A stretch of DNA of 64,000 nt from an uncultured Chitinophagaceae bacterium (lineage in GTDB: Bacteria > Bacteroidota > Ignavibacteria > UBA10030 > UBA8401). Location of the stretch: contig CAYPEM010000019.1 of NCBI GenBank assembly GCA_964409765.1, positions 1,429-65,428 on the forward strand, read 5' to 3'. Positions 1-64,000 of the stretch are shown here, in pieces (position 1 is the stretch's first letter; each line of letters begins with the position of its first letter). Position numbers and translations under genes: made by a program. Under the pieces are notes generated by a model. That model searched no databases, was not told where the DNA came from, and saw only the letters and a list, made by a program, of their open reading frames with translations.

Positions 1-940
1 GCTCGTTAATCTTCTCTTCTGTAATCCTGCCATTTCTCTTTACGATGAGCGCATGACCTGGTTTTACTTCTTTTATACTCTCAACAGGCACATTGAATGC
101 CGTCTGTATCGTCGGACGTTCACTCGTAACAACTACCACTTCTTCGTCTTTGTAATAATACGCCGGACGTATTCCCGCAGGATCTCTCAACACAAATGCA
201 TCGCCATGTCCAAGCAAACCGGCAATGGTATAACCGCCATCCCAGTTTTTCGAAGAGTTGCGAAGTATTTTGGCAATGTCGATATGCTCGGCGATCAGCG
301 GTGATATTTCCTGCTTACTGTTTCCCAGCTGACGGAATTTCTGATACATCCTCTCGTTCTCTTCGTCGAGGATGTGGCCGATGTTTTCCATCACCGTAAC
401 CGTATCCGCTTTTTCTTTCGGATGCTGCCCGATTGCAATCAGGTCGTTAAAAAGTTCATCCACATTCGTCATGTTGAAGTTCCCCGCTACCACCAGGTTT
501 TTCGTCATCCAGTTGTTCTGCCGGAGAAACGGGTGACAGGCTTCTACACTATTTCCTCCATAAGTACCATATCGTAAATGTCCAAGCCAGAGCTCACCTG
601 TAAACGGCAGGTTTTTCTTCAGCCATTGTGGGTCGTTGAGGTATGCCGGATTTTGCTTTGCCGCATCTTCAAACCGCATCTGGATGCGACGAAAGATGTC
701 TGCTATCGCCTGCTTATGATTCGACCTGTATCTGCTGATATAGCGTGTTCCCGGTTCCACATCAAATTTGATGTTCGCCACACCCGCTCCATCCTGACCC
801 CTGTTATGCTGCTTTTCCATCAGCAAATAGGTTTTATTCAGTCCGTAAAAAGCCGTATGGTATTTTTTCTGGTAATAGGATAGCGGCTTTAAAAGCCTCA
901 CCAATGCTATTCCGCACTCGTGTTTTAGATTGTCTGACAT
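1..940 (-). CDS. purF: Amidophosphoribosyltransferase-like class II glutamine amidotransferase (N-terminal ~313 aa; C-terminus runs off the window start)
   Basis: Manual translation of the minus strand from the ATG at 940 gives MSDNLKHECGIALVR...MEKQHNRGQDGAGV...GHLRYGTYG...AGNFNMTN. The Cys nucleophile directly after the N-terminus and the RGQD(A/G)AG, GHxRY and N-terminal nucleophile hydrolase motifs align to PurF. This ORF is absent from the ORF track because it is truncated by the window edge. Confidence 0.65.
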   Translation of the reverse strand, partial: MSDNLKHECGIALVRLLKPLSYYQKKYHTAFYGLNKTYLLMEKQHNRGQDGAGVANIKFDVEPGTRYISRYRSNHKQAIADIFRRIQMRFEDAAKQNPAYLNDPQWLKKNLPFTGELWLGHLRYGTYGGNSVEACHPFLRQNNWMTKNLVVAGNFNMTNVDELFNDLIAIGQHPKEKADTVTVMENIGHILDEENERMYQKFRQLGNSKQEISPLIAEHIDIAKILRNSSKNWDGGYTIAGLLGHGDAFVLRDPAGIRPAYYYKDEEVVVVTSERPTIQTAFNVPVESIKEVKPGHALIVKRNGRITEEKINE

Positions 941-1681
941 CTGCGACAAAGATAAGCCTTTTACCCGGGATTTCGAATTTTGCCCTTGGTGGCTTATGTT
1001 AAGTTTGGATAAATATGGAGTTAAAACATGGTGGTTTAATGTAATTGATCATCTACCACCATCTTTGAACCTGGAACCTATTTGATTATTTATATTTATC
1101 TGTTTGTCCTGTAGGGACGTAATGTTTAAAAATTTAAATGAGGGTTTTTTCCTTCCGTCCCTACTGGACAGTTTTGTCGGAGAGGGGTTTTTTCTACCGG
1201 CATTTTGTTCCTAAGGGACAGATATAAAACAACTGTTGAATTTTATAGCTTAGAAAATTATTTTAATCAAATCATTCCTTTTCGGGTAATATAAACACAA
1301 ATTTTTCCTTATAAATACTTACTCCTTTGTCCCGTAGGGACATTATATCGGTAGAAAACATTCAACACATTCCTTTCGTCCCGTAGGGCAATGTCATTAA
1401 GTTAAGCGAAATGGATCCTAAACAGGATCCTCAAATGAAATTTATTCATTTTATTCGTGTATTCGTGGCAATTTTAAAAATATTTGATTGCCACGAATGC
1501 ACGAATTTTTGAAAAATAACTTTTTATAATTCTTAACTTAATGACATTGCCCGTAGGGGCGTAATATTAAAAGTGCGATCGGAGAATCAAACATTCCGTC
1601 TCTACTGGGCGTTTTCGCGTGGTGGCTTTTTTCTACCGACATTTAGTCCCAACAAGAAAGATATAAAAAAATTTAATTAGA
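941..1681. repeat. Cluster of REP-like GC hairpins. Two copies of a ~120-bp unit (about 1106-1228 and 1549-1668) flank a long imperfect inverted repeat (arms 1385-1405 and 1533-1553) with nested palindromes (ggatcctaaacaggatcc at 1413-1430; 1450-1471 against 1487-1506).
   Basis: Direct reading: at least 6 occurrences of gtccc-(N3)-gggac-type hairpins (cctgtagggacg, ccgtccctactggac, cctaagggac, gtcccgtagggac, gtcccgtagggc, gcccgtaggggc). The arm caatgtcattaagttaag and its exact reverse complement cttaacttaatgacattg are present. Confidence 0.7.
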
Positions 1682-2971
1682 TCAGGCTTCAATCTCCTCC
1701 GCATCCACGCTTACCTTCTGAAAAGCGATCGTGAATGTGTGCAGGCCATTCACATAATCGTAGTTGATCGAAAAATTATCGTGGTCGATTATCTTCTTCA
1801 CGATTGCAAGACCAAGGCCGACTGAGTCCGGCGAATCTCCTTTCTTAAATCGCTCAAATACCTCCCGGCCCGAAATCGTCAGCGGATCACCACTGTTTGC
1901 AATTACTATTTTCTCTTTCGTTAACGTTACAAAAAGATCTCCTCCGTTCTTGTTATACTTGATTGCATTCGACAGCAGGTTCGTAAATAATATTCCTGCC
2001 AGATTCGGATTCATCTTTACAACCACGCTGTCGTCAATATCCGTGTGTACTTTGATTTCTCTCGATGAAATAAAAAGCTCCAGGTCTTCCAGTTGCTTCC
2101 TCAGCAACTGCCCGAACGACAGCATCTGTCCTCCCGCATACTGATCATTTTCAATCCTCGTCAGCAGGATCAATCCCTTATTCATCTTCGAAAGCCTGTT
2201 TACGGAATCGAGTGTTCCCAAAATCTGCTGAACCTGCTCCTCATCGTGGGCATTCTGAAGCAACAATTCGAGCTTCGACCGGATGATCGCAAGCGGCGTC
2301 TGCGTTTCGTGCGACATATTCTCGGTAAACTCCCGGAGGTTTTTATAGTCTCTCGAAACTTTATCAGTAAGCCGTGTAAGTTCGGAATTGAGCGTGTTGA
2401 ATTCGTCCACTTTACTTTTCTGAAATTTAACAACGCCCCCTTTCTGCAGATCAAAATTTTTAAGAATGTTCAGCGCCCTGTAAAACGGATTCCATACCCG
2501 GCTGGAAAACCATCTGTTCAGGAAATAAAAACAAATAATTATGTCGAGCGAAACCAATATTAACGTAATAAAAATTCCACTCACAAGCTGTTCGTTTTCT
2601 GTAAGCCTTCTCGAGATTTTTACATTGTAACTCTTTCCTTTGACCAGCTGCTGATAGGATAATACACGAAACGGAACTTTCTTTTTTTCATACAGGTCGT
2701 AGATCGTCGTATCTTTTATTGAGACCCTGAAGGAAGAAAATTTGTCGATAGGTTCTATTTCGAGCCTGTCGCCGATGATGAAATGTACATCCTGTAAGTC
2801 CTTCTGCAAAGCGAGCTGTTTCTCAATTTCCAGTTTCTCGTATAACATGTGTTCCGAAATTTCATTGTCAACGATGTACACAACCCTGTAAGCAAGAAAA
2901 GCACTGCTCACAAGTAATAACACTAAAGCGATGATAATGTAATAACGATTTGTAATATTGAGCAGCTTCAT
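1682..2971 (-). CDS. Sensor histidine kinase (N-terminal TM, HisKA H-box, HATPase_c)
   Basis: H-box FTENMSHETQTPLAIIRS; N/G-box region NAIKYNKNGGDL...GLGLAIVKKI. The stop overlaps the start of the downstream response regulator gene. Confidence 0.85.
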   Translation of the reverse strand: MKLLNITNRYYIIIALVLLLVSSAFLAYRVVYIVDNEISEHMLYEKLEIEKQLALQKDLQDVHFIIGDRLEIEPIDKFSSFRVSIKDTTIYDLYEKKKVPFRVLSYQQLVKGKSYNVKISRRLTENEQLVSGIFITLILVSLDIIICFYFLNRWFSSRVWNPFYRALNILKNFDLQKGGVVKFQKSKVDEFNTLNSELTRLTDKVSRDYKNLREFTENMSHETQTPLAIIRSKLELLLQNAHDEEQVQQILGTLDSVNRLSKMNKGLILLTRIENDQYAGGQMLSFGQLLRKQLEDLELFISSREIKVHTDIDDSVVVKMNPNLAGILFTNLLSNAIKYNKNGGDLFVTLTKEKIVIANSGDPLTISGREVFERFKKGDSPDSVGLGLAIVKKIIDHDNFSINYDYVNGLHTFTIAFQKVSVDAEEIEA

Positions 2972-3645
2972 TCAGCGACAAATTTGTAGCCCACCCCATA
3001 AACAGATTTCAGGTAATCATTCCCTCCATTGTCAGTGATTTTTTTGCGGAGATTCTTAATATGACTGTATATAAAATCAAAAGAGTCGGCTATGTCGGCA
3101 TGATCACCCCAGAGATGTTCAGCAATGGATTCCTTTGTTAGCACCTTGTTCTGATTGTTGATCATATACAATAAAAGTTCGTGCTCCTTTTTCGTAAGGC
3201 TGACCATTTTATCGTTGACGAACATCTGCATCTCTTCCGGAATTACGCGAAGTTCATTGAATACGATTTCCTTCTTCTCCTGCACCGAACGCCTCCTCAC
3301 TACCGATTTAATCCTCGCAACAAGCTCAGGCATGTAAAACGGCTTTGTCACGTAATCATCCGCACCAAAATTCAATCCCACGAGGCGGTCGTCCAGCGAA
3401 TTTTTTGCAGAAACGATAACAATAGCAGTATGATTTTCTTTATTCTGCATTTCATTTATCACCTTCAGCCCGCTGCCGTCGGGCAGGCCTATGTCGAGCA
3501 CAATGCAATCGTATATATTATGGTCAATCTGCTTTATGGCCTCGTTCAGGTTCGTCGCCTGGTCGCAAGTCATTCCCGACTCTTTCAAAAAGGTCATCAT
3601 CGAATCGAGGAGCTGCTTTTCATCTTCTACAATAAGTATTTTCAT
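2968..3645 (-). CDS. OmpR-family response regulator (receiver plus winged-helix DNA-binding domain)
   Basis: MKILIVEDE...DLGLPDGSG...KP receiver motifs. C-terminal winged-helix trans_reg_C-like YGVGYKF. There is a 4-bp overlap with the kinase gene. Confidence 0.9.
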   Translation of the reverse strand: MKILIVEDEKQLLDSMMTFLKESGMTCDQATNLNEAIKQIDHNIYDCIVLDIGLPDGSGLKVINEMQNKENHTAIVIVSAKNSLDDRLVGLNFGADDYVTKPFYMPELVARIKSVVRRRSVQEKKEIVFNELRVIPEEMQMFVNDKMVSLTKKEHELLLYMINNQNKVLTKESIAEHLWGDHADIADSFDFIYSHIKNLRKKITDNGGNDYLKSVYGVGYKFVAE

Positions 3646-3822
3646 AAGAACTTATTTATTAACGTGGTGAATTTTGTCTATCCCGCCAGATAGTTTTGTA
3701 AATATAATTATCCTTTGTCAAATTTCATTTTAAATATAGTATCATGAGAAGGGATTGGTTTACATTTGCTACATAATACATATAAAACCAACCATTTCAT
3801 CCGTTATTTAGTCTACTCTGAC

Positions 3823-4677
3823 ATGAAACGCTCTCTGTATTTTACCCTGGCTCTTCTAACGGCAGGAATCATGTTTTCAGCAGGTATGATGGACGACAAT
3901 GGCCGGGCCGGGTACACTGCTTCTCCCGGTGAAACAACATGCAATACCACCAACTGCCATAATTCCTTTACCTTAAATTCCGGCGGTGGATCTATCATTG
4001 CCACGAGTACGATGAACAACTGGACATACGATCCATTGACGACCTATTCCATCAGCATTAAGGTTGAAAAAACGGGATTTGCACTTTTCGGTGTCGGAGT
4101 TGAAATACTTACCGGCACGAATGCAAATGCCGGTACTATCACAGTGACCGATGCTGCTCACACCCAGATAAAATCGCGGGTCGTGAGTGGCGTTACGAGG
4201 AGGAATCTCGTTCATACGCTGAATGGCGGCGCCTCACAGGATTCCATGATTTTCACATTTAACTGGACGTCGCCTGATACGACTACCGGTCCCGTCACCA
4301 TGTATTTTGCCGGTAATGCAGCAAATTCGAGCGGCTCAAGGACTGGCGATTATATATATAACTCATCACTGATAATTTCTCCTTCGTCCGGAAATCATAC
4401 TGGTGATCTGAAGGTAATCGATTCGTTTTCCATACATCCCAATCCGGCAAAGGAGCGCGTTACAATCCATTTTACTCTTGCGAAATACGAAAACGTAAAT
4501 ATCCGGCTCAGCGACCTGCAGGGAAAATATACGGCAGTACTTTTCGATGAAAACAAACCCGCCGGAAATTACGACGAAGTACTTATTCTTCCGGCCGATT
4601 GCGAAGCGGGGTTGTATCTCCTGAGTATTGCAAGTGCTTCCGGCAAAGCCTGTAAAAAACTGTTAGTTCTGGAATGA
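3823..4677 (+). CDS. Secreted hypothetical protein with a T9SS (Por) C-terminal sorting domain
   Basis: Signal peptide MKRSLYFTLALLTAGIMFSAG (internal Met of the ORF 3766..4677). C-terminal motif IHPNPAKERVTIHF...GLYLLSIAS...KLLVLE is typical of a T9SS CTD. Confidence 0.6.
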   Translation: MKRSLYFTLALLTAGIMFSAGMMDDNGRAGYTASPGETTCNTTNCHNSFTLNSGGGSIIATSTMNNWTYDPLTTYSISIKVEKTGFALFGVGVEILTGTNANAGTITVTDAAHTQIKSRVVSGVTRRNLVHTLNGGASQDSMIFTFNWTSPDTTTGPVTMYFAGNAANSSGSRTGDYIYNSSLIISPSSGNHTGDLKVIDSFSIHPNPAKERVTIHFTLAKYENVNIRLSDLQGKYTAVLFDENKPAGNYDEVLILPADCEAGLYLLSIASASGKACKKLLVLE

Positions 4678-4810
4678 AGCGCGGAACAGAACTCATAAAA
4701 AATCTCATTCGGCAGTCTGTTTTCCCCGTTGAGTAAATTATTTTACACGTCTATGGTTCATTTAATAATTTTGTGAGGTAAATGTGTTTCAAAAGCAATA
4801 ATACTCCGTA

Positions 4811-5182
4811 ATGAATAGAAGGCTTCGATATATTTTTGTTTCGCTTTTATGTATGATGGTGTCTTCCTGCGTTCATGAAACGGATCTTTCAAATTTAAAG
4901 AGCATGTCGTTTTCTTCGGACATACAACCGATTCTTGCGGGTAATTGCACACAGAGCGGTTGTCATGCTGCCACCGGAGGTGAATTCCCCCTGGTGACTT
5001 ATGACGATGTGATGTCGAACGGAGACATTGAGCCGGGAAATGCACACAAGAGTAAACTCTATGAAGTAGTAAGCGGAAAAGAAGGAGATGAACCCATGCC
5101 GCCTCCGCCCCGGCCGGCACTATCAACAGAACAATTACAGTTTATATACCTATGGATTGAACAGGGAGCAAAAAATAATTAA
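4811..5182 (+). CDS. Small lipoprotein with a Cys-x4-Cys-His motif (possible non-canonical heme c or metal site)
   Basis: Signal/lipobox MMVSSC. Motif AGNCTQSGCHAATGGEF, and a C-terminal LWIEQGAKNN shared with the next gene and with the N-terminal domain of CDS 36436..37890. Confidence 0.5.
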   Translation: MNRRLRYIFVSLLCMMVSSCVHETDLSNLKSMSFSSDIQPILAGNCTQSGCHAATGGEFPLVTYDDVMSNGDIEPGNAHKSKLYEVVSGKEGDEPMPPPPRPALSTEQLQFIYLWIEQGAKNN

Positions 5183-5186
5183 TTAT

Positions 5187-5579
5187 ATGAAAAGTACTTT
5201 GAGTGCCATTGCATTGATTGCAATGTTTACAGGATGCTATTACGATAATCTTGAGGAATTACATCCAAATACTGAACCTTGCGATACAACCGGAACAATA
5301 TCATATATTAACGACATAAACCCGATCATGTTGCACAGTTGCGGAAGCCAGGATTTAGCCTGTCATAATACTGATGCTTCTCAAAGTGGTTATGGATTAG
5401 GAACATATGATGATGTAATAAATACTATTGATAATAGCGGAATATTTTTAGAAACAATAAAACATGATCCGTCGATAAGTTCTGCGAAATGGATGCCTAA
5501 AAACTCCAGCTCGATGATTGACGACTGCAGCATACAAAAAATCGAAGCCTGGATAAACAGGGGCCGGCCAAATAACTAA
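5187..5579 (+). CDS. Small lipoprotein, paralog of the previous gene (Cys-x6-Cys-His motif)
   Basis: Internal Met of the ORF 5088..5579 gives MKSTLSAIALIAMFTGC (lipobox). Motif LHSCGSQDLACHNTDASQ. C-terminal AWINRGRPNN. Confidence 0.5.
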   Translation: MKSTLSAIALIAMFTGCYYDNLEELHPNTEPCDTTGTISYINDINPIMLHSCGSQDLACHNTDASQSGYGLGTYDDVINTIDNSGIFLETIKHDPSISSAKWMPKNSSSMIDDCSIQKIEAWINRGRPNN

Positions 5580-5586
5580 TTTTACC

Positions 5587-6480
5587 GTGATGAACATAAG
5601 AAAAATAATTATCGCATGCATATTACCTCTCTCGCTTTCGACTGTAAAAGCACAGGATATGCTGAGCGAACTCGACGCGGGTTCCGACGAACCAAAGGAT
5701 TATGTAATTGCAACATTTAAAACTACACGACTTGTAAATCAGCATACGCTTGAGTCGCTTGGGCCGCGGACGCTCGACTTTCGCATCTCTCACCGATTTG
5801 GACCCGTGAATTCGGGATCGTATGGCGCCTGGGGAATTGATGGTCCTGCCAACATCAGGCTTTCACTTGAATATAGTCCGGAGGGGCGCTTCATGTTTGG
5901 TATCGGCAGAAGTTCTTATGATAAGGTTGTAGATGGTTTTCTGAAATACCGCCTGCTGCGACAAACAACAGATAACAGCATGCCATTAAGCATGACTCTT
6001 TTTGCGGGGGCTTATTATACAGCCATCAAGGATCCGAATGCAGAGGCAAACGGATATGATAAATACGAATACACATCGAGCCGCATGTCGTATTGTTTCG
6101 AAATGATGCTTGGCCGCAAGTTCAGTCCGAAATTTTCGCTGCAGGTTGCTCCCTGGTTTGTGCATTATAACCTCGTCGAAAACATCACCGACAAGAACGA
6201 CGCTTATGGTGTTGCCGGATTATTCAGATTTAAGTTTACCAAACGTTCTGCGATAACATTCGAGTATGGATATCGCATCAACGAGTATTCCGTCGAAAAA
6301 AAATACTACGACAGCATGGCCATCGGATATGAACTTGAAACCGGAGGACACGTTTTCCAGATTCACTTTACGAATAGCTTCGGAATTGTCGAAAGCCAGT
6401 TTTTCCCTCATACTGACTCGCAGTGGAATGATATGGGGATACGACTTGGATTTAATATTTCCCGGGTGTTTACATTGTAA
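5587..6480 (+). CDS. Hypothetical outer-membrane/secreted protein (signal peptide, beta-rich)
   Basis: Signal peptide MMNIRKIIIACILPLSLSTVKAQ. Alternating hydrophobic pattern. Lies in an apparent operon with the two Cys-His lipoproteins. Confidence 0.45.
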   Translation: MMNIRKIIIACILPLSLSTVKAQDMLSELDAGSDEPKDYVIATFKTTRLVNQHTLESLGPRTLDFRISHRFGPVNSGSYGAWGIDGPANIRLSLEYSPEGRFMFGIGRSSYDKVVDGFLKYRLLRQTTDNSMPLSMTLFAGAYYTAIKDPNAEANGYDKYEYTSSRMSYCFEMMLGRKFSPKFSLQVAPWFVHYNLVENITDKNDAYGVAGLFRFKFTKRSAITFEYGYRINEYSVEKKYYDSMAIGYELETGGHVFQIHFTNSFGIVESQFFPHTDSQWNDMGIRLGFNISRVFTL

Positions 6481-6481
6481 T

Positions 6482-6604
6482 TTAACACAGAGGCACGGAT
6501 TACACAGAGGTACACGGAGTATATTAAAAGCTATTGGGGAATTATTATTAAATTATTTAATCAAATCTCTGTGGACCTCTGTGTAATCCGTGGCGCTGTG
6601 TTAA
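6482..6604. terminator. Long imperfect inverted repeat (about 30-bp arms) forming a hairpin between convergent genes; probable bidirectional terminator
   Basis: ttaacacagaggcacggattacacagaggt (6482-6511) against acctctgtgtaatccgtggcgctgtgttaa (6575-6604). The internal cacagagg motif is repeated. Confidence 0.5.
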
Positions 6605-6610
6605 AAATTT

Positions 6611-7327
6611 TCATCGAACTTTCACTGCCGCCAAAATCTTCATCGTCTGCTTATGCTGCACAAAAGCTATGAGCCGATGTTTTTCTGAAAGTTTAATTCC
6701 TTTTAGCGGAACCTTTGCCTGACCCGTAGCACCGGGATTATCCCTGGAAATAAAAATCCTGACCACATGATCATGATGCAAAACCTTTCCTTTGTTTTCT
6801 CCGCCGGTTACCGTGCTGCTCAAATCATTTTCCGTAATCACACATTTCAAAACAAAATTCTGATTGGGAACTGATAATTGATAGTTTAGAAAAATGGTAT
6901 CGTTTGCTATCGAATCGATGCCAGCAGTTAAGTTCATTTGAGGAGGTATCGACAACGCTTTTGTAATGTATTCATTCATCTTGCTTTCATTCGAACCGGT
7001 AAATGAAAACGATCCATTGATAACCGCTTCCGGTGTATACAATTCCTTCTCGGTTAAAACGCGTGTGTAATTTTCCTGTCGCAGGGTGAATTGATTCCTG
7101 CTGAACGGATCTTTCCATCCGCCTTTGTTCCAATAGTCGACGTGGTATTCGAGGAAGAAGACATTCTGATTATTTTTTTCTGCATTCTTTGCGACTTTGC
7201 TTAATACGCCATCGGCGGGCGGGCAGGATAAACAACCTTCTGAGGTAAATAATTCGACGACGGCAAATGGTTTTTGGGCGAAAGAAATTGTTGTAATGAA
7301 GAAAAATAAAATCAATGTTGATTTCAT
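6611..7327 (-). CDS. DUF1223-like thioredoxin-fold protein
   Basis: Signal peptide, then ELFTSEGCLSCPPAD, the hallmark CxxC segment of the DUF1223 family. Confidence 0.6.
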   Translation of the reverse strand: MKSTLILFFFITTISFAQKPFAVVELFTSEGCLSCPPADGVLSKVAKNAEKNNQNVFFLEYHVDYWNKGGWKDPFSRNQFTLRQENYTRVLTEKELYTPEAVINGSFSFTGSNESKMNEYITKALSIPPQMNLTAGIDSIANDTIFLNYQLSVPNQNFVLKCVITENDLSSTVTGGENKGKVLHHDHVVRIFISRDNPGATGQAKVPLKGIKLSEKHRLIAFVQHKQTMKILAAVKVR

Positions 7328-7338
7328 GAAGGTTGAAT

Positions 7339-9174
7339 TTAAATTTTCAACAATCTGCCAAACGCAAAACTTCCATAATTTGTTTTCAGGGTATAAAAAT
7401 AAACTCCTTCAGGAAAAGCCGAAAGGTCAATTTCACTTTTATCTGTGGATAAAATTTTTTGACCGAATAAATTCATTATTTCGATTTCAAGGATAACATT
7501 TGAATTATCGGGTCTAAAAACAAAGATCCCATTGGAAGGATTGGGTAAAACAGAAATTAATTGAGTGCCCTCGGTTTTTGAAATTCCTATCAGGCTATAA
7601 TAAAATTCCTCGGAATAACCGCGACAACCGATTGAATCAGTAATCTCAACTACATAATCACCGTCTTGTATCGGTATATAATCCTGCGATACAGCCCCGG
7701 CAATTAAATTACCGTTCAGAAACCACTGATAGGAAACTGCGCTTGTTGAATGCAATATGCCATTGACAATTGAAACAAACGGTTTAACGGTATTGCAACC
7801 GATCTTAGCAGTTAATGCGTTGTTATCTATACAATTTAATATTGTCGCACCCAATGTTATTGACACACTATAACGACCGGTAATAAAACAAGAACCAAAA
7901 TTATCAGCTGAAATTCCAAACCCGACTCCTCTACCATCACTCGATGTTATCATCCAGACCAAATTTCCATTGTTATCAAATTTTGCAGTCAAAATTGAAT
8001 TGGTGCCATTATCGAAAAGTGTGTCACTATCAAAGATAATAGTATCACTGAATTCTCCGGTAATAAAACTGTTGCCATAAATATCGGTTGAAATACTGTT
8101 AGCCGAATTAAAATTCCCTGGATTCGCAACATCATGTTTTGCCCATTGCTCATTTCCGGATGAATCATACTTTGCTATGAATATTCCATTACCCACCGTT
8201 GTATCAGTATCAAACACTGCCCCGTCTGAGGCATAACCGGTGATATAAATATTTCCTGAACCATCGGTTGAAATACCATTAGATTCGTCCGCTATAATTG
8301 AACTTCCGCCAGCGTCTTTGGCCCAAATCACATTTCCGGTTGTATCATATTTTACCAGGAAAATATCGGTACCACCTGCGCTGATTAATGTGTCTTGTGA
8401 AAATATTACCGCAGGTCCGAAATTTCCTGTAACTAAAATATTACTATCAAATAAAGTAACACTGTTTCCTATGCTGCCAGTTGCACCTCCGACTTGCTTT
8501 GCCCAACGTCGGTTTCCTGAAGAATCATAAGCCGCAACAAAATAATGGGTGTGTGCTATATCGCCAATTAATGTATCAGCGCCAATAATTAATGTGTCCT
8601 GGAAAAATCCGGTTATAAAACTATTTCCAGTACTGTCTGCTACAATACTTTTACCCAGGTCAATATAATTTCCTCCCTCCTGTTTTACCCACTGAAATAT
8701 TCCTGACGTGTCATATTTCGCAATGAAAATATCTTCACTATTGTTTTTACTAATAATTGTATCATTACCAAAAACAGCTGTGTCCCTGAAGTTACCGGTT
8801 ACATATACATTTCCAATTTTATCCAGTGAAATTCCATAACCACGGTCATGCGCAGTTGGTGAAGCAACATTTATATTGCCGCCTCTGTTAACCCAAATTA
8901 CTCTTCCTAAAGAATCATACTTTACAACAAAAACAGCATGTTGTCCTATTTCATTGCTATTTAACGCGATTCCGTCAAAATATGCCGGCGTCCCGCTAAA
9001 GCCTCCGGTAACATATGTATTTCCGCTACCATCTGTGATTATTGCATTACCAACTGTGCCTCTCGCAACAGGAGCTGTTGCCCACCACCAGTCTGCTGAT
9101 TGGGAAAAAATGAAATTTCCAATGAATAAAAATAATGTAGTCAGCAGGAATTTTTTGTTTAATTTATTATTCAT
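7339..9174 (-). CDS. SBBP-repeat beta-propeller protein with T9SS C-terminal sorting domain
   Basis: Many repeats of the SGN.YVTG.F type (TDGSGNTYVTGGFSG, DKIGNVYVTGNF, DSTGNSFITGFF, and others). C-terminal VLPNPSNGIFVF...GVYFYTL...LLKI. Confidence 0.8.
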   Translation of the reverse strand: MNNKLNKKFLLTTLFLFIGNFIFSQSADWWWATAPVARGTVGNAIITDGSGNTYVTGGFSGTPAYFDGIALNSNEIGQHAVFVVKYDSLGRVIWVNRGGNINVASPTAHDRGYGISLDKIGNVYVTGNFRDTAVFGNDTIISKNNSEDIFIAKYDTSGIFQWVKQEGGNYIDLGKSIVADSTGNSFITGFFQDTLIIGADTLIGDIAHTHYFVAAYDSSGNRRWAKQVGGATGSIGNSVTLFDSNILVTGNFGPAVIFSQDTLISAGGTDIFLVKYDTTGNVIWAKDAGGSSIIADESNGISTDGSGNIYITGYASDGAVFDTDTTVGNGIFIAKYDSSGNEQWAKHDVANPGNFNSANSISTDIYGNSFITGEFSDTIIFDSDTLFDNGTNSILTAKFDNNGNLVWMITSSDGRGVGFGISADNFGSCFITGRYSVSITLGATILNCIDNNALTAKIGCNTVKPFVSIVNGILHSTSAVSYQWFLNGNLIAGAVSQDYIPIQDGDYVVEITDSIGCRGYSEEFYYSLIGISKTEGTQLISVLPNPSNGIFVFRPDNSNVILEIEIMNLFGQKILSTDKSEIDLSAFPEGVYFYTLKTNYGSFAFGRLLKI

Positions 9175-9196
9175 TGGTGGAGATATGAATTAAAAT

Positions 9197-10240
9197 CTAA
9201 TCCCGGGTTCTATGTCCAAAAACTTCAACCCCCTTCACAAACTGCTCCTTCCTCAACCCCAACCACTCCAAAGCCGTCCCGCTCATTAGCCTCTCTTTAA
9301 TCTTCTCGTCGTATGGCATCGATTCAATCAATTTCCCCGGCGAAAGTTCTCCCAGCGGAAAAGGATAATCAGTTCCAAGAGCAAGACGATCCGGTCCCAT
9401 CAGCTTCATCAGCAAATCCATCATCAACTGATCGTGCACAAGCGTGTCGAGGTAAAATTGCTTCAGATACTTTCTCGGGTTTTCTTTATTGTCAACCGCA
9501 ACCAAATCCGGTCGCACGTTAAAACCATGTTCGATGCGGCCGATCGTCGCAGGAAAAGATCCGCCGCCATGAGCAAATGCAACTTTCAGTTTCGGCAGTC
9601 TTTCGAATACACCCCCGAATATCATCGAGCAAATCGCAAGCGATGTCTCCGCCGGCATTCCGACTAACCATGGCAGCCAGTATTTCTGCATCTTCTCTTT
9701 TCCAACCATATCCCACGGATGAACGAAGATCGCCGCGCCCAGCTCCTGCGCCGCTTCGAAGAATTGAAAGAGCTCCGGCGCATTCAGGTTCCAGTCATTT
9801 ATATGTGACCCGATCTGTACACCGCGCAAACCGATTTTCATGCAACGCTCCAGCTCGTTGATCGCTACCGACGGATCCTGCAATGGTACCGTTCCCAATC
9901 CGATAAATCGTTCAGGATATTTATTTACGATTCCTGCAATGTGATCGTTCAGGTACATCGATAGATCAAGCGCATCTACTGCCTTCGCCCAGTAGCTGAA
10001 CATCACCGGTATCGTCGACAACACCTGTGCATGCACATGATGATGATTGCAGTCCTTTATCCGCACCTCCGCATCCCAGCAATTATCCTGTATCTCCCTG
10101 AAAAATTTTCCGTCGATCATCATCTTCGCGCAACACGGTTTGTAATGATCGAGCGAAATAAATCCGCCGTAACCGTATTTCTTTTTCAGGTCAGGCAGAT
10201 TTTCCGGAATGATATGCGTGTGTATGTCAATTTTTAGCAT
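9197..10240 (-). CDS. Amidohydrolase-2 family enzyme, ACMSD-like (2-amino-3-carboxymuconate-6-semialdehyde decarboxylase family)
   Basis: N-terminal MLKIDIHTHIIPE metal-binding HxH. 347 aa, a typical length. Sits in the genomic context of 3-hydroxyanthranilate dioxygenase. Confidence 0.7.
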   Translation of the reverse strand: MLKIDIHTHIIPENLPDLKKKYGYGGFISLDHYKPCCAKMMIDGKFFREIQDNCWDAEVRIKDCNHHHVHAQVLSTIPVMFSYWAKAVDALDLSMYLNDHIAGIVNKYPERFIGLGTVPLQDPSVAINELERCMKIGLRGVQIGSHINDWNLNAPELFQFFEAAQELGAAIFVHPWDMVGKEKMQKYWLPWLVGMPAETSLAICSMIFGGVFERLPKLKVAFAHGGGSFPATIGRIEHGFNVRPDLVAVDNKENPRKYLKQFYLDTLVHDQLMMDLLMKLMGPDRLALGTDYPFPLGELSPGKLIESMPYDEKIKERLMSGTALEWLGLRKEQFVKGVEVFGHRTRD

Positions 10241-12239
10241 GGCTCGTCGCTTTCACCTGTTGAAATAACCGCTCATATTTTTCTCCGTTTGCCGCATCGC
10301 CGATGTTCCTGTATGTAACCGCTACCAGGCGATAAGGTTCTGTGAATTCAGGATCCGCTTCAATAGACTTCAGGAAATATGCTATTGCCAAGTTGAAGTT
10401 TTCTCTCGCCTGCCTCGAGTGTTTGTCCCTGTTTGCCGGATCTTTCGTCATCATCTCCGTTTCACCCAATCCGTACACACCGTAAACACTGGCGACATTA
10501 TTCAGCGCATGTGCATAATTCGGATTGTAACGCACGGCCTGTTTGAAATTAGTCATGGCTTCCTCGTATCTCTTCTGGTCGAAACAAAGCGTGCCGTAAT
10601 TATTATAAACGATCGGATGCGATGGGTTGTAGCGCAATGCCAGCTTGTAATCTTCTTCGGCTTGTTTATAATTTTTCAGGTGACTGTATATCAATCCGCG
10701 TCGCTGGTAACCGTCAGCATACTGCGGGAATATTTTTACCGCACGGTTCAGATATTCCATCGCTTCGAGTCTTGCCCGTAAAACCATCGTATCCGGCTTC
10801 CCCTCAAGATAATCCTCGTTCGAAATATGATTGGCGAGGTAAAACAACATGTGGGCGCTGTTCGGGACATTCTGAACATCGGTTGTGTACAACGAAAGAT
10901 TATTCTTCCATGTCTCGTTTCTTGCCATGGTAGGGAAAGCAAATAAAACGACGATAATACCAATCGCCGCGATCGCTTTCAGATTATCGTTTATGAATGA
11001 TTTGAAACCGGCATACGCCTCATTCGCCTTTTCACTGCTAAGCAGCCGGGAAATGAGAACGGCTACGATCAGGCAGAAGCCAAGGGATGGCACAAACATC
11101 AGCCTTTCGCCATAATTTGTACCGATAAGTATGATGACATTAGATATAATGGAAGCGGTGATAAAAAAATACAGGATCGAAAAACTGATGATGTCTTTTT
11201 TCTTAAAGCGGATGATTGCATAAACTGCCGCACCGGTTAAAATCACGAATGGTATTAAAAATTTCCAGCTTGACAATCCCACAGGAGGAAACGTATTATA
11301 AGATGCATCGGAGATCAATGGGTAAGGATAAACCAGCTTGGACAAATACACTCCCAAAATATAAATCGCATTTGCTCTCTGAAGCAGGAAGCCCTTTATG
11401 GCTACGATCGAATTATCTTCCATCGGGATAAGGGATTCCACGTGTCCTAATATTTTCGAGCGTATCAACAGGAACACGAGCGTAACCGAAATCATTCCAG
11501 CGAGTGTTTTAATGTATTTATCCCTCCCTGCATTGGTAAAAAAGTAATACATCAGCGGCACAACTGCAATAAACGTTATGGCCGACTCCTTAGCGAACAA
11601 TGAAACAAAAAAGCAACCGATGCCGGCAACATAGGCCCTTGTCGATCCCTTCGTTATATAACTGTGCAGCGACCAAATGGCGGTAAGCACCAGCAGGAAA
11701 CAGACGATTTCGTCGCGGCTTTTAATGTTTGCAACAACCTCGGTATGCAGCGGATGCGCAGCAAAGATCATCGCGGTGATGAATGGTATGAGCATGGCGC
11801 CGTTCATGTATTTGCTCAGCGTCCGGAAAAGGACATAACACAGGAGTGCATAGAAAAGGACGTTTATCCAGTGACTGAGTGCAGGTTTATCGGGGGCGAT
11901 CTCCCATTCGATTGCAAACATGGCTTTCGTAAGTGGGCGATAGAGCTGATAGTCGGTGATGTTCATGCCAAACCGGTACGAAGATTTGAAAATGGCAGGC
12001 ACCGCGCTGATGCCCTGTTTGGTCTGAGTGTTATCCCTGATGAGCCCGAAATCGTCGAGCACATAGTCGTGGTTTAGCGTATTCGAATAAAGTAAAAAAC
12101 CGGTGATGGCGACAAGCAATCCCAACAGGCGGAGCAGCGATCGTTTGCTTTTTTCCTGTTTCTGAATTTGTTTGGCCGAAACAGCCGGCGCATTTTTCTG
12201 CTGCGCGATCTTATCTTTCCTCGTTAATTTCTCAGCCAT
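10227..12239 (-). CDS. Polytopic membrane protein with C-terminal TPR repeats (GT39/DUF2723-like architecture)
   Basis: About 11 predicted TM helices, then TPR-like repeats (YQRRGLIYSHLKNYKQAEEDYKLALRYNP, AHALNNVASVY). Confidence 0.6.
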   Translation of the reverse strand: MAEKLTRKDKIAQQKNAPAVSAKQIQKQEKSKRSLLRLLGLLVAITGFLLYSNTLNHDYVLDDFGLIRDNTQTKQGISAVPAIFKSSYRFGMNITDYQLYRPLTKAMFAIEWEIAPDKPALSHWINVLFYALLCYVLFRTLSKYMNGAMLIPFITAMIFAAHPLHTEVVANIKSRDEIVCFLLVLTAIWSLHSYITKGSTRAYVAGIGCFFVSLFAKESAITFIAVVPLMYYFFTNAGRDKYIKTLAGMISVTLVFLLIRSKILGHVESLIPMEDNSIVAIKGFLLQRANAIYILGVYLSKLVYPYPLISDASYNTFPPVGLSSWKFLIPFVILTGAAVYAIIRFKKKDIISFSILYFFITASIISNVIILIGTNYGERLMFVPSLGFCLIVAVLISRLLSSEKANEAYAGFKSFINDNLKAIAAIGIIVVLFAFPTMARNETWKNNLSLYTTDVQNVPNSAHMLFYLANHISNEDYLEGKPDTMVLRARLEAMEYLNRAVKIFPQYADGYQRRGLIYSHLKNYKQAEEDYKLALRYNPSHPIVYNNYGTLCFDQKRYEEAMTNFKQAVRYNPNYAHALNNVASVYGVYGLGETEMMTKDPANRDKHSRQARENFNLAIAYFLKSIEADPEFTEPYRLVAVTYRNIGDAANGEKYERLFQQVKATSHAKN

Positions 12240-12242
12240 AAT

Positions 12243-12770
12243 TTACGCCGGCATTACAGGGGGTTCCATGACGTGTCCGCATTTTTTACAGGTGCGCAGA
12301 TCTTTATTACTGTAAAAATTATTCATGACTTTCGGCAATTGTGTTACGATGTCGGTCATGAGAAAATATTCGTCATGTAATTTGTTCTGGCAGCGCTCAC
12401 AATACCAGATGAAACCATCCTTCATGCCGGGGCGGCGCTGGACTTCCATCACGAGGCCGATGGTATTTTTGCCGCGCTGCGGGGAGTGAGGTGTTTTTGC
12501 AGGAAGGAGATAAATTTCGCCTTCCTTTATGGGAATATCGATGTGCTTACCATCGTCGACGATTTTCACGGTGATATCACCTTCGAGCTGGTAGAAAAAT
12601 TCTTCAGTCTCGTTATAGTGGTAGTCCTTGCGGGCATTCGGTCCGCCGACGACCATTACAATAAAATCCTGTTCGGGTTTATAAATGACCTGGTTTCCAA
12701 CGGGTGGTTTTAGGAGGTGCCTGTTTTCGTCGATCCACTTTTTGAAATTAATAGCCTTAGTAGCTGCCAT
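12243..12770 (-). CDS. 3-hydroxyanthranilate 3,4-dioxygenase (cupin with C-terminal rubredoxin-like CxxC...CxxC)
   Basis: EFFYQLEGDI cupin motif and C-terminal YCERCQ...CKKCGH. Size 175 aa. Confidence 0.75.
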   Translation of the reverse strand: MAATKAINFKKWIDENRHLLKPPVGNQVIYKPEQDFIVMVVGGPNARKDYHYNETEEFFYQLEGDITVKIVDDGKHIDIPIKEGEIYLLPAKTPHSPQRGKNTIGLVMEVQRRPGMKDGFIWYCERCQNKLHDEYFLMTDIVTQLPKVMNNFYSNKDLRTCKKCGHVMEPPVMPA

Positions 12771-12882
12771 GATTATGATATTTTATGAGGTTATCTTTGA
12801 AACAAACAGAATGCAAAGATTATTAATAGTTTTGTGATTCTTACTTTTCAAAAATAAAGAAACTTTATTCAAATCAAAGCCG

Positions 12883-13665
12883 ATGAACATCGATTTGCAG
12901 GGAAAAAAAGCAATAGTCTGCGGGAGCACAAAGGGAATAGGAAAAGCCGTGGCTGTGGAACTTGCTGCCATGGGAGCAGAAATCATTCTGGTGGCCAGGA
13001 ATGAGACCGAATTGAAAAAAGTTGTTTCCATCTTGAAATTCGGCCCGAAACACACATACATCGTTGCGGATTTCGAAAGACCGGCAGAATTAGGTGAGAA
13101 AGTCAGAAATTACCTTTCAGAAAACGGGCCGGTTCATATCCTGGTAAACAATACCGGCGGGCCGCCGGGCGGACCCATCACGACAGCCGCTGCTGACGAA
13201 TTCACAAAAACATTTTCGAATCACCTGGTCTGCAACCACATTCTCGCGCAGGCCGTCCTTGAAGGAATGAGGAAAGAAAACTATGGTCGCATCATCAACA
13301 TCATTTCGACTTCTGTGAAAGTGCCCTTGAAAAATCTCGGCGTTTCGAATACGGTGCGCGCAGCTGTTGCAAACTGGGCAAAGACATGGGCGAATGAGGT
13401 GGCGCGATTCGGAATTACTGTAAATAATGTTTTGCCGGGCGCAACGCTTACCGACAGGCTTCGCTCCATCATCGATTCGAAGGCAGAAAAATTAAACATC
13501 AGCAAAATTGAAATAGAAAAAGATATGATTGAAGAGATACCAATGAAGCGTTTTGGTATGGCGGAAGAAGTTGCGAATGCAGTTGCTTTCCTTGCTTCGC
13601 CGGCAGCGTCATACATTACGGGGATAAATGTTCCTGTTGATGGTGGAAGGACGGGGGCGTTATAA
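12883..13665 (+). CDS. SDR-family oxidoreductase (3-oxoacyl-ACP reductase-like)
   Basis: GSTKGIGKAVA Rossmann motif, NNTG motif, catalytic S...Y...K spacing. Confidence 0.8.
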   Translation: MNIDLQGKKAIVCGSTKGIGKAVAVELAAMGAEIILVARNETELKKVVSILKFGPKHTYIVADFERPAELGEKVRNYLSENGPVHILVNNTGGPPGGPITTAAADEFTKTFSNHLVCNHILAQAVLEGMRKENYGRIINIISTSVKVPLKNLGVSNTVRAAVANWAKTWANEVARFGITVNNVLPGATLTDRLRSIIDSKAEKLNISKIEIEKDMIEEIPMKRFGMAEEVANAVAFLASPAASYITGINVPVDGGRTGAL

Positions 13666-13782
13666 TTTTTTTCTGCAAAAGCCGCAGAGAAGAATGCACT
13701 ATATAATTCAGAAATATTCATTACTGTTCAATTCCATTTTTTATTTTATTTCCCGTTAATATTTCGTTTCGGACCGTTGCTG

Positions 13783-14688
13783 CTACTTTGCACTTGTTGC
13801 GATAAATTTCTTAGTTGTGCCGGGGCTTCTTCCAAAATGTTTCCTGTACGATTTACTAAAAGCATGCACATTCGAAAAACCGGTGTTCTCGGCTACATCT
13901 GTTACTGACATCTGATGCTTTTTCAATAATTCATTTCCCCGACTAAGTCGCTTTCCAATTATGTATTGCAACGGACTCTTTCCAAATGCCGATTTAAACA
14001 TTCTGTAAAAATGGTACTCGGACATGCCGCTCTCTTTTGCAACTTCTGCTACACTTAAATTCTCTAAGAACAATAAATCAATGTACTCTTTGCCGCGCAT
14101 CAGCCGGTGATACAAATCTTTTTTAGCGCTGGCTTTTATTGCCCTGATCGACTGTAACTGTCGATAAACAGGTATGTGATCCAGTAAAATATTCTCTGCC
14201 AGACCGAAATAAAACTCCCGGGAAAACTCAGGCTTATCCTGCTGATCTGAAATCGGTGCTCTCTCAATCCCCCTCAACATTCTTCCCACATTCGTTTCAG
14301 AAACATTATATTTATTCTCAAGAAAATCACGAGAGTTGAAAAAAACATCGAGTCCCGGATCCGAAACGGGTGTATCCGAACGAAGGTAACTCGCAACAAC
14401 TTCAGAGAGAAGATCAGGAGCAACGTCAATACAAATTCCCTTTACCGTTTTGTCAATCTCAACATATCCCTCCGAAAAATGATTTGCTAATAAATAGCTT
14501 CCGCCTTCAATTGTATATGTGCGGCCATTTACATAATATTTCTCCACTCCACCGGTAACATACTTGATCGAAAAACTTCTAAAGGGCGCCACACAAAACA
14601 ATTCACTCAAGGTGGAAAAATTGATCAGGCAGCTCTTCTTCGGTAAATGCCAGTCCGTGCTGCTTTCAACAGTAAATACATTGGTCAT
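13783..14688 (-). CDS. AraC-family transcriptional regulator
   Basis: C-terminal dual HTH: VAEVAKESGMSEYHFYRMFK...VTDVAENTGFSNVHAFSKSYRKHFGRSP. Confidence 0.8.
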   Translation of the reverse strand: MTNVFTVESSTDWHLPKKSCLINFSTLSELFCVAPFRSFSIKYVTGGVEKYYVNGRTYTIEGGSYLLANHFSEGYVEIDKTVKGICIDVAPDLLSEVVASYLRSDTPVSDPGLDVFFNSRDFLENKYNVSETNVGRMLRGIERAPISDQQDKPEFSREFYFGLAENILLDHIPVYRQLQSIRAIKASAKKDLYHRLMRGKEYIDLLFLENLSVAEVAKESGMSEYHFYRMFKSAFGKSPLQYIIGKRLSRGNELLKKHQMSVTDVAENTGFSNVHAFSKSYRKHFGRSPGTTKKFIATSAK

Positions 14689-14761
14689 ACGGTACGTATC
14701 GTGCGACTGTAAAAATAATTTTATTTGTTACACGCAGAAATTTCCCGTTGATCCATTAACC

Positions 14762-16183
14762 TTATTTAACAATTTTTAAGGCGTCTCTGAAAACTTCATC
14801 CTGATAAACGGCCAGAAAATAAATTCCCTGAGGAAGATCGCCCAGGCCGCTGAAAACCACCTTCTGAACCGAAGATGATGTTTGCTGCTCTTCTTTCCTG
14901 TAAATACATTTCCCGGTTACGTCTCTTAACTCACAACGAATAGCATGAGTGCCCTCAGAATAAATCGGCAATATAAAATTCACATAATCGGTAAACGGAT
15001 TTGGAAAGGCTATACCGCTTTGGTTTCTGAGAACAACATTTTCAACTGCATTAATTGTATTCCATTGAATGTAAGTTTGCAATAACGCTTCAACCACGGG
15101 GCCCAGTTCCCAGGAATTGATCTGGTTGTCGTTGTTCAAAACTGAAATGCTGATGTCGAAATCCGAGAAATACCAGGACGTTGCCGAATAAGACAAATCG
15201 CCACCGTGACCATAGGCCTCCCAGCCCAGGAAAAATTTATGCATGAGTCCGAGACCATAGGTCGTCCCGGGAAGCCCTGGCGCAAAATGAGTCGTCTTTG
15301 CTTCCGCCATCATCTGAATAGAAAGTAAATCACCTCTCATATACGTTCGCATCCATTTCGACAAATCTATTGCATTTGAATAATAGCATCCCGCCGCACC
15401 CCCGGCAGAATTAAGCGAAAGCATATTGTAGTAGAATGAATGAGCATCGTCCTGAACTCCATCGCCGTTCAGATCGATCCACACATGTGCTACCGGAGAG
15501 CTTACTGTTTCGAAGGACGGAGTTGCAATTGTACTTAACGACAACGGAGTAAAAAAACGATTTCTCAATTCCGTATAAAATGGATTTCCGGTCGCGCGTT
15601 GAATGATCATTCCCAGTAACATGTAATTAGTATTGCAATAGGCCCAATTCACTCCCGGTTGCGAAGGTGGCGACTGGATAAATGTATTTATGAGGTCGGC
15701 GGCGTCCCAGATTGAATCAGGATTTGCCTGTAGGGTGGGAAACGTCAGTGGATTTGAGAGTACATCATACAGCCCGCTCTCATGACGGAGCAGCTGGCGA
15801 ATGGTAATGTTCGGATCGATAAATGGTATCGTGTCAGTCCATTCGTAAAGACTGTCGTCGAGATTCAGTACCTGCTGCTCTGCCAATTGAAGAATACAGG
15901 CAGACGTCATCGTTTTTGTAACGCTTCCAATCAGGTAAATGTGGTTTGTATTTGCGTTTACGATAGGATTATTTGATGATCTGCCTGAAGCATTCGCCCA
16001 TTGAAAATTGTTCGGCATCTGGATAGCAGCGCTAAGCGATTTATTCGCCATGTCGTTGTGCACACTGTCGAGAGTATAATCAAGCATTGAATCCAGAACT
16101 GCCGAAATGCTTTGTGAACTGCACGGTAATGATTGAAATACTAAAACCCAGGAGATAATTATTATTCCGATGTTCATTTTCAT
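14762..16183 (-). CDS. Beta-lactamase-family serine hydrolase with T9SS C-terminal sorting domain
   Basis: Signal peptide. SVTK (SxxK) active-site motif in IGSVTKTMT. C-terminal NPFTDYVNF...GIYFLAV...KIVK. Confidence 0.7.
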   Translation of the reverse strand: MKMNIGIIIISWVLVFQSLPCSSQSISAVLDSMLDYTLDSVHNDMANKSLSAAIQMPNNFQWANASGRSSNNPIVNANTNHIYLIGSVTKTMTSACILQLAEQQVLNLDDSLYEWTDTIPFIDPNITIRQLLRHESGLYDVLSNPLTFPTLQANPDSIWDAADLINTFIQSPPSQPGVNWAYCNTNYMLLGMIIQRATGNPFYTELRNRFFTPLSLSTIATPSFETVSSPVAHVWIDLNGDGVQDDAHSFYYNMLSLNSAGGAAGCYYSNAIDLSKWMRTYMRGDLLSIQMMAEAKTTHFAPGLPGTTYGLGLMHKFFLGWEAYGHGGDLSYSATSWYFSDFDISISVLNNDNQINSWELGPVVEALLQTYIQWNTINAVENVVLRNQSGIAFPNPFTDYVNFILPIYSEGTHAIRCELRDVTGKCIYRKEEQQTSSSVQKVVFSGLGDLPQGIYFLAVYQDEVFRDALKIVK

Positions 16184-16386
16184 TATCTGATCATTTGATC
16201 TTACAATATTAAAAAGAGATTTCTGCTATCATTTGTCAAATCCTGCTAATTTTGGAATAAAAAAGTTTTAAATTTCAATTTGCCGCTAAAATCGTTTGAA
16301 GAAATTGTTTCTAACTTTCCGGAAATTTATCCCGAATCTTAAATTAAAAAGGATATCGTCGCGCAGTAATAAATATTCAACTCCAA

Positions 16387-17832
16387 ATGAAAAAAATCCT
16401 CAACTATATAAACGGCGAGCTCGTTGCACCAAAGAGTGATAAATACCTGGACAATGTAAACCCCGCCACCGGCGAAGTCTACAGCCTCATCCCGGACTCG
16501 GACGAGAGGGATGTGGAACTGGCCGTACAGGCTGCATCTGCAGCCTTTGAAGAATGGTCGAACATGCACAAGGATAAACGCTCGGCTATCCTTGTCCGCA
16601 TCTCCGAAATGATTCATGCTCAACTTCCTGAATTTGCTCTTGCTGAATCCATCGATAACGGAAAACCACTGAGTCTCGCCAGCACTGTCGACATTCCGCG
16701 GGCTGTTTCCAATTTTCATTTCTATGCTACTGCCGCTCTTCATACTTCCACGAATGCTCATTCGATGGAAAGCTCGGCAATCAATTATACACTTCGTACA
16801 CCGGTCGGCGTGGTCGGATGCATTTCGCCGTGGAACCTTCCGCTTTATCTCTTCAGCTGGAAAATCGCTCCGGCACTCGCAAGCGGATGTTGCGTCGTAG
16901 CCAAGCCTTCGGAAATTACTCCCATGACGGCTTTCATGCTGAGTAATGTTTGTATCAAAGCCGGACTTCCCAAAGGAGTGTTAAACATCGTTCACGGCCT
17001 CGGACATAAAGCAGGAATGGCCATCGTCTCACATCCGAAGATTGCAGCCATCAGTTTCACGGGAGGAACCAAAACGGGCGAGACTATTGCAAGGGCTGTC
17101 GCTCCTCAGTTCAAGAAATTATCACTCGAACTTGGCGGTAAGAATCCAAATATCATCTTCGCCGATTGCGATTTCGAAAAGGCAGTTCACACGTCAATCC
17201 GTTCTTCGTTCTCTAACCAGGGCGAGATCTGCCTCTGCGGATCACGCATATTCGTCGAGCAGCCTGTCTATGAAAAATTTAAAAAGGCATTCGTCGAACA
17301 AACAAAAAAATTAACCGTCGGCAACCCATTGGATGAACATACGAAGATCGGTGCCATCGTCTCAAAACCACATTACGAAAAAATCCTCTCGTATATCAGT
17401 CTTGCAAGAGAAGAAGGCGGCACGATTCTCACCGGAGGAAATTCAGTGAATCCCGGAGGCGGGAATAAAAACGGATTTTTCATCGAGCCCACAGTCATTG
17501 AAGGACTCACCTACGATTGCCGCACCAACCAGGAAGAAATCTTCGGCCCCGTTGTCACCATCATGCCATTCACGACAGAAGAAGAAGCGCTAAAATATGC
17601 CAACAGCACCCAGTATGGGCTGGCTGCCACCGTCTGGACCCAAAATCTCAGCAAGGCTCACCGTGTCGCAGCAAAAATCGAAAGCGGTATCATCTGGATC
17701 AACTGCTGGCTACTCCGTGATTTGCGCACTCCATTCGGCGGAATGAAAAATTCCGGCATCGGAAGAGAAGGTGGATTTGAGGCGCTCAACTTTTTTACGG
17801 AGGAGAAGAATGTTTGTATTAGAATTAGTTGA
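16387..17832 (+). CDS. NAD-dependent aldehyde dehydrogenase (2-aminomuconate/2-hydroxymuconate semialdehyde dehydrogenase-like)
   Basis: ALDH glutamate motif LELGGKNP and cysteine motif FSNQGEICLCGSR. 481 aa. Confidence 0.8.
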   Translation: MKKILNYINGELVAPKSDKYLDNVNPATGEVYSLIPDSDERDVELAVQAASAAFEEWSNMHKDKRSAILVRISEMIHAQLPEFALAESIDNGKPLSLASTVDIPRAVSNFHFYATAALHTSTNAHSMESSAINYTLRTPVGVVGCISPWNLPLYLFSWKIAPALASGCCVVAKPSEITPMTAFMLSNVCIKAGLPKGVLNIVHGLGHKAGMAIVSHPKIAAISFTGGTKTGETIARAVAPQFKKLSLELGGKNPNIIFADCDFEKAVHTSIRSSFSNQGEICLCGSRIFVEQPVYEKFKKAFVEQTKKLTVGNPLDEHTKIGAIVSKPHYEKILSYISLAREEGGTILTGGNSVNPGGGNKNGFFIEPTVIEGLTYDCRTNQEEIFGPVVTIMPFTTEEEALKYANSTQYGLAATVWTQNLSKAHRVAAKIESGIIWINCWLLRDLRTPFGGMKNSGIGREGGFEALNFFTEEKNVCIRIS

Positions 17833-17962
17833 TTCGTTAATTCGTTGATTCGTTAATTAGCCGCGTGAAAATGTAACTACAACTATTATATCTAATTGTA
17901 CTGCGCAATCTGGTAATACGCAGCATAATTAACGAATTAACTAATCAACGAATTACTCAACC
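17829..17962. terminator. Long imperfect inverted repeat between convergent genes (arms about 17829-17858 and 17928-17962), with an inner GC hairpin; probable bidirectional terminator
   Basis: ttgattcgttaattcgttgattcgttaatt against aattaacgaattaactaatcaacgaattactcaa. Inner ctgcgcaatctggtaatacgcag. Confidence 0.45.
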
Positions 17963-20900
17963 ACGATCGACATCGTCTTCGAAAAATCATTCGACCTCAC
18001 GGTAACGAAATAAATTCCTTTAGCAAAATCAGACATGTTGATTGTCTGGGAATTTATTCCATTGAAAAGCTTGAAATTTTCTCTGTATAATTCCTTGCCT
18101 GTGATGTCGTGAATAATAAACTCCGACTTCAGATTCTTCTTGCTTTCCAGTCGAATGGTGAGCATGTCTTTCACAGGATTCGGATAGATGTTGATCGAGC
18201 CTTCAATTGCACTGATCTCCTGTAATCCCAATACAACAGTAACGGTTACCGAAGATACATTGGTACATCCATTCAGCCCCACTTCTACAGAATATGTATT
18301 CGAACTGTTCACGGTAATTTTACGCGTAGTGGCGCCGGTCGACCAGCTGTAAAAATCATATCCGGGTCCTGCGTCGAGATTGATCGATGAGCCTGACTCA
18401 ATTACAGTATCGGGGCCCAGAGAGATATCCGGATTCGGGAATACGGTTGCAACAACCGGCTGTGGAGTGCTGGAGCAGTTAGAGATGGCAACAGCATAAA
18501 AAGTTGTCGTGGAATCGAGCACAGGCGTAGTGTATGAATTTCCCATTGCGAGAACGGTTCCGCCCGTTGGCTGTGAGAACCAGAAGATCGGCTCATTCGC
18601 CTGCGCACTCAGGAATGCAGAGCCGCTGCCACAGATGATGGCATCGCTGCCAACCGGCGTTTGGGCTCTTGGTTCGATGATGGCTCGTATCGGTGTCCTT
18701 ACCGGGCTTGAACACAGGTCATATGCTTCGGCATAAAATGTTGTGCTTGTTGAAATCGAAGGGGTATTAAACAAAGATCCCGAAGCCAGAGCCGTACCTC
18801 CTGTTGGAGTATCATACCAGAATATCTGTACGTCTGCAGTTGCATAAAGTGAAACAACTCCGCCCTCACAGAATGTGCTGTCAGACCCTGCCGGAGCATC
18901 CGGAATGGTATTTATCATGGCCAATGCAGGAACGCGTTCACTCGCACATCCGTTATTTGATTCGGCATAATATGTTTTTGTTTCGGAAAGAACAGGCGTA
19001 GTGAAATTCACGCCGGCTCCGACCTGGTGACCGGCAACGACAGAATCATACCAGAAGATGGGCGCAAGTGCGCTTGCTGTGAGAGTAAGTGTACCGTCAC
19101 CACAACGCGATACATCCCTCACAAGCGGCGGCGATGCAGAATTGACGACAACATTTACCGCAACGCGTTCACTTACACAAACGGTTCCCGCTTCGCAATA
19201 AAATATTGTGTCGTGAGGTATGAATCCCGTTACAAAAGTATTTCCGGTAAAGAGAAGACCTCCGCCTGTACTTGCATTGTACCAGTTCACTACGGCTGTA
19301 TCAATCGCCTGTATCGTCACCGATCCTGCTCCGCAACGGGAAACATCCGAAACGACTGGCGTCGCGGTAATTTCATTTATTATTGCGTCTACAGGAACCT
19401 TTACACTCGGGCAGCTCAGACTCGTTTGCGCATAGTATGTGGTAGTGTTCGTGAGTGTAGGTGTTGTGAATGTGGTTCCCGTACCAACGATATTTCCATT
19501 TGGCGCATCAAACCAGTAGATCGAATCCGGTGCTGACGCAGTAAGAGTCACTATTCCCTCTCCGCATCTGGATACCGTATTTGCAACCGGAGCCTGTCCG
19601 CTCGATACAATCGTAACCTCTAATGTGTCTGAGTATCCCGAACAGCCCTGGTTCGACACCCTGACGGTATACTCTCCTCCGGAAACTGCCGTGTACGTTG
19701 TATCGGTTGCTCCTGGAATATCAGAGCCATTCAAAAGCCATTGATAGTTGTAACCGGCCGTGTGATTTGCCGTGAGAACTGTATATCCCCCTTGGCAAAA
19801 TGATGTATTTCCTTCCACATGTGTTGCTGTGGTAATGCCAGAACTCCTCTGCGCACCCGGCGAGCCGCCAAGACATCCTATCTCCCAGTTATTCCCATCG
19901 CCCGGATTGGCAGTATTAGACGTTAGCTCACACGTATACCCCTGCCCATCGGCTTCTACGGGCCATGGCGAAACATCCTGGTAATAAAACGAGATCAGCA
20001 CCTGATCGTTTGCATCCAGCAGCCTGATCTGGTCGCCGCCATTCGAGAGGCTGAATCCCAATTCTCCCATAACATTGTTTACTGACGGGAAAACGCCGGA
20101 AAATTTTGTCAGATCCTGGGCAACCACCAAATACCCGTGAGAAGGAATTGCAGTTCCTACCGGAAACACGTATGTATTCAGATCGTCCGAATCCTTTAGC
20201 TTCCACCCGCTGATATTTATGGAGCTCGAACTGTAGTTGTGTAACTCTATCCAGTCGCCGGAATTCAACGCCCCGTCCGAATTATAATTGAACTCGCTGA
20301 TGCATACCGAAGGCGCCTGGGAAGAGCCTGAAAAATAAGCGGTAATCGATTCAGTGGCATTGGCAAAATCGTAGGTAGTCGTCTGGTTGTGATCATTTGA
20401 AATGGCATGATTCGAATTCCATCTGTCAAACGTATATCCGGGGTTTGGAATCGCAGTAATCGTAACCGGATTTCCATTGAAATAAACTCCCGTCCAGGGA
20501 TAAGAAGTCGGAACAACCGTGGAGACCTGTATTCTTCCTGCGCCACTTGGATTTACATTAAATGTAAGTGTAACCTGGCGGTTCAAATTAAACTGGCTCT
20601 CGATCTGGTCACGAGCAACTGCAGGACGGTTATTGATAAAACTCTGCATGGAGTTAATGTGGCTATGCCAGTTGCTCACTGTGCTTCCCCATTTCGCAAA
20701 ATGCTTCGTCATATCGTACTCCATTGAGTCTTGGAAAGAATGCATGATGCCCAGCATGTACGAGGGCTTGAAGATCGTATTAATCAGGTCGGCATAACGA
20801 TTTATAAATTCGCGTTTGAATTGCGGATTATTAAGCATCGACCTGAACATATTAGATGAATTACTATTTGCTGTTGGGTTAATAGCAATTGCAAGCCTGT

Positions 20901-23100
20901 TATCATTATAGTTTCCACTGCCTCCACAGCCAAAATCGAGGTCATAAAGCAAATACCTAAGCTTTCCTCCCGGCTCCGAGGGCCTCCACAGCTTGATGTT
21001 ATTCGTCCAGTCGCCGATCCAGTCCCCATTATTGTAATAGGTCTCACAGATAAAATAGTCCTTGTAATTATCCATGTCCCAGAAATTACTCATCTCATTA
21101 TAATAACCGGCAGAGGTCGGATTTTGCGATGTTGCATAGTTGTACGATTCCCAGAATACATCATCACTGCCCCTTTTTACTTCGATGGAACTTCCCGACT
21201 CTATCATATAATCGACAACTTCATCATCATACCCAAAATTATTTTTGATCCAGTGCTGATCATGGTTTTCATGAATGGTAAATACTCCCCAATATGAGCC
21301 GTTCAGGTACATCACCGCGGGCTCTGTACCGATATACCCGGTGTGTGATGGCTTCATCACCCTTTCCATGAAAGCATCACGGAAATGAACAACATTCCAG
21401 TCTGTTCCGCCATTTCTCAAAACAATGTTTTTAACCTTGTCGATGTATGGCTTGTCCGGGATGAAAGTATAATTCAATTCTCCCGTTCCGTAGCGATCAC
21501 TGAGAGAAATCTCCATGCTTTTTTGCGGTTTCGCCCTCGAGTAGTTCCCATAAATTTCAATCTCTGCATCGAAATTAAAAATGAGATTTTTATTCTTGTC
21601 GTAATATTCGACCGTGGCCAGCTTTTGCCAGTCCTGCCAGAAGTTAGCGCCCTTGTATGGCGATGTCGATTCTGCATTCGGACCCATTACATAAATCCCA
21701 TCGTTGTAATCCCACAGGTTCAGTGAATCAGTGGTGATGCAGAATACCGGAAGTTTAATGGTCGTGTTTATGACGTATGTATTCGTCACAACGGCGCTTG
21801 GCAAATAACCGGATGCAAACACCCGTGCACGAATGGTCTTAGAGGAAGATATATGTAATGTGGAAGAATATGTCGGTGAAGAGGTTGTTGGTATATCGCC
21901 ATTAGTCGTATACCTGATCACGCCACCGGGTGTATTATTCGTAAGTGTCACATTCTGTGTGGAAGAATAAAAACCCGGAGCTACGGAAAATACCGGTGGA
22001 TTGGCATAGCCGGAATAACAGGTCGAAGAATTGTTGGATGCTTCGGGAGTCGGATTTTTAATCAGGCACCAGTTAGATCCCCCATCAGGCTTGCGGCCCA
22101 TGGAATGATCGGACTGCATATTGGAATATGACTGCTGATCTATTGTGGTTCCGGAACTATTGGTGAGGTATATTGTTTCACCCGCACGGCTCAATTTAAA
22201 TTTTGCGCTGAAGGATTCATGAGAATGGTTACCGAACCAGGACGGAGTTGATGAAAAAGTTGAGCCGCTTGTTTTCATTCCGAATGATAAAAACGGAATT
22301 GCGCTCAGGTCGTTTGAGGATGAGGTCTGGTTGTGTACTTCTACGGCGAGCACATTTGTTCCCTCTATTAAAATTGTCTTCAGGTATGTGGGATCAATGT
22401 AAAAAGAATCGGGATCATCCCCCTGGTACATCACAGCTTCGTGAGAAGAAATTGCAAAGTCGTTATAGTTTGGCCGGTCACCCGGTACGCCTAAATTTGC
22501 ACGCGCAATTTCATGACCGTTTAAGAAAGCAACAAATCCATCATCATAATCGATATTAAAAATTGCCTTGAGTATGTCGCTCGTATCGTTCACGGTAAAG
22601 CTCTTTCTCATCATCACGGATCTTGCGCTTGTGGTGATTGTCTTCTGATCATCACCATCGCCATATCCAATACCCCCTGTACCGCTCGACCAGCCTGAAT
22701 CGTCGAAGGAGAGATTTCTCCAGTTGGTGTCGGGCTGACTTGTGCCGGCAAAATATTTCCATGATGTACTGGCCTTAACCGCCGTCTCCCAGTGATCGAC
22801 AGGGAGATTATTATTTACATCATTTGCAAAAACGATAAGGTAATCACCCGCACCGAGTGAGTAAGATGGAAAACGAAAAAGATATGGCTGGCTTGCATCG
22901 TCGGAAAGACCGTACCCGCTTAGATTTACCGAAGATGAACCATCATTGTAGATTTCAATCCAGTCATCATATTCTCCAGTGCTGCTTGTTAGTCCGTCGA
23001 TGTTTGCCGGAACAAATTCATTAATAACGATTTGGCCGCTTGTAAAACGAGCGGTCAGTAAAAGCAATAAAAATACAGAAGCTAGAAAAGCTTTTTTCAT
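17953..23100 (-). CDS. Giant secreted multidomain protein: 2 lamin-tail domains, CotH-like domain, at least 5 tandem ~80-aa Ig-like repeats, T9SS C-terminal sorting domain
   Basis: Signal peptide MKKAFLASVFLLLLLTA. LTD-like IVINEFVPAN...DWIEIYN and CISEFNYNSDGALNSGDWIELHN. Repeats of the form RCGxGxVTLTASA..IFWYD..GG...G..FTTP....TTFYA. C-terminal IYPNPVKDMLTI...GIYFVTV. Confidence 0.7.
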   Translation of the reverse strand: MKKAFLASVFLLLLLTARFTSGQIVINEFVPANIDGLTSSTGEYDDWIEIYNDGSSSVNLSGYGLSDDASQPYLFRFPSYSLGAGDYLIVFANDVNNNLPVDHWETAVKASTSWKYFAGTSQPDTNWRNLSFDDSGWSSGTGGIGYGDGDDQKTITTSARSVMMRKSFTVNDTSDILKAIFNIDYDDGFVAFLNGHEIARANLGVPGDRPNYNDFAISSHEAVMYQGDDPDSFYIDPTYLKTILIEGTNVLAVEVHNQTSSSNDLSAIPFLSFGMKTSGSTFSSTPSWFGNHSHESFSAKFKLSRAGETIYLTNSSGTTIDQQSYSNMQSDHSMGRKPDGGSNWCLIKNPTPEASNNSSTCYSGYANPPVFSVAPGFYSSTQNVTLTNNTPGGVIRYTTNGDIPTTSSPTYSSTLHISSSKTIRARVFASGYLPSAVVTNTYVINTTIKLPVFCITTDSLNLWDYNDGIYVMGPNAESTSPYKGANFWQDWQKLATVEYYDKNKNLIFNFDAEIEIYGNYSRAKPQKSMEISLSDRYGTGELNYTFIPDKPYIDKVKNIVLRNGGTDWNVVHFRDAFMERVMKPSHTGYIGTEPAVMYLNGSYWGVFTIHENHDQHWIKNNFGYDDEVVDYMIESGSSIEVKRGSDDVFWESYNYATSQNPTSAGYYNEMSNFWDMDNYKDYFICETYYNNGDWIGDWTNNIKLWRPSEPGGKLRYLLYDLDFGCGGSGNYNDNRLAIAINPTANSNSSNMFRSMLNNPQFKREFINRYADLINTIFKPSYMLGIMHSFQDSMEYDMTKHFAKWGSTVSNWHSHINSMQSFINNRPAVARDQIESQFNLNRQVTLTFNVNPSGAGRIQVSTVVPTSYPWTGVYFNGNPVTITAIPNPGYTFDRWNSNHAISNDHNQTTTYDFANATESITAYFSGSSQAPSVCISEFNYNSDGALNSGDWIELHNYSSSSINISGWKLKDSDDLNTYVFPVGTAIPSHGYLVVAQDLTKFSGVFPSVNNVMGELGFSLSNGGDQIRLLDANDQVLISFYYQDVSPWPVEADGQGYTCELTSNTANPGDGNNWEIGCLGGSPGAQRSSGITTATHVEGNTSFCQGGYTVLTANHTAGYNYQWLLNGSDIPGATDTTYTAVSGGEYTVRVSNQGCSGYSDTLEVTIVSSGQAPVANTVSRCGEGIVTLTASAPDSIYWFDAPNGNIVGTGTTFTTPTLTNTTTYYAQTSLSCPSVKVPVDAIINEITATPVVSDVSRCGAGSVTIQAIDTAVVNWYNASTGGGLLFTGNTFVTGFIPHDTIFYCEAGTVCVSERVAVNVVVNSASPPLVRDVSRCGDGTLTLTASALAPIFWYDSVVAGHQVGAGVNFTTPVLSETKTYYAESNNGCASERVPALAMINTIPDAPAGSDSTFCEGGVVSLYATADVQIFWYDTPTGGTALASGSLFNTPSISTSTTFYAEAYDLCSSPVRTPIRAIIEPRAQTPVGSDAIICGSGSAFLSAQANEPIFWFSQPTGGTVLAMGNSYTTPVLDSTTTFYAVAISNCSSTPQPVVATVFPNPDISLGPDTVIESGSSINLDAGPGYDFYSWSTGATTRKITVNSSNTYSVEVGLNGCTNVSSVTVTVVLGLQEISAIEGSINIYPNPVKDMLTIRLESKKNLKSEFIIHDITGKELYRENFKLFNGINSQTINMSDFAKGIYFVTVRSNDFSKTMSIVVE

Positions 23101-23364
23101 GTGTGGTACAGAATATGCCGATTTTCAGGAGGAATTTCCGGATACGAAGATAAAAACCTAATGAATAGCGGCGTGAGTTTTTTGACTAACTGTTAGTATT
23201 GGTTGGTAAAGTTTTTAACGTTGAAACCCGTTCAACATCGCAAAAGTACGGGCTTTCAGCTTTTCCCGTTTAGACGAATCCCAAATTAATCAGGAAGTAA
23301 CTAACAATCCCGTTGTGAATATCCCTAATGAAATATTTTTTAGCTTTGATTCAAATAGGAAACG

Positions 23365-24090
23365 ATGGACAAATCCCGCAGAAGTTTTTTACGCAAAGGA
23401 TCGCTGCTGACCCTCGCCGGCATTGGCGCACAAGTGTTTTCAAATCAGATTATTAACGCAATGTCGCTCCCCGATGGACTTTCCGGCGATCAGCCTTTTA
23501 CGCTACCTGATTTGCCCTATGAAACTGATGCATTGGAGCCCTTCATCGACAAGATGACCATGGAAATCCACCACGCAAAACATCACCAGGCATATGTTGA
23601 TAACTTGAACAAGGCCATGGCTGCGGGGAACATCAAGGCTACCCTGGATGAGCTAATATCAAAGGCCGGTACTTTTCCGCCAACGGTAAGGAATAACGCC
23701 GGCGGCCACTGGAATCATTCCTTTTTCTGGAAGCTTATGAAACCCGGAGGCGGAGGCCCGCCTGACGGCCCCATAGTAGAAATGATTGAGGAGACGTTTG
23801 GAACATTCGATGTGATGAAGACTCAGCTGGAGGATGCTGCACTAAAGCGTTTCGGATCGGGCTGGGCATGGCTCGTCGTGAGTCCCGATAACAAGCTCGC
23901 CATTGGCTCAACGCCAAACCAGGATAATCCGCTGATGGATGTGTCCGATTTTAAAGGCAAACCGGTTCTCGGAATCGATGTATGGGAACATGCATATTAT
24001 CTGAAGTACCAGAATCGCCGCGGCGAATATTTAAAGTCGTGGTGGAATGTGATTAACTGGATCGAGGTGAATAAAAACCTTGAAATGTAA
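23365..24090 (+). CDS. sodA: Fe/Mn superoxide dismutase with twin-arginine (Tat) signal peptide
   Basis: RRSFLRKGSLLTLAGIGA Tat signal. HHAKHHQAYV and DVWEHAYYL metal-ligand motifs. Confidence 0.85.
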   Translation: MDKSRRSFLRKGSLLTLAGIGAQVFSNQIINAMSLPDGLSGDQPFTLPDLPYETDALEPFIDKMTMEIHHAKHHQAYVDNLNKAMAAGNIKATLDELISKAGTFPPTVRNNAGGHWNHSFFWKLMKPGGGGPPDGPIVEMIEETFGTFDVMKTQLEDAALKRFGSGWAWLVVSPDNKLAIGSTPNQDNPLMDVSDFKGKPVLGIDVWEHAYYLKYQNRRGEYLKSWWNVINWIEVNKNLEM

Positions 24091-24163
24091 TTTGAGAATT
24101 TGAAAATGACTTCTCCGCACGGGGGATCTCATTTTCAAATTAGCACATTTTCAAATTCTCAAA

Positions 24164-25087
24164 TTAAACTAATTCAATATCAAACTGAACAAGGTTAATA
24201 AACTGGTGTACGCGTTCATCGATTTCCGCTTGTGTCAGGCTTGCCAGTCTTTCTATGCCGAATTTTTCCACGCAGAAGGAGGCCATGGCCGAGCCATAGA
24301 TAATTCCCCTTTTCATGTTGTCGAATGATATATCGCGGGTTTGTGCCAGGTAGCCGATAAATCCTCCTGCAAACGTATCGCCGGCGCCAGTAGGATCGAA
24401 GACATCCTCGAGAGGAAGTGCGGGAGCAAAAAAGACCTGCTCTTTGTTAAAGAGCAGAGCGCCGTGTTCCCCTTTCTTTATGATTAAGTATTTGGGTCCC
24501 ATATTGAGAATTTTCTGGGCTGCGCGGACTAAAGAATATTCCTTTGTGAGTTGCCTGGCTTCGGAATCATTGATGGTGAGTACATCGACGAGTTTGATAG
24601 TCTCTATGAGCGAGTCCCATTGTGTTTCCATCCAGAAATTCATTGTATCCATGACGACCAGGCGGGGTCTTTTGTTGAGTCGCTCGATGACTTTTTTCTG
24701 AAGCTGGGGCATGAGATTGCTGAGCATGAGAAATTCGCAGTCCTGGTAGGAATTTGGAATTTCCGGGTCAAAGTCGAGCAGAACATTCAATTGAGTATCG
24801 AGTGTATCCCGGGTATTCATGTCAACATGATATCGCCCTGACCAGAAAAAGGTTTTTTGACCTTTTTTAACCTGGAGGCCTTCGGTTCCGATGCCCATTT
24901 CGGTGAATTTGCTGATCATTTCGCGAGGGAAATCGTCGCCAACAACAGAAACCAGTTTGATTCCTTTTGTAAAGAAGGAGGCGGAAATGCCTGAGTATGT
25001 GGCAGCGCCGCCGATAATTTTATCTGTTTTTCCGAATGGTGTTTCGATGGCATCGAAAGCAACTGTGCCGACAACGACGAGGCTCAT
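24164..25087 (-). CDS. PfkB-family carbohydrate kinase (ribokinase-like)
   Basis: C-terminal DPTGAGDTFAGGFIGYL anion-hole/ATP motif. Confidence 0.8.
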   Translation of the reverse strand: MSLVVVGTVAFDAIETPFGKTDKIIGGAATYSGISASFFTKGIKLVSVVGDDFPREMISKFTEMGIGTEGLQVKKGQKTFFWSGRYHVDMNTRDTLDTQLNVLLDFDPEIPNSYQDCEFLMLSNLMPQLQKKVIERLNKRPRLVVMDTMNFWMETQWDSLIETIKLVDVLTINDSEARQLTKEYSLVRAAQKILNMGPKYLIIKKGEHGALLFNKEQVFFAPALPLEDVFDPTGAGDTFAGGFIGYLAQTRDISFDNMKRGIIYGSAMASFCVEKFGIERLASLTQAEIDERVHQFINLVQFDIELV

Positions 25088-25251
25088 TTTATTTCAAAAT
25101 TTTGGGTGAAGATATTGTATTTCATCGAATATTCTTTACTTTTGTCGCCCCTAAAACCTCGTTTCTGTGTGCTTTAGTCCGCCAGCCGGCGGATGGCTTG
25201 AGAAGTGGGCGGGTGGTTTTTCTCCTTGAATTTGACAAAGAGAAAGTCTAT

Positions 25252-25328
25252 TCTTCCTTAGCTCAGCTGGTTAGAGCATCTGACTGTTAATCAGAGGGTC
25301 CCTGGTTCGAGCCCAGGAGGGAGAGCCA
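25252..25328 (+). tRNA. tRNA-Asn (anticodon GTT)
   Basis: Manually folded cloverleaf. Acceptor tcttcct/agggaga (one G-U pair). D-arm gctc...gagc. Anticodon stem tctga/tcaga with loop ctGTTaa. T-arm cctgg-ttcgagc-ccagg. Discriminator G plus encoded CCA. Confidence 0.85.
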
Positions 25329-26832
25329 ATTCAAGAAGGTCAGCAATTCGCTGGCCTTTCTTGTTTACTCCATTTTGTAATTGCTTGTGAACCTGAGTGA
25401 TGAGCTGAACTGCAGGGCTCAATTTTGCGGTTCGAACTTTTTCCTCCTCAAAAACCATATTTTGGACTAATATCGAACCAAGAAGTTTCTGTTTTACTTC
25501 TAATTTACTGTCAACATAAAACTCTCCAATATTATTACATAACCTGAAAAGGAAATTGAATGAGTGATTATAGCTCTTGTTACCAGTGACCTTTTCATTA
25601 AGATTGGATTGCATAGACAATAATTCTTCATGCAACTTTTTCTTCATTTCTGAATACGTTGATTTGTCGATTTCATCTGCAATGAATTTCCTATTCAGAG
25701 ATTCAATGAGCAATTGGTGGGATTCAATTTTTTGATTGAGAGAATTGATTTTTGAATGCTGATTTTTATCAGGACCATCTTTCATTTGTTTGACCAATTG
25801 TTTTGAAATCTGTTTTGATTGGTCCGTCAATTTTGATAACAACTCATCTAAAAACAAATGTGCTCGTGTTGCAGGAATCCGGAAATCACAATTGTATTTT
25901 GTTTGGCAATGGTAATAGTTGTAAAGCGATTTGTTTCTGCTCCTGGAAGAAGATGCCGTCAACTTCTGGCCGCATTTCGGACAATCTAAAAATCCCCTGA
26001 GCGGAAAAATAACACTGCGGGTAGTATTGACTTTGATTCTCCTTTTGCCGGAAAGATAATCCTGGACGGCATTAAATGTCTCCCATGAAATTATTGGCGG
26101 ATGTTTCCCTTCTACAATTTCTTCCACTTCATCACGCCAGGTTCTGATTAGAATCTTTCCTGTATAAATAGGATTGCGAAGTAAATTCAAGAATTGCTGC
26201 TTGCTGCAGATAAACCCCTTTTGTCTTATTTGCCTTCTTACTTCTTCTGCAGGATGCATTCCGGTTGCCATCATTTCAAACGCCTCCTTTATGTAAGGAG
26301 CGGTCTCATCATCAATGTCAATCGATTTATTAGCTGGAACATTTTTATAGCCAAATGGAGCACGCCACATCCAGCGTCCCTGTCTTAAGCCATGACGCAT
26401 TGCAACTTTTGTATTCAGACCTCTCCGGTCATTCTCGACCTGGGCCAGCGTACTATCAAGAACATAATAGAAATAATCTTCCGGAGTTCGAATTGTGTAA
26501 TCTTTCTCCACAGTTCGAAATTCGATTTTCATCTCCTGGAACCTTCGTAACATTTGCAGGCTCTCCATAAGATTCCTGCTGAATCTGTCTAAACGAACGC
26601 ATACAAAAGCATCCGGCTGGATTTTTTTAGTCTGTAAGTCATTAATAAATCGATTGAAAGAAGGCCGGTTGAATGATTTTGCCGAAACATCGTCCTGGTA
26701 ATGGGCAATTATTTCAAAATCATTCCGGATACAATATTTCCGTAACCGGTCTTCTTGTTCTTGAAGTGAAATTCCTGATACACGCTGGTCTTCAGTCGAT
26801 ACCCGGCTGTAAATTACTACCTTCTTTTTCAT
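25291..26832 (-). CDS. Large serine recombinase (resolvase domain, recombinase domain, zinc ribbon); the 3' end overlaps the 3' end of tRNA-Asn
   Basis: MKKKVVIYSRVSTEDQ...SLQEQ catalytic Ser region (internal Met of the ORF 25291..26925). CPKCGQKL...YYHC zinc-ribbon region. The C-terminal residues are read through the tRNA sequence. Confidence 0.8.
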   Translation of the reverse strand: MKKKVVIYSRVSTEDQRVSGISLQEQEDRLRKYCIRNDFEIIAHYQDDVSAKSFNRPSFNRFINDLQTKKIQPDAFVCVRLDRFSRNLMESLQMLRRFQEMKIEFRTVEKDYTIRTPEDYFYYVLDSTLAQVENDRRGLNTKVAMRHGLRQGRWMWRAPFGYKNVPANKSIDIDDETAPYIKEAFEMMATGMHPAEEVRRQIRQKGFICSKQQFLNLLRNPIYTGKILIRTWRDEVEEIVEGKHPPIISWETFNAVQDYLSGKRRIKVNTTRSVIFPLRGFLDCPKCGQKLTASSSRSRNKSLYNYYHCQTKYNCDFRIPATRAHLFLDELLSKLTDQSKQISKQLVKQMKDGPDKNQHSKINSLNQKIESHQLLIESLNRKFIADEIDKSTYSEMKKKLHEELLSMQSNLNEKVTGNKSYNHSFNFLFRLCNNIGEFYVDSKLEVKQKLLGSILVQNMVFEEEKVRTAKLSPAVQLITQVHKQLQNGVNKKGQRIADLLELALPPGLEPGTL

Positions 26833-28330
26833 TATCCTTTCCTTTAACTTCTTTTTGTAGAAGCTTAAAGTTAGGATTAAATTGTAAATTCCGAATCTTG
26901 TCCTTTTCAAAGGTAATTGAACCATCTATGATAGTATCAAGCAATTCGTACTGACAATCAATAACTGCGGTCCAAAAGAATGAATTAAAGTCCTTCAGGA
27001 GATGGTTGTGTGTTCGAGTATATATACTGTATGACGATTCTATTTTCGCCAATGAATCCAATTCTTCATCGTACATTTTCCTGTCGGTTTTTAATCTACT
27101 AAGAAGTAAATCATATTCCTCCTTTTCAATTTTTTTCCCGGCTAACAAATCGACCAGCTCGATGTGCTTTATTTTAATATTATTCGTGAGCTCTTCCAAT
27201 TGCTTAATGCGATTTGTGCGGGTCGAATCATCCATAGCAAAGACATTTTCAAGAACCATCAAGTATGCCTTTTGTATAGAGGTGCTAAATTGAATACCCT
27301 TAAGTACATTCTCAAATAAATTATGAGCTACATCAATTCCAAAATTGAATGAACACGTTTTGTTTTTTCTTTGGCAATTATAATAATGGAAGTATGTACC
27401 ATTACGACTTTTACTTCCTCCTGCTGTCAATTTTTCACCGCAGTCAGGACAAATCAAAAACCCTCGTAAAGGATACCTTGGGTTTCTTTTTTTCTGCGAT
27501 ATCCCTTTTCGACTGCGCTCAGCAAGCCTTTCCTGAACCAAATACCAGGTCGTTTCACTGACTAATGCAGGATGTTTACCTTTTACAAGTGTCACAATGC
27601 CTTGTTCATCTGTATATTTCAAATACCCCATATAAAAAGGGTTATGTAACACATTGTAGAATGTTTGCTTCTGAATTTTCAAGCCATATTTTTTGTTTAA
27701 ATATTTGCGAGCGCCTTCACCGGTAAAGGCTCCTGACGCTATTATTGAAAACGCTTCACGCCAAATATGGGCAGTCTTTTCGTTAAAAACGGTTTGTGAT
27801 TCTGTCCTTTTCAAAGGGTCCTTGTGTTTATTTCCTAAAATTTTCTTGTATCCAGGACCTACACGAAAAGGCGCATTTCCATTTCTGATTTGCTGCTTTA
27901 TCCCACTTTCAGCCTTTGCTGCCCGGCTCATATTGTCGTCTTGTGCACGATAAGCATCATGAACATATTCACGTCTGCCAGCTACTGAATGGAGGTTATA
28001 CTTCTTTTCAAGGGTGTATAACTCAATGCCTGCATTCATAAGAATTGGAATTAAATCTTGTGCTGTTGATACATCACGACTGAACCTGTCGAAAGAAATA
28101 CAAAGAATAGAATCAAATCGAGATGTTTTTGCTTTCATTTCTTTGATTATTTTAGAAATATATTTTCGTTTGAAATTCTTGGCCGGACAAATCTCATGTA
28201 TTATCTCGACTATAATCCATCCTCGGCTATTGCAATATTCTTTCAATCGATATTCTTGGTCTTCCAGGGACATACCGTAAATGGATTGTTTAAGGGAAGA
28301 CACTCTACAATAAAGAATTACTTTTTTCAT
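26792..28330 (-). CDS. Large serine recombinase, second of a tandem pair
   Basis: MKKVILYCRVSSLKQS...SLEDQ. CPDCGEKL...YYNC. 512 aa. Start overlaps the downstream recombinase gene. Confidence 0.8.
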   Translation of the reverse strand: MKKVILYCRVSSLKQSIYGMSLEDQEYRLKEYCNSRGWIIVEIIHEICPAKNFKRKYISKIIKEMKAKTSRFDSILCISFDRFSRDVSTAQDLIPILMNAGIELYTLEKKYNLHSVAGRREYVHDAYRAQDDNMSRAAKAESGIKQQIRNGNAPFRVGPGYKKILGNKHKDPLKRTESQTVFNEKTAHIWREAFSIIASGAFTGEGARKYLNKKYGLKIQKQTFYNVLHNPFYMGYLKYTDEQGIVTLVKGKHPALVSETTWYLVQERLAERSRKGISQKKRNPRYPLRGFLICPDCGEKLTAGGSKSRNGTYFHYYNCQRKNKTCSFNFGIDVAHNLFENVLKGIQFSTSIQKAYLMVLENVFAMDDSTRTNRIKQLEELTNNIKIKHIELVDLLAGKKIEKEEYDLLLSRLKTDRKMYDEELDSLAKIESSYSIYTRTHNHLLKDFNSFFWTAVIDCQYELLDTIIDGSITFEKDKIRNLQFNPNFKLLQKEVKGKDNEKEGSNLQPGID

Positions 28331-28467
28331 TTGATTATTTTTTATGATTTTTTGTATGATATGAATGCTCTATGTCGGCCAACCTTTTGAGCGTTTGGAT
28401 TACAAGCTTCAACTCTTCTTCGTTAATTTTAACGGGGCCGGAATTGATAATTTTCTTTAATTCTGCT

Positions 28468-28818
28468 TCAGTCACTATCGGAAAGTGTTGTATCAGTCTT
28501 CCGGTTTATGGGCGTGGCTGATGGATTTCCGGATGTGCTTTTTAAAGCAAGTGGAATAGAATGTTTGATTGATAATTCCTGAGCCACCTTTTTGCCAGCT
28601 CTCTTCTTTAAAGAGAAATCGACATCAGGCCTGGAACCGATTATATCGTGAAATGGAGTATCAACAGGAAATTTCCTGGTAACTGTGATTGGAATCAATC
28701 CGTTTTTTACCGGACCGATTAAAATTTCCTGGTCCGGATTCTTTAAATAATCTTCCAGGAATGAAAAGATTGGATGTTCTTTCATTGCTAATCGGGTTAA
28801 CTTAGAATTACAAGACAA
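28468..28818 (-). CDS. Hypothetical protein. The coding sequence appears to continue in another frame toward 28340, so a frameshift or a small overlapping gene is possible.
   Basis: ORF track. Manual reverse-complement reading of 28345-28470 gives a further peptide (..PIVTEAELKKIINSGPVKINEEELKLVIQTLKRLADI..) in a different frame. Confidence 0.3.
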   Translation of the reverse strand: MSCNSKLTRLAMKEHPIFSFLEDYLKNPDQEILIGPVKNGLIPITVTRKFPVDTPFHDIIGSRPDVDFSLKKRAGKKVAQELSIKHSIPLALKSTSGNPSATPINRKTDTTLSDSD

Positions 28819-29450
28819 CCCCGATTACAACAGACATCAATACCGACATTCACATGACATCAAAACATGATGCATGAATATGTATTTTCAGGAAACTCTT
28901 CCGGAAGACTCAAGGATATGGCTACGCCACTTAAAAACCGTCCTTGGCTTTCAGATAGAGCTTCGCTAAAGGAACAAAGTGTTCCGAAGTGAAGTAATCG
29001 GGATTGTTGCCGGGATTCTAAGTTGAAAAGCTCCGAAAAGCCGTCACCACATGGGGTGAACACTCAACTATATAAGATAACAGTAGGCAACAGTTACTGC
29101 ATCGATGCAAAAATATATAATTTTTTTGAGACCGCACAAATAAATCTAAAAGTTTTTTATTTAATCCGCAATTTTTAAAATTAAATGGGACAATAATATT
29201 TTCGAAAATTAAATTCAGAATTAATTTGTTGGAAGATTTTATATTCGATTAAAATGAATGGTTCATAGAAATTTAAAGAGATTTTTTATCGCCCAAATCG
29301 AAAAAAAAATTTTTGCCTTCACGGAAAATCTGACGTTTTTAATTTTGAATGTTCGCTGAAAATGCTGGATTTACGCTGGATTCGAAGATTTTTCATGTGT
29401 AACATTTTGAAAAAAGAGCGTTTAAAGTGGTATAATCAAAAATTAAAATT

Positions 29451-29996
29451 ATGTCACAAAAAACAAAAACATCAAAAGGAATTGCGTCAAAGAAAAATGT
29501 CGCAAATCAAAATGCTTTAGAAAAAGCTAATCCACATTTAAAAAACCCTGACGTATTCTATCACATCAAGCCAGTAGGCAAGGTCGATAAAATTATTAAG
29601 GAAGGATTAAAATCTTATGGAGGTGAAATTTTTGTAGTCACAAGCCATGACATCAAAATAGCTGGACAGAACATTATTGAGCGAATCGCCCGCACTCAAA
29701 TGTTCCTGGAAGAGTATGCACTATTAAAAATTGAAGCTACTGGAATAACCGGAAAGATTACTGAAGATAATGTAGGGGAGTATACTGCACCATACCATCG
29801 AGTTATCCTTCAGGACATTATTTCTCCTGAATTCATTACTCTGGTTGAGAAAGTCAAACTAAAACCGATTGGGGATTTACTACGACAGCAACTAAAAAAT
29901 TCCGGCTTGAATGCAAATGATATCGAAAAGCTTGTCAAAAGTGAAGAAGATTTAATCACCTATACCGCAAAATCGAAATCAGGACGGATAAAATAA
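29451..29996 (+). CDS. Hypothetical protein (island cargo)
   Basis: ORF track; no recognisable motif. Confidence 0.4.
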   Translation: MSQKTKTSKGIASKKNVANQNALEKANPHLKNPDVFYHIKPVGKVDKIIKEGLKSYGGEIFVVTSHDIKIAGQNIIERIARTQMFLEEYALLKIEATGITGKITEDNVGEYTAPYHRVILQDIISPEFITLVEKVKLKPIGDLLRQQLKNSGLNANDIEKLVKSEEDLITYTAKSKSGRIK

Positions 29997-30005
29997 CAAA
30001 ATATC

Positions 30006-31928
30006 TTAACCCGTCTTTTTCACTGTATCAAATTGAAATTGCCATTTGTCCGTGGAAGACTCACAGATAGATTGATTTCTGAATTCCTCTGAATGGAAAT
30101 CAATCATCTGTGAGCTTTCATTTTTATCCTGGCAGGTAGCACCATTATTCCTTCCGTTAGCTACCATAATTGTAAAGTTGTCCTTTTGAATACTCTCCTT
30201 TATTTGTCGTCTAACCTCAGCTAAATGCTTTTTAGCTGTATCAATATAAATCGAGAGGTTTTCAGCAATTAACCTTGCTGTCGGCTTTCTTTTTTGACTA
30301 ACAAGTCTATAATATTCATCCTTTACTTTATCAAAATAAGATAGAGGGGTAACCTGGGTAAACTCTCCAATAATAGAATAAGAGGATTCAATATTATCTT
30401 GTTCCTTTACCTGACCACCCCCCAATCCCATATGCTTTTTTCTACTGAGGTGATATTTAACCGTTTCGAAATTTATGTCAGCCAAATCGGAAACCAGCCG
30501 ACAGAAATGATTTTGACTTTTAATCTCTATTTTCCGTGATTGAATAAATAAGAGTGCTCTTTTCTTAATCTCTGTCCACCGATACAAAGCAGATGCATTT
30601 TTCAGTTCATTTAATAATCGCTTATATACAATGAGTGGAGCCTCATTTTCATTTATTCTTTCATCGATAAAATGCTTATTGCAGATGGATGACCTGGTTG
30701 AGAATTTTGGAGATAAAGTATTATTGGTGTAATGTTGATAAGCAAAGGAAGTAATGGATTTAAGTTCACTTTCGATTACGGGAAACTTGTTACCATGTTC
30801 ATCGAGACATTGTTCGTTTAAACAAAATGCAAGGCTATACAGTTTAGATTTTGAAACCGGTTTCTCATATACTTTCTGAATAAATAGGTATCCGCAAAGG
30901 ATTGCTATAAGCATATCAAATCGCTTACCTGAATAAATCATCAAATCTTTCTTAAATAAAATCTTGTATGCAATGGCCGGTTCCTGTAATAGAGCAATTG
31001 TATTTGATTTGTTATGCCATTCCTGATTGGAGATAAGTGTTTTCGGAAAGTATTTTGCCAGTGTATGTTTATTGTAATCAAATGTGAAATCTGATGTGCT
31101 TAGTTCCGGCAATCCGGAATGCTTGTCGATTACAACATGGTTTACACTATAGCCCTTTTCAATTTGTTTTGTAAAGTACAGGTAATGGCTCCGGTCCAGA
31201 TATATTTCAGGGTCAGCTAAAATTTTCTTTAGCTTACCTGATGACAGACCTTTTCCCGACCTTCCATTGTTCTTAGATTCCTTTTTTAAATGCTCCTGGT
31301 AGTAATCCTCAGATGATTTATCAAATACATATTTAAAGGTAGTTGCATGCTCATTAAACATGATTGCCGGGTCATAGGGCAAATAGGTACGTTGAGTGGT
31401 ATTACATGCACCATCACAAAGTTTGTAACCCAGTTGATTATAAATACGAGTTGACAATTGGTGATACATGTATTCATAATCTTCAAACGATTGGATTCCA
31501 TCTACTCTAATGATAGCATGTACACCGAAGGTTGTGGACCTATACACCATTATCACAAAAGGCAAAGCGGCAATTTCATTTTTTACGTCTTCGATTTCCT
31601 TTTCTTCGATATCATCGATATCAAGCAGGGCAAATCCTGTGAATGATTGCAAATTCTCTGCATCAATACAAGGATAGAATTTCGCATGCCATGTTACATT
31701 TGGATAATGCGTTTTGCGTAGCCTTATTTCCTTTTCAGAAAGTGCTCCAGAGCGTAATATCTCCTGGTCATCGTACCGCCAATCCTTTGTCCGGATTGTT
31801 TCAATAATTTGTAATGGGGATTTTACCTGACCGGCACTTGTAGTATATACATCCGGGAAATACTGAATTTCATCATTAGAAAAGTGTGAGTTTGTTTCAG
31901 TGTGTAAATAATTTGTCTCTTCATGCAT
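30006..31928 (-). CDS. Hypothetical 640-aa protein, possibly a primase/replication-related protein of Bacteroidetes mobile elements (VirE/BT4734-like N-terminal region)
   Basis: Size, position next to the recombinases and N-terminal segment resemblance. Low-confidence recognition without a search. Confidence 0.3.
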   Translation of the reverse strand: MHEETNYLHTETNSHFSNDEIQYFPDVYTTSAGQVKSPLQIIETIRTKDWRYDDQEILRSGALSEKEIRLRKTHYPNVTWHAKFYPCIDAENLQSFTGFALLDIDDIEEKEIEDVKNEIAALPFVIMVYRSTTFGVHAIIRVDGIQSFEDYEYMYHQLSTRIYNQLGYKLCDGACNTTQRTYLPYDPAIMFNEHATTFKYVFDKSSEDYYQEHLKKESKNNGRSGKGLSSGKLKKILADPEIYLDRSHYLYFTKQIEKGYSVNHVVIDKHSGLPELSTSDFTFDYNKHTLAKYFPKTLISNQEWHNKSNTIALLQEPAIAYKILFKKDLMIYSGKRFDMLIAILCGYLFIQKVYEKPVSKSKLYSLAFCLNEQCLDEHGNKFPVIESELKSITSFAYQHYTNNTLSPKFSTRSSICNKHFIDERINENEAPLIVYKRLLNELKNASALYRWTEIKKRALLFIQSRKIEIKSQNHFCRLVSDLADINFETVKYHLSRKKHMGLGGGQVKEQDNIESSYSIIGEFTQVTPLSYFDKVKDEYYRLVSQKRKPTARLIAENLSIYIDTAKKHLAEVRRQIKESIQKDNFTIMVANGRNNGATCQDKNESSQMIDFHSEEFRNQSICESSTDKWQFQFDTVKKTG

Positions 31929-32193
31929 TGCGATTTAGAATTTTACATTGCTGTTGTTCGGTGTTTTATAGTTGCCGGGTGAAGTAATCGCAATGTTCAA
32001 CCCTCACCGGCAACTCGCTCCCCATGGTACGGACCCGTTTTGCATACAAGGTCCGAGAGCAACTTTTTGTTATTTCATCATATTTCAGTGATAAATAAAA
32101 ATAATCAATTTCCTTAATAAATACAAATAAAATTTCAAAACCATTAAATATCAATGATTAATAAAAGAAAAATAAAAAATAATCAAGATTCAA

Positions 32194-32616
32194 CTAAACC
32201 TTTGTCCATGTCATCGAACTATGATGCTGCGGATTATGGCTCATAAAATAGCAATGGCTTGCATCATGACCTGTCAAATCCCAATCATCATCACATTCCC
32301 ATAAAACCGAATGGTCATCGCAACCCATGATATGGAAATGACACATTGAATGATTACTATCGTTGTAACTCCAACTGCAGTCATAAGAGTTTGTATGACC
32401 GGCAATGGTCATCACTCCATTCGAATTGCAGGTAAAAGTATAACCGGCAAACTGACTGGCCAGTTCAACGCTGTCCTTTATGAAGGAGCTAACTCGCCAA
32501 GTCCCGACAAGTGGTTCCGTTGTGGGAGATGTTGTAGGGCTGGAGCTGTCTTTTTTACAAGCATTGCCGAGAACTGTGATAATTAATACAATTCCGAATA
32601 CTAAATATCTTTTCAT
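32194..32616 (-). CDS. Cys/His-rich lipoprotein (lipocalin-like size); paralog of CDS 57787..58200
   Basis: Lipobox LGNAC. Shared motifs with the paralog: GTWRVSSFIKD.VE.A.QFAGYTF.CN.NG.M...CHFHIMGCD...ECDDDWD...CYF. Confidence 0.55.
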   Translation of the reverse strand: MKRYLVFGIVLIITVLGNACKKDSSSPTTSPTTEPLVGTWRVSSFIKDSVELASQFAGYTFTCNSNGVMTIAGHTNSYDCSWSYNDSNHSMCHFHIMGCDDHSVLWECDDDWDLTGHDASHCYFMSHNPQHHSSMTWTKV

Positions 32617-32617
32617 T

Positions 32618-33991
32618 TTACTTTATTATTTGAAGCTTTTCAGAATATTTTCTGTCTGCTGAAATAAGAGTAACGAAATATATCCCATTACTTAAATTAC
32701 CTACAGGAATATCTTCCTGATAAACACCAACAGAAATTGCACCTTCATTTTGTTCAAAGAGAACCCTACCAGTAATATCCGTAATAATCAAATTTATTTT
32801 TGATGAGAGCTCGTTCGTCCAACTTATCTTAACAAAATCACTTGCCGGATTAGGATAAACATTCATGGAAATTACATTACCATTAACTGGTTGAATACCG
32901 GTATTTGCAGAATACTTTGCAATATTGTTTACAGAAGTTCCAGCAGCATTGGTGAAAGCACCTGCGATGTAAAGTTCATTGTGATAAACGGCCAGTGAAT
33001 TGACCACACCATTCATTCCAATTCCAATACTGGACCAGGAAGAACCATCCCACATCCCTAAATTATTTGATGAAGTCGAGCCGCAGGAACCAAAATTTCC
33101 ACCAATAAAAAGGTGCCCGTTATAAGCACACATGGCACTAACTACATTATCACCCATTCCAGAACCATCGATATCTCCAATGGAGGACCAACTTGAACCA
33201 TTCCACATCGCCAGGTTGTGCATGTCCATTGTTCCGGCATGCTCAAACATCCCACCTGCATATAGATTGCCATCATAAACGCAAAATGAGTGTACCATGC
33301 ATTGGCCACCCATTCCTGTAGTGAAGCCTGTACCAACTGCAGAAAAAGTAGTGCCATCCCATTTACAAATACGATTCATTGCAATTCCACCAGCCATTGT
33401 AAAGTCCCCACCAATATATAAAGCATTATTCCAAACACACATCGCTTCAACATCGTCATTCGTTCCTCCATTAACCTGGTTCCACTGTGCTCCATTCCAT
33501 TTTCCGAGATAATTGACAGTCGTAGTTCCTGATGAAGTGAATTCTCCTCCCGCATAAAGTTCGTTGTTATATACAGCCAGAGCATGTACTTCATGATTAA
33601 ATCCATCACCAACCGGATACCAGGATGTTCCGTCCCATCTTGCAATGTGATTACAAGCTACTCCACCGGCTTGAGTAAAATTTCCTCCAACGTATGCATC
33701 TCCATTAAACATGACAAAACACCAAACTGAATCATTACAACCATTTTGACCCATCATGTTCATTGGATGATACGTTGTGTCATTCCAATAACAACAATAG
33801 TTCATCGTATCAGTACCTGAATTATGAAATCCACCACCAATAAATAAACAATTGCGCAGTGAGTCGTTATACATACAATGTATACCTCCGTTAGTTCCAT
33901 TTCCGGCAGGATTACATTGTGCTTTGGTGCTTGTATTGATAACAGCTACAGAAAGTAGAACTAAGAGTTGAAGTAGAAGTATTTTTTTCAT
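32618..33991 (-). CDS. Kelch-like beta-propeller protein with T9SS C-terminal sorting domain
   Basis: Signal peptide MKKILLLQLLVLLSVAV. Six repeats of the YxGGxF....G......KW.G..W type. C-terminal VYPNPASDFVKISW...GIYFVTL...KLQIIK. Confidence 0.65.
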   Translation of the reverse strand: MKKILLLQLLVLLSVAVINTSTKAQCNPAGNGTNGGIHCMYNDSLRNCLFIGGGFHNSGTDTMNYCCYWNDTTYHPMNMMGQNGCNDSVWCFVMFNGDAYVGGNFTQAGGVACNHIARWDGTSWYPVGDGFNHEVHALAVYNNELYAGGEFTSSGTTTVNYLGKWNGAQWNQVNGGTNDDVEAMCVWNNALYIGGDFTMAGGIAMNRICKWDGTTFSAVGTGFTTGMGGQCMVHSFCVYDGNLYAGGMFEHAGTMDMHNLAMWNGSSWSSIGDIDGSGMGDNVVSAMCAYNGHLFIGGNFGSCGSTSSNNLGMWDGSSWSSIGIGMNGVVNSLAVYHNELYIAGAFTNAAGTSVNNIAKYSANTGIQPVNGNVISMNVYPNPASDFVKISWTNELSSKINLIITDITGRVLFEQNEGAISVGVYQEDIPVGNLSNGIYFVTLISADRKYSEKLQIIK

Positions 33992-34167
33992 CTTATTATC
34001 TTTATACTGTTTAAAAATTAACATGTAAAGTTTCAGAATGAAAAACTAAAATGCTATGATAATAGTCATCGGGAAATATGTCTTTTATCAAGCAATTTAA
34101 TACCCAAAACAATCCAAATAAGATAAAAAAGAGGATTGTGATAACTTGAAGATAAAAATGAAAATAC

Positions 34168-36051
34168 TTAGTTGAATTTCATCAACCTCAAACTCACCAA
34201 AATCACAATCAACGTCACACCCACATCAGCAGCAATCGCCAGGACCAGGTTACTATATCCGAAAAGCGCCAAGGCAATAAATAATATCTTAATCAGTATC
34301 GCTCCGGCTGTATTAAATCTTATAGTCGTTAGTGTCCGCCTGCTTAGACGAATCAGAAATGGTATCAGCGAAAGCTTATCATTCATCAATGCAATGTTGG
34401 CCGTCTCGATGGCTGTATCACTTCCTGCTGCTCCCATCGCAATCCCGACTGACGATTGTGCAAGTGCCGGAGCATCGTTAATTCCGTCTCCTACCATCGC
34501 CACGGAGCCGTATTCTTGCAGAAGCTGATTTATCTTTTCCACTTTGTCTTCCGGAAGCAGTCCGCCATACGCTTTCGATATGCCGACCTGGTTGCTTAGA
34601 TATTGAGCTGCCTTACCGCTGTCCCCAGACAGCATTACAGGCTCTACGCCTAATTCTTTTATCGCCTGGATGGATTCCTTACTATCCGGCTTTACTTCGT
34701 CTGTAAGCCCGATAATGCCTGCTACGCCATCGCCAAAACTGACGACTACACTTGTTTTACCCTGGTTAGTCAAATCCTCAACTGTTTTCTCTGCCTTGTC
34801 ATCAATCGGCTGGTGCTCTTTGATAAAACTTAATTTGCCGATGAAGATTGTCTCATCTTCACATACCAGGCATTCAGCAATCGCACCTTTGCCGGGAATA
34901 CTCTTGAACTTATGGACCGCATGAGCTTTGTATCCGGCTTCGTTTGATGCATCCACAATCGCTTCTGCAAGTGGATGCTCAGAAAACAGCTCCGCTCCCG
35001 CTGCACAGGCTAAAAGTTCTTCCTTTGACGAGACGTTCATCGGTATCAAATCAGATACTTTAGGCTTACCAAACGTGATGGTCCTTGTTTTGTCTAATGC
35101 AATTGCTTTTATCCTTGCCATGATTTCCAAATACTTTCCGCCTTTTACCAAAATTCCTTTAGAAGAAGCATTGCCAATTGCAGCGTATATTGCCACCGGA
35201 GTTGATATCACTAACGCACACGGACAGGCAATCACAAGCAAAGTAACTGCCTGCTCCAACCACTTATTAAAATCCTGATGATAGATAAATACCGGTATTA
35301 CAAATATGCCAGTCGCAATCACAATTATTGTAGGTGTGTAAATCTTTGAGAATCGCTGAATGAATTGCTGAGATTTAGATTTTGTCGCCTGTGCCTGAAA
35401 GGTGAGTTTAACAATTTTGGAAAAAGTTGTATCAACTGAAAGGCTTGTTGTCTTAATCTCAATCAGACCGTTTCTGTTTAACGTCCCCGCAAAAACCTTA
35501 TCTCCTTCATGCTTGTCCTTTGGAATTGGCTCACCCGTTATAGCCGCCTCATCAATTGTTGTATTACCACTTGTAATTACACCATCAATAGGAATGAATT
35601 CTCCTGGCTTAATGAGTAAGATGGTACCGACTTCTATTGAATCGATTGGCATTTCCTTCAGTCCGTTCTTTATTATTGCAGTTTTAGGTGTCTTTGATAC
35701 TAATTCACTCAATGCTGATTGTGAACTTTCAATGCCAATATCTTCCAGTCGCTCTCCTAATACATATAAGGCAATAACTACTGCCGCTTCCGGATATTCC
35801 TTGAGATAAAAAGCTGCAACAACAGCAATAAGCATGAGCAAACTAATGCTGCTGAATTTTAATTTCAGCAACGCTCTTAACCCATTCCATAATACTTTAT
35901 ATCCTACTGATAAAATCAAAATCCCGAATACAACCGGTGCATATGGCATGGGTATATGCAAACCTGTTAAGGACAATACTTCAAGAGCGATTACTCCCGA
36001 TACAGTCGCTAACAGGAAAATGAATTTTTTGTCTTTAAGTGGAAGTATCAT
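34168..36051 (-). CDS. P1B-type heavy-metal translocating ATPase (CPC type, probably Zn/Cd/Pb or Cu+). It lacks a fused N-terminal HMA domain, and its phosphorylation motif reads DKTRT instead of DKTGT.
   Basis: ACPCALVISTP (CPC), SEHPLAEAIV (HP), MVGDGINDAPAL hinge. Codon 323 is AGG (Arg); this was checked on the DNA at 35083-35085. Confidence 0.8.
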   Translation of the reverse strand: MILPLKDKKFIFLLATVSGVIALEVLSLTGLHIPMPYAPVVFGILILSVGYKVLWNGLRALLKLKFSSISLLMLIAVVAAFYLKEYPEAAVVIALYVLGERLEDIGIESSQSALSELVSKTPKTAIIKNGLKEMPIDSIEVGTILLIKPGEFIPIDGVITSGNTTIDEAAITGEPIPKDKHEGDKVFAGTLNRNGLIEIKTTSLSVDTTFSKIVKLTFQAQATKSKSQQFIQRFSKIYTPTIIVIATGIFVIPVFIYHQDFNKWLEQAVTLLVIACPCALVISTPVAIYAAIGNASSKGILVKGGKYLEIMARIKAIALDKTRTITFGKPKVSDLIPMNVSSKEELLACAAGAELFSEHPLAEAIVDASNEAGYKAHAVHKFKSIPGKGAIAECLVCEDETIFIGKLSFIKEHQPIDDKAEKTVEDLTNQGKTSVVVSFGDGVAGIIGLTDEVKPDSKESIQAIKELGVEPVMLSGDSGKAAQYLSNQVGISKAYGGLLPEDKVEKINQLLQEYGSVAMVGDGINDAPALAQSSVGIAMGAAGSDTAIETANIALMNDKLSLIPFLIRLSRRTLTTIRFNTAGAILIKILFIALALFGYSNLVLAIAADVGVTLIVILVSLRLMKFN

Positions 36052-36407
36052 TTCTTTTTACAGCATTCATCAAGATTTGTATATGCTTCCGGGTCCGCCT
36101 TCACATCATCGGCATCATAACCATATTTTGAAATTTTCATTTTGATTTCTTCAGGCGTTGTTTTCTTCGGGTTATATGTTACAGTTATCGTCATGGCCTT
36201 ATCATCAAGCTTGACTAATTTAATTCCCCTTTCAAAGCCCAGGTCTTTCTCAATTTTACCTCCACAACTGCCGCATACTTGACAATGGTCACAGTAGATG
36301 TTGGTTTTAATTTTGATGGTCTCTGAATTATTCGCTTTTGCAGAATAAAAAAATGTTGCGAATGCAATAATGAATATTGCTTTTGATTTTTTTAGATAGC
36401 TATCCAT
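36048..36407 (-). CDS. Exported heavy-metal-associated (HMA-fold) metal-binding protein. Its stop overlaps the ATPase start by 4 bp.
   Basis: Signal peptide. Then ETIKIKTNIYCDHCQVCGSCGG...GI..V, which has the HMA ferredoxin-like layout with a CDHC metal motif in place of CxxC. Confidence 0.6.
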   Translation of the reverse strand: MDSYLKKSKAIFIIAFATFFYSAKANNSETIKIKTNIYCDHCQVCGSCGGKIEKDLGFERGIKLVKLDDKAMTITVTYNPKKTTPEEIKMKISKYGYDADDVKADPEAYTNLDECCKKK

Positions 36408-36435
36408 GATTTAAGTTTTAAGATTTAGAATTCGA

Positions 36436-37890
36436 TTAATGCATAATACCTATTCCATACGGGTCAACACTCACTTCAACTTTGAAATCGTTTATCACAC
36501 TTAAAGTTGCCAGATTAATTGCAGACACACTTCCATTTCGGCCACCACATACACTTGCATGATGTGGTGCCGGTCCGCCCTGAATGTTTCTATTTGTAAT
36601 GAAGGCAATGTCGGAGACGTTATCAATGGCAATACCATGTGGTTGCCAACCTGTATAAAACGAAGATATAACTTGCAAGGTATTCGTGTCGATAATTTTG
36701 ATTGAGCCTCGTTTATTGGGGTCGCTAAAAGTAGACACATCTTCCATACAACTGACAAGTAAGTAGGGATGAACACCTGATAAAGCCATTTCAACTGGTG
36801 ATTCTCCAACTGAAATAATTGCTAAAAGAGAATCATTCGAAGATTGAAAGACTCTTACTTCATTTGATTTTTGACATGTCACATAATACTTTGACTCATC
36901 CGTAGATAATAAAATTTCATGCGGGTCAAGAGAAGAGCTTGTAGAGGGCATTTGTCCAGGCTGTAAGACAACTTGATTTACATCTGGTAAAAAAATATTC
37001 GAAATGTCAATTTTGTAAATGAAATTACCATATTGTGCCGTAACATATAATACAGTCATATTTTGATTTAAATAACTACCATGTGGCCATGATAACGCTC
37101 CATAGGTTGTAATCAAAGTCATAGTTTCAAGATTAACAACTGCAATTCTTCCCGATGTGCTCCAATCAACTATAAATGCAAATTTCGAGTCTGCTGAAAT
37201 AGCAAATGTATTCCATGAACCACCTGTAATATTAACATCCCCGACAAAACCATTATCAGAGGTGCGATACTTTTGTATTACATTTCCAGCATAAAATATC
37301 GTATACCAATATTGATTATCATAGGAAACTTTGACCTGATGCGGCACTTCATGACCTGGACCGGTTCCTACATCGATATATCGAATGGGAATTTTTAATT
37401 CGCTATCGAAAACCGTCACAACATCACATCCTTGATTTGAAACATAAAACTTTTTACGGTTAGGATACTCAGAAAGAAATGCGGTTCCATCAATGCATGG
37501 CGCTCCATTCTGTATCCATGTTTTCAAAGTGTTATACTCAGAAGTTGAAAGAGGAGGTGCATTATACGGCATTCTGGGACTTAAAACTAAACCTTGAGTA
37601 GAATCCGTATTAGTGTAATACAATATTAAACTATAATCCGGTCTATAGGGTATTACACTTGCACCACCTCTTCCACCTTCAAATAACTTATCCCAGGTCG
37701 ATAAATCCAATCCTGCGGCACCACTTTTACTTGCTGTATTATGACAGCCAGCAGTTGAACATTTATTTAGTATAATGTCTTCAACTTCTTTTGGATAACC
37801 ACTTACAAAAGTCTCCTCATCATGTTTGTCCTTCTTACATCCAAACAAAATAAGTAACAGAAATAAGAATTTGAGAATTGAGGGCTTCAT
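36436..37890 (-). CDS. Lipoprotein with an N-terminal Cys-x4-Cys-His domain (homologous to the small lipoproteins at 4811-5579) followed by a YVTN-type beta-propeller
   Basis: Lipobox LILFGC. KCSTAGCHNT...LKTWIQNGAPC. The C-terminal two-thirds carries YVTN/LVIVD-like repeats. Confidence 0.55.
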   Translation of the reverse strand: MKPSILKFLFLLLILFGCKKDKHDEETFVSGYPKEVEDIILNKCSTAGCHNTASKSGAAGLDLSTWDKLFEGGRGGASVIPYRPDYSLILYYTNTDSTQGLVLSPRMPYNAPPLSTSEYNTLKTWIQNGAPCIDGTAFLSEYPNRKKFYVSNQGCDVVTVFDSELKIPIRYIDVGTGPGHEVPHQVKVSYDNQYWYTIFYAGNVIQKYRTSDNGFVGDVNITGGSWNTFAISADSKFAFIVDWSTSGRIAVVNLETMTLITTYGALSWPHGSYLNQNMTVLYVTAQYGNFIYKIDISNIFLPDVNQVVLQPGQMPSTSSSLDPHEILLSTDESKYYVTCQKSNEVRVFQSSNDSLLAIISVGESPVEMALSGVHPYLLVSCMEDVSTFSDPNKRGSIKIIDTNTLQVISSFYTGWQPHGIAIDNVSDIAFITNRNIQGGPAPHHASVCGGRNGSVSAINLATLSVINDFKVEVSVDPYGIGIMH

Positions 37891-37911
37891 TAGCTTAGTT
37901 TTTGTAAAGGA

Positions 37912-38379
37912 TTATTCAGTAACCGGAATATTTAGGTTAACTTCTCCTGATGTCTGAGTTAGAATATAAGGTATCCCACCGGTAACAGTATCTGAAATAG
38001 ATGTATCAAAGGCGACTTCATAGATGTAGTATTTACCCGGCTTTAAGTTTTCGATTTCAATATGATTCTCAGTTGTGTCTGCGTCAACGACAAGGTCATA
38101 AAGCCAAGGGTCCGTTCCAGGTGAATCTTGCGCATTAAATTTTACATAAACATGATATGGCCGAGTATCAGCCCCATGATGTTTCGGGTAGGCAACTATT
38201 GTTGTACTGCCTCCCGTTCCGGCATATAAGCAACTGCCATCGTTTTCCTCAGCTTCTGAATTGTAGCTAATGGAATTAGGGTCCGTGCATCCTTTAACCT
38301 TATCTTTTTTACACGAAGTAAAAATAACAGTGCCTGCAATTATTGCAAGCGTCAAAACCATTGAGGATTTGTTTTTCAT
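37912..38379 (-). CDS. Small lipoprotein, hypothetical
   Basis: Lipobox FTSC. No recognisable catalytic motif. Confidence 0.45.
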   Translation of the reverse strand: MKNKSSMVLTLAIIAGTVIFTSCKKDKVKGCTDPNSISYNSEAEENDGSCLYAGTGGSTTIVAYPKHHGADTRPYHVYVKFNAQDSPGTDPWLYDLVVDADTTENHIEIENLKPGKYYIYEVAFDTSISDTVTGGIPYILTQTSGEVNLNIPVTE

Positions 38380-38420
38380 CTTTTTTGATTTTAGGGAGTT
38401 AATTATTTTTGATTTTAATA

Positions 38421-39743
38421 TTAATGTTCGTGTTCTCCTTCATTCGTCAGCATAGCCATAAGATAGAAAGAGCCGTTAACTACAACTTTTGCATCATGTG
38501 GTAATTCTTCGAGAGGAACTATTTCCGTAAATCCGGAGTCAGATACTCCTTTCTTAATCTGTATTCTATTAAATGAAAATTTGTTTTCTGGATGTCCATT
38601 TGAATCATTATGTTGCTCAGATTCTGAATGGTTATGTTCCTTGTGTTCGTCAGGTTTTTCGCCTTCCTGATGTTGATGATTTTTCTCTTCATCAGAATGT
38701 TCATGATTTTCATTCTCAGATTGAATAAAAATGTAATCATTTCCACCAAAACTTGCAATAGCAGATGAAGAAACAGAAAGTACACTATTGTTGCCAACGT
38801 TGATATTTGCAATTACGCTCATGCCTTCAATCAATCCCGATTTTTCACTCGTTAGCGAAGCATGTACAGGAATTGACTTGCTTTCTCCTTGAAATGCAGA
38901 ACCAATCGAAAATATCTTCGCATCGTAATGCTTCCCTGGCAAATTAGTCAGAAGAACATCAACGGTTTGTCCAATTTTTACTTTTGGTAAATCCTGTTCA
39001 AATACAAATAAATCAAGATGGAGTTGAGAATTGTCCACAACATCCATTAAATCCTTTGACGGCTCAACAGTGCTTCCTATATTAATTTCAATATTTGCGA
39101 TGTTTCCGGAAATGGGCGATTTAATATTAATAAATGAAGAAATATTTTCAGCTGTGAGCGCTGCAGTATTAATATTCAACAAAGTCAATTGTTGTTTCAA
39201 TGCATTCAGGGTCGCTTTAAGCGTTTGATAATTTGATGTTACCTGCTGAAATGACTTTTGAGAAGCAACATTTTTTTCTGATAATTCCTTCTGACGATTA
39301 TAATCTGCTTCGGCAAAAATGATTTGACTTTGAGCCTCCAAATATTCACGCTGCATTCTTATAAATTCCTGATTTGCAATCGTAGCAACCGTTTGACCTT
39401 TCTGTACATGCTCGCCTTCCATTACTAAAATGCTATTAACCGTACCACCGATAATTGCAGTAATGTTTGCCTTGTTGGTAGGTGGCACTTTTAAAAAACC
39501 TGTCGCTTTAAGAGCAGTTGATAGATTTTTCATCTCAACATCTCCAAGTTGAATGTTCAGTTGTTTAAATTGGGCAGCATCAATTTCAACAGATGATGTT
39601 TCTTCGTGATGTTCATGTTCCTCTTCACCTTTAGGAATATCATTGTTTTTTTTGTCGCTGCACGAAACAGCAAAGACTGTGACAATAAAAAGGACAATAG
39701 TTTGTAATCGCCCTGACATATATTTTGAATTTCTCATTTCCAT
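38421..39743 (-). CDS. czcB: RND efflux membrane-fusion protein (CzcB/HlyD family) with His-rich metal-binding segments
   Basis: Lipobox AVSC. His/Glu-rich stretches EEHEHHEETS and NENHEHSDEEKNHQHQEGEKPDEHKEHNHSESEQHNDSNGHPE, plus C-terminal NEGEHEH. Biotinyl-lipoyl/beta-barrel MFP layout. Confidence 0.75.
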   Translation of the reverse strand: MEMRNSKYMSGRLQTIVLFIVTVFAVSCSDKKNNDIPKGEEEHEHHEETSSVEIDAAQFKQLNIQLGDVEMKNLSTALKATGFLKVPPTNKANITAIIGGTVNSILVMEGEHVQKGQTVATIANQEFIRMQREYLEAQSQIIFAEADYNRQKELSEKNVASQKSFQQVTSNYQTLKATLNALKQQLTLLNINTAALTAENISSFINIKSPISGNIANIEINIGSTVEPSKDLMDVVDNSQLHLDLFVFEQDLPKVKIGQTVDVLLTNLPGKHYDAKIFSIGSAFQGESKSIPVHASLTSEKSGLIEGMSVIANINVGNNSVLSVSSSAIASFGGNDYIFIQSENENHEHSDEEKNHQHQEGEKPDEHKEHNHSESEQHNDSNGHPENKFSFNRIQIKKGVSDSGFTEIVPLEELPHDAKVVVNGSFYLMAMLTNEGEHEH

Positions 39744-39751
39744 TTTTTTGT

Positions 39752-42700
39752 TTAATTATTGTAGTAAAAACTAATTTGAATAACAGACTGGTTAAAATTG
39801 TTGAGAGCATTCAAGTAATTATTCTTTATATCAATGCTCTGAGTAATAAGTGCAGTAAATTCAATATGACTGATTTCACCATTGCGATACGCAATCGTTG
39901 CTGCATTTAAAATTTCATCTGCCTGCTGCATTCCGATTGTTTCGTAATAGTTAACTAATGAACTGTTTTTTTGATATTCCTGATAGGCTCTTTTGTAACC
40001 CGTACTAAATTGCAATGAGTCGCTTATGTAATTCTTTTCAGAAATTTGCTGTTGTAGTTTTGCTGCCTGAATTTTTCCTTGCTGGCTCCAGAAGAACAAA
40101 GGTATTCCGATGCCTATTGAATAGCCATAATAGCCAGGTGTCTCATTATACCAATTTTGATTAAAATACCTTACCGAAATATCTGGCAACAATTTTCCTG
40201 ACTCTAATTTTTTTTGATAATGGGATAACGAAATTCTCTGCTGGCTTAATTGCAAAAATGGATGGTTAACATTGCCAGTTGGTTCAGGGTTTATTACTGC
40301 CGGAAGCTTTATCATTTTCTCAGCTATAGGCAAAATGGTATCTCCAGTATTTAGCAATTTCCTCATCTCCTGTTGAGCCATCACTACATTACTATTTGCG
40401 TTTTGCAAAGCAAGTTGTATTTCTTTATGCTTTGCTTGAGCTGAAATCTGTTCGAGTTTACCTGTTTCTCCTGAACTAAATCGTAACGTGGCTGCAGCCT
40501 CAAAATCGGTATAAATACTATCCTGCTGCTTTAACAAATTTTGTTGCTCGATTGCAAGCCACAGATAAAAATAGGCACTACGAACTTGTTGGACCAATTG
40601 TCGTTGTACAAGGGTAAGAGATGTTTCAGCAAAGCGGGTGTTCTGTTTGTTGAACTTCTTTTGAGTAATAAATCGTGTTGGAAACTCGATGGATTGAGAA
40701 AGACCAATTTTAAGAATTCCATCCTCAGCAGCGTTGTCCTTTATTAAATCCTCGTTCTCATAAAATATTTCTGTTCTGTTTAAATCTATAGCTGTTTTTT
40801 GGAGTTTCTTATTTCGTGTAACTTCTAATTGTGATGCCTGGAATGATGGATTATATTTTAATGCAGTGTCAACGCATGCCTCGATGCTTAAATGTTTTTC
40901 CTGAGCATGCATAATATTGCTTGGGAATAGAGCAACTGCGGCAACAATTGTAGCAGTAAGTTTACTATTAGATTTTCGCTTCTTGTTAGATGTAAATAAA
41001 AGATAAAGTGCAGGAAGTACAATTAGAGTTAAGGCAGTTGCTGAAACGAGTCCGCCAATAACAACTGTTGCTAACGGTTTCTGCACCTCAGCACCTGCTG
41101 AAGTTGATATCGCCATAGGCAGAAAACCAAAGGAAGCAACTGCAGCCGTCATTAGAACAGGACGAAGACGTATCCTGGTTCCTTTTCGTACACGTTCTAA
41201 AATATCAGTTACACCATCCTTTTCTAATTCATTGAAAGTAGAAATCAAAACTATTCCATTCAAAACTGCAACTCCAAATAAGGCAATAAATCCTACTCCT
41301 GCAGATATACTGAATGGCATATCTCGTAACCATAAAGCTAACACCCCTCCAATGGCACTCATCGGAATTGCAGTATATATCAGCAAGGCTTCACGAGTGG
41401 AACCAAATGTGAAAAACAACAAAACAAAAATGAGTAACAAAGCTACGGGAACAGCAATCATTAAACGAGCAGATGCTTCTTCAAGATTTTTAAAAGTTCC
41501 TCCATATGTAATATAATAGCCTGGAGGTAATTTTAAACTGCTAAGTTTATTTTGCAAATCGGAAACAACTGATTTAACATCACGACCACGCACATTAAAC
41601 CCGATAACTATTCTTCGCTTCGCCTCTTCACGACTTATTTGCGATGGACCAATAACATACTCAATCGTGGCAACCTGTTGCAACGGAATTTGACCTCCAT
41701 TAGGTAATGGAACATATAAATTTCTAACATCGTCAATCTCTGTTCTATTTTGATTTGCCAGCCGGACAACCATTTCAAATCTTCTCTCGTTCTCATACAC
41801 GGAACCTGTTGCTTCCCCGGCAAAAGCTGTCCGGACGATTCGATTGAGTTCACTAATCTGCAAACCATATTGAGCAACACGACTACGGTCATATTCAATT
41901 GTAATTTGAGGAAGTCCGGTTGTGCGTTCAGCTTGAGGTTCTGTTGCACCTTCCACTGACTGAATGATGTTAGAGACTTGCTGAGCGTAAAATGCAAGAG
42001 AGTCAATATTCTCTCCGAATATTTTTACTGCTACATCCTGCCTGACACCGGTCATCAATTCGTTAAAGCGCATTTGAATCGGCTGTGTTGCTTCGAAGAA
42101 AACTCCCGGTATTACAGAAAGAGCTTTCATCATTGTATCCTGTAAATCCTCTCGATTGTGTGCAGTGGTCCAATCATCTTTCTCTTTGAGAATTATCATC
42201 AGGTCAGTAGCATTGGGTGGCATCGGGTCAGTAGGGATTTCTGCGGCTCCGGATTTGCTGATAATCTCCTTTACTTCAGGGAAGCGTTTAATAATTTTCT
42301 CTACCTCATTGTTGTTGTCAATACTTTGGGAAAGTGATGCTCCTTCGGGTAATATGGAATGGAAAGCGAAATCGCCTTCCTCAAGAGTTGGAATAAATTC
42401 ACCACCCATACGTGTAAACATAAGTGCTGCACCTGCAAACAAACCTGTTGCAATTATTACAACTAAAATTCTTTTACGTATTGCATATTCTATAATAGGA
42501 GTATACATTCGTTGAAAGAAATTCATCATTCTATCACTGAAATTCTTTGTATGTGACGTTTTCCTGGGAAGAAATAAAGCGCTCATCATAGGAACATATG
42601 TTAATGATAATATTAATGCACCAACGATAGCGAATGAAACCACCTTGGCCATAGGTCCAAACATTTTTCCTTCAATACCAACTAACGTCAGTATTGGAAT

Positions 42701-44125
42701 GTATACGATAAGGATTATAATTTGTCCGAAAGTGGCGAAGTTCATCATACGTGAAGCGGAATGATATACTTCTTTATCCATTTGCTGATTTGTAAGAGAT
42801 GGCTTTTCTGAAAACTTCTGAGAATGGAGATTCGGATGGTCAGCTAATTCTGTCTTAAGGTTTGATACCCGGTGCAGGATTGCTTCAACAATTATTACTG
42901 CCCCATCCACAATCAAACCGAAATCAATGGCTCCCAAACTCATAAGGTTGCCTGTAATACCAAAAACATTCATCATGATAATTGCAAAAAGCATGGAAAG
43001 GGGAATGACCGATGCAACTATTAACCCTGCTCTAAAATTTCCAAGAAAAAGAACAAGTATAAAAATTACGATGAGTGCACCTTCCAATAAATTTTTCTCT
43101 ACTGTACCTACTGCACGTTTAACAAGATTAGTTCTGTCGAGGAATGGTTCTATGGTTATACCTTTCGGCAGAGCCTTTTGAATGTTAGGTAATTTCTCTT
43201 TTACTTTTTCTACCACTTCAGCACTATTTGCCCCTTTGAGCATCATAACTATTCCTCCCACTACTTCACCTTCACCATTACGTGTCATCGCTCCATAACG
43301 GATAGCATGACCGAATTGGGGCGTAGCAACATCTCTGATTAAAATGGGCGTTCCATTCGCATTCATTTTAACTACGATTTTTCCAATGTCTTCAAGCGAC
43401 CGAACCAAACCAACTCCTCGAATAAAATATGCATTAGGTTTCTTTTCGATATATGCTCCGCCTGTATTTTCATTATTGTTTTTTAAGGCATCAAATATTT
43501 CCGGAATAGAAACATTCATGCTTTTCAATCGGACAGGGTCAACTGCAACTTCATATTGCTTTAGTTTACCACCAAAGCTGTTGACTTCAGCAACTCCTGG
43601 CGTACCAATTAACTGCCGTGCAACAATCCAGTCCTGAAATGTCCTTAAATCAGCCGCAGAGTATTTGTCTTTATAAGCAGAATCGGCACTAATGACATAT
43701 TGGAAAATTTCTCCCAAACCTGTACTTACTGGAGCCATCTCCGGCTTACCAACTCCCGCTGGAATTTTCTCTTCCGCATCTTTTAATCGTTGGTCCACTA
43801 ACTGCCGAGCAAAATATATGTCAACTTTATCTTTGAATACTACAGTAACTACACTTAAGCCAAACCTTGAAATGCTTCTCATCTCTTCCAAGTCAGGAAG
43901 AGATGCAATTGATTGTTCAATGGGGGCCGTAACAAACTGTTCTACTTCTTGGGTAGCCAGGGTGGAAGAAACAGTAATAATCTGTACCTGATTATTAGTA
44001 ATGTCAGGTACAGCATCAATTGGTAGCTGTTGGAGAGAATAAGTACCATATATTATTAGCACGAGGGTAAACAAACCAATCGTGAATTTATTATGTATGG
44101 AAAACTGAATGATTCTATTTATCAT
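39752..44125 (-). CDS. czcA: Heavy-metal efflux RND permease (CzcA/CusA family, about 1040 aa) fused in-frame to a C-terminal TolC-like outer-membrane-factor domain (CzcC-like, about 400 aa)
   Basis: N-terminal MINRIIQFSIHNKFTIGLFTLVLIIYG...LPIDAVPDITNNQVQI (HME-RND). After residue ~1040 there is a hydrophobic segment KLTATIVAAVALFPSNIMHAQ, followed by OMF-like coiled/beta repeats through the C-terminus. It is a single uninterrupted 1457-aa ORF. Confidence 0.7.
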   Translation of the reverse strand: MINRIIQFSIHNKFTIGLFTLVLIIYGTYSLQQLPIDAVPDITNNQVQIITVSSTLATQEVEQFVTAPIEQSIASLPDLEEMRSISRFGLSVVTVVFKDKVDIYFARQLVDQRLKDAEEKIPAGVGKPEMAPVSTGLGEIFQYVISADSAYKDKYSAADLRTFQDWIVARQLIGTPGVAEVNSFGGKLKQYEVAVDPVRLKSMNVSIPEIFDALKNNNENTGGAYIEKKPNAYFIRGVGLVRSLEDIGKIVVKMNANGTPILIRDVATPQFGHAIRYGAMTRNGEGEVVGGIVMMLKGANSAEVVEKVKEKLPNIQKALPKGITIEPFLDRTNLVKRAVGTVEKNLLEGALIVIFILVLFLGNFRAGLIVASVIPLSMLFAIIMMNVFGITGNLMSLGAIDFGLIVDGAVIIVEAILHRVSNLKTELADHPNLHSQKFSEKPSLTNQQMDKEVYHSASRMMNFATFGQIIILIVYIPILTLVGIEGKMFGPMAKVVSFAIVGALILSLTYVPMMSALFLPRKTSHTKNFSDRMMNFFQRMYTPIIEYAIRKRILVVIIATGLFAGAALMFTRMGGEFIPTLEEGDFAFHSILPEGASLSQSIDNNNEVEKIIKRFPEVKEIISKSGAAEIPTDPMPPNATDLMIILKEKDDWTTAHNREDLQDTMMKALSVIPGVFFEATQPIQMRFNELMTGVRQDVAVKIFGENIDSLAFYAQQVSNIIQSVEGATEPQAERTTGLPQITIEYDRSRVAQYGLQISELNRIVRTAFAGEATGSVYENERRFEMVVRLANQNRTEIDDVRNLYVPLPNGGQIPLQQVATIEYVIGPSQISREEAKRRIVIGFNVRGRDVKSVVSDLQNKLSSLKLPPGYYITYGGTFKNLEEASARLMIAVPVALLLIFVLLFFTFGSTREALLIYTAIPMSAIGGVLALWLRDMPFSISAGVGFIALFGVAVLNGIVLISTFNELEKDGVTDILERVRKGTRIRLRPVLMTAAVASFGFLPMAISTSAGAEVQKPLATVVIGGLVSATALTLIVLPALYLLFTSNKKRKSNSKLTATIVAAVALFPSNIMHAQEKHLSIEACVDTALKYNPSFQASQLEVTRNKKLQKTAIDLNRTEIFYENEDLIKDNAAEDGILKIGLSQSIEFPTRFITQKKFNKQNTRFAETSLTLVQRQLVQQVRSAYFYLWLAIEQQNLLKQQDSIYTDFEAAATLRFSSGETGKLEQISAQAKHKEIQLALQNANSNVVMAQQEMRKLLNTGDTILPIAEKMIKLPAVINPEPTGNVNHPFLQLSQQRISLSHYQKKLESGKLLPDISVRYFNQNWYNETPGYYGYSIGIGIPLFFWSQQGKIQAAKLQQQISEKNYISDSLQFSTGYKRAYQEYQKNSSLVNYYETIGMQQADEILNAATIAYRNGEISHIEFTALITQSIDIKNNYLNALNNFNQSVIQISFYYNN

Positions 44126-44228
44126 TTTGGATATAAATAATTGAAGTTTGATGCCGGAAATACCGGCATAAATAAATTCAGCAGTTATATAAAATTTAAC
44201 TGCAACTAAAGAAAATCAGGAAAAGCTG

Positions 44229-44540
44229 TTAAGAAATTCGTGGCGGCTGCCAGAAATCATACGGACCGGAATTCGGAACGTGTGGTTGATAAAAAGTAAA
44301 ACTAACACCAGCGTAAAATTGAGGACATGAATAAGATGTTGTTCCAATGATAACAACAAATCCCTGGCAACATGAACAGATACAAAATGGTGTACAGCAA
44401 TCAGACAATGGTTCGGCATCATCACTACAAGCAGATGAAATGCTTGTCGATGACACAACTGCTTCTGCATGAGCATCATTACAAGGCATGACGCTTATGA
44501 GGCATACATAAAAAGCTAATATAAAGGTGAAAAATCGCAT
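44229..44540 (-). CDS. Small secreted Cys-rich protein at the head of the czc operon (possible periplasmic metal-binding protein)
   Basis: Signal peptide MRFFTFILAFYVCLISVMPCNDAHA. Cys cluster CSDDAEPLSDCCTPFCICSCCQG. Confidence 0.4.
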   Translation of the reverse strand: MRFFTFILAFYVCLISVMPCNDAHAEAVVSSTSISSACSDDAEPLSDCCTPFCICSCCQGFVVIIGTTSYSCPQFYAGVSFTFYQPHVPNSGPYDFWQPPRIS

Positions 44541-45099
44541 TTACCGGACAAATATAGTGATTACTGTCAAAAACACAAACCTGCCTCTTCCTCCTCAAGA
44601 GCTATACAACAATGTTGAATGAAATTGGAACAATTCATTAAAAATTTGAAAATAAATTTTTGAGCGAAAATTTGGAAGAAAAAATTTTGGAGAAAAAAAA
44701 TTTCAGAATTACGTTGGTTGAAAAAAGTTTACAAAAACTCATTTCGGCCTACTTTATCTGTCTATTTGATAACCTCATCTTAAATTGAGTGCCAAATAAG
44801 GATAAATACGAGCCTAAAATAGACATCTAATATAAGGGCTTTAAATAAGATTTTATTTTCCGATTACTATAAGATTTTCTCATGCTGTTCCGTATATAAG
44901 TATATGATATATCTGCCGGTGAATTCTAAACTTATTAAAAAATATTTTCAAATAAGTATAAGATTACGGAGGCAAATTTTGTATTATAGAGTATAGGCAA
45001 TAACATTCCGAAAAATAAATCCGTACATAGGATATGTAAGCTCCGCCATCAACAAGCTTCAATTTTCACTCTCACATTTACTAACTAAAACCAAAACAC

Positions 45100-45897
45100 A
45101 TGGGTCAAAGAAGCCAGGTATTCATCTATTGTATCAATCCAGTTAACGGATTAAAAGAGCAATTCAAATCATTAAAGAAGTACGGTAAAGATAAAAATGA
45201 GCTGGAGCTTCTAAAATCCAAGATTGAGAAATATGAACAGGCTTTTGGAACTAAACAGCACACGGTGATAAGCTATCATCACCAGTGGCTATATGGAAGA
45301 GCATCACTCTTGGCCAGTGCGCATATAATTGAATTTAATAAATTTTGTGAGAAAGAATCGAATCCGTTGAAAACACAAACTAATATTTCAGGGGATGAAT
45401 ATCTGAGCTTCCTTACTAATCTTCTTGGAATATTCAATAGTAAACTCGCTAAAACTATTGGGAGATTTGGTATTGAACACTTCCGGTTACTGAACTTCAT
45501 TGACCCTGATATGCGAACGGATTGCACTCGTGGTGACAACAATGATGGGATATTCGTTATCGATTGCGTGAATGACTCATACTGCTTCACGTCTGTAGGG
45601 AATGGAGATGCCACTATTTCACAACTTTCCCCTATGGTTCCTGTGACTGCCGGTCAATATGTTCGGCTTTACTATCCTGAACAACAAAGTGACAGTAACA
45701 CTGCAAATGTTCCGGATGCTATTGAAGAACAGGAAGCAAACTTCACAAATAATCGCAGAATGAACAAACTGTTCATAAAACCTTTCAACGATTATAGATT
45801 AATGACTAACTCTGAATTGAAAAAACTTTTTCCTGCATCGTTTCAAACTCAAACACCGGAATCTAATCCGGTCCAGTCAAATAATAACCAAATGTGA
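45100..45897 (+). CDS. Hypothetical protein (defense/mobile islet)
   Basis: ORF track; no recognisable motif. AT-rich gene downstream of an A-tract-rich spacer. Confidence 0.4.
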   Translation: MGQRSQVFIYCINPVNGLKEQFKSLKKYGKDKNELELLKSKIEKYEQAFGTKQHTVISYHHQWLYGRASLLASAHIIEFNKFCEKESNPLKTQTNISGDEYLSFLTNLLGIFNSKLAKTIGRFGIEHFRLLNFIDPDMRTDCTRGDNNDGIFVIDCVNDSYCFTSVGNGDATISQLSPMVPVTAGQYVRLYYPEQQSDSNTANVPDAIEEQEANFTNNRRMNKLFIKPFNDYRLMTNSELKKLFPASFQTQTPESNPVQSNNNQM

Positions 45898-46179
45898 TTG
45901 CCAACATCAACTAATCAATCGACAATGGAAAAGAAAAAAACAAAAGCAGATATCGTTTACAGCTTATGCGAAGCAGTTGCAGACATCGCTTACATAGCTG
46001 GCTACAAACATCACTATTCAGGAGACTCACGGGGAGACATGGCCAGTTACATATCATGGGCTCAGGAGTTCGAGAAGAAATGGAAAGGCAAGGAATGGGG
46101 TGCCGATGACACGGCTGATGATTACATGGATGAGATAACAAAATTTGCAGAATCAAAAATCCAATTGAGAAATGGATAA
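45898..46179 (+). CDS. Hypothetical small protein
   Basis: ORF track. The start abuts the stop of the upstream gene. Confidence 0.35.
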   Translation: MPTSTNQSTMEKKKTKADIVYSLCEAVADIAYIAGYKHHYSGDSRGDMASYISWAQEFEKKWKGKEWGADDTADDYMDEITKFAESKIQLRNG

Positions 46180-46540
46180 ACACGTAAAGGAGTCCTCTCT
46201 CTTGCGGAAATCGCTGTTGGGAATACGAGTAACGCCATTTACAACTCCACCACTATTTCAAATTCTGGATTGGAATGTTTTCGATGCAGGAGTTGTCCAG
46301 CTTCTTCCACCGGACGACCGGATGAGAAACAAGAATTTCCAGATTGAAAGAGGCGAGAATGAAAAAATCCTTGTCAGAATGTTTTTGTCGAGTGATAAAT
46401 CAACTATTGAACGGACTAAGTATTTCTATCTTTTGAAAAATAGCGATGAAGAATGCACGTTATATATCGTCCTCGCACTTTTGGCAAGAGTGCAGTACAA
46501 AATAAGTTCGGACCATGAGCTTCTCCCCTTTGGCTTCTGA
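46172..46540 (+). CDS. Hypothetical small protein
   Basis: ORF track. 8-bp overlap with the upstream gene. Followed by the hairpin gtttcacttccctggaagtgaaac. Confidence 0.35.
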   Translation: MDKHVKESSLLRKSLLGIRVTPFTTPPLFQILDWNVFDAGVVQLLPPDDRMRNKNFQIERGENEKILVRMFLSSDKSTIERTKYFYLLKNSDEECTLYIVLALLARVQYKISSDHELLPFGF

Positions 46541-46666
46541 CAAGTTTCACTTCCCTGGAAGTGAAACAACATAGTTAATAACACTGAAATACAGTGAGTA
46601 ATGAAGATTTATAATTTCATAGGTTCAGAAATAGTGGTATTAAATCGAAAATGAAACTTAAATATC

Positions 46667-47242
46667 ATGGCAAAAAAAAATCAACGCACCGTATGTACAG
46701 GCATGGAATGGTCGGACTTTTTATTTGTGGTCGAGACATTAAAAAGAAAGCAGGAGTATAAGTTTATGCTCCTTATTGCAGCCGGAGTTTTTCTTGGGCT
46801 TCGTGCAAGTGATATCCTTCAACTGCAATGGGATTCCCTTCTTAATGAGGAAACATTCTCATTGAAGGAAAAGAAAACTGGTAAGAGCCGTTTGGTTACT
46901 GTAAATCCGGCACTGAAAGAGGTGGCACAAATTGCTGCAGAGAATATACGTCTGCCGGGTATACCATTTATTGCCACCAACAGAAAAGGCAAACCTATCT
47001 CTATACAATACTTCAATCGAAAACTTCATTTCATTTTCAGTGAATGTAATGTTGCGGCAGGTAACGGCAGCACCCATACACTTCGCAAAACTTTCGGTAA
47101 GCGCATATTTTTATTAAATAACAAGTCTGAGAATAGCTTGATACTATTGAGCAAGGTCTTTAATCATAGCAGTACTGCTATGACACGTGAGTACCTCGGA
47201 TATACTCAATCGGACATTAATCAAATTTTCTTAAGTCTTTGA
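46667..47242 (+). CDS. Tyrosine recombinase/integrase, catalytic domain only (191 aa; no N-terminal core-binding domain)
   Basis: Catalytic residues in order: GLRASD (R), KTGK (K), HTLRKTF (HxxR), NHSS (H), REYLGYT (Y). Confidence 0.65.
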   Translation: MAKKNQRTVCTGMEWSDFLFVVETLKRKQEYKFMLLIAAGVFLGLRASDILQLQWDSLLNEETFSLKEKKTGKSRLVTVNPALKEVAQIAAENIRLPGIPFIATNRKGKPISIQYFNRKLHFIFSECNVAAGNGSTHTLRKTFGKRIFLLNNKSENSLILLSKVFNHSSTAMTREYLGYTQSDINQIFLSL

Positions 47243-47243
47243 G

Positions 47244-47690
47244 ATGAAAACAAAATTCAGTCTGATTTTAGTATTTACATCATTTTATTTTGCTCATGGA
47301 CAAAATGAAAAAGTCGATTTCTCTAATCCTGCGTTAATAAATGGAAGCTCGTGGGGAGCAGTCTTTCAACGATTCTATAAGAATGGAGACTTCGACTCGA
47401 TGATGAAATTAACGTCTGATGAGTCGCTCCGGAAATTCGGCAGAGATACTATTCGCAATTATTATGAGCGAATGGATTTTGGATACAAACTCAAATTGAA
47501 ATCCTGGACAAGAACTAAAAATCACTTCTCCCTCAATTACGAAGCAGATATACTTGCGACCAGAGTTATAATTAGAATGGAGCTTGAGTCTGTCAGCGGA
47601 AGTGCAAAAAGCGACAGTGCAAAAAGTGACAGTGTTAAAATTATTTTACCAGATAATTTCAAAACTAAAAAGTACTTTCTCTACCAATGA
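47244..47690 (+). CDS. Hypothetical secreted protein
   Basis: Signal peptide MKTKFSLILVFTSFYFAHGQ. Internal SAKSDSAKSDS repeat. Confidence 0.4.
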   Translation: MKTKFSLILVFTSFYFAHGQNEKVDFSNPALINGSSWGAVFQRFYKNGDFDSMMKLTSDESLRKFGRDTIRNYYERMDFGYKLKLKSWTRTKNHFSLNYEADILATRVIIRMELESVSGSAKSDSAKSDSVKIILPDNFKTKKYFLYQ

Positions 47691-48073
47691 AGATTTTAAG
47701 CCTGGCAAGTAAAAAGTTGAACTTGATGTTTGGTTCGGAGCATGAATGCCGGGAACAAATATTCAAGGAATATTACTTGCTGCACTGGTATAAAGTAATA
47801 CGAAATTCACCCGGACTTACATTAAAGCAGACAGAGGAGTTTTGTCGTGATTGTAATAAGTTTGACATACAGGTATTAGGTTTCGAAACCTCCTATGAAA
47901 GTCGTCATGGATTAAACACATACTGCTTTGAGGAATACGATGATGTTTACCAAGATGAATGGTGGTATGCTGCCTTTCATGACCTGCATTTAAACGGCAT
48001 CACTGATTCAATCATTCCCTACATCCACATTCCTCAGGAAACGCTTGATAACTATCTCCCTGATGCTAAGTGA
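47687..48073 (+). CDS. Hypothetical protein
   Basis: ORF track. 4-bp overlap with the upstream gene. Confidence 0.35.
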   Translation: MKILSLASKKLNLMFGSEHECREQIFKEYYLLHWYKVIRNSPGLTLKQTEEFCRDCNKFDIQVLGFETSYESRHGLNTYCFEEYDDVYQDEWWYAAFHDLHLNGITDSIIPYIHIPQETLDNYLPDAK

Positions 48074-48707
48074 GAGCAGGACCGAACGCTATTATTGTAA
48101 GGATGAAATTGGCAAGGACTTATTCTATATCGAGTTAGTATTTGATGATGAGATGCAATGGGCGTACATGAATTCATCCCTCGATTATGATTTTAAGGAG
48201 AATAAACTCATCGAGGAATTACACCGTAGAATTACCGATTACAATCTGAACCCATCATTCAGAGAAAAGTGGATTGAAGAATTGTTTTCTGTTATCCGGT
48301 CTCTCCCCGGCATCGAGAAATATTATTTCCCTCCGGAATTCCTGGACAAAACCGGCAGGCATGTTCCGGAGTACTCTGCGGTTTTGAAAAACCTTATCCA
48401 GCATAAAGACTTTCCGGATTACACAGTTTTCTCCCCAAACGAAAACGCATATTATTTTGAGTATTCTCTTTCATTTTTGGTCACCAAACTTGCTGAAGAT
48501 GGAGGTAAAGAAATAGATAAAATACTCTTCGAAAAACTGATTAAAAATGACATCACTTTGACTACTGAATATGTTGAATGGATGTCGGATAATTCGGAGT
48601 TTTTTCATGTATTTTTAGGGGATGAAAAAACTCAGTACGACTGCTTCGTTATGATGCAGGAGAATGAGATAAAATTATTTTTTGTGCGAGAGATAGTTTC
48701 AACCTGA
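48045..48707 (+). CDS. Hypothetical protein
   Basis: ORF track. Overlaps the upstream gene, so translational coupling is plausible. Confidence 0.35.
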   Translation: MITISLMLSESRTERYYCKDEIGKDLFYIELVFDDEMQWAYMNSSLDYDFKENKLIEELHRRITDYNLNPSFREKWIEELFSVIRSLPGIEKYYFPPEFLDKTGRHVPEYSAVLKNLIQHKDFPDYTVFSPNENAYYFEYSLSFLVTKLAEDGGKEIDKILFEKLIKNDITLTTEYVEWMSDNSEFFHVFLGDEKTQYDCFVMMQENEIKLFFVREIVST

Positions 48708-48746
48708 TTTTGTTTCCTTTCGACTATTTATAGTTGGAATCGTTGG

Positions 48747-49202
48747 TTGACTTTTTGGATGGTCCATAAAGTAGAAAATACGGTCCACATAAGAAGTATG
48801 TCATACGCATGCACACAAGCGAAGTGCAACAATTTTGGCCATCTCCCACCTCGTGAAGCGCTCATTTCTCTCTATAATTGCTACAAGTATTCTCTTGTTG
48901 AAAATGCTGAGTGGCGAGAAATACCTGGATTTCCTGGCTATGAAATTAGCTCCGCTGGGCAGGTTCGAAATCTTAAAAGTTACGGAGGTAAGCCACGAGT
49001 TTTAATTCCAACCTTAAGGTTTAATAAATACTTCTACGTAACACTTACTTCAAATGAAAAAAAACGAATCGGAATAGCGATTGACCGCTTGATGGGAATT
49101 GCTTTTAAAGATATGCAGTTTAAGGAACTAAGAAAAGTGATTCATATCGATGATTATCGATACAATAACCAAATTGTTAATCTAAGATTTATTACCTGGT
49201 AA
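48747..49202 (+). CDS. NUMOD4-motif protein with a degenerate HNH-like segment (homing-endonuclease-related)
   Basis: ENAEWREIPGFPGYEISSAGQVRNLKSYGG matches the NUMOD4 consensus. This is followed by YFYVTLTSNEKKRIGIAIDRLMGIAF, which resembles an HNH_3 core but has Asp where the catalytic His is expected. Confidence 0.5.
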   Translation: MTFWMVHKVENTVHIRSMSYACTQAKCNNFGHLPPREALISLYNCYKYSLVENAEWREIPGFPGYEISSAGQVRNLKSYGGKPRVLIPTLRFNKYFYVTLTSNEKKRIGIAIDRLMGIAFKDMQFKELRKVIHIDDYRYNNQIVNLRFITW

Positions 49203-49365
49203 TTCAAATACGACTTAAGATTACATAACAGTCATTTCCGAAGTTTCAAAATACATAATAGTTTGATATTATCTTGAATTTTTTTCGTCCTGTTTTAACC
49301 TAAACTGGTTGAAAAGTAGTTGTTTCTATGAGGCATTACCGGGTTATATTTGAGACCCCAAATAA

Positions 49366-50886
49366 ATGGCCATGAACAAAGAAGCAATCGCATCTCTAAA
49401 TAAAGAAGAAACGGCACCTAATCAAATAATGCCAATTAGGGACACGATATTTATTGGACACGCTAACCCGGAAGACAATGAATTTACTCTTTGGCTTCGG
49501 TCGAAATTAATTAACGAAGGTTATAAGGTTGAATGCGATTTGACATTTCTCCTTGGAGGAGAGAATGATTACTGGAAATCTCTTCAAGAATTATTAGAGA
49601 GCGGAACAATCAAATATTTACTTGTTTACAGTAAAAACACTTTTCTAAAACAAGGAGTTATTGATGAATGGGAGCAAGCAAAAGCAGTTGGCTCAGACAC
49701 CGGAATTCAAGACTTCAGAATAGTGTGCAAAATTGATGATGTTAGTTTTTCATCACGCATTGGACTTAACGTGATGAACCAAATAAGGTTTGACCGTTCC
49801 TGGAGCATAGGCTTAAAGCAAGTTCTAAGGAAGCTACGAAGAGACCAGGTGCCACGAGGCGCTAAGAATAATTATTCCGTTGATGATTGGTTCAAAAATC
49901 GATATACAACTGAGTATAATTTGAAAAAAAAGAACGAATCATATTATTCCAACTGGTTTGAGTTACCAGAGTTGCCAGAGACATTATTTATTCATGAGTA
50001 CGATACGCCCGCCCAAGCAAAATTAATAGCTAATGAGATATCGAGTTATCCTGCATTTGCACATGATAAATACTTAGTCACTTTTTTAGAAAATGTCCCT
50101 ACTTCCGGCAAAGAAAAAATCGATGAGCTAAATGGAGCTACAAAATTAATTGATATCGACATTGTGGCAAGAAACAAGCAATGTATACCTACACGATTAT
50201 ATAAAGATAATCATGATAGCTATCCATTCCCAGGAAATGTTGATTTAAAAAAGTTCATGGTTCGACTTTTAAGGGACGCATTCTTTAAATTTCTTAATTT
50301 GAAAAATGTTCCATTTCATGAGATGTCCAACAAGCTTCGCTGCTTTTACTATAGAGAAGGACAAATTGAAAATAATAAAGTTTCATACCTCTATCGAGGA
50401 AATTGGAGTAGACCAAAACAAATTTTGGGAGATTACTTTGAGCATACATGGCATTATGGTATAAGTGTTAAACCCATATTGCGTCCGGTGTTACGTTTTG
50501 CAATTAAGGGTCACCTATTATTTTCAGATGATGGAGAGAATATTTGGGAAAAGAAAAATGAACTTGCTTCCGCCAGGCGTAGCAAAGGCAAAGGATTTTA
50601 TAATGCAGATTGGAGAAACCTAATGTTAGCGTTCATGCATAGTATTGCTGATGATGAAGGCAACATATCAATGGCCCTCTCCGATATTTTTACCGTTACA
50701 ATAAGTGCAAGCCCTATAATTTTTCATTCAACATATGGATATGTTGAACCAACTTCAAATGCACGACTGGTTCCAGTGGATTCAGAGTTTGAGTCATTTA
50801 TGGAAGAGGAAGAAATGTATGATGCAGAAGAAATAGAAGATGCAGAAGAAAATAATGAAACTAACGAAAATGATATTGAATTATGA
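49366..50886 (+). CDS. TIR-APAZ protein (SPARTA-type partner of a short pAgo). It has an N-terminal TIR domain, an APAZ region and an unusually long acidic C-terminal tail.
   Basis: N-terminal IFIGHANPEDNEFTLWLRSKL...KYLLVYSKNTFLKQGVIDEWEQA is TIR-like, with a candidate catalytic Glu in DEWE. 506 aa. Ends with EEEEMYDAEEIEDAEENNETNENDIEL. The stop overlaps the start of the downstream pAgo gene by 4 bp. Confidence 0.7.
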   Translation: MAMNKEAIASLNKEETAPNQIMPIRDTIFIGHANPEDNEFTLWLRSKLINEGYKVECDLTFLLGGENDYWKSLQELLESGTIKYLLVYSKNTFLKQGVIDEWEQAKAVGSDTGIQDFRIVCKIDDVSFSSRIGLNVMNQIRFDRSWSIGLKQVLRKLRRDQVPRGAKNNYSVDDWFKNRYTTEYNLKKKNESYYSNWFELPELPETLFIHEYDTPAQAKLIANEISSYPAFAHDKYLVTFLENVPTSGKEKIDELNGATKLIDIDIVARNKQCIPTRLYKDNHDSYPFPGNVDLKKFMVRLLRDAFFKFLNLKNVPFHEMSNKLRCFYYREGQIENNKVSYLYRGNWSRPKQILGDYFEHTWHYGISVKPILRPVLRFAIKGHLLFSDDGENIWEKKNELASARRSKGKGFYNADWRNLMLAFMHSIADDEGNISMALSDIFTVTISASPIIFHSTYGYVEPTSNARLVPVDSEFESFMEEEEMYDAEEIEDAEENNETNENDIEL

Positions 50887-52397
50887 AAATGCAACATAAA
50901 ATATACTATTTAAAGGAGCCAGAATTAAAATTTGCATATAATCAAAGCGTAGTTGACCCAAGGGATGGCTTAACGCTTTTTGGTCCTTATGATAAAGGGA
51001 AAGTATCCGACCTATCGGTAGGAATCATTGGCACCGCAGATGGAATTGTTAAGTGTAAAAATTGGTTAACTAAAATTCAAAGACCTGTTTTTCATCCCAC
51101 TCATGATATTGCCAAGCCTTTCTTTCCTGGATTTGATTCTGCATTTTTCGTTTCGATGAACATGGAATCAATACCAACTTTGCAAATTGATGACTCGACA
51201 CTGGATAGTCTATATAAGTATTCAGATAGTCATATACGAGTGGCCGAAATTGTTGATTTGTATATTAACAAACTACATGAGTACCTAAAGGAAAACGAAA
51301 AACAACCTCGATTATGGTTCGTAATAATTCCGAATAAGGTTTATACATTATGCCGTCCCAAAAGTATCGTTCCCAAAAAAGGTTCTATTAAAGTTGGCTT
51401 CTCTGATGACTACTCTCGTAAAGTAGTAAGCATGTTTGAAAATGAAGAAGCTGGTAGATGGAGGAAAGCATACGACTATGAAAATCATTTTCATAATCAG
51501 CTTAAAATTAAATTACTAAATCAACGCATTCTAACGCAAATCATCAGAGAGGACACAATAGCCTTTGAGGATAAACCCAACGTTACTCCGAAAAAATTAA
51601 AAACCTATCAAAATCAAGTCACGGCAATAACCTGGAATCTTGCAAATTCAATTTATTATAAAGCGGGCGGCATACCGTGGAAGTTGGCCAATGTTCGTAA
51701 AAACGTTTGCTATATTGGTCTTACTTTCAAACGAGACGAAACGCATCATGATACGAGAATTGCATGTTGCGCTGCACAAATGTTTCTTGATACCGGTGAT
51801 GGGGTTGTCTTTCGAGGTCGAGTTGGACCTTATTATAATCCAACAACAAAAGAATATCATCTGACAGAAGAAAAAGCATATGAGCTATTATCAAAAGTGC
51901 TAACATCATTTAAAAAAGACAATGAATCTGAAATTCCAGAGAAAATTTTCATCCACGGAAAAACTTTTTTTAATGATGAAGAGTGGGCTGGCTTTGAAAG
52001 AGCTGCCAATGGTAAATGCCATGTTTATGGGGTTCGCATAACACATGAGAAAGATTTTAAATTATTCCGGGAAGGAGAGTATCCAATATATAGAGGAGCT
52101 TTTTATAAAAGACATAATAAGGCAGCATTTCTATGGACGAAAGGCTTTATGCCAAGGATTCAATCTGTACTTGGCCTTGAAACCCCGAATCCTTTACATG
52201 TTGAAATAATTCGAGGAGATGAAGACATTCAGACTGTTTGCAAGGATATAATGATGCTGACAAAGCTTAATTATAATGCATGCATTTATTGTGATGGAAC
52301 TCCCGTAACACTAAAATTTGCGGACTTAATTGGAGAGATTCTCACTGCAGGTCCGAATGAAGATTTAGAAATTCTTCCGTTCATGTATTACATCTAA
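50883..52397 (+). CDS. Short prokaryotic Argonaute (MID-PIWI only), predicted catalytically inactive
   Basis: 504 aa. Translationally coupled to the TIR-APAZ gene. PIWI-like region ..ITWNLANSIYYKAGGIPWKL..VCYIGLTFKRDETHHD.. lacks the GxDV(S/T)H and RDG catalytic aspartates. This call is from the architecture and was not verified by a search. Confidence 0.65.
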   Translation: MKMQHKIYYLKEPELKFAYNQSVVDPRDGLTLFGPYDKGKVSDLSVGIIGTADGIVKCKNWLTKIQRPVFHPTHDIAKPFFPGFDSAFFVSMNMESIPTLQIDDSTLDSLYKYSDSHIRVAEIVDLYINKLHEYLKENEKQPRLWFVIIPNKVYTLCRPKSIVPKKGSIKVGFSDDYSRKVVSMFENEEAGRWRKAYDYENHFHNQLKIKLLNQRILTQIIREDTIAFEDKPNVTPKKLKTYQNQVTAITWNLANSIYYKAGGIPWKLANVRKNVCYIGLTFKRDETHHDTRIACCAAQMFLDTGDGVVFRGRVGPYYNPTTKEYHLTEEKAYELLSKVLTSFKKDNESEIPEKIFIHGKTFFNDEEWAGFERAANGKCHVYGVRITHEKDFKLFREGEYPIYRGAFYKRHNKAAFLWTKGFMPRIQSVLGLETPNPLHVEIIRGDEDIQTVCKDIMMLTKLNYNACIYCDGTPVTLKFADLIGEILTAGPNEDLEILPFMYYI

Positions 52398-55339
52398 TTT
52401 ACCTGATTAGTGCCTTGGACTATTTTAATTTCTTCCGGAGTTAATTCATAAAGTTGATATACAATCTGATTTATTTTCTCCTCACAAAAATCAATCTTAC
52501 TTTGAATTTGAATTAATTTGTTTTCGAGTTTTAATTCTTCCTTCTCTTTATTCAATTCCTGCAATTGTTTAACAAGATTCGCAAGTCCAGATTCTTGCTT
52601 TCCGTTTATTGGAAATGGCAATTCATTCAAGTATACTGCTTTTACTTGTGGTATCACTCTTTGGCCACCTTGAATTAAAGTATCATATAGAAATTGAAAT
52701 AGTTTTGAATGGAAAATCGCTAAAACTACATTTACATTAATTCCTGATTTGGTCTTAAAGAGATACAGTGAATCTGTAGCATAAAATCCAAATTCATCAT
52801 ATGCAACCGTAAGTTTTTTTGTAGTTGTAAGTCCAATGAATTTATTTGAAGAAAATATTTCAGGATTTCTTGGTCTATGTAATGCAAACCATGGGTGTTT
52901 GCCCTCGGCAACTTCACGACATGTAATAAATTTTTTAAATTCAGATAAATGTTTTTTAGCATTTGGGTAATCGTTGATATTATCTTTGGATGTGAGATAA
53001 AGGATTACATCATTGGTATGTATTGTGTTGAATCTTTGTATATGCTTGCCTAATACAAGTGGCCGTAATATTTTCTTCTCTATTTTTTTCTCTGCAGCTT
53101 CATTTGCATTCAACACAAACGCCTTTGAATAGTCAGGGCTAATTCCTCTTTGTATTTCACCGTCTATTATATCTCTGAATGTTGCAAACCTCCCTTGCAA
53201 CTTCTTCAACAAAGAAACATTCGAAGTACTGAAAGTAAAGTAAGTGAATAATCCATCCTTTTTTACTAATTCAGTCCACTGAGATTTATCTGTTGATTGA
53301 ATACTATTTAGATTTCTTTCCTTTTCTTCCGGACTTACATCTCTTAGGTCCGCTATATACAAAGGTGAACTCTCTGAAGGAGATTTTGTAAATACAAGAA
53401 TTGTAGAAGTGTTTAAAACTTTAGGCCCAAAAACCTTTTCGCCAAGATTTATTACAATTTCAAGATTAAATTTTTCAGCTATCAATTTACGTAAAAGTTG
53501 CACATCGCTTTGGTTCAAGAATGTACTTGGTATTATCATTCCAAAGGAGCCATCTTTTTTCAGAAGTTCAAGAGAATGATTAATAAAGTACATGTAAGAA
53601 TCAATCATCCGAACAATGATAGCATTATGTCTGCTCCTTAAATAATCAAGAGACTCATCCGATAAATCAGCACCCCACGGTGGATTTCCAACTACAATAT
53701 CAAAACCACCTTGTGAAAAAATATTTGGAAAACCAGTTTTCCAATTAAATGGTTTTATTTTTTTATCCTCGCCAAAATCAAATTTCCCCTCATAGAAATC
53801 CACATCAATCAAACTATTCCCACTCTTAATATTATTTTCTAACGATGGCAAAACTCGTTCATTCCACAAACTCATCTGCGAAGCAATACTTGCTTCAGTT
53901 TCGCCTTCCATGCATTTCAGAAGTAAACTGAGCTTCGTTACTTCCACAGCATTTACATCGATGTCTACTCCGTAGATGTTATTCTGGAGAATACGTTTTT
54001 TCTCAGCCGTAGTAAGGTGACCCTCCGGGGTTAATGGATTATCTTTCTTTCCTTTCGATGCCGGACCATTCCTGGTGTAATAGTCTTTATGGTAATCGAG
54101 CAGATATTGATATGCACCCAGGAGAAAACTCCCAGAGCCGCATGCGATATCGGCAATTGTTATTTCGGAAATTTCTTTCGGAGTTTTACCTTCGATGAGT
54201 TTGCCGACTGTGTTTTTTACAATATAATCTACTATGTACTGTGGAGTGTAGTATACTCCGCCTGCTTTACGAACTTCCGGCTTCTCTTCAATCTTCGCCC
54301 TATGAGCGCTATCGATGCGAATTTGTTTCCCAAGGAACTGTTCATAAGCATTGCCCAGGATTTCGACAGACAGGACCGAAAACTCGTAAGGTGATTCCGG
54401 ATAATAAAGTTCATTGATAATAGTCTTGATAACCTTGTTATCGACTTTGATATTTTCCGAAATCTTATCCTTCTTGAAATCAAAAATACCGGAGTTGTAT
54501 TTCTCATCAGCCTTATGAAAAATATCGAAGAGATTTTTATAATAATCCCCCGAACTAATCGAATGTTTGAGATTGCCATATGGTTCAACACTTCTGTCCT
54601 CAGCAATTCGCAGAAAGATTAGCCGGTCGATAGTTTGTTGGACCACAAAATTGATTTCATCCTCATCCAGGTTTTTGTTATTCCAGCTAATGCTTGTGGC
54701 CAAATAGGTCCGCCATTCATCGAGCGACTGCAGGAATTCTTTATCGACTGTTGTTGTTCCTTTTTTATTTGCTGTTGATGCAACAAACTTGTCGAAACTG
54801 CCTTTCAGTACTTTCTCTTTGCTGAATGTGTCGTATATGAATTCAAACTCTTTAAGGTAATCACGGAAGGTGATGTATCGTATCCTGGCCACAGACGCTT
54901 TATCTGCCGGCAAAGGTTTCTTTGTACAATCATATACTGCAAACTCTTCAAAGTCTGTTATAATGGAAATGGGGAGCTTCGCAGACCATCCGTAACGTCT
55001 TATTTGATATGCCGGAATGATTTCATCCTTTACTACAATATGTGGCTTCTTTGCTTCCACAAAAAATAGGCGCTTGCCTCCCGATAACCGGAACGAATAA
55101 TCCGGAGCCTTGATTGCACCACTAATCCTTATTTTGTCTTCATGGATAACTTCTCGATAAGCTTCTGCGAACCCCTGAGCGTTGTTCATATCCCAGCCCA
55201 ATGCCGAGAAAAACGGGTCGATGAAATCCTTCCGTGTTAAAGTCTCATTATACCCGGACCGTTTGTAAGACTCGTATTGTTCTTCAAATCTGTCAATCAG
55301 GTCACTAATTATTTCTCTTGCTGAATCCTTAGTTGTCAT
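52394..55339 (-). CDS. Type IIG (MmeI/Eco57I-like) restriction-modification enzyme: N-terminal PD-(D/E)xK nuclease, gamma-class N6-adenine methyltransferase, C-terminal target-recognition domain
   Basis: Nuclease motif ..APDYSF...LFFVEAKKP. MTase motif I DIACGSGSFLLGAY and motif IV VVGNPPWG. 981 aa. Its 3' end overlaps the pAgo 3' end by 4 bp, tail-to-tail. Confidence 0.75.
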   Translation of the reverse strand: MTTKDSAREIISDLIDRFEEQYESYKRSGYNETLTRKDFIDPFFSALGWDMNNAQGFAEAYREVIHEDKIRISGAIKAPDYSFRLSGGKRLFFVEAKKPHIVVKDEIIPAYQIRRYGWSAKLPISIITDFEEFAVYDCTKKPLPADKASVARIRYITFRDYLKEFEFIYDTFSKEKVLKGSFDKFVASTANKKGTTTVDKEFLQSLDEWRTYLATSISWNNKNLDEDEINFVVQQTIDRLIFLRIAEDRSVEPYGNLKHSISSGDYYKNLFDIFHKADEKYNSGIFDFKKDKISENIKVDNKVIKTIINELYYPESPYEFSVLSVEILGNAYEQFLGKQIRIDSAHRAKIEEKPEVRKAGGVYYTPQYIVDYIVKNTVGKLIEGKTPKEISEITIADIACGSGSFLLGAYQYLLDYHKDYYTRNGPASKGKKDNPLTPEGHLTTAEKKRILQNNIYGVDIDVNAVEVTKLSLLLKCMEGETEASIASQMSLWNERVLPSLENNIKSGNSLIDVDFYEGKFDFGEDKKIKPFNWKTGFPNIFSQGGFDIVVGNPPWGADLSDESLDYLRSRHNAIIVRMIDSYMYFINHSLELLKKDGSFGMIIPSTFLNQSDVQLLRKLIAEKFNLEIVINLGEKVFGPKVLNTSTILVFTKSPSESSPLYIADLRDVSPEEKERNLNSIQSTDKSQWTELVKKDGLFTYFTFSTSNVSLLKKLQGRFATFRDIIDGEIQRGISPDYSKAFVLNANEAAEKKIEKKILRPLVLGKHIQRFNTIHTNDVILYLTSKDNINDYPNAKKHLSEFKKFITCREVAEGKHPWFALHRPRNPEIFSSNKFIGLTTTKKLTVAYDEFGFYATDSLYLFKTKSGINVNVVLAIFHSKLFQFLYDTLIQGGQRVIPQVKAVYLNELPFPINGKQESGLANLVKQLQELNKEKEELKLENKLIQIQSKIDFCEEKINQIVYQLYELTPEEIKIVQGTNQVN

Positions 55340-55478
55340 TCAAATGGGCGGAATTTTGACAAATATAAGGTATTAAGGGTACAGAAATCAGGGTGAATTT
55401 TGGGTAAGTATCTGCCTGCAGATTGCATTCAAACGAGCCGTAAACATGGTAACTTTACTCTCGTTAACCGGACCCATA

Positions 55479-57218
55479 ATGAAAAGCATTATTACCACGA
55501 TTACCATATGCATGTATGGCATTGCACTTAGTGCCCAAACCGAAACGGTGACCATCGATGCCGACAGCACACGACAAACTATCGAAGGATTTGGAGCTAC
55601 CACCCTACCACTTGTGTATGGCTCCCAGGACAATCTCGGCATCTATCGTGCAGATGCATTGGCCAAAGCCTACAACGATGTTAAACTGACCATGGGTAAC
55701 ATTTCAGCCGGTAATATTGAAATGGATTCCAGCCTGGTCTTCGGTACATCAACTAATGATGACAACGACCCTTTCAATTATGACTGGTCTGGATTCAATT
55801 TTAAGTATTCCAAAAACGATATTCAATATCTAATCAATCCTGCGGCTCAATATGGGTTCAATAATTTCATGATAGAAAGTAAAATTAATCACCGTTGGGG
55901 CACGACCTGGATGCCGGCTCTTCGAAGCAGTAACTATAATCAGTATCTCGATGAATGTGCGGAGTATGTTCTGGCCGTTCATAAATACTGGCGAGACAGC
56001 CTGGGAATCGTACAGCCTTATGCGATGATTTTTAATGAGCCACTAACGGGCAATGGAGAATTGAATGGCGGAACGGTCCAGGAAGTAGTAGATATCATAA
56101 AGCGTGTTGGTGACCGGTTCCGTGCCGAAGGTTTCGACAGCATTATGATTATTGCTCCGAATGAAGAGACGCTTACTCAAACTCTTACCGATGTAACAGC
56201 TATTCTTGCCGACAGCGCTGCAAGAAAATACATCGGTGCGATTGGATATCATACATATCCATATGGTTCACCTTATGCAGAAGCTTCGAATATCCTGGCA
56301 CAATCCGGAACCGGAAATCCGGATGCAAATGAAATTAACAAACGAACACAGTTAAAAGCAATGTGTGATTCATTCAACATTCCGCTTTGGTTTACAGAAG
56401 TATGCTGCAGTTCGTTACCATTGTTTTCGATGGACCTGCTTCGTGGAAGAGCAATTCACATTCATGATGAGATGTTGTATGCCGGAGTATCAGCTTACTT
56501 CGGAATGAATACCCTGTGGGATTACCAATCGCAACTTGACCATTTTGGCAGTGGGGCCGGATTTAACAACGAAGCGGAGATAGTTCAGATAGACAGCAAT
56601 GGTGTTTCACGAATTACATCGACAGGCTATGCGATTGGCCACTACGCAAGGTGGTTACAAAAAGGTGCGAAGAGAGTTGAATCGACAAGCTCAGATTCAC
56701 TGGTCCAGATAAGTTCATTCAAGGATGAGTCTTCAAACAAGTTTACAGTTATTGCAATTAATAACAATTCTGTAAGTAAAACTGTTCAGTTTGATTTCTC
56801 CGGAATTAATCTTATCGATTCGGTTCATGGTGAACAATCATATGATTCAACACGATGGGAGTCCATTCCACCGGTGACTCCGCTATCTAATCAATTTTCA
56901 TATACTCTTCTTCCAAATAGTGTTACTTCATTTGGTGGAACATTCTCAATACCAACTGGAATAAATCATATTGACAGGAATAATTTCGTATCGGTTTCAC
57001 CAAATCCTGCAAACTCCGTAATTGAAATTAAGATTGCCGGTACATCAAAATCAGAAACAAATCACTATGTAGTAGAAATCTTCAATACAATTGGTGAAAA
57101 AGTCTTACAATCACAAAACGAATCTATAATTAATGTTTCAAATTTGGTTAGCGGAATGTATTTCCTAAAAATTAGACTGGAAAATAAATTTCTTACTAAA
57201 ATATTTGTTAAGCAGTAA
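55479..57218 (+). CDS. Clan GH-A glycoside hydrolase (GH30-like) with T9SS C-terminal sorting domain
   Basis: Signal peptide MKSIITTITICMYGIALSAQ (internal Met of the ORF 55446..57218). Candidate acid/base MIFNEPL and nucleophile WFTEV. C-terminal VSPNPANSVIEIK...GMYFLKI...IFVKQ. Confidence 0.6.
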   Translation: MKSIITTITICMYGIALSAQTETVTIDADSTRQTIEGFGATTLPLVYGSQDNLGIYRADALAKAYNDVKLTMGNISAGNIEMDSSLVFGTSTNDDNDPFNYDWSGFNFKYSKNDIQYLINPAAQYGFNNFMIESKINHRWGTTWMPALRSSNYNQYLDECAEYVLAVHKYWRDSLGIVQPYAMIFNEPLTGNGELNGGTVQEVVDIIKRVGDRFRAEGFDSIMIIAPNEETLTQTLTDVTAILADSAARKYIGAIGYHTYPYGSPYAEASNILAQSGTGNPDANEINKRTQLKAMCDSFNIPLWFTEVCCSSLPLFSMDLLRGRAIHIHDEMLYAGVSAYFGMNTLWDYQSQLDHFGSGAGFNNEAEIVQIDSNGVSRITSTGYAIGHYARWLQKGAKRVESTSSDSLVQISSFKDESSNKFTVIAINNNSVSKTVQFDFSGINLIDSVHGEQSYDSTRWESIPPVTPLSNQFSYTLLPNSVTSFGGTFSIPTGINHIDRNNFVSVSPNPANSVIEIKIAGTSKSETNHYVVEIFNTIGEKVLQSQNESIINVSNLVSGMYFLKIRLENKFLTKIFVKQ

Positions 57219-57238
57219 AGTTATTAATGTAAACAAAC

Positions 57239-57739
57239 TCACATACCCGGCATCATTCCACAACCCATTTTCATTTTCTCAGGCTTTGCTTTCTTACCGT
57301 CATTGGACGCTGGTTTAATTATCAACTCCATACCACACTTAGGACATTTTCCTGGGATAGCTGACTGAATTTCCGGATGCATTGAACAAGTATAAATGAC
57401 TGAATTGTGCTGCGTAGTATCAATTACAACCTCCGGTTTATTCATCATACTTGAATTTCCATTTCCCATCTCGTTCATATCCATGCCGTGCATCATTCCG
57501 CAATCCATTTTCATTTGATGATTACTGCCTCCATCTGAATATGACTTCTGAATTAACTGCATTCCGCATTTTGGACATTCTCCTGGACCGACAGCCTTTA
57601 TTTCGGGATGCATGGAACATGTATAATAAACCGAATCGATTTGCTTTACTGGAATATTCGAATTAACATTTTGCGCAGAAGTGGCAAGTGAAGCACAAAT
57701 AGCAAAAACAAGAAAAGGGATAATTAATTTTATGTGCAT
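57239..57739 (-). CDS. Periplasmic protein with two heavy-metal-binding domains (HMBD; YxCxMHP...CPKCGM)
   Basis: Signal peptide. Two copies of YTCSMHPEI...G.CPKCGM.LI.K. A Met/His-rich linker MKMDCGMMHGMDMNEMGNGNSSMM. Confidence 0.65.
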   Translation of the reverse strand: MHIKLIIPFLVFAICASLATSAQNVNSNIPVKQIDSVYYTCSMHPEIKAVGPGECPKCGMQLIQKSYSDGGSNHQMKMDCGMMHGMDMNEMGNGNSSMMNKPEVVIDTTQHNSVIYTCSMHPEIQSAIPGKCPKCGMELIIKPASNDGKKAKPEKMKMGCGMMPGM

Positions 57740-57786
57740 TTTAAAATTTTCTGTCTTCTGTTATTTAAAATTAAATAGAATTGTAT

Positions 57787-58200
57787 CTATACTCTATGCA
57801 GAGTCATTGTCCGGGTATGTTGTGGATTACGATTTGAGAAATAACAATAGTTAGCATCACGGCTTGTAATATCCCAATCATCATTACATTCCTCTAAAAT
57901 CGCATTTTTATCACAACCTATAATACTAAAATGAACCATCGAATGATTATCATGAATGAAGTTCCAACGACAATTGTATAAATGAGAATTATTCCGAATA
58001 ATCATTGCGCCATTCACATTACAATCAAAAGTATAACCTGCAAACTGGTTTGCTATTTCGACATCATCTTTGATAAATGAGCTTATTCGCCATGCTCCAG
58101 GTGTCGGTTCCACTGTTAAAGACAGGTAGGTAGATTCTTTCTTACAAGAATTAATCACAACCATAAAAGGAATTAGGACAAGGAATAAGAGCGTTTTCAT
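57787..58200 (-). CDS. Cys/His-rich lipoprotein, paralog of CDS 32194..32616
   Basis: Lipobox VINSC. Shares GAWRISSFIKDDVEIANQFAGYTFDCNVNG...VHFSIIGCD...ECNDDWD...CYF with the paralog. Confidence 0.55.
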   Translation of the reverse strand: MKTLLFLVLIPFMVVINSCKKESTYLSLTVEPTPGAWRISSFIKDDVEIANQFAGYTFDCNVNGAMIIRNNSHLYNCRWNFIHDNHSMVHFSIIGCDKNAILEECNDDWDITSRDANYCYFSNRNPQHTRTMTLHRV

Positions 58201-58375
58201 TGTTTCATACTTTCAGAACGATTCAAACTCATGTAAGCCAATTAATGGCGAAAACAATTGCTAAAGCTCCATAATAAATACTTGCAATGAAATGATATCT
58301 ATCATAGTTATAAGTACGAATTCATATCTAATAACAGAAAGATGAAAATTTATAGTTACTGAAAATCTCGTAGGT

Positions 58376-60418
58376 TTAAGGTAGCGATTTCAACTTCAAC
58401 ATTCTTGCATTTATTGCAACCACAATCGTACTAACACTCATTAATACTGCACCGGCTGCTGGACTTAGCAAAATACCATATGAATATAAAACTCCTGCAG
58501 CAAGTGGAAGTGCCACAACATTGTAGCCAGTAGCCCAAATAAGATTCTGAATCATCTTTCGATAAGTCGCTTTCCCGAATAGTATCAGGTTTGCAATATC
58601 CTTTGGATTACTATTCACCAGGATGATTCCAGCTGTCTCTGCAGCAATATCGCTTCCGCTTCCGACTGCAATACCCACATCTGCTTGCGCTAATGCAGGA
58701 GCATCATTAACTCCGTCACCTGTCATTGCAACAAATTCTCCATTCGTTTGAAGCTCTTTAATTTTTTCGAGCTTTTGATGAGGTAGAACTTCGGCAAAGA
58801 AACCGTCCATCTTCAGTTCATCGCTTACACTTTTTGCAACCCTGGAATTATCACCGGTCAATAAAATTGATTTAATTCCATTTTCATGTAAGGTCTTTAT
58901 AGCTTCGTATGATTCACTTCTTATTTTATCAGCTAAAGCGATGAAACCGGCCACTGCATCGTTCATCAAAAGATAAACGACAGTTTCATTTTCCTTTCCT
59001 TCTGTATCCATTTGAGCTGAAGGAAATTTCTCTTTCACATATTTCGGACTTACAATCAAGATTTCATTTCCATCGATAATTCCTTCCACGCCTTTTCCGG
59101 TTATCGCTTCGAATCCTTGAACCTTCGGCAATGACAAATTCAACTCCTTTGATTTTGCAACTACTCCGGTTGCTATCGGATGTTCTGAATTCTGTTCAAT
59201 GGCTGCGGCCATCTGTATTAATTTTTCATCGCTGATATTATTCAGATATGATTTATAACGGACCACCTGAAATTTCCCAATCGTCAATGTTCCAGTTTTA
59301 TCGAAAATAATCGTAGTTATCTTCCTCGCATTTTCAAAAGCAGTTCTGTTCTTAATTAGTAATCCGCTTTTAGCAGAAATGGAAGTTGATATCGCTACGA
59401 CCAATGGAACGGCAAGTCCTAATGCATGCGGACAACAGATGACAATAACGGTTACCATTCGCTCCAATGCAAAGACGAATGGCTCTTTTAACATAGACCA
59501 CCAGACAAAAAATGTTGTAAAGCCTGCAACTAATGCAACGATTGTAAGCACTCGTGCTGCCTGGTCAGCGAGTAATTGCGTTTGGGATTTGGTTTTTTGT
59601 GCATCATCTACAAGTTTAATCACTCTTGCTAAATAGGAGTCTTTCGATGAATGACTGACAGATACTTTTAATGAACCATTTCCATTTATTGAACCTGCAA
59701 TAACCTTTTCACCTTTTTGTTTTTTAACCGGAACAGATTCGCCCGTAAGCATCGATTCATTCAGGTAACTTTCTCCATCTGAAATAATACCATCTGCAGC
59801 TACCTTTTCTCCAGGCTTAATCAATATGATATCACCTTCTTTGAGAGAATCGGTTTTTACCTCGTGAATCATTTCGCCCATTACCATATGCGCTTCGGAT
59901 GGCATTAGCTGGACCAACAATTCTAATTCCTTTGATGCACCTGCTACTGATTTCATTTCAATCCAATGTCCCAATAGCATGATTAAAATTAGTGTGCAGA
60001 GCTCCCAGAAGAAATCCATTCCCTGCAAACCAAAAACCGTAGCAACGCTGTATGCGTATGCTGAAGTGATTGCCACCGCAATGAGTGTCATCATTCCGGG
60101 CTTTTTCTGTTTCAGCTCTTCTACTATACCTGTCAAAAACGGCCATCCGCCATATAAGAATACAACAGTTGAAAGTGCAAATAGTAAATAGGTTGAACCA
60201 TTGAATGCAATATTGAAATGAAACCATTGCTGTATCATTGGTGACAGTAACATGACAGGAATGGTAATGATAAGCGTCACATAAAATCTACGCTTGAAAT
60301 CATCAATCATCATTTTGTGATGGTCATGATGCATTGTTCCCATTGGGGGATTAGAATGATTTGTAATTCCCGTGTTGTCCTGTGCTGTATGTTGATGTTC
60401 CATTTCAGAATTTTCCAT
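58376..60418 (-). CDS. copB: P1B-3-type heavy-metal ATPase (CPH motif) with a His-rich N-terminal extension; CopB-like copper exporter
   Basis: N-terminal HQHTAQDN...MHHDHHKMM. CCPHALGLAVP (CPH). Canonical DKTGTLT. SEHPIATGVV. TGDGVNDAPAL. Confidence 0.8.
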   Translation of the reverse strand: MENSEMEHQHTAQDNTGITNHSNPPMGTMHHDHHKMMIDDFKRRFYVTLIITIPVMLLSPMIQQWFHFNIAFNGSTYLLFALSTVVFLYGGWPFLTGIVEELKQKKPGMMTLIAVAITSAYAYSVATVFGLQGMDFFWELCTLILIMLLGHWIEMKSVAGASKELELLVQLMPSEAHMVMGEMIHEVKTDSLKEGDIILIKPGEKVAADGIISDGESYLNESMLTGESVPVKKQKGEKVIAGSINGNGSLKVSVSHSSKDSYLARVIKLVDDAQKTKSQTQLLADQAARVLTIVALVAGFTTFFVWWSMLKEPFVFALERMVTVIVICCPHALGLAVPLVVAISTSISAKSGLLIKNRTAFENARKITTIIFDKTGTLTIGKFQVVRYKSYLNNISDEKLIQMAAAIEQNSEHPIATGVVAKSKELNLSLPKVQGFEAITGKGVEGIIDGNEILIVSPKYVKEKFPSAQMDTEGKENETVVYLLMNDAVAGFIALADKIRSESYEAIKTLHENGIKSILLTGDNSRVAKSVSDELKMDGFFAEVLPHQKLEKIKELQTNGEFVAMTGDGVNDAPALAQADVGIAVGSGSDIAAETAGIILVNSNPKDIANLILFGKATYRKMIQNLIWATGYNVVALPLAAGVLYSYGILLSPAAGAVLMSVSTIVVAINARMLKLKSLP

Positions 60419-60776
60419 TTTTTAAAAGTGAGGGCATACTCATTTATGACCACTGCACATGTAATAGTAATTAGCAGTGGTAAAATTGAGAGCCAGGCAT
60501 TCTACATTCCTTACTTAATTTATTTTTTCCGCCTGTATCTTAAAACAAATATTACTATAAGAATAATGAGAAGCGGAATAGTCCACATACCCCAACCCAT
60601 TCCCCAACCCCAAGTATTATCGTGCATCTTTTTATTTTTTAATAAGTTCCAATTGATTCGCTATTCATCCAAGGTAATTTTTTAATTTATAAGTAATATG
60701 CAATTGAAGCAAATAATTACATGATTTACACATTGCAGTGATTCGAAATGATGGTTCATTGAATACTGGTATTCCA

Positions 60777-61328
60777 TCATAATATTTTTTCAAGATTTCT
60801 TTTGGTGTCATTTAACATATTACTTAAACACCAGCTGCAGTACCATCTTGCAAGGAAAAAGGAAAGAATTTTATTGTACCCCTCCTTTGGAGGCAAGTAG
60901 CTAATAGAGAGCCTTGCTTGTGTTCCATCCCCGTCCGGCATGATATCAAACCACATCCGATACCAAGCCATTATAATGATTTTAGCCTCGCCTATAGTTT
61001 CCCATTCCTTCAAAAAAGGGGGTTGCCATTTAGTAACAGCCTCATTGAAATCGATGGTCATTCCCATCATCTTTCCGTACCACCGGTACTTTGCACCTAT
61101 TCCTGTAGCAATTGGTGAGAGTTGTTCGAGATTTAATTTACTGCCCATCATCATCATCGAGCTTTCGCTCATGTGCATTCCGGTTTTGGAGAAGTCGTCC
61201 ATCTGGGAGAATACTTTTTCTGGAGACGCATGAATATAGATGCTTTTAGTTTTGCTCCTCATTTTAAATCTATTTTGCAATTTTCTCCATAATTGCATGA
61301 TTATCACCAAATTTACATAGTGCATCAC
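60777..61328 (-). CDS. SRPBCC (START/Bet v1-like) family protein
   Basis: 183 aa. Pattern [15 protein letters not shown]...W..W typical of polyketide_cyc2/SRPBCC proteins. Low-specificity recognition. Confidence 0.45.
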
Positions 61329-62505
61329 AATTCTTTTGCAATTCTGAAAACAGAATATATTTTAACGGGATGTTTATTTTTTTAATTGATGGTCGAGCTA
61401 ATTGCATCATAACATCTTTCTCACGATTATCCGGGACTACCAGGTAAAATGTTTCATCCCCATCGGAGACTGTATATGACAGGTCTGTTAATCTCAATAT
61501 GCCGGAATAAATACTTGTACTCTTCTCAACTTCAAATGCACATAAAACATTGCTCGTCCCTTTCTGAAACCACAATACATCGATAAGCTTTATTGTAGAA
61601 AGTGTTTCCTTTTCAGTAGTGAGTGTCGGAAATTCATTACAGCATAGAAAAGAAAAATTCTTTCCGTTAAAGGATTTAGATTTATCATTGCTTGCGCTGA
61701 AAACGTCATAACCGAGAGAATGACCAATTTTTAACAAATGATATTGCATTTCTGTATGCAAACTTTCTTCCTTTTCATCCTGTCTTATCTCTGCCTGCCG
61801 GTTGACTATTAGCCGTTCCAGTTTTTTTCTTTCGTCTTCCGATAAATATTCATCACTGCCTAACACAATTTTTTGAGAACCGATTTCAAATAACATTCCG
61901 GCAAATGCACCTAAATCATTGGACAATTCGGATTTGTATGTATTATTAGTGTTTAAGATTACCTCTCTAATTTTTAAATATTCATTCCACGACCCTAATT
62001 TCTTTTTGTCTTTGAATAAGAAATTGAAACCATTTACTATTGCTGTATTGAATGGCGGTAAGATTGTCGGGTGCAAAAAGTAAAGAATACTTGCCACAGC
62101 AGGACCAAGCCCCTTAATTTTCCTTTCATCGAGTTTTGTAATCTCTTTTATAAGCTGGTCTTCACGAGTAGAGTTGTAGCAACTTTCTAAAAATTGTCCG
62201 AATGCTTTTTTATTATTCTCATTCTCATAAATATCAGGTATGCGCAATTTAGGTTTCCAATAAAAAGGATGAGCCGCACCAATAAAAACCTGCTTTTGTT
62301 CAGTTATACTGTTTAATACCAATTCAAGTGAGCTGTTCTTAAAATCATTCCCAAACGTATTATTCTTGATGTCATCAATCACCTGTTTAACACCTCTCCT
62401 GATTGCACGAAATGCCTTTAACCTTTCATCATTATTTATAAACCATGTGTTATAAACAGACTGTGAATCGGATTTATACTGATTTATGATTTGTTGTATG
62501 TTCAC
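61270..62505 (-). CDS. Hypothetical 411-aa protein with an HhH-like segment and a possible PD-(D/E)xK nuclease motif; located directly after a truncated cusA
   Basis: [17 protein letters not shown] resembles a helix-hairpin-helix motif. [22 protein letters not shown] fits D...ExK. No search was performed. Confidence 0.35.
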
Positions 62506-62538
62506 TTCTGGTTATTTTATTTATTTAACTAAGCATTA

Positions 62539-63807
62539 TTATTTTTTCAATTGCGCCTCGCTCAAATGCCTGTAAGCATTTTCAACCATTACAATACCAT
62601 CATCAACAATAACTCCGATTGCCAATGCAATTCCTGTTAATGACATTATGTTAGAAGAAAAACCAAGAGCATTCAACAGGATGAAAGCCGATGCAACTGA
62701 AATGGGAATCTGGATAAGAATGATGATGGCGCTGCGCCAATGAAAAAGGAAAATCAAAATAATAATTGAAACATTGATGAATACTTCCAGTAACGTTTCT
62801 TTTACCGAACCGATGGCTTCCTCAATCAATCCGCTTCTGTCATAGTCAATATTTATCTTGATTCCTTCAGGCAAACCCTTCTGCACTTCTTCCATTTTTG
62901 TTTTTACATTATGGATTACTGCATCGGCATTTTCCCCATAGCGCATTACTACAATACCACCAACTTTTTCGCCTTCACCATTCTCATCAAAAATACCATA
63001 GCGAATGTCGCCACCCATTTGTACTGCACCCACATCTTTTATTCGAATAGGTACATTATTCGAAGTACTGATAGCGATGTTTTCAATCTCCCCAATTGAT
63101 TTGATGTAACCCAATCCACGCACGATGTATGACTTATCACTCATTTCAAATTTCCTTCCGCCAACATCATTGTTATTTGATTTCACAGCCTTCAGTATAT
63201 CCATCATGGAGAGGTTATAGAAATTCAATTTCACAGGGTCAATAATCACCTGGTATTGCCTTTGAAATCCACCGAAGGAGGCAACTTCACTAACACCAGG
63301 AACCGTTTGTAAAGCAAACTTGATATACCAGTCCTGCAAGGCACGTTGTTCTCCAAGGTCATAACCCTTTGCATCCAGAGTATACCAAAAGATGTGTCCC
63401 ACACCCGTTCCATCCGGACCAAGTGTTGGAGAGATTCCTTCCGGCAAAAGCTTCTGTGCAAAATTCAATCGTTCTGCTACTCTCGTTCTTGCCCAATAGA
63501 TATCAACATTATCTTCAAACACGAGATAAACGAAACTCATTCCGAACATAGATGCACCCCTGATGTTTTTCAATTTCGGAATACCCTGCAGGTTTGCTAC
63601 AAGCGGATAAGTAACCTGGTCTTCTATCACCTGCGGACTGCGACCCATCCATTCCGTAAAAACAATTACCTGGTTTTCGGAGAGGTCAGGAATTGCATCC
63701 ACAGGATTGTGCTGCACTTCATATATGCCCCATCCAAACATACCTGCTGCAATAAGCAACACGATAAAGCGATTACGTAATGAAAAAGAAATGAGCCGTT
63801 CGACCAT
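62539..63807 (-). pseudogene. cusA: N-terminal 422-codon remnant of a CusA-type heavy-metal RND permease (full length would be about 1040 aa)
   Basis: MVERLISFSLRNRFIVLLIAAGMFGWGIYEVQHNPVDAIPDLSENQVIVFTEWMGRSPQVIEDQVTYPL aligns to the CusA N-terminus. The ORF ends at ..VENAYRHLSEAQLKK-stop, and no C-terminal continuation is found downstream. Confidence 0.65.
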
Positions 63808-63821
63808 TGTTGTATGAATTA

Positions 63822-64000
63822 TAGTTTCTTCACTTCAGATAAGTCCATTCCGCAAGAAGGGCAAGCACCGGGCTTATCAGAGAGGACCTCCTTGTCCATA
63901 ACACATTGGTAAAATGTTTCGCCACTTTTCAACTTTGTTGTATCAAGGTTGAAGATTTGAGCAGTGTTTACACTTTGCGTGGTTGTGGTGTCAGTTGATT
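63822..64000 (-). CDS. 3' end of a gene whose C-terminus carries a heavy-metal-binding domain (likely a CusB-like membrane-fusion protein); truncated by the window end
   Basis: Manual reverse-complement translation gives ...CPSCGMDLSEVKKL-stop, with the stop at 63819-63821. This matches the CPKCGM motif of HMBD. Confidence 0.4.

What the first reader, a model, noticed from the sequence alone, without database searches (positions are those of the whole stretch)
49366..52397. TIR-APAZ plus short Argonaute operon (SPARTA-type) with an unusual poly-acidic tail on the TIR-APAZ protein
Two translationally coupled genes (4-bp overlap) encode a 506-aa protein and a 504-aa protein. The first begins with a TIR-like segment (IFIGHANPEDNEF...KYLLVYSKNTFLKQGVIDEWEQA). 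The second has MID/PIWI-like layout, but the PIWI catalytic aspartate positions appear substituted (IGLTF where GxDV(S/T)H is expected, and no RDG). This is the architecture of SPARTA systems, in which guide-dependent target recognition by an inactive short pAgo activates TIR NADase and causes abortive infection. Such systems are known from Bacteroidetes, but they are rare. This copy also ends in a roughly 30-residue Glu/Asp-rich tail (EEEEMYDAEEIEDAEENNETNENDIEL). I do not recall such a tail as part of characterised TIR-APAZ proteins. It could be an autoinhibitory or nucleic-acid-mimic extension.
Basis: partly seen in the sequence, partly recalled or inferred. Interest (0 to 1): 0.85.

Follow-up and report, generated by a model that had tools for sequence, protein, structure and literature searches.

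The report
Ordinary SPARTA defence operon, known tail
This is an intact but ordinary copy of the known bacterial SPARTA defence system (a TIR-APAZ protein plus a short, non-cutting Argonaute), and its acidic tail is the already characterised self-inhibiting plug of such systems, not a new feature.

Summary
Two genes overlapping by 4 bp (49366-50886 and 50883-52397, + strand) encode a 506-aa TIR-APAZ protein and a 504-aa short Argonaute. Both match SPARTA models and solved SPARTA structures strongly: PADLOC E = 1e-111 and 5e-189, PDB chains E = 2e-52 and 7e-134. The TIR catalytic Glu (E101), the MID 5'-phosphate pocket (H204, K208, Q219, K260, R222, T225) and the C-terminal Ile504 are all kept. 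Both metal-binding Asp residues of the PIWI DEDX tetrad are lost.

The claimed novelty is not. An acidic TIR-APAZ C-terminal tail is a published, experimentally tested, conserved SPARTA feature. It plugs the guide/target channel as a nucleic-acid mimic and is expelled when target binds (Bab-, Crt- and MapSPARTA). Across 120 homologues and 79 genome loci, every full-length homologue has such a tail. Median length is 31-35 aa and median Asp/Glu content 37-38%. This tail is 49 aa with 39% Asp/Glu, so its composition is typical and its length is near the 95th percentile.

Minor clade-level differences exist: a possible ~22-aa disordered N-terminal extension, and variant TIR interface residues. This is a new member of a known kind, of low interest. 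It sits in a small defence island beside a type IIG restriction-modification gene.

The parts
49366..50886 (+). TIR-APAZ gene (506 aa from M1; alternative starts M3 at 49372 and M22 at 49429)
   Evidence: ORF. PADLOC Aga_TIR-PNTD1-PNTD2 E = 1e-111. phmmer to BabSPARTA 8qlo_A 2.2e-52, MapSPARTA 8fex_A 4e-51 and CrtSPARTA 8ifk_A 1.5e-48. AF2 model with Foldseek: the top 35 PDB hits are all SPARTA TIR-APAZ chains.
49366..49437 (+). Possible N-terminal extension (residues 1-24), predicted disordered. It would be absent if translation starts at M22.
   Evidence: pLDDT is below 50 for residues 1-21. Extensions of 21-23 aa, not conserved in sequence, occur in the five closest homologues, against a family median of 2 aa. 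A TAA lies directly upstream of M1.
49438..49845 (+). TIR NADase domain (about residues 25-160), including the catalytic Glu E101 (codon 49666-49668) and the BB-loop LGGENDYW (residues 63-70)
   Evidence: Pfam TIR_2 28.3 bits against a cutoff of 28, residues 28-124. E101 aligns with MapSPARTA E77. That column is Glu in 200/200 and 80/80 family sequences.
49918..50736 (+). APAZ domain (about residues 185-457), including the basic helix around residues 397-408 (KKNELASARRSKGK) that guides the tail into the channel in CrtSPARTA
   Evidence: Alignment to Bab/Map TIR-APAZ over the whole APAZ. A403 and R404 are invariant and K407 nearly invariant. Confident AF2 model with helix 397-408. Foldseek TM about 0.8 to APAZ-only chains. 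The role of the basic helix is from bioRxiv 10.1101/2023.07.12.548734.
50737..50883 (+). Acidic C-terminal tail (residues 458-506): a conserved GYxEPxxxxRLVPxD segment followed by a 35-aa Asp/Glu-rich stretch. This is the autoinhibitory plug.
   Evidence: 49 aa, 19 D/E, net charge -18. Family medians are 35 aa with 0.38 D/E and 31 aa with 0.37 D/E. pLDDT is below 50 for residues 464-506.
50809..50844 (+). In-frame 18-nt tandem repeat inside the tail (EEMYDA / EEIEDA), 15 of 18 nt identical
   Evidence: the repeat finder family D4. It could be a small duplication that lengthened the tail, or a chance match in GAA-rich sequence.
50883..52397 (+). Short pAgo gene (MID-PIWI only, 504 aa); its start codon overlaps the TIR-APAZ stop codon (ATGA)
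   Evidence: PADLOC pAgo_I E = 5.3e-189, end to end. phmmer to CrtAgo 8ifk_B 8.4e-134, BabAgo 8qlo_B 1.3e-130 and MapAgo 8fex_B 1e-128, covering residues 6-504 against 3-507.
51492..51662 (+). MID 5'-phosphate / guide 5'-end pocket: H204, K208, Q219, R222, T225, K260
   Evidence: These equal MapAgo H207, K211, Q222, R225, T228 and K263 (PMC10355822), mapped through the alignment and checked. All are consensus residues in 78 family pAgos. The C-terminal Ile504 equals the metal-binding Ile507.
51723..52325 (+). PIWI positions that correspond to the DEDX tetrad: T281 (first Asp), E324/Y325 (Glu finger), G359/K360 (second Asp), D481 (fourth position)
   Evidence: TtAgo D478/E512/D546/D660 were verified in L002. 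BLASTP pairs D660 with D481, E = 0.004. hhalign of the family profile against TtAgo gives 66% probability, E = 5.6e-5, and pairs D546 with K360 and E512 with Y325. Family columns: 281 V/T/A, 359 G/A, 360 K/R.
52394..55339 (-). Neighbouring type IIG restriction-modification gene (981 aa), convergent with the pAgo gene, with overlapping stop codons (CTAA). It shares the island but is not part of SPARTA.
   Evidence: PADLOC REase_MTase_IIG E = 2.4e-191 over residues 9-974. Pfam Eco57I, N6_Mtase, TaqI_C and HSDR_N. Junction sequence.

Best explanation
This is an intact SPARTA (short prokaryotic Argonaute / TIR-APAZ) abortive-infection operon from a Bacteroidota genome, and it most likely works like the characterised Map-, Crt- and BabSPARTA systems. 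The two translationally coupled proteins form a heterodimer. [quoted passage not shown] The pAgo loads a small 5'-phosphorylated RNA guide in its MID pocket. Pairing with complementary ssDNA from a highly transcribed, high-copy invader expels the tail. That drives pAgo-pAgo dimerisation and then TIR-mediated tetramerisation, which builds composite NADase sites around E101. NAD+ is depleted and the cell stops growing or dies. Shown here: the gene architecture, homology to SPARTA, conservation of the catalytic and guide-binding residues, loss of slicer residues, and the presence and typical composition of the tail. Inferred from homologues: complex formation, guide type, tail plugging, oligomerisation and NAD+ depletion.
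For: Architecture and coupling. The pAgo gene lies directly downstream of the TIR-APAZ gene in 76 of 80 related loci. Family assignment: PADLOC 1e-111 and 5.3e-189, Pfam TIR_2 and Piwi, solved SPARTA chains 2.2e-52 and 6.7e-134, and Foldseek top 35 hits all SPARTA TIR-APAZ. Active-site Glu E101 is invariant. The MID pocket H204/K208/Q219/K260, the RNA-guide contacts R222/T225, and the C-terminal Ile504 are all conserved. There is no Asp at either metal-binding tetrad position. The tail is present, with 39% D/E and net charge -18. Its conserved root motif is kept (Y459 and P462 invariant, R467 nearly invariant), as is the conserved basic APAZ helix. The model predicts the tail to be flexible. 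Published mechanism of the tail: PMC10899771 and bioRxiv 10.1101/2023.07.12.548734.
Against: No functional data exist for this copy. Pfam scores are marginal: TIR_2 is 28.3 against a cutoff of 28, and Piwi is 25.7, below its cutoff of 28.9, although specialised models and PDB matches are overwhelming. The two TIR tetramer-interface arginines whose charge reversal kills MapSPARTA (R54E, R114E) are Glu78 and Val136 here, so the interface must differ in detail. Those columns vary across the whole family, however. One study found that deleting the Map tail had little effect on NADase activity in vitro (PMC10474274), so the strength of tail autoinhibition may differ between orthologues and assays. 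The mapping of the first tetrad Asp rests on motif reasoning, because hhalign placed it at K260 instead; neither candidate is Asp. No promoter or terminator signal rose above chance.
Confidence: 0.9

Rival explanations
1. It is a SPARTA system whose regulation is tuned differently from the characterised ones. The longer tail (49 aa), the ~22-aa N-terminal extension and the altered TIR interface (E78, V136, a BB-loop one residue longer) shared with its subclade would set a higher activation threshold or a different oligomer geometry.
For: Tail length is near the 95th percentile in two surveys. The five closest homologues share 45-54-aa tails and 21-23-aa N-terminal extensions. In L003 and L004 about 40 codons are open upstream of the TIR start, against a median of 10. 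The interface residues differ from Map/Bab.
Against: Tail composition sits at the family median, and length varies continuously from 29 to 59 aa with no separate class. The N-terminal extension is not conserved in sequence, is predicted disordered, and for this gene may not be translated at all if M22 is the start. The 'variant' interface residues are the commonest states in the family: Glu at the R54 column in 93 of 200 sequences.
Confidence: 0.15
2. It is a decaying or non-functional remnant of a SPARTA operon carried passively in a degraded mobile island.
For: The island contains what looks like a truncated tyrosine recombinase (191 aa, catalytic domain only) and several orphan ORFs. No att-like repeats were found.
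Against: Both genes are full length and align end to end with functional orthologues, with no frameshifts or internal stops. All catalytic and ligand-binding residues tested are intact. The start/stop overlap that couples the two genes is preserved.
Confidence: 0.05
3. It belongs to a different short-pAgo class (SPARSA, SPARDA, SPARHA or SiAgo-like), or to an active long pAgo class.
For: These classes share the APAZ and MID-PIWI folds, and weaker PADLOC, PDB and Foldseek hits to them do appear.
Against: The effector domain is TIR, with no match to Sir2, DREN or HNH models. The best matches by tens to hundreds of orders of magnitude are SPARTA. The pAgo has no N or PAZ domains and lacks both catalytic Asp residues.
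Confidence: 0.01

Closest known systems
BabSPARTA (Bacillales bacterium; PDB 8qlo/8qlp; Finocchio et al., NAR 2024, PMC10899771)
   Same: The two-gene architecture is the same. TIR-APAZ matches at E = 2.2e-52 and pAgo at 1.3e-130. An acidic C-terminal tail begins at the same alignment column (Bab 417 equals window G458). In Bab the tail forms a helix in the nucleic-acid cleft and inhibits activation. The basic APAZ helix and the catalytic Glu are conserved.
   Different: The window TIR-APAZ is 506 aa against 450. The extra length comes from a possible 22-24-aa N-terminal extension, roughly 9-10-aa internal APAZ insertions that are typical of its own clade, and a tail of 49 aa against about 34. 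Foldseek sequence identity is only 28%. The R54/R114 equivalents are E78/V136.
MapSPARTA (Maribacter polysiphoniae; PDB 8fex, 8i87 and others; the founding characterised system)
   Same: It is also from Bacteroidota. The MID pocket residues H207/K211/Q222/K263/R225/T228 and the terminal Ile507 are all matched. E77 equals E101. The Map tail is likewise acidic (...EEEAELSGFNQGEDIEELEELIEN), as visible in the alignment.
   Different: The BB-loop here is GGENDYW against DKG-VDFW in Map, one residue longer. The fourth tetrad position is Asp481 here, the family majority state (D in 53 of 78; Asn in CrtAgo and in 17 of 78). The pAgo dimer-interface residue K504 is Met501 here.
CrtSPARTA (Crenotalea thermophila; PDB 8ifk, 8isy; bioRxiv 10.1101/2023.07.12.548734)
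   Same: This is the best pAgo match (8.4e-134). The 'acidic C-tail as nucleic-acid mimic' was shown by deletion and by adding the peptide back. The basic entry helix is conserved.
   Different: It comes from a different subclade, and its tail is shorter than the window's.
Uncharacterised Bacteroidia MAG orthologues (L003 DASUFP010000086.1, L004 JAEUTI010000022.1; proteins P0002-P0006)
   Same: These are 58-69% identical. They have the same long tails (45-54 aa), the same N-terminal extension and the same TIR interface residues.
   Different: Their flanking genes differ: FloA/NfeD, a DUF4209 protein and a resolvase, rather than a type IIG R-M gene, an HNH-like gene and an integrase-like gene. 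The conserved mobile unit is therefore just the two-gene cassette.

Membership tests
SPARTA (short pAgo clade S2A with TIR-APAZ) | Operon with a TIR-APAZ gene immediately upstream of, and co-oriented with, a short pAgo gene | tested here: met
   The genes overlap by 4 bp, ATGA. The same arrangement occurs in 76 of 80 related loci.
SPARTA (short pAgo clade S2A with TIR-APAZ) | N-terminal TIR domain with the catalytic glutamate (MapSPARTA E77) | tested here: met
   Pfam TIR_2 at 28.3 bits against a cutoff of 28. E101 aligns to E77. The column is invariant in 200/200 and 80/80 sequences.
SPARTA (short pAgo clade S2A with TIR-APAZ) | APAZ domain fused to TIR, homologous to the APAZ of solved SPARTA complexes | tested here: met
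   The PADLOC TIR-PNTD1-PNTD2 model matches at E = 1e-111 over residues 25-486. phmmer to 8qlo_A, 8fex_A and 8ifk_A. Foldseek E = 1e-36, with TM about 0.8 on APAZ-only chains.
SPARTA (short pAgo clade S2A with TIR-APAZ) | The pAgo consists of MID and PIWI only (no N, L1 or PAZ) | tested here: met
   The 504-aa protein aligns over residues 6-504 to residues 3-507 of the 507-aa Crt, Bab and Map pAgos. PADLOC pAgo_I matches end to end.
SPARTA (short pAgo clade S2A with TIR-APAZ) | PIWI lacks the DEDX slicer tetrad | tested here: met
   Compared with TtAgo D478/E512/D546/D660: the first Asp maps to T281 by motif or K260 by hhalign; the third maps to K360 or G359; the Glu finger maps to Y325 with E324 adjacent; the fourth position D481 is retained. 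Both metal-binding Asp residues are absent under either alignment. The first Asp position rests on a low-confidence local alignment.
SPARTA (short pAgo clade S2A with TIR-APAZ) | MID pocket for a 5'-phosphorylated guide, with the C-terminal carboxylate/metal site and RNA-guide contacts | tested here: met
   H204, K208, Q219, K260, R222, T225 and Ile504 equal Map H207, K211, Q222, K263, R225, T228 and I507. All are family-consensus residues.
SPARTA (short pAgo clade S2A with TIR-APAZ) | Acidic C-terminal tail on TIR-APAZ (16-46 aa on average and 21-45% D/E in S2A/S2B), plus a basic APAZ helix | tested here: met
   The tail is 49 aa with 39% D/E. Family medians are 31-35 aa and 37-38% D/E. The basic helix KKNELASARRSKGK has invariant A403 and R404.
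SPARTA (short pAgo clade S2A with TIR-APAZ) | 1:1 heterodimer that tetramerises on guide-RNA/target-ssDNA binding and then hydrolyses NAD+, giving abortive infection | not testable with these tools
   This needs biochemistry and in vivo assays. Only single-chain structure prediction was available.

The most novel reading that the evidence does not exclude
The subclade containing this operon (window, P0002-P0006, L003, L004) may be a regulatory variant of SPARTA. It has an extra-long acidic tail, possibly lengthened by an in-frame 18-nt duplication. It has a disordered ~22-aa N-terminal extension on the TIR domain. It carries a charge-reversed TIR tetramer interface: Glu where MapSPARTA needs Arg54, and Val at the Arg114 position. 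Together these could change the activation threshold or the oligomer geometry.
Probability: 0.12. Interest if true: 0.3.

Novelty: new member of a known kind. Interest (0 to 1): 0.12.

Why it matters
It matters little beyond annotation. The finding adds one more intact, uncharacterised SPARTA orthologue from an uncultured Bacteroidota genome, sitting next to a type IIG restriction-modification gene in a small defence island. It shows that the acidic tail, its conserved root motif and the basic APAZ helix are present in every full-length homologue surveyed here, which is consistent with the published autoinhibition model. One point may be useful to specialists. The MapSPARTA tetramer-interface residues that are essential by mutagenesis (R54, R114) are not conserved across the family, and Glu is the commonest residue at the R54 column. 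The TIR-TIR tetramer interface therefore appears to co-vary between clades, so orthologues like this one would be natural test cases for interface plasticity. SPARTA orthologues are also of practical interest as nucleic-acid detection reagents.

Tried and rejected
1. A global hhalign of the SPARTA pAgo profile against TtAgo failed (probability 0.1%). A local alignment worked (66%, E = 5.6e-5), but it locally mis-paired the first catalytic Asp with the YYKAGG motif. I therefore report both candidate positions; neither is Asp.

2. Pairwise BLASTP against TtAgo aligned only the C-terminal PIWI segment, the fourth tetrad position.

3. I looked for island borders. No att-like direct repeats flank 44.5-55.4 kb. 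The only tRNA is far away, at 25252.

4. Sigma-70 promoter and terminator scans, and a Bacteroidetes-type TTTG...TAnnTTTG search, gave counts at chance level and nothing upstream of the operon. By eye there is a TATATTTG about 17 nt upstream of M1 (sequence), which is only a weak lead.

5. I tried to name the source organism. The exact proteins are in NCBI/Logan without names, and the genome is not among the GTDB species representatives. The best hits are 63% identical, from Bacteroidia MAGs.

6. I checked whether E78 (the R54 equivalent) signals an inactive TIR. Rejected: the column varies family-wide and Glu is its commonest residue.

7. PHROGs and Pfam scans of the upstream orphan ORFs hit only an integrase catalytic domain and an HNH/NUMOD4 endonuclease.

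8. NCBIfam has no model that hits either SPARTA protein.
Full report
**Observation**

The junction reads TTATGAAAATG, so the pAgo ATG overlaps the TIR-APAZ TGA in ATGA. The quoted peptide segments and the Glu/Asp-rich C-terminus are present. The start of the first gene is uncertain. A TAA lies directly upstream of M1. The public gene call for the identical protein (P0001, NCBI/Logan) starts at M3. M22 (MPIRDTIFIGH) would give the N-terminus seen in most homologues.

**What it is**

- The PADLOC models for class I short-pAgo systems hit both proteins. The TIR-APAZ model matches at E = 1e-111 over residues 25-486. The pAgo_I model matches at E = 5.3e-189, end to end.
- Pfam is marginal: TIR_2 scores 28.3 bits against a cutoff of 28, and Piwi scores 25.7 against 28.9. 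NCBIfam has no model for either protein.
- Against the PDB by sequence, TIR-APAZ matches the TIR-APAZ chains of BabSPARTA (8qlo_A, 2.2e-52), MapSPARTA (8fex_A, 4e-51) and CrtSPARTA (8ifk_A, 1.5e-48).
- The pAgo matches CrtAgo (8.4e-134), BabAgo (1.3e-130) and MapAgo (1e-128) over essentially its full length, residues 6-504 against 3-507. It therefore has MID and PIWI only.
- An AlphaFold2 model of TIR-APAZ has mean pLDDT 79.5, with confident TIR (residues 27-160) and APAZ (185-460) cores. In a Foldseek search of the PDB, its top 35 hits are all SPARTA TIR-APAZ chains, with E down to 9.8e-37. SPARHA, SPARSA and SPARDA APAZ proteins follow far behind.

**Residue-level checks**

*TIR domain.* The catalytic Glu (MapSPARTA E77; the E77A mutant is the standard dead control) is E101 here. 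That column is Glu in every family sequence examined: 80/80 and 200/200.

*MID pocket.* The MapAgo residues that bind the guide 5'-phosphate are H207, K211, Q222 and K263. Those that read the RNA guide are R225 and T228 (PMC10355822). The metal-binding C-terminal residue is Ile507 (PMC10474274). These correspond to H204, K208, Q219, K260, R222, T225 and I504 here. All are the consensus residues among 78 SPARTA-family pAgos.

*Slicer tetrad.* I fetched TtAgo from pTT27 (L002:22997-25054, minus strand; WP_011174533.1). This is the same accession a SPARTA paper used for its tetrad alignment. I verified D478, E512, D546 and D660 in it.
- BLASTP pairs D660 with window D481 (E = 0.004).
- A local profile-sequence alignment (hhalign, 66% probability, E = 5.6e-5) pairs D546 with K360 and E512 with Y325, with E324 adjacent.
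- The first Asp maps by motif to T281: VGFDAG in TtAgo against IGLTFK in the window. hhalign placed it at K260 instead.
- Under either mapping, both metal-binding Asp residues are absent.

**The tail**

This was the reason for the high first-stage score, and it does not hold up. Two structural studies describe the tail directly.
[quoted passage not shown] The tail 'is highly acidic'. [quoted passage not shown] Deleting the tail activates the NADase, a synthetic tail peptide re-inhibits it, the tail is called a nucleic-acid mimic, and it is conserved in 56 TIR-APAZ sequences (bioRxiv 10.1101/2023.07.12.548734).

I measured tails from the column that equals Bab residue 417 (window G458).
- Among 120 database homologues, the median tail is 35 aa (5th-95th percentile 29-48, maximum 59) with median Asp/Glu fraction 0.38. 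The window tail is 49 aa with 0.39 Asp/Glu and net charge -18.
- Among 79 TIR-APAZ genes from species-representative genomes across many phyla, the median is 31 aa, the 95th percentile 48, and the Asp/Glu fraction 0.37.

Composition is therefore exactly typical, and length is at the upper end of a continuous distribution. The tail's conserved root motif is present: GYxEPxxxxRLVPxD, with Y459 and P462 invariant and R467 nearly invariant. So is the basic APAZ helix that guides the tail in Crt: KKNELASARRSKGK, with A403 and R404 invariant. The model gives the tail pLDDT below 50 and draws it as a low-confidence helix over residues 471-497. That is compatible with a flexible segment that becomes helical when docked, as in Bab residues 423-436. 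Part of the extra length may come from an in-frame 18-nt tandem repeat at 50809-50844 (EEMYDA/EEIEDA, 15 of 18 nt identical). In GAA-rich sequence this could also be chance.

**Clade-level differences**

None of these changes the classification.
- The five closest homologues (58-69% identity) and two Bacteroidia MAG loci (L003, L004; 63%) share 45-54-aa tails. They also share a 21-23-aa N-terminal extension that is not conserved in sequence, against a family median of 2 aa. The extension is predicted disordered.
- The MapSPARTA TIR tetramer-interface residues R54 and R114, whose R-to-E mutations abolish activity, are E78 and V136 here. Those columns vary family-wide: at the R54 column E 93, R 57 and D 18 of 200; at the R114 column R 108, T 32 and V 26. 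This is normal clade variation, not a defect.
- The BB-loop is one residue longer than in Map: GGENDYW against DKG-VDFW.

**Context**

- The operon's conserved unit is just the two genes. 76 of 80 related loci have the pAgo directly downstream, while the flanks differ even in the closest relatives: FloA/NfeD, a DUF4209 protein and a resolvase in L003 and L004.
- Upstream of the operon in the window lie orphan ORFs, a 191-aa tyrosine-recombinase catalytic domain and an HNH/NUMOD4 endonuclease-like gene.
- Downstream, convergent and with overlapping stop codons, is a 981-aa type IIG restriction-modification gene (PADLOC E = 2.4e-191).
- This block of about 11 kb has lower GC than much of the window (0.34-0.38). 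It lies between heavy-metal efflux genes (an HlyD-like gene, an RND-OEP fusion and DUF6660) and a GH30-like protein with a type IX secretion (T9SS) sorting domain, an HMBD protein and a P-type ATPase.
- No att-like repeats or promoter/terminator signals above chance were found. The T9SS sorting domain and the nearest relatives point to Bacteroidota.

**Verdict**

This is an intact, canonical SPARTA orthologue and a new, uncharacterised member of a well-known kind. The tail itself is a known, conserved feature, so the claimed novelty disappears. The family is also less rare than suggested: one peptide motif found 331 relatives among 185,579 species genomes. Interest is low.

Noticed in passing
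window 52394-55339 (- strand): A 981-aa type IIG restriction-modification gene (Eco57I/MmeI-like, with an N-terminal HSDR_N nuclease region and a TaqI_C specificity domain). It is convergent with the pAgo gene, and their stop codons overlap (CTAA), leaving no intergenic terminator. Together with SPARTA it forms a small defence island.
   Followed up: partly
window 45100-49202 (+ strand): A run of eight co-oriented ORFs upstream of SPARTA, mostly without any family match. It includes a 191-aa tyrosine-recombinase catalytic domain lacking the usual N-terminal domain (46667-47242) and an HNH/NUMOD4 homing-endonuclease-like gene (48747-49202). This is possibly a degraded mobile element. No flanking att-like repeats were found.
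   Followed up: partly
window 38421-44540 and 55446-60418: The defence block lies inside what looks like a heavy-metal resistance neighbourhood. On one side are an HlyD/CusB-like gene, a 1457-aa RND transporter fused to an outer-membrane-factor (OEP) domain, and a Cys-rich DUF6660 protein. On the other are a GH30-like protein with a type IX secretion (T9SS) sorting domain, a protein with two HMBD heavy-metal-binding motifs, and a P-type ATPase.
   Followed up: partly
window 49597-49599 and 49771-49773 (TIR-APAZ E78 and V136): The residues equivalent to MapSPARTA R54 and R114 (the R54E and R114E mutants are dead) are Glu and Val here. Across 200 family sequences, Glu is the commonest residue at the R54 column (93, against 57 Arg). 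This suggests the TIR tetramer interface co-varies between SPARTA clades.
   Followed up: partly
window 50809-50844: An in-frame 18-nt tandem repeat (GAAGAAATGTATGATGCA / GAAGAAATAGAAGATGCA, encoding EEMYDA / EEIEDA) inside the acidic tail. It may be a small duplication contributing to the above-average tail length, or chance in low-complexity sequence.
   Followed up: no
window 49366-49437; also L003 9881-10000 and L004 1179-1298: The reading frame is open for 24-41 codons upstream of the canonical TIR start in this subclade only (family median about 10 open codons). The predicted N-terminal extensions of 21-23 aa are not conserved in sequence. Whether they are translated is unknown.
   Followed up: partly
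L003 13317-13763 and L004 4333-6273: In the two closest relatives, a DUF4209-containing protein lies immediately downstream of the SPARTA pAgo gene: full length at 646 aa in L004, and only a 148-aa fragment in L003. A resolvase gene is nearby in L003. No counterpart exists in the window.
   Followed up: no
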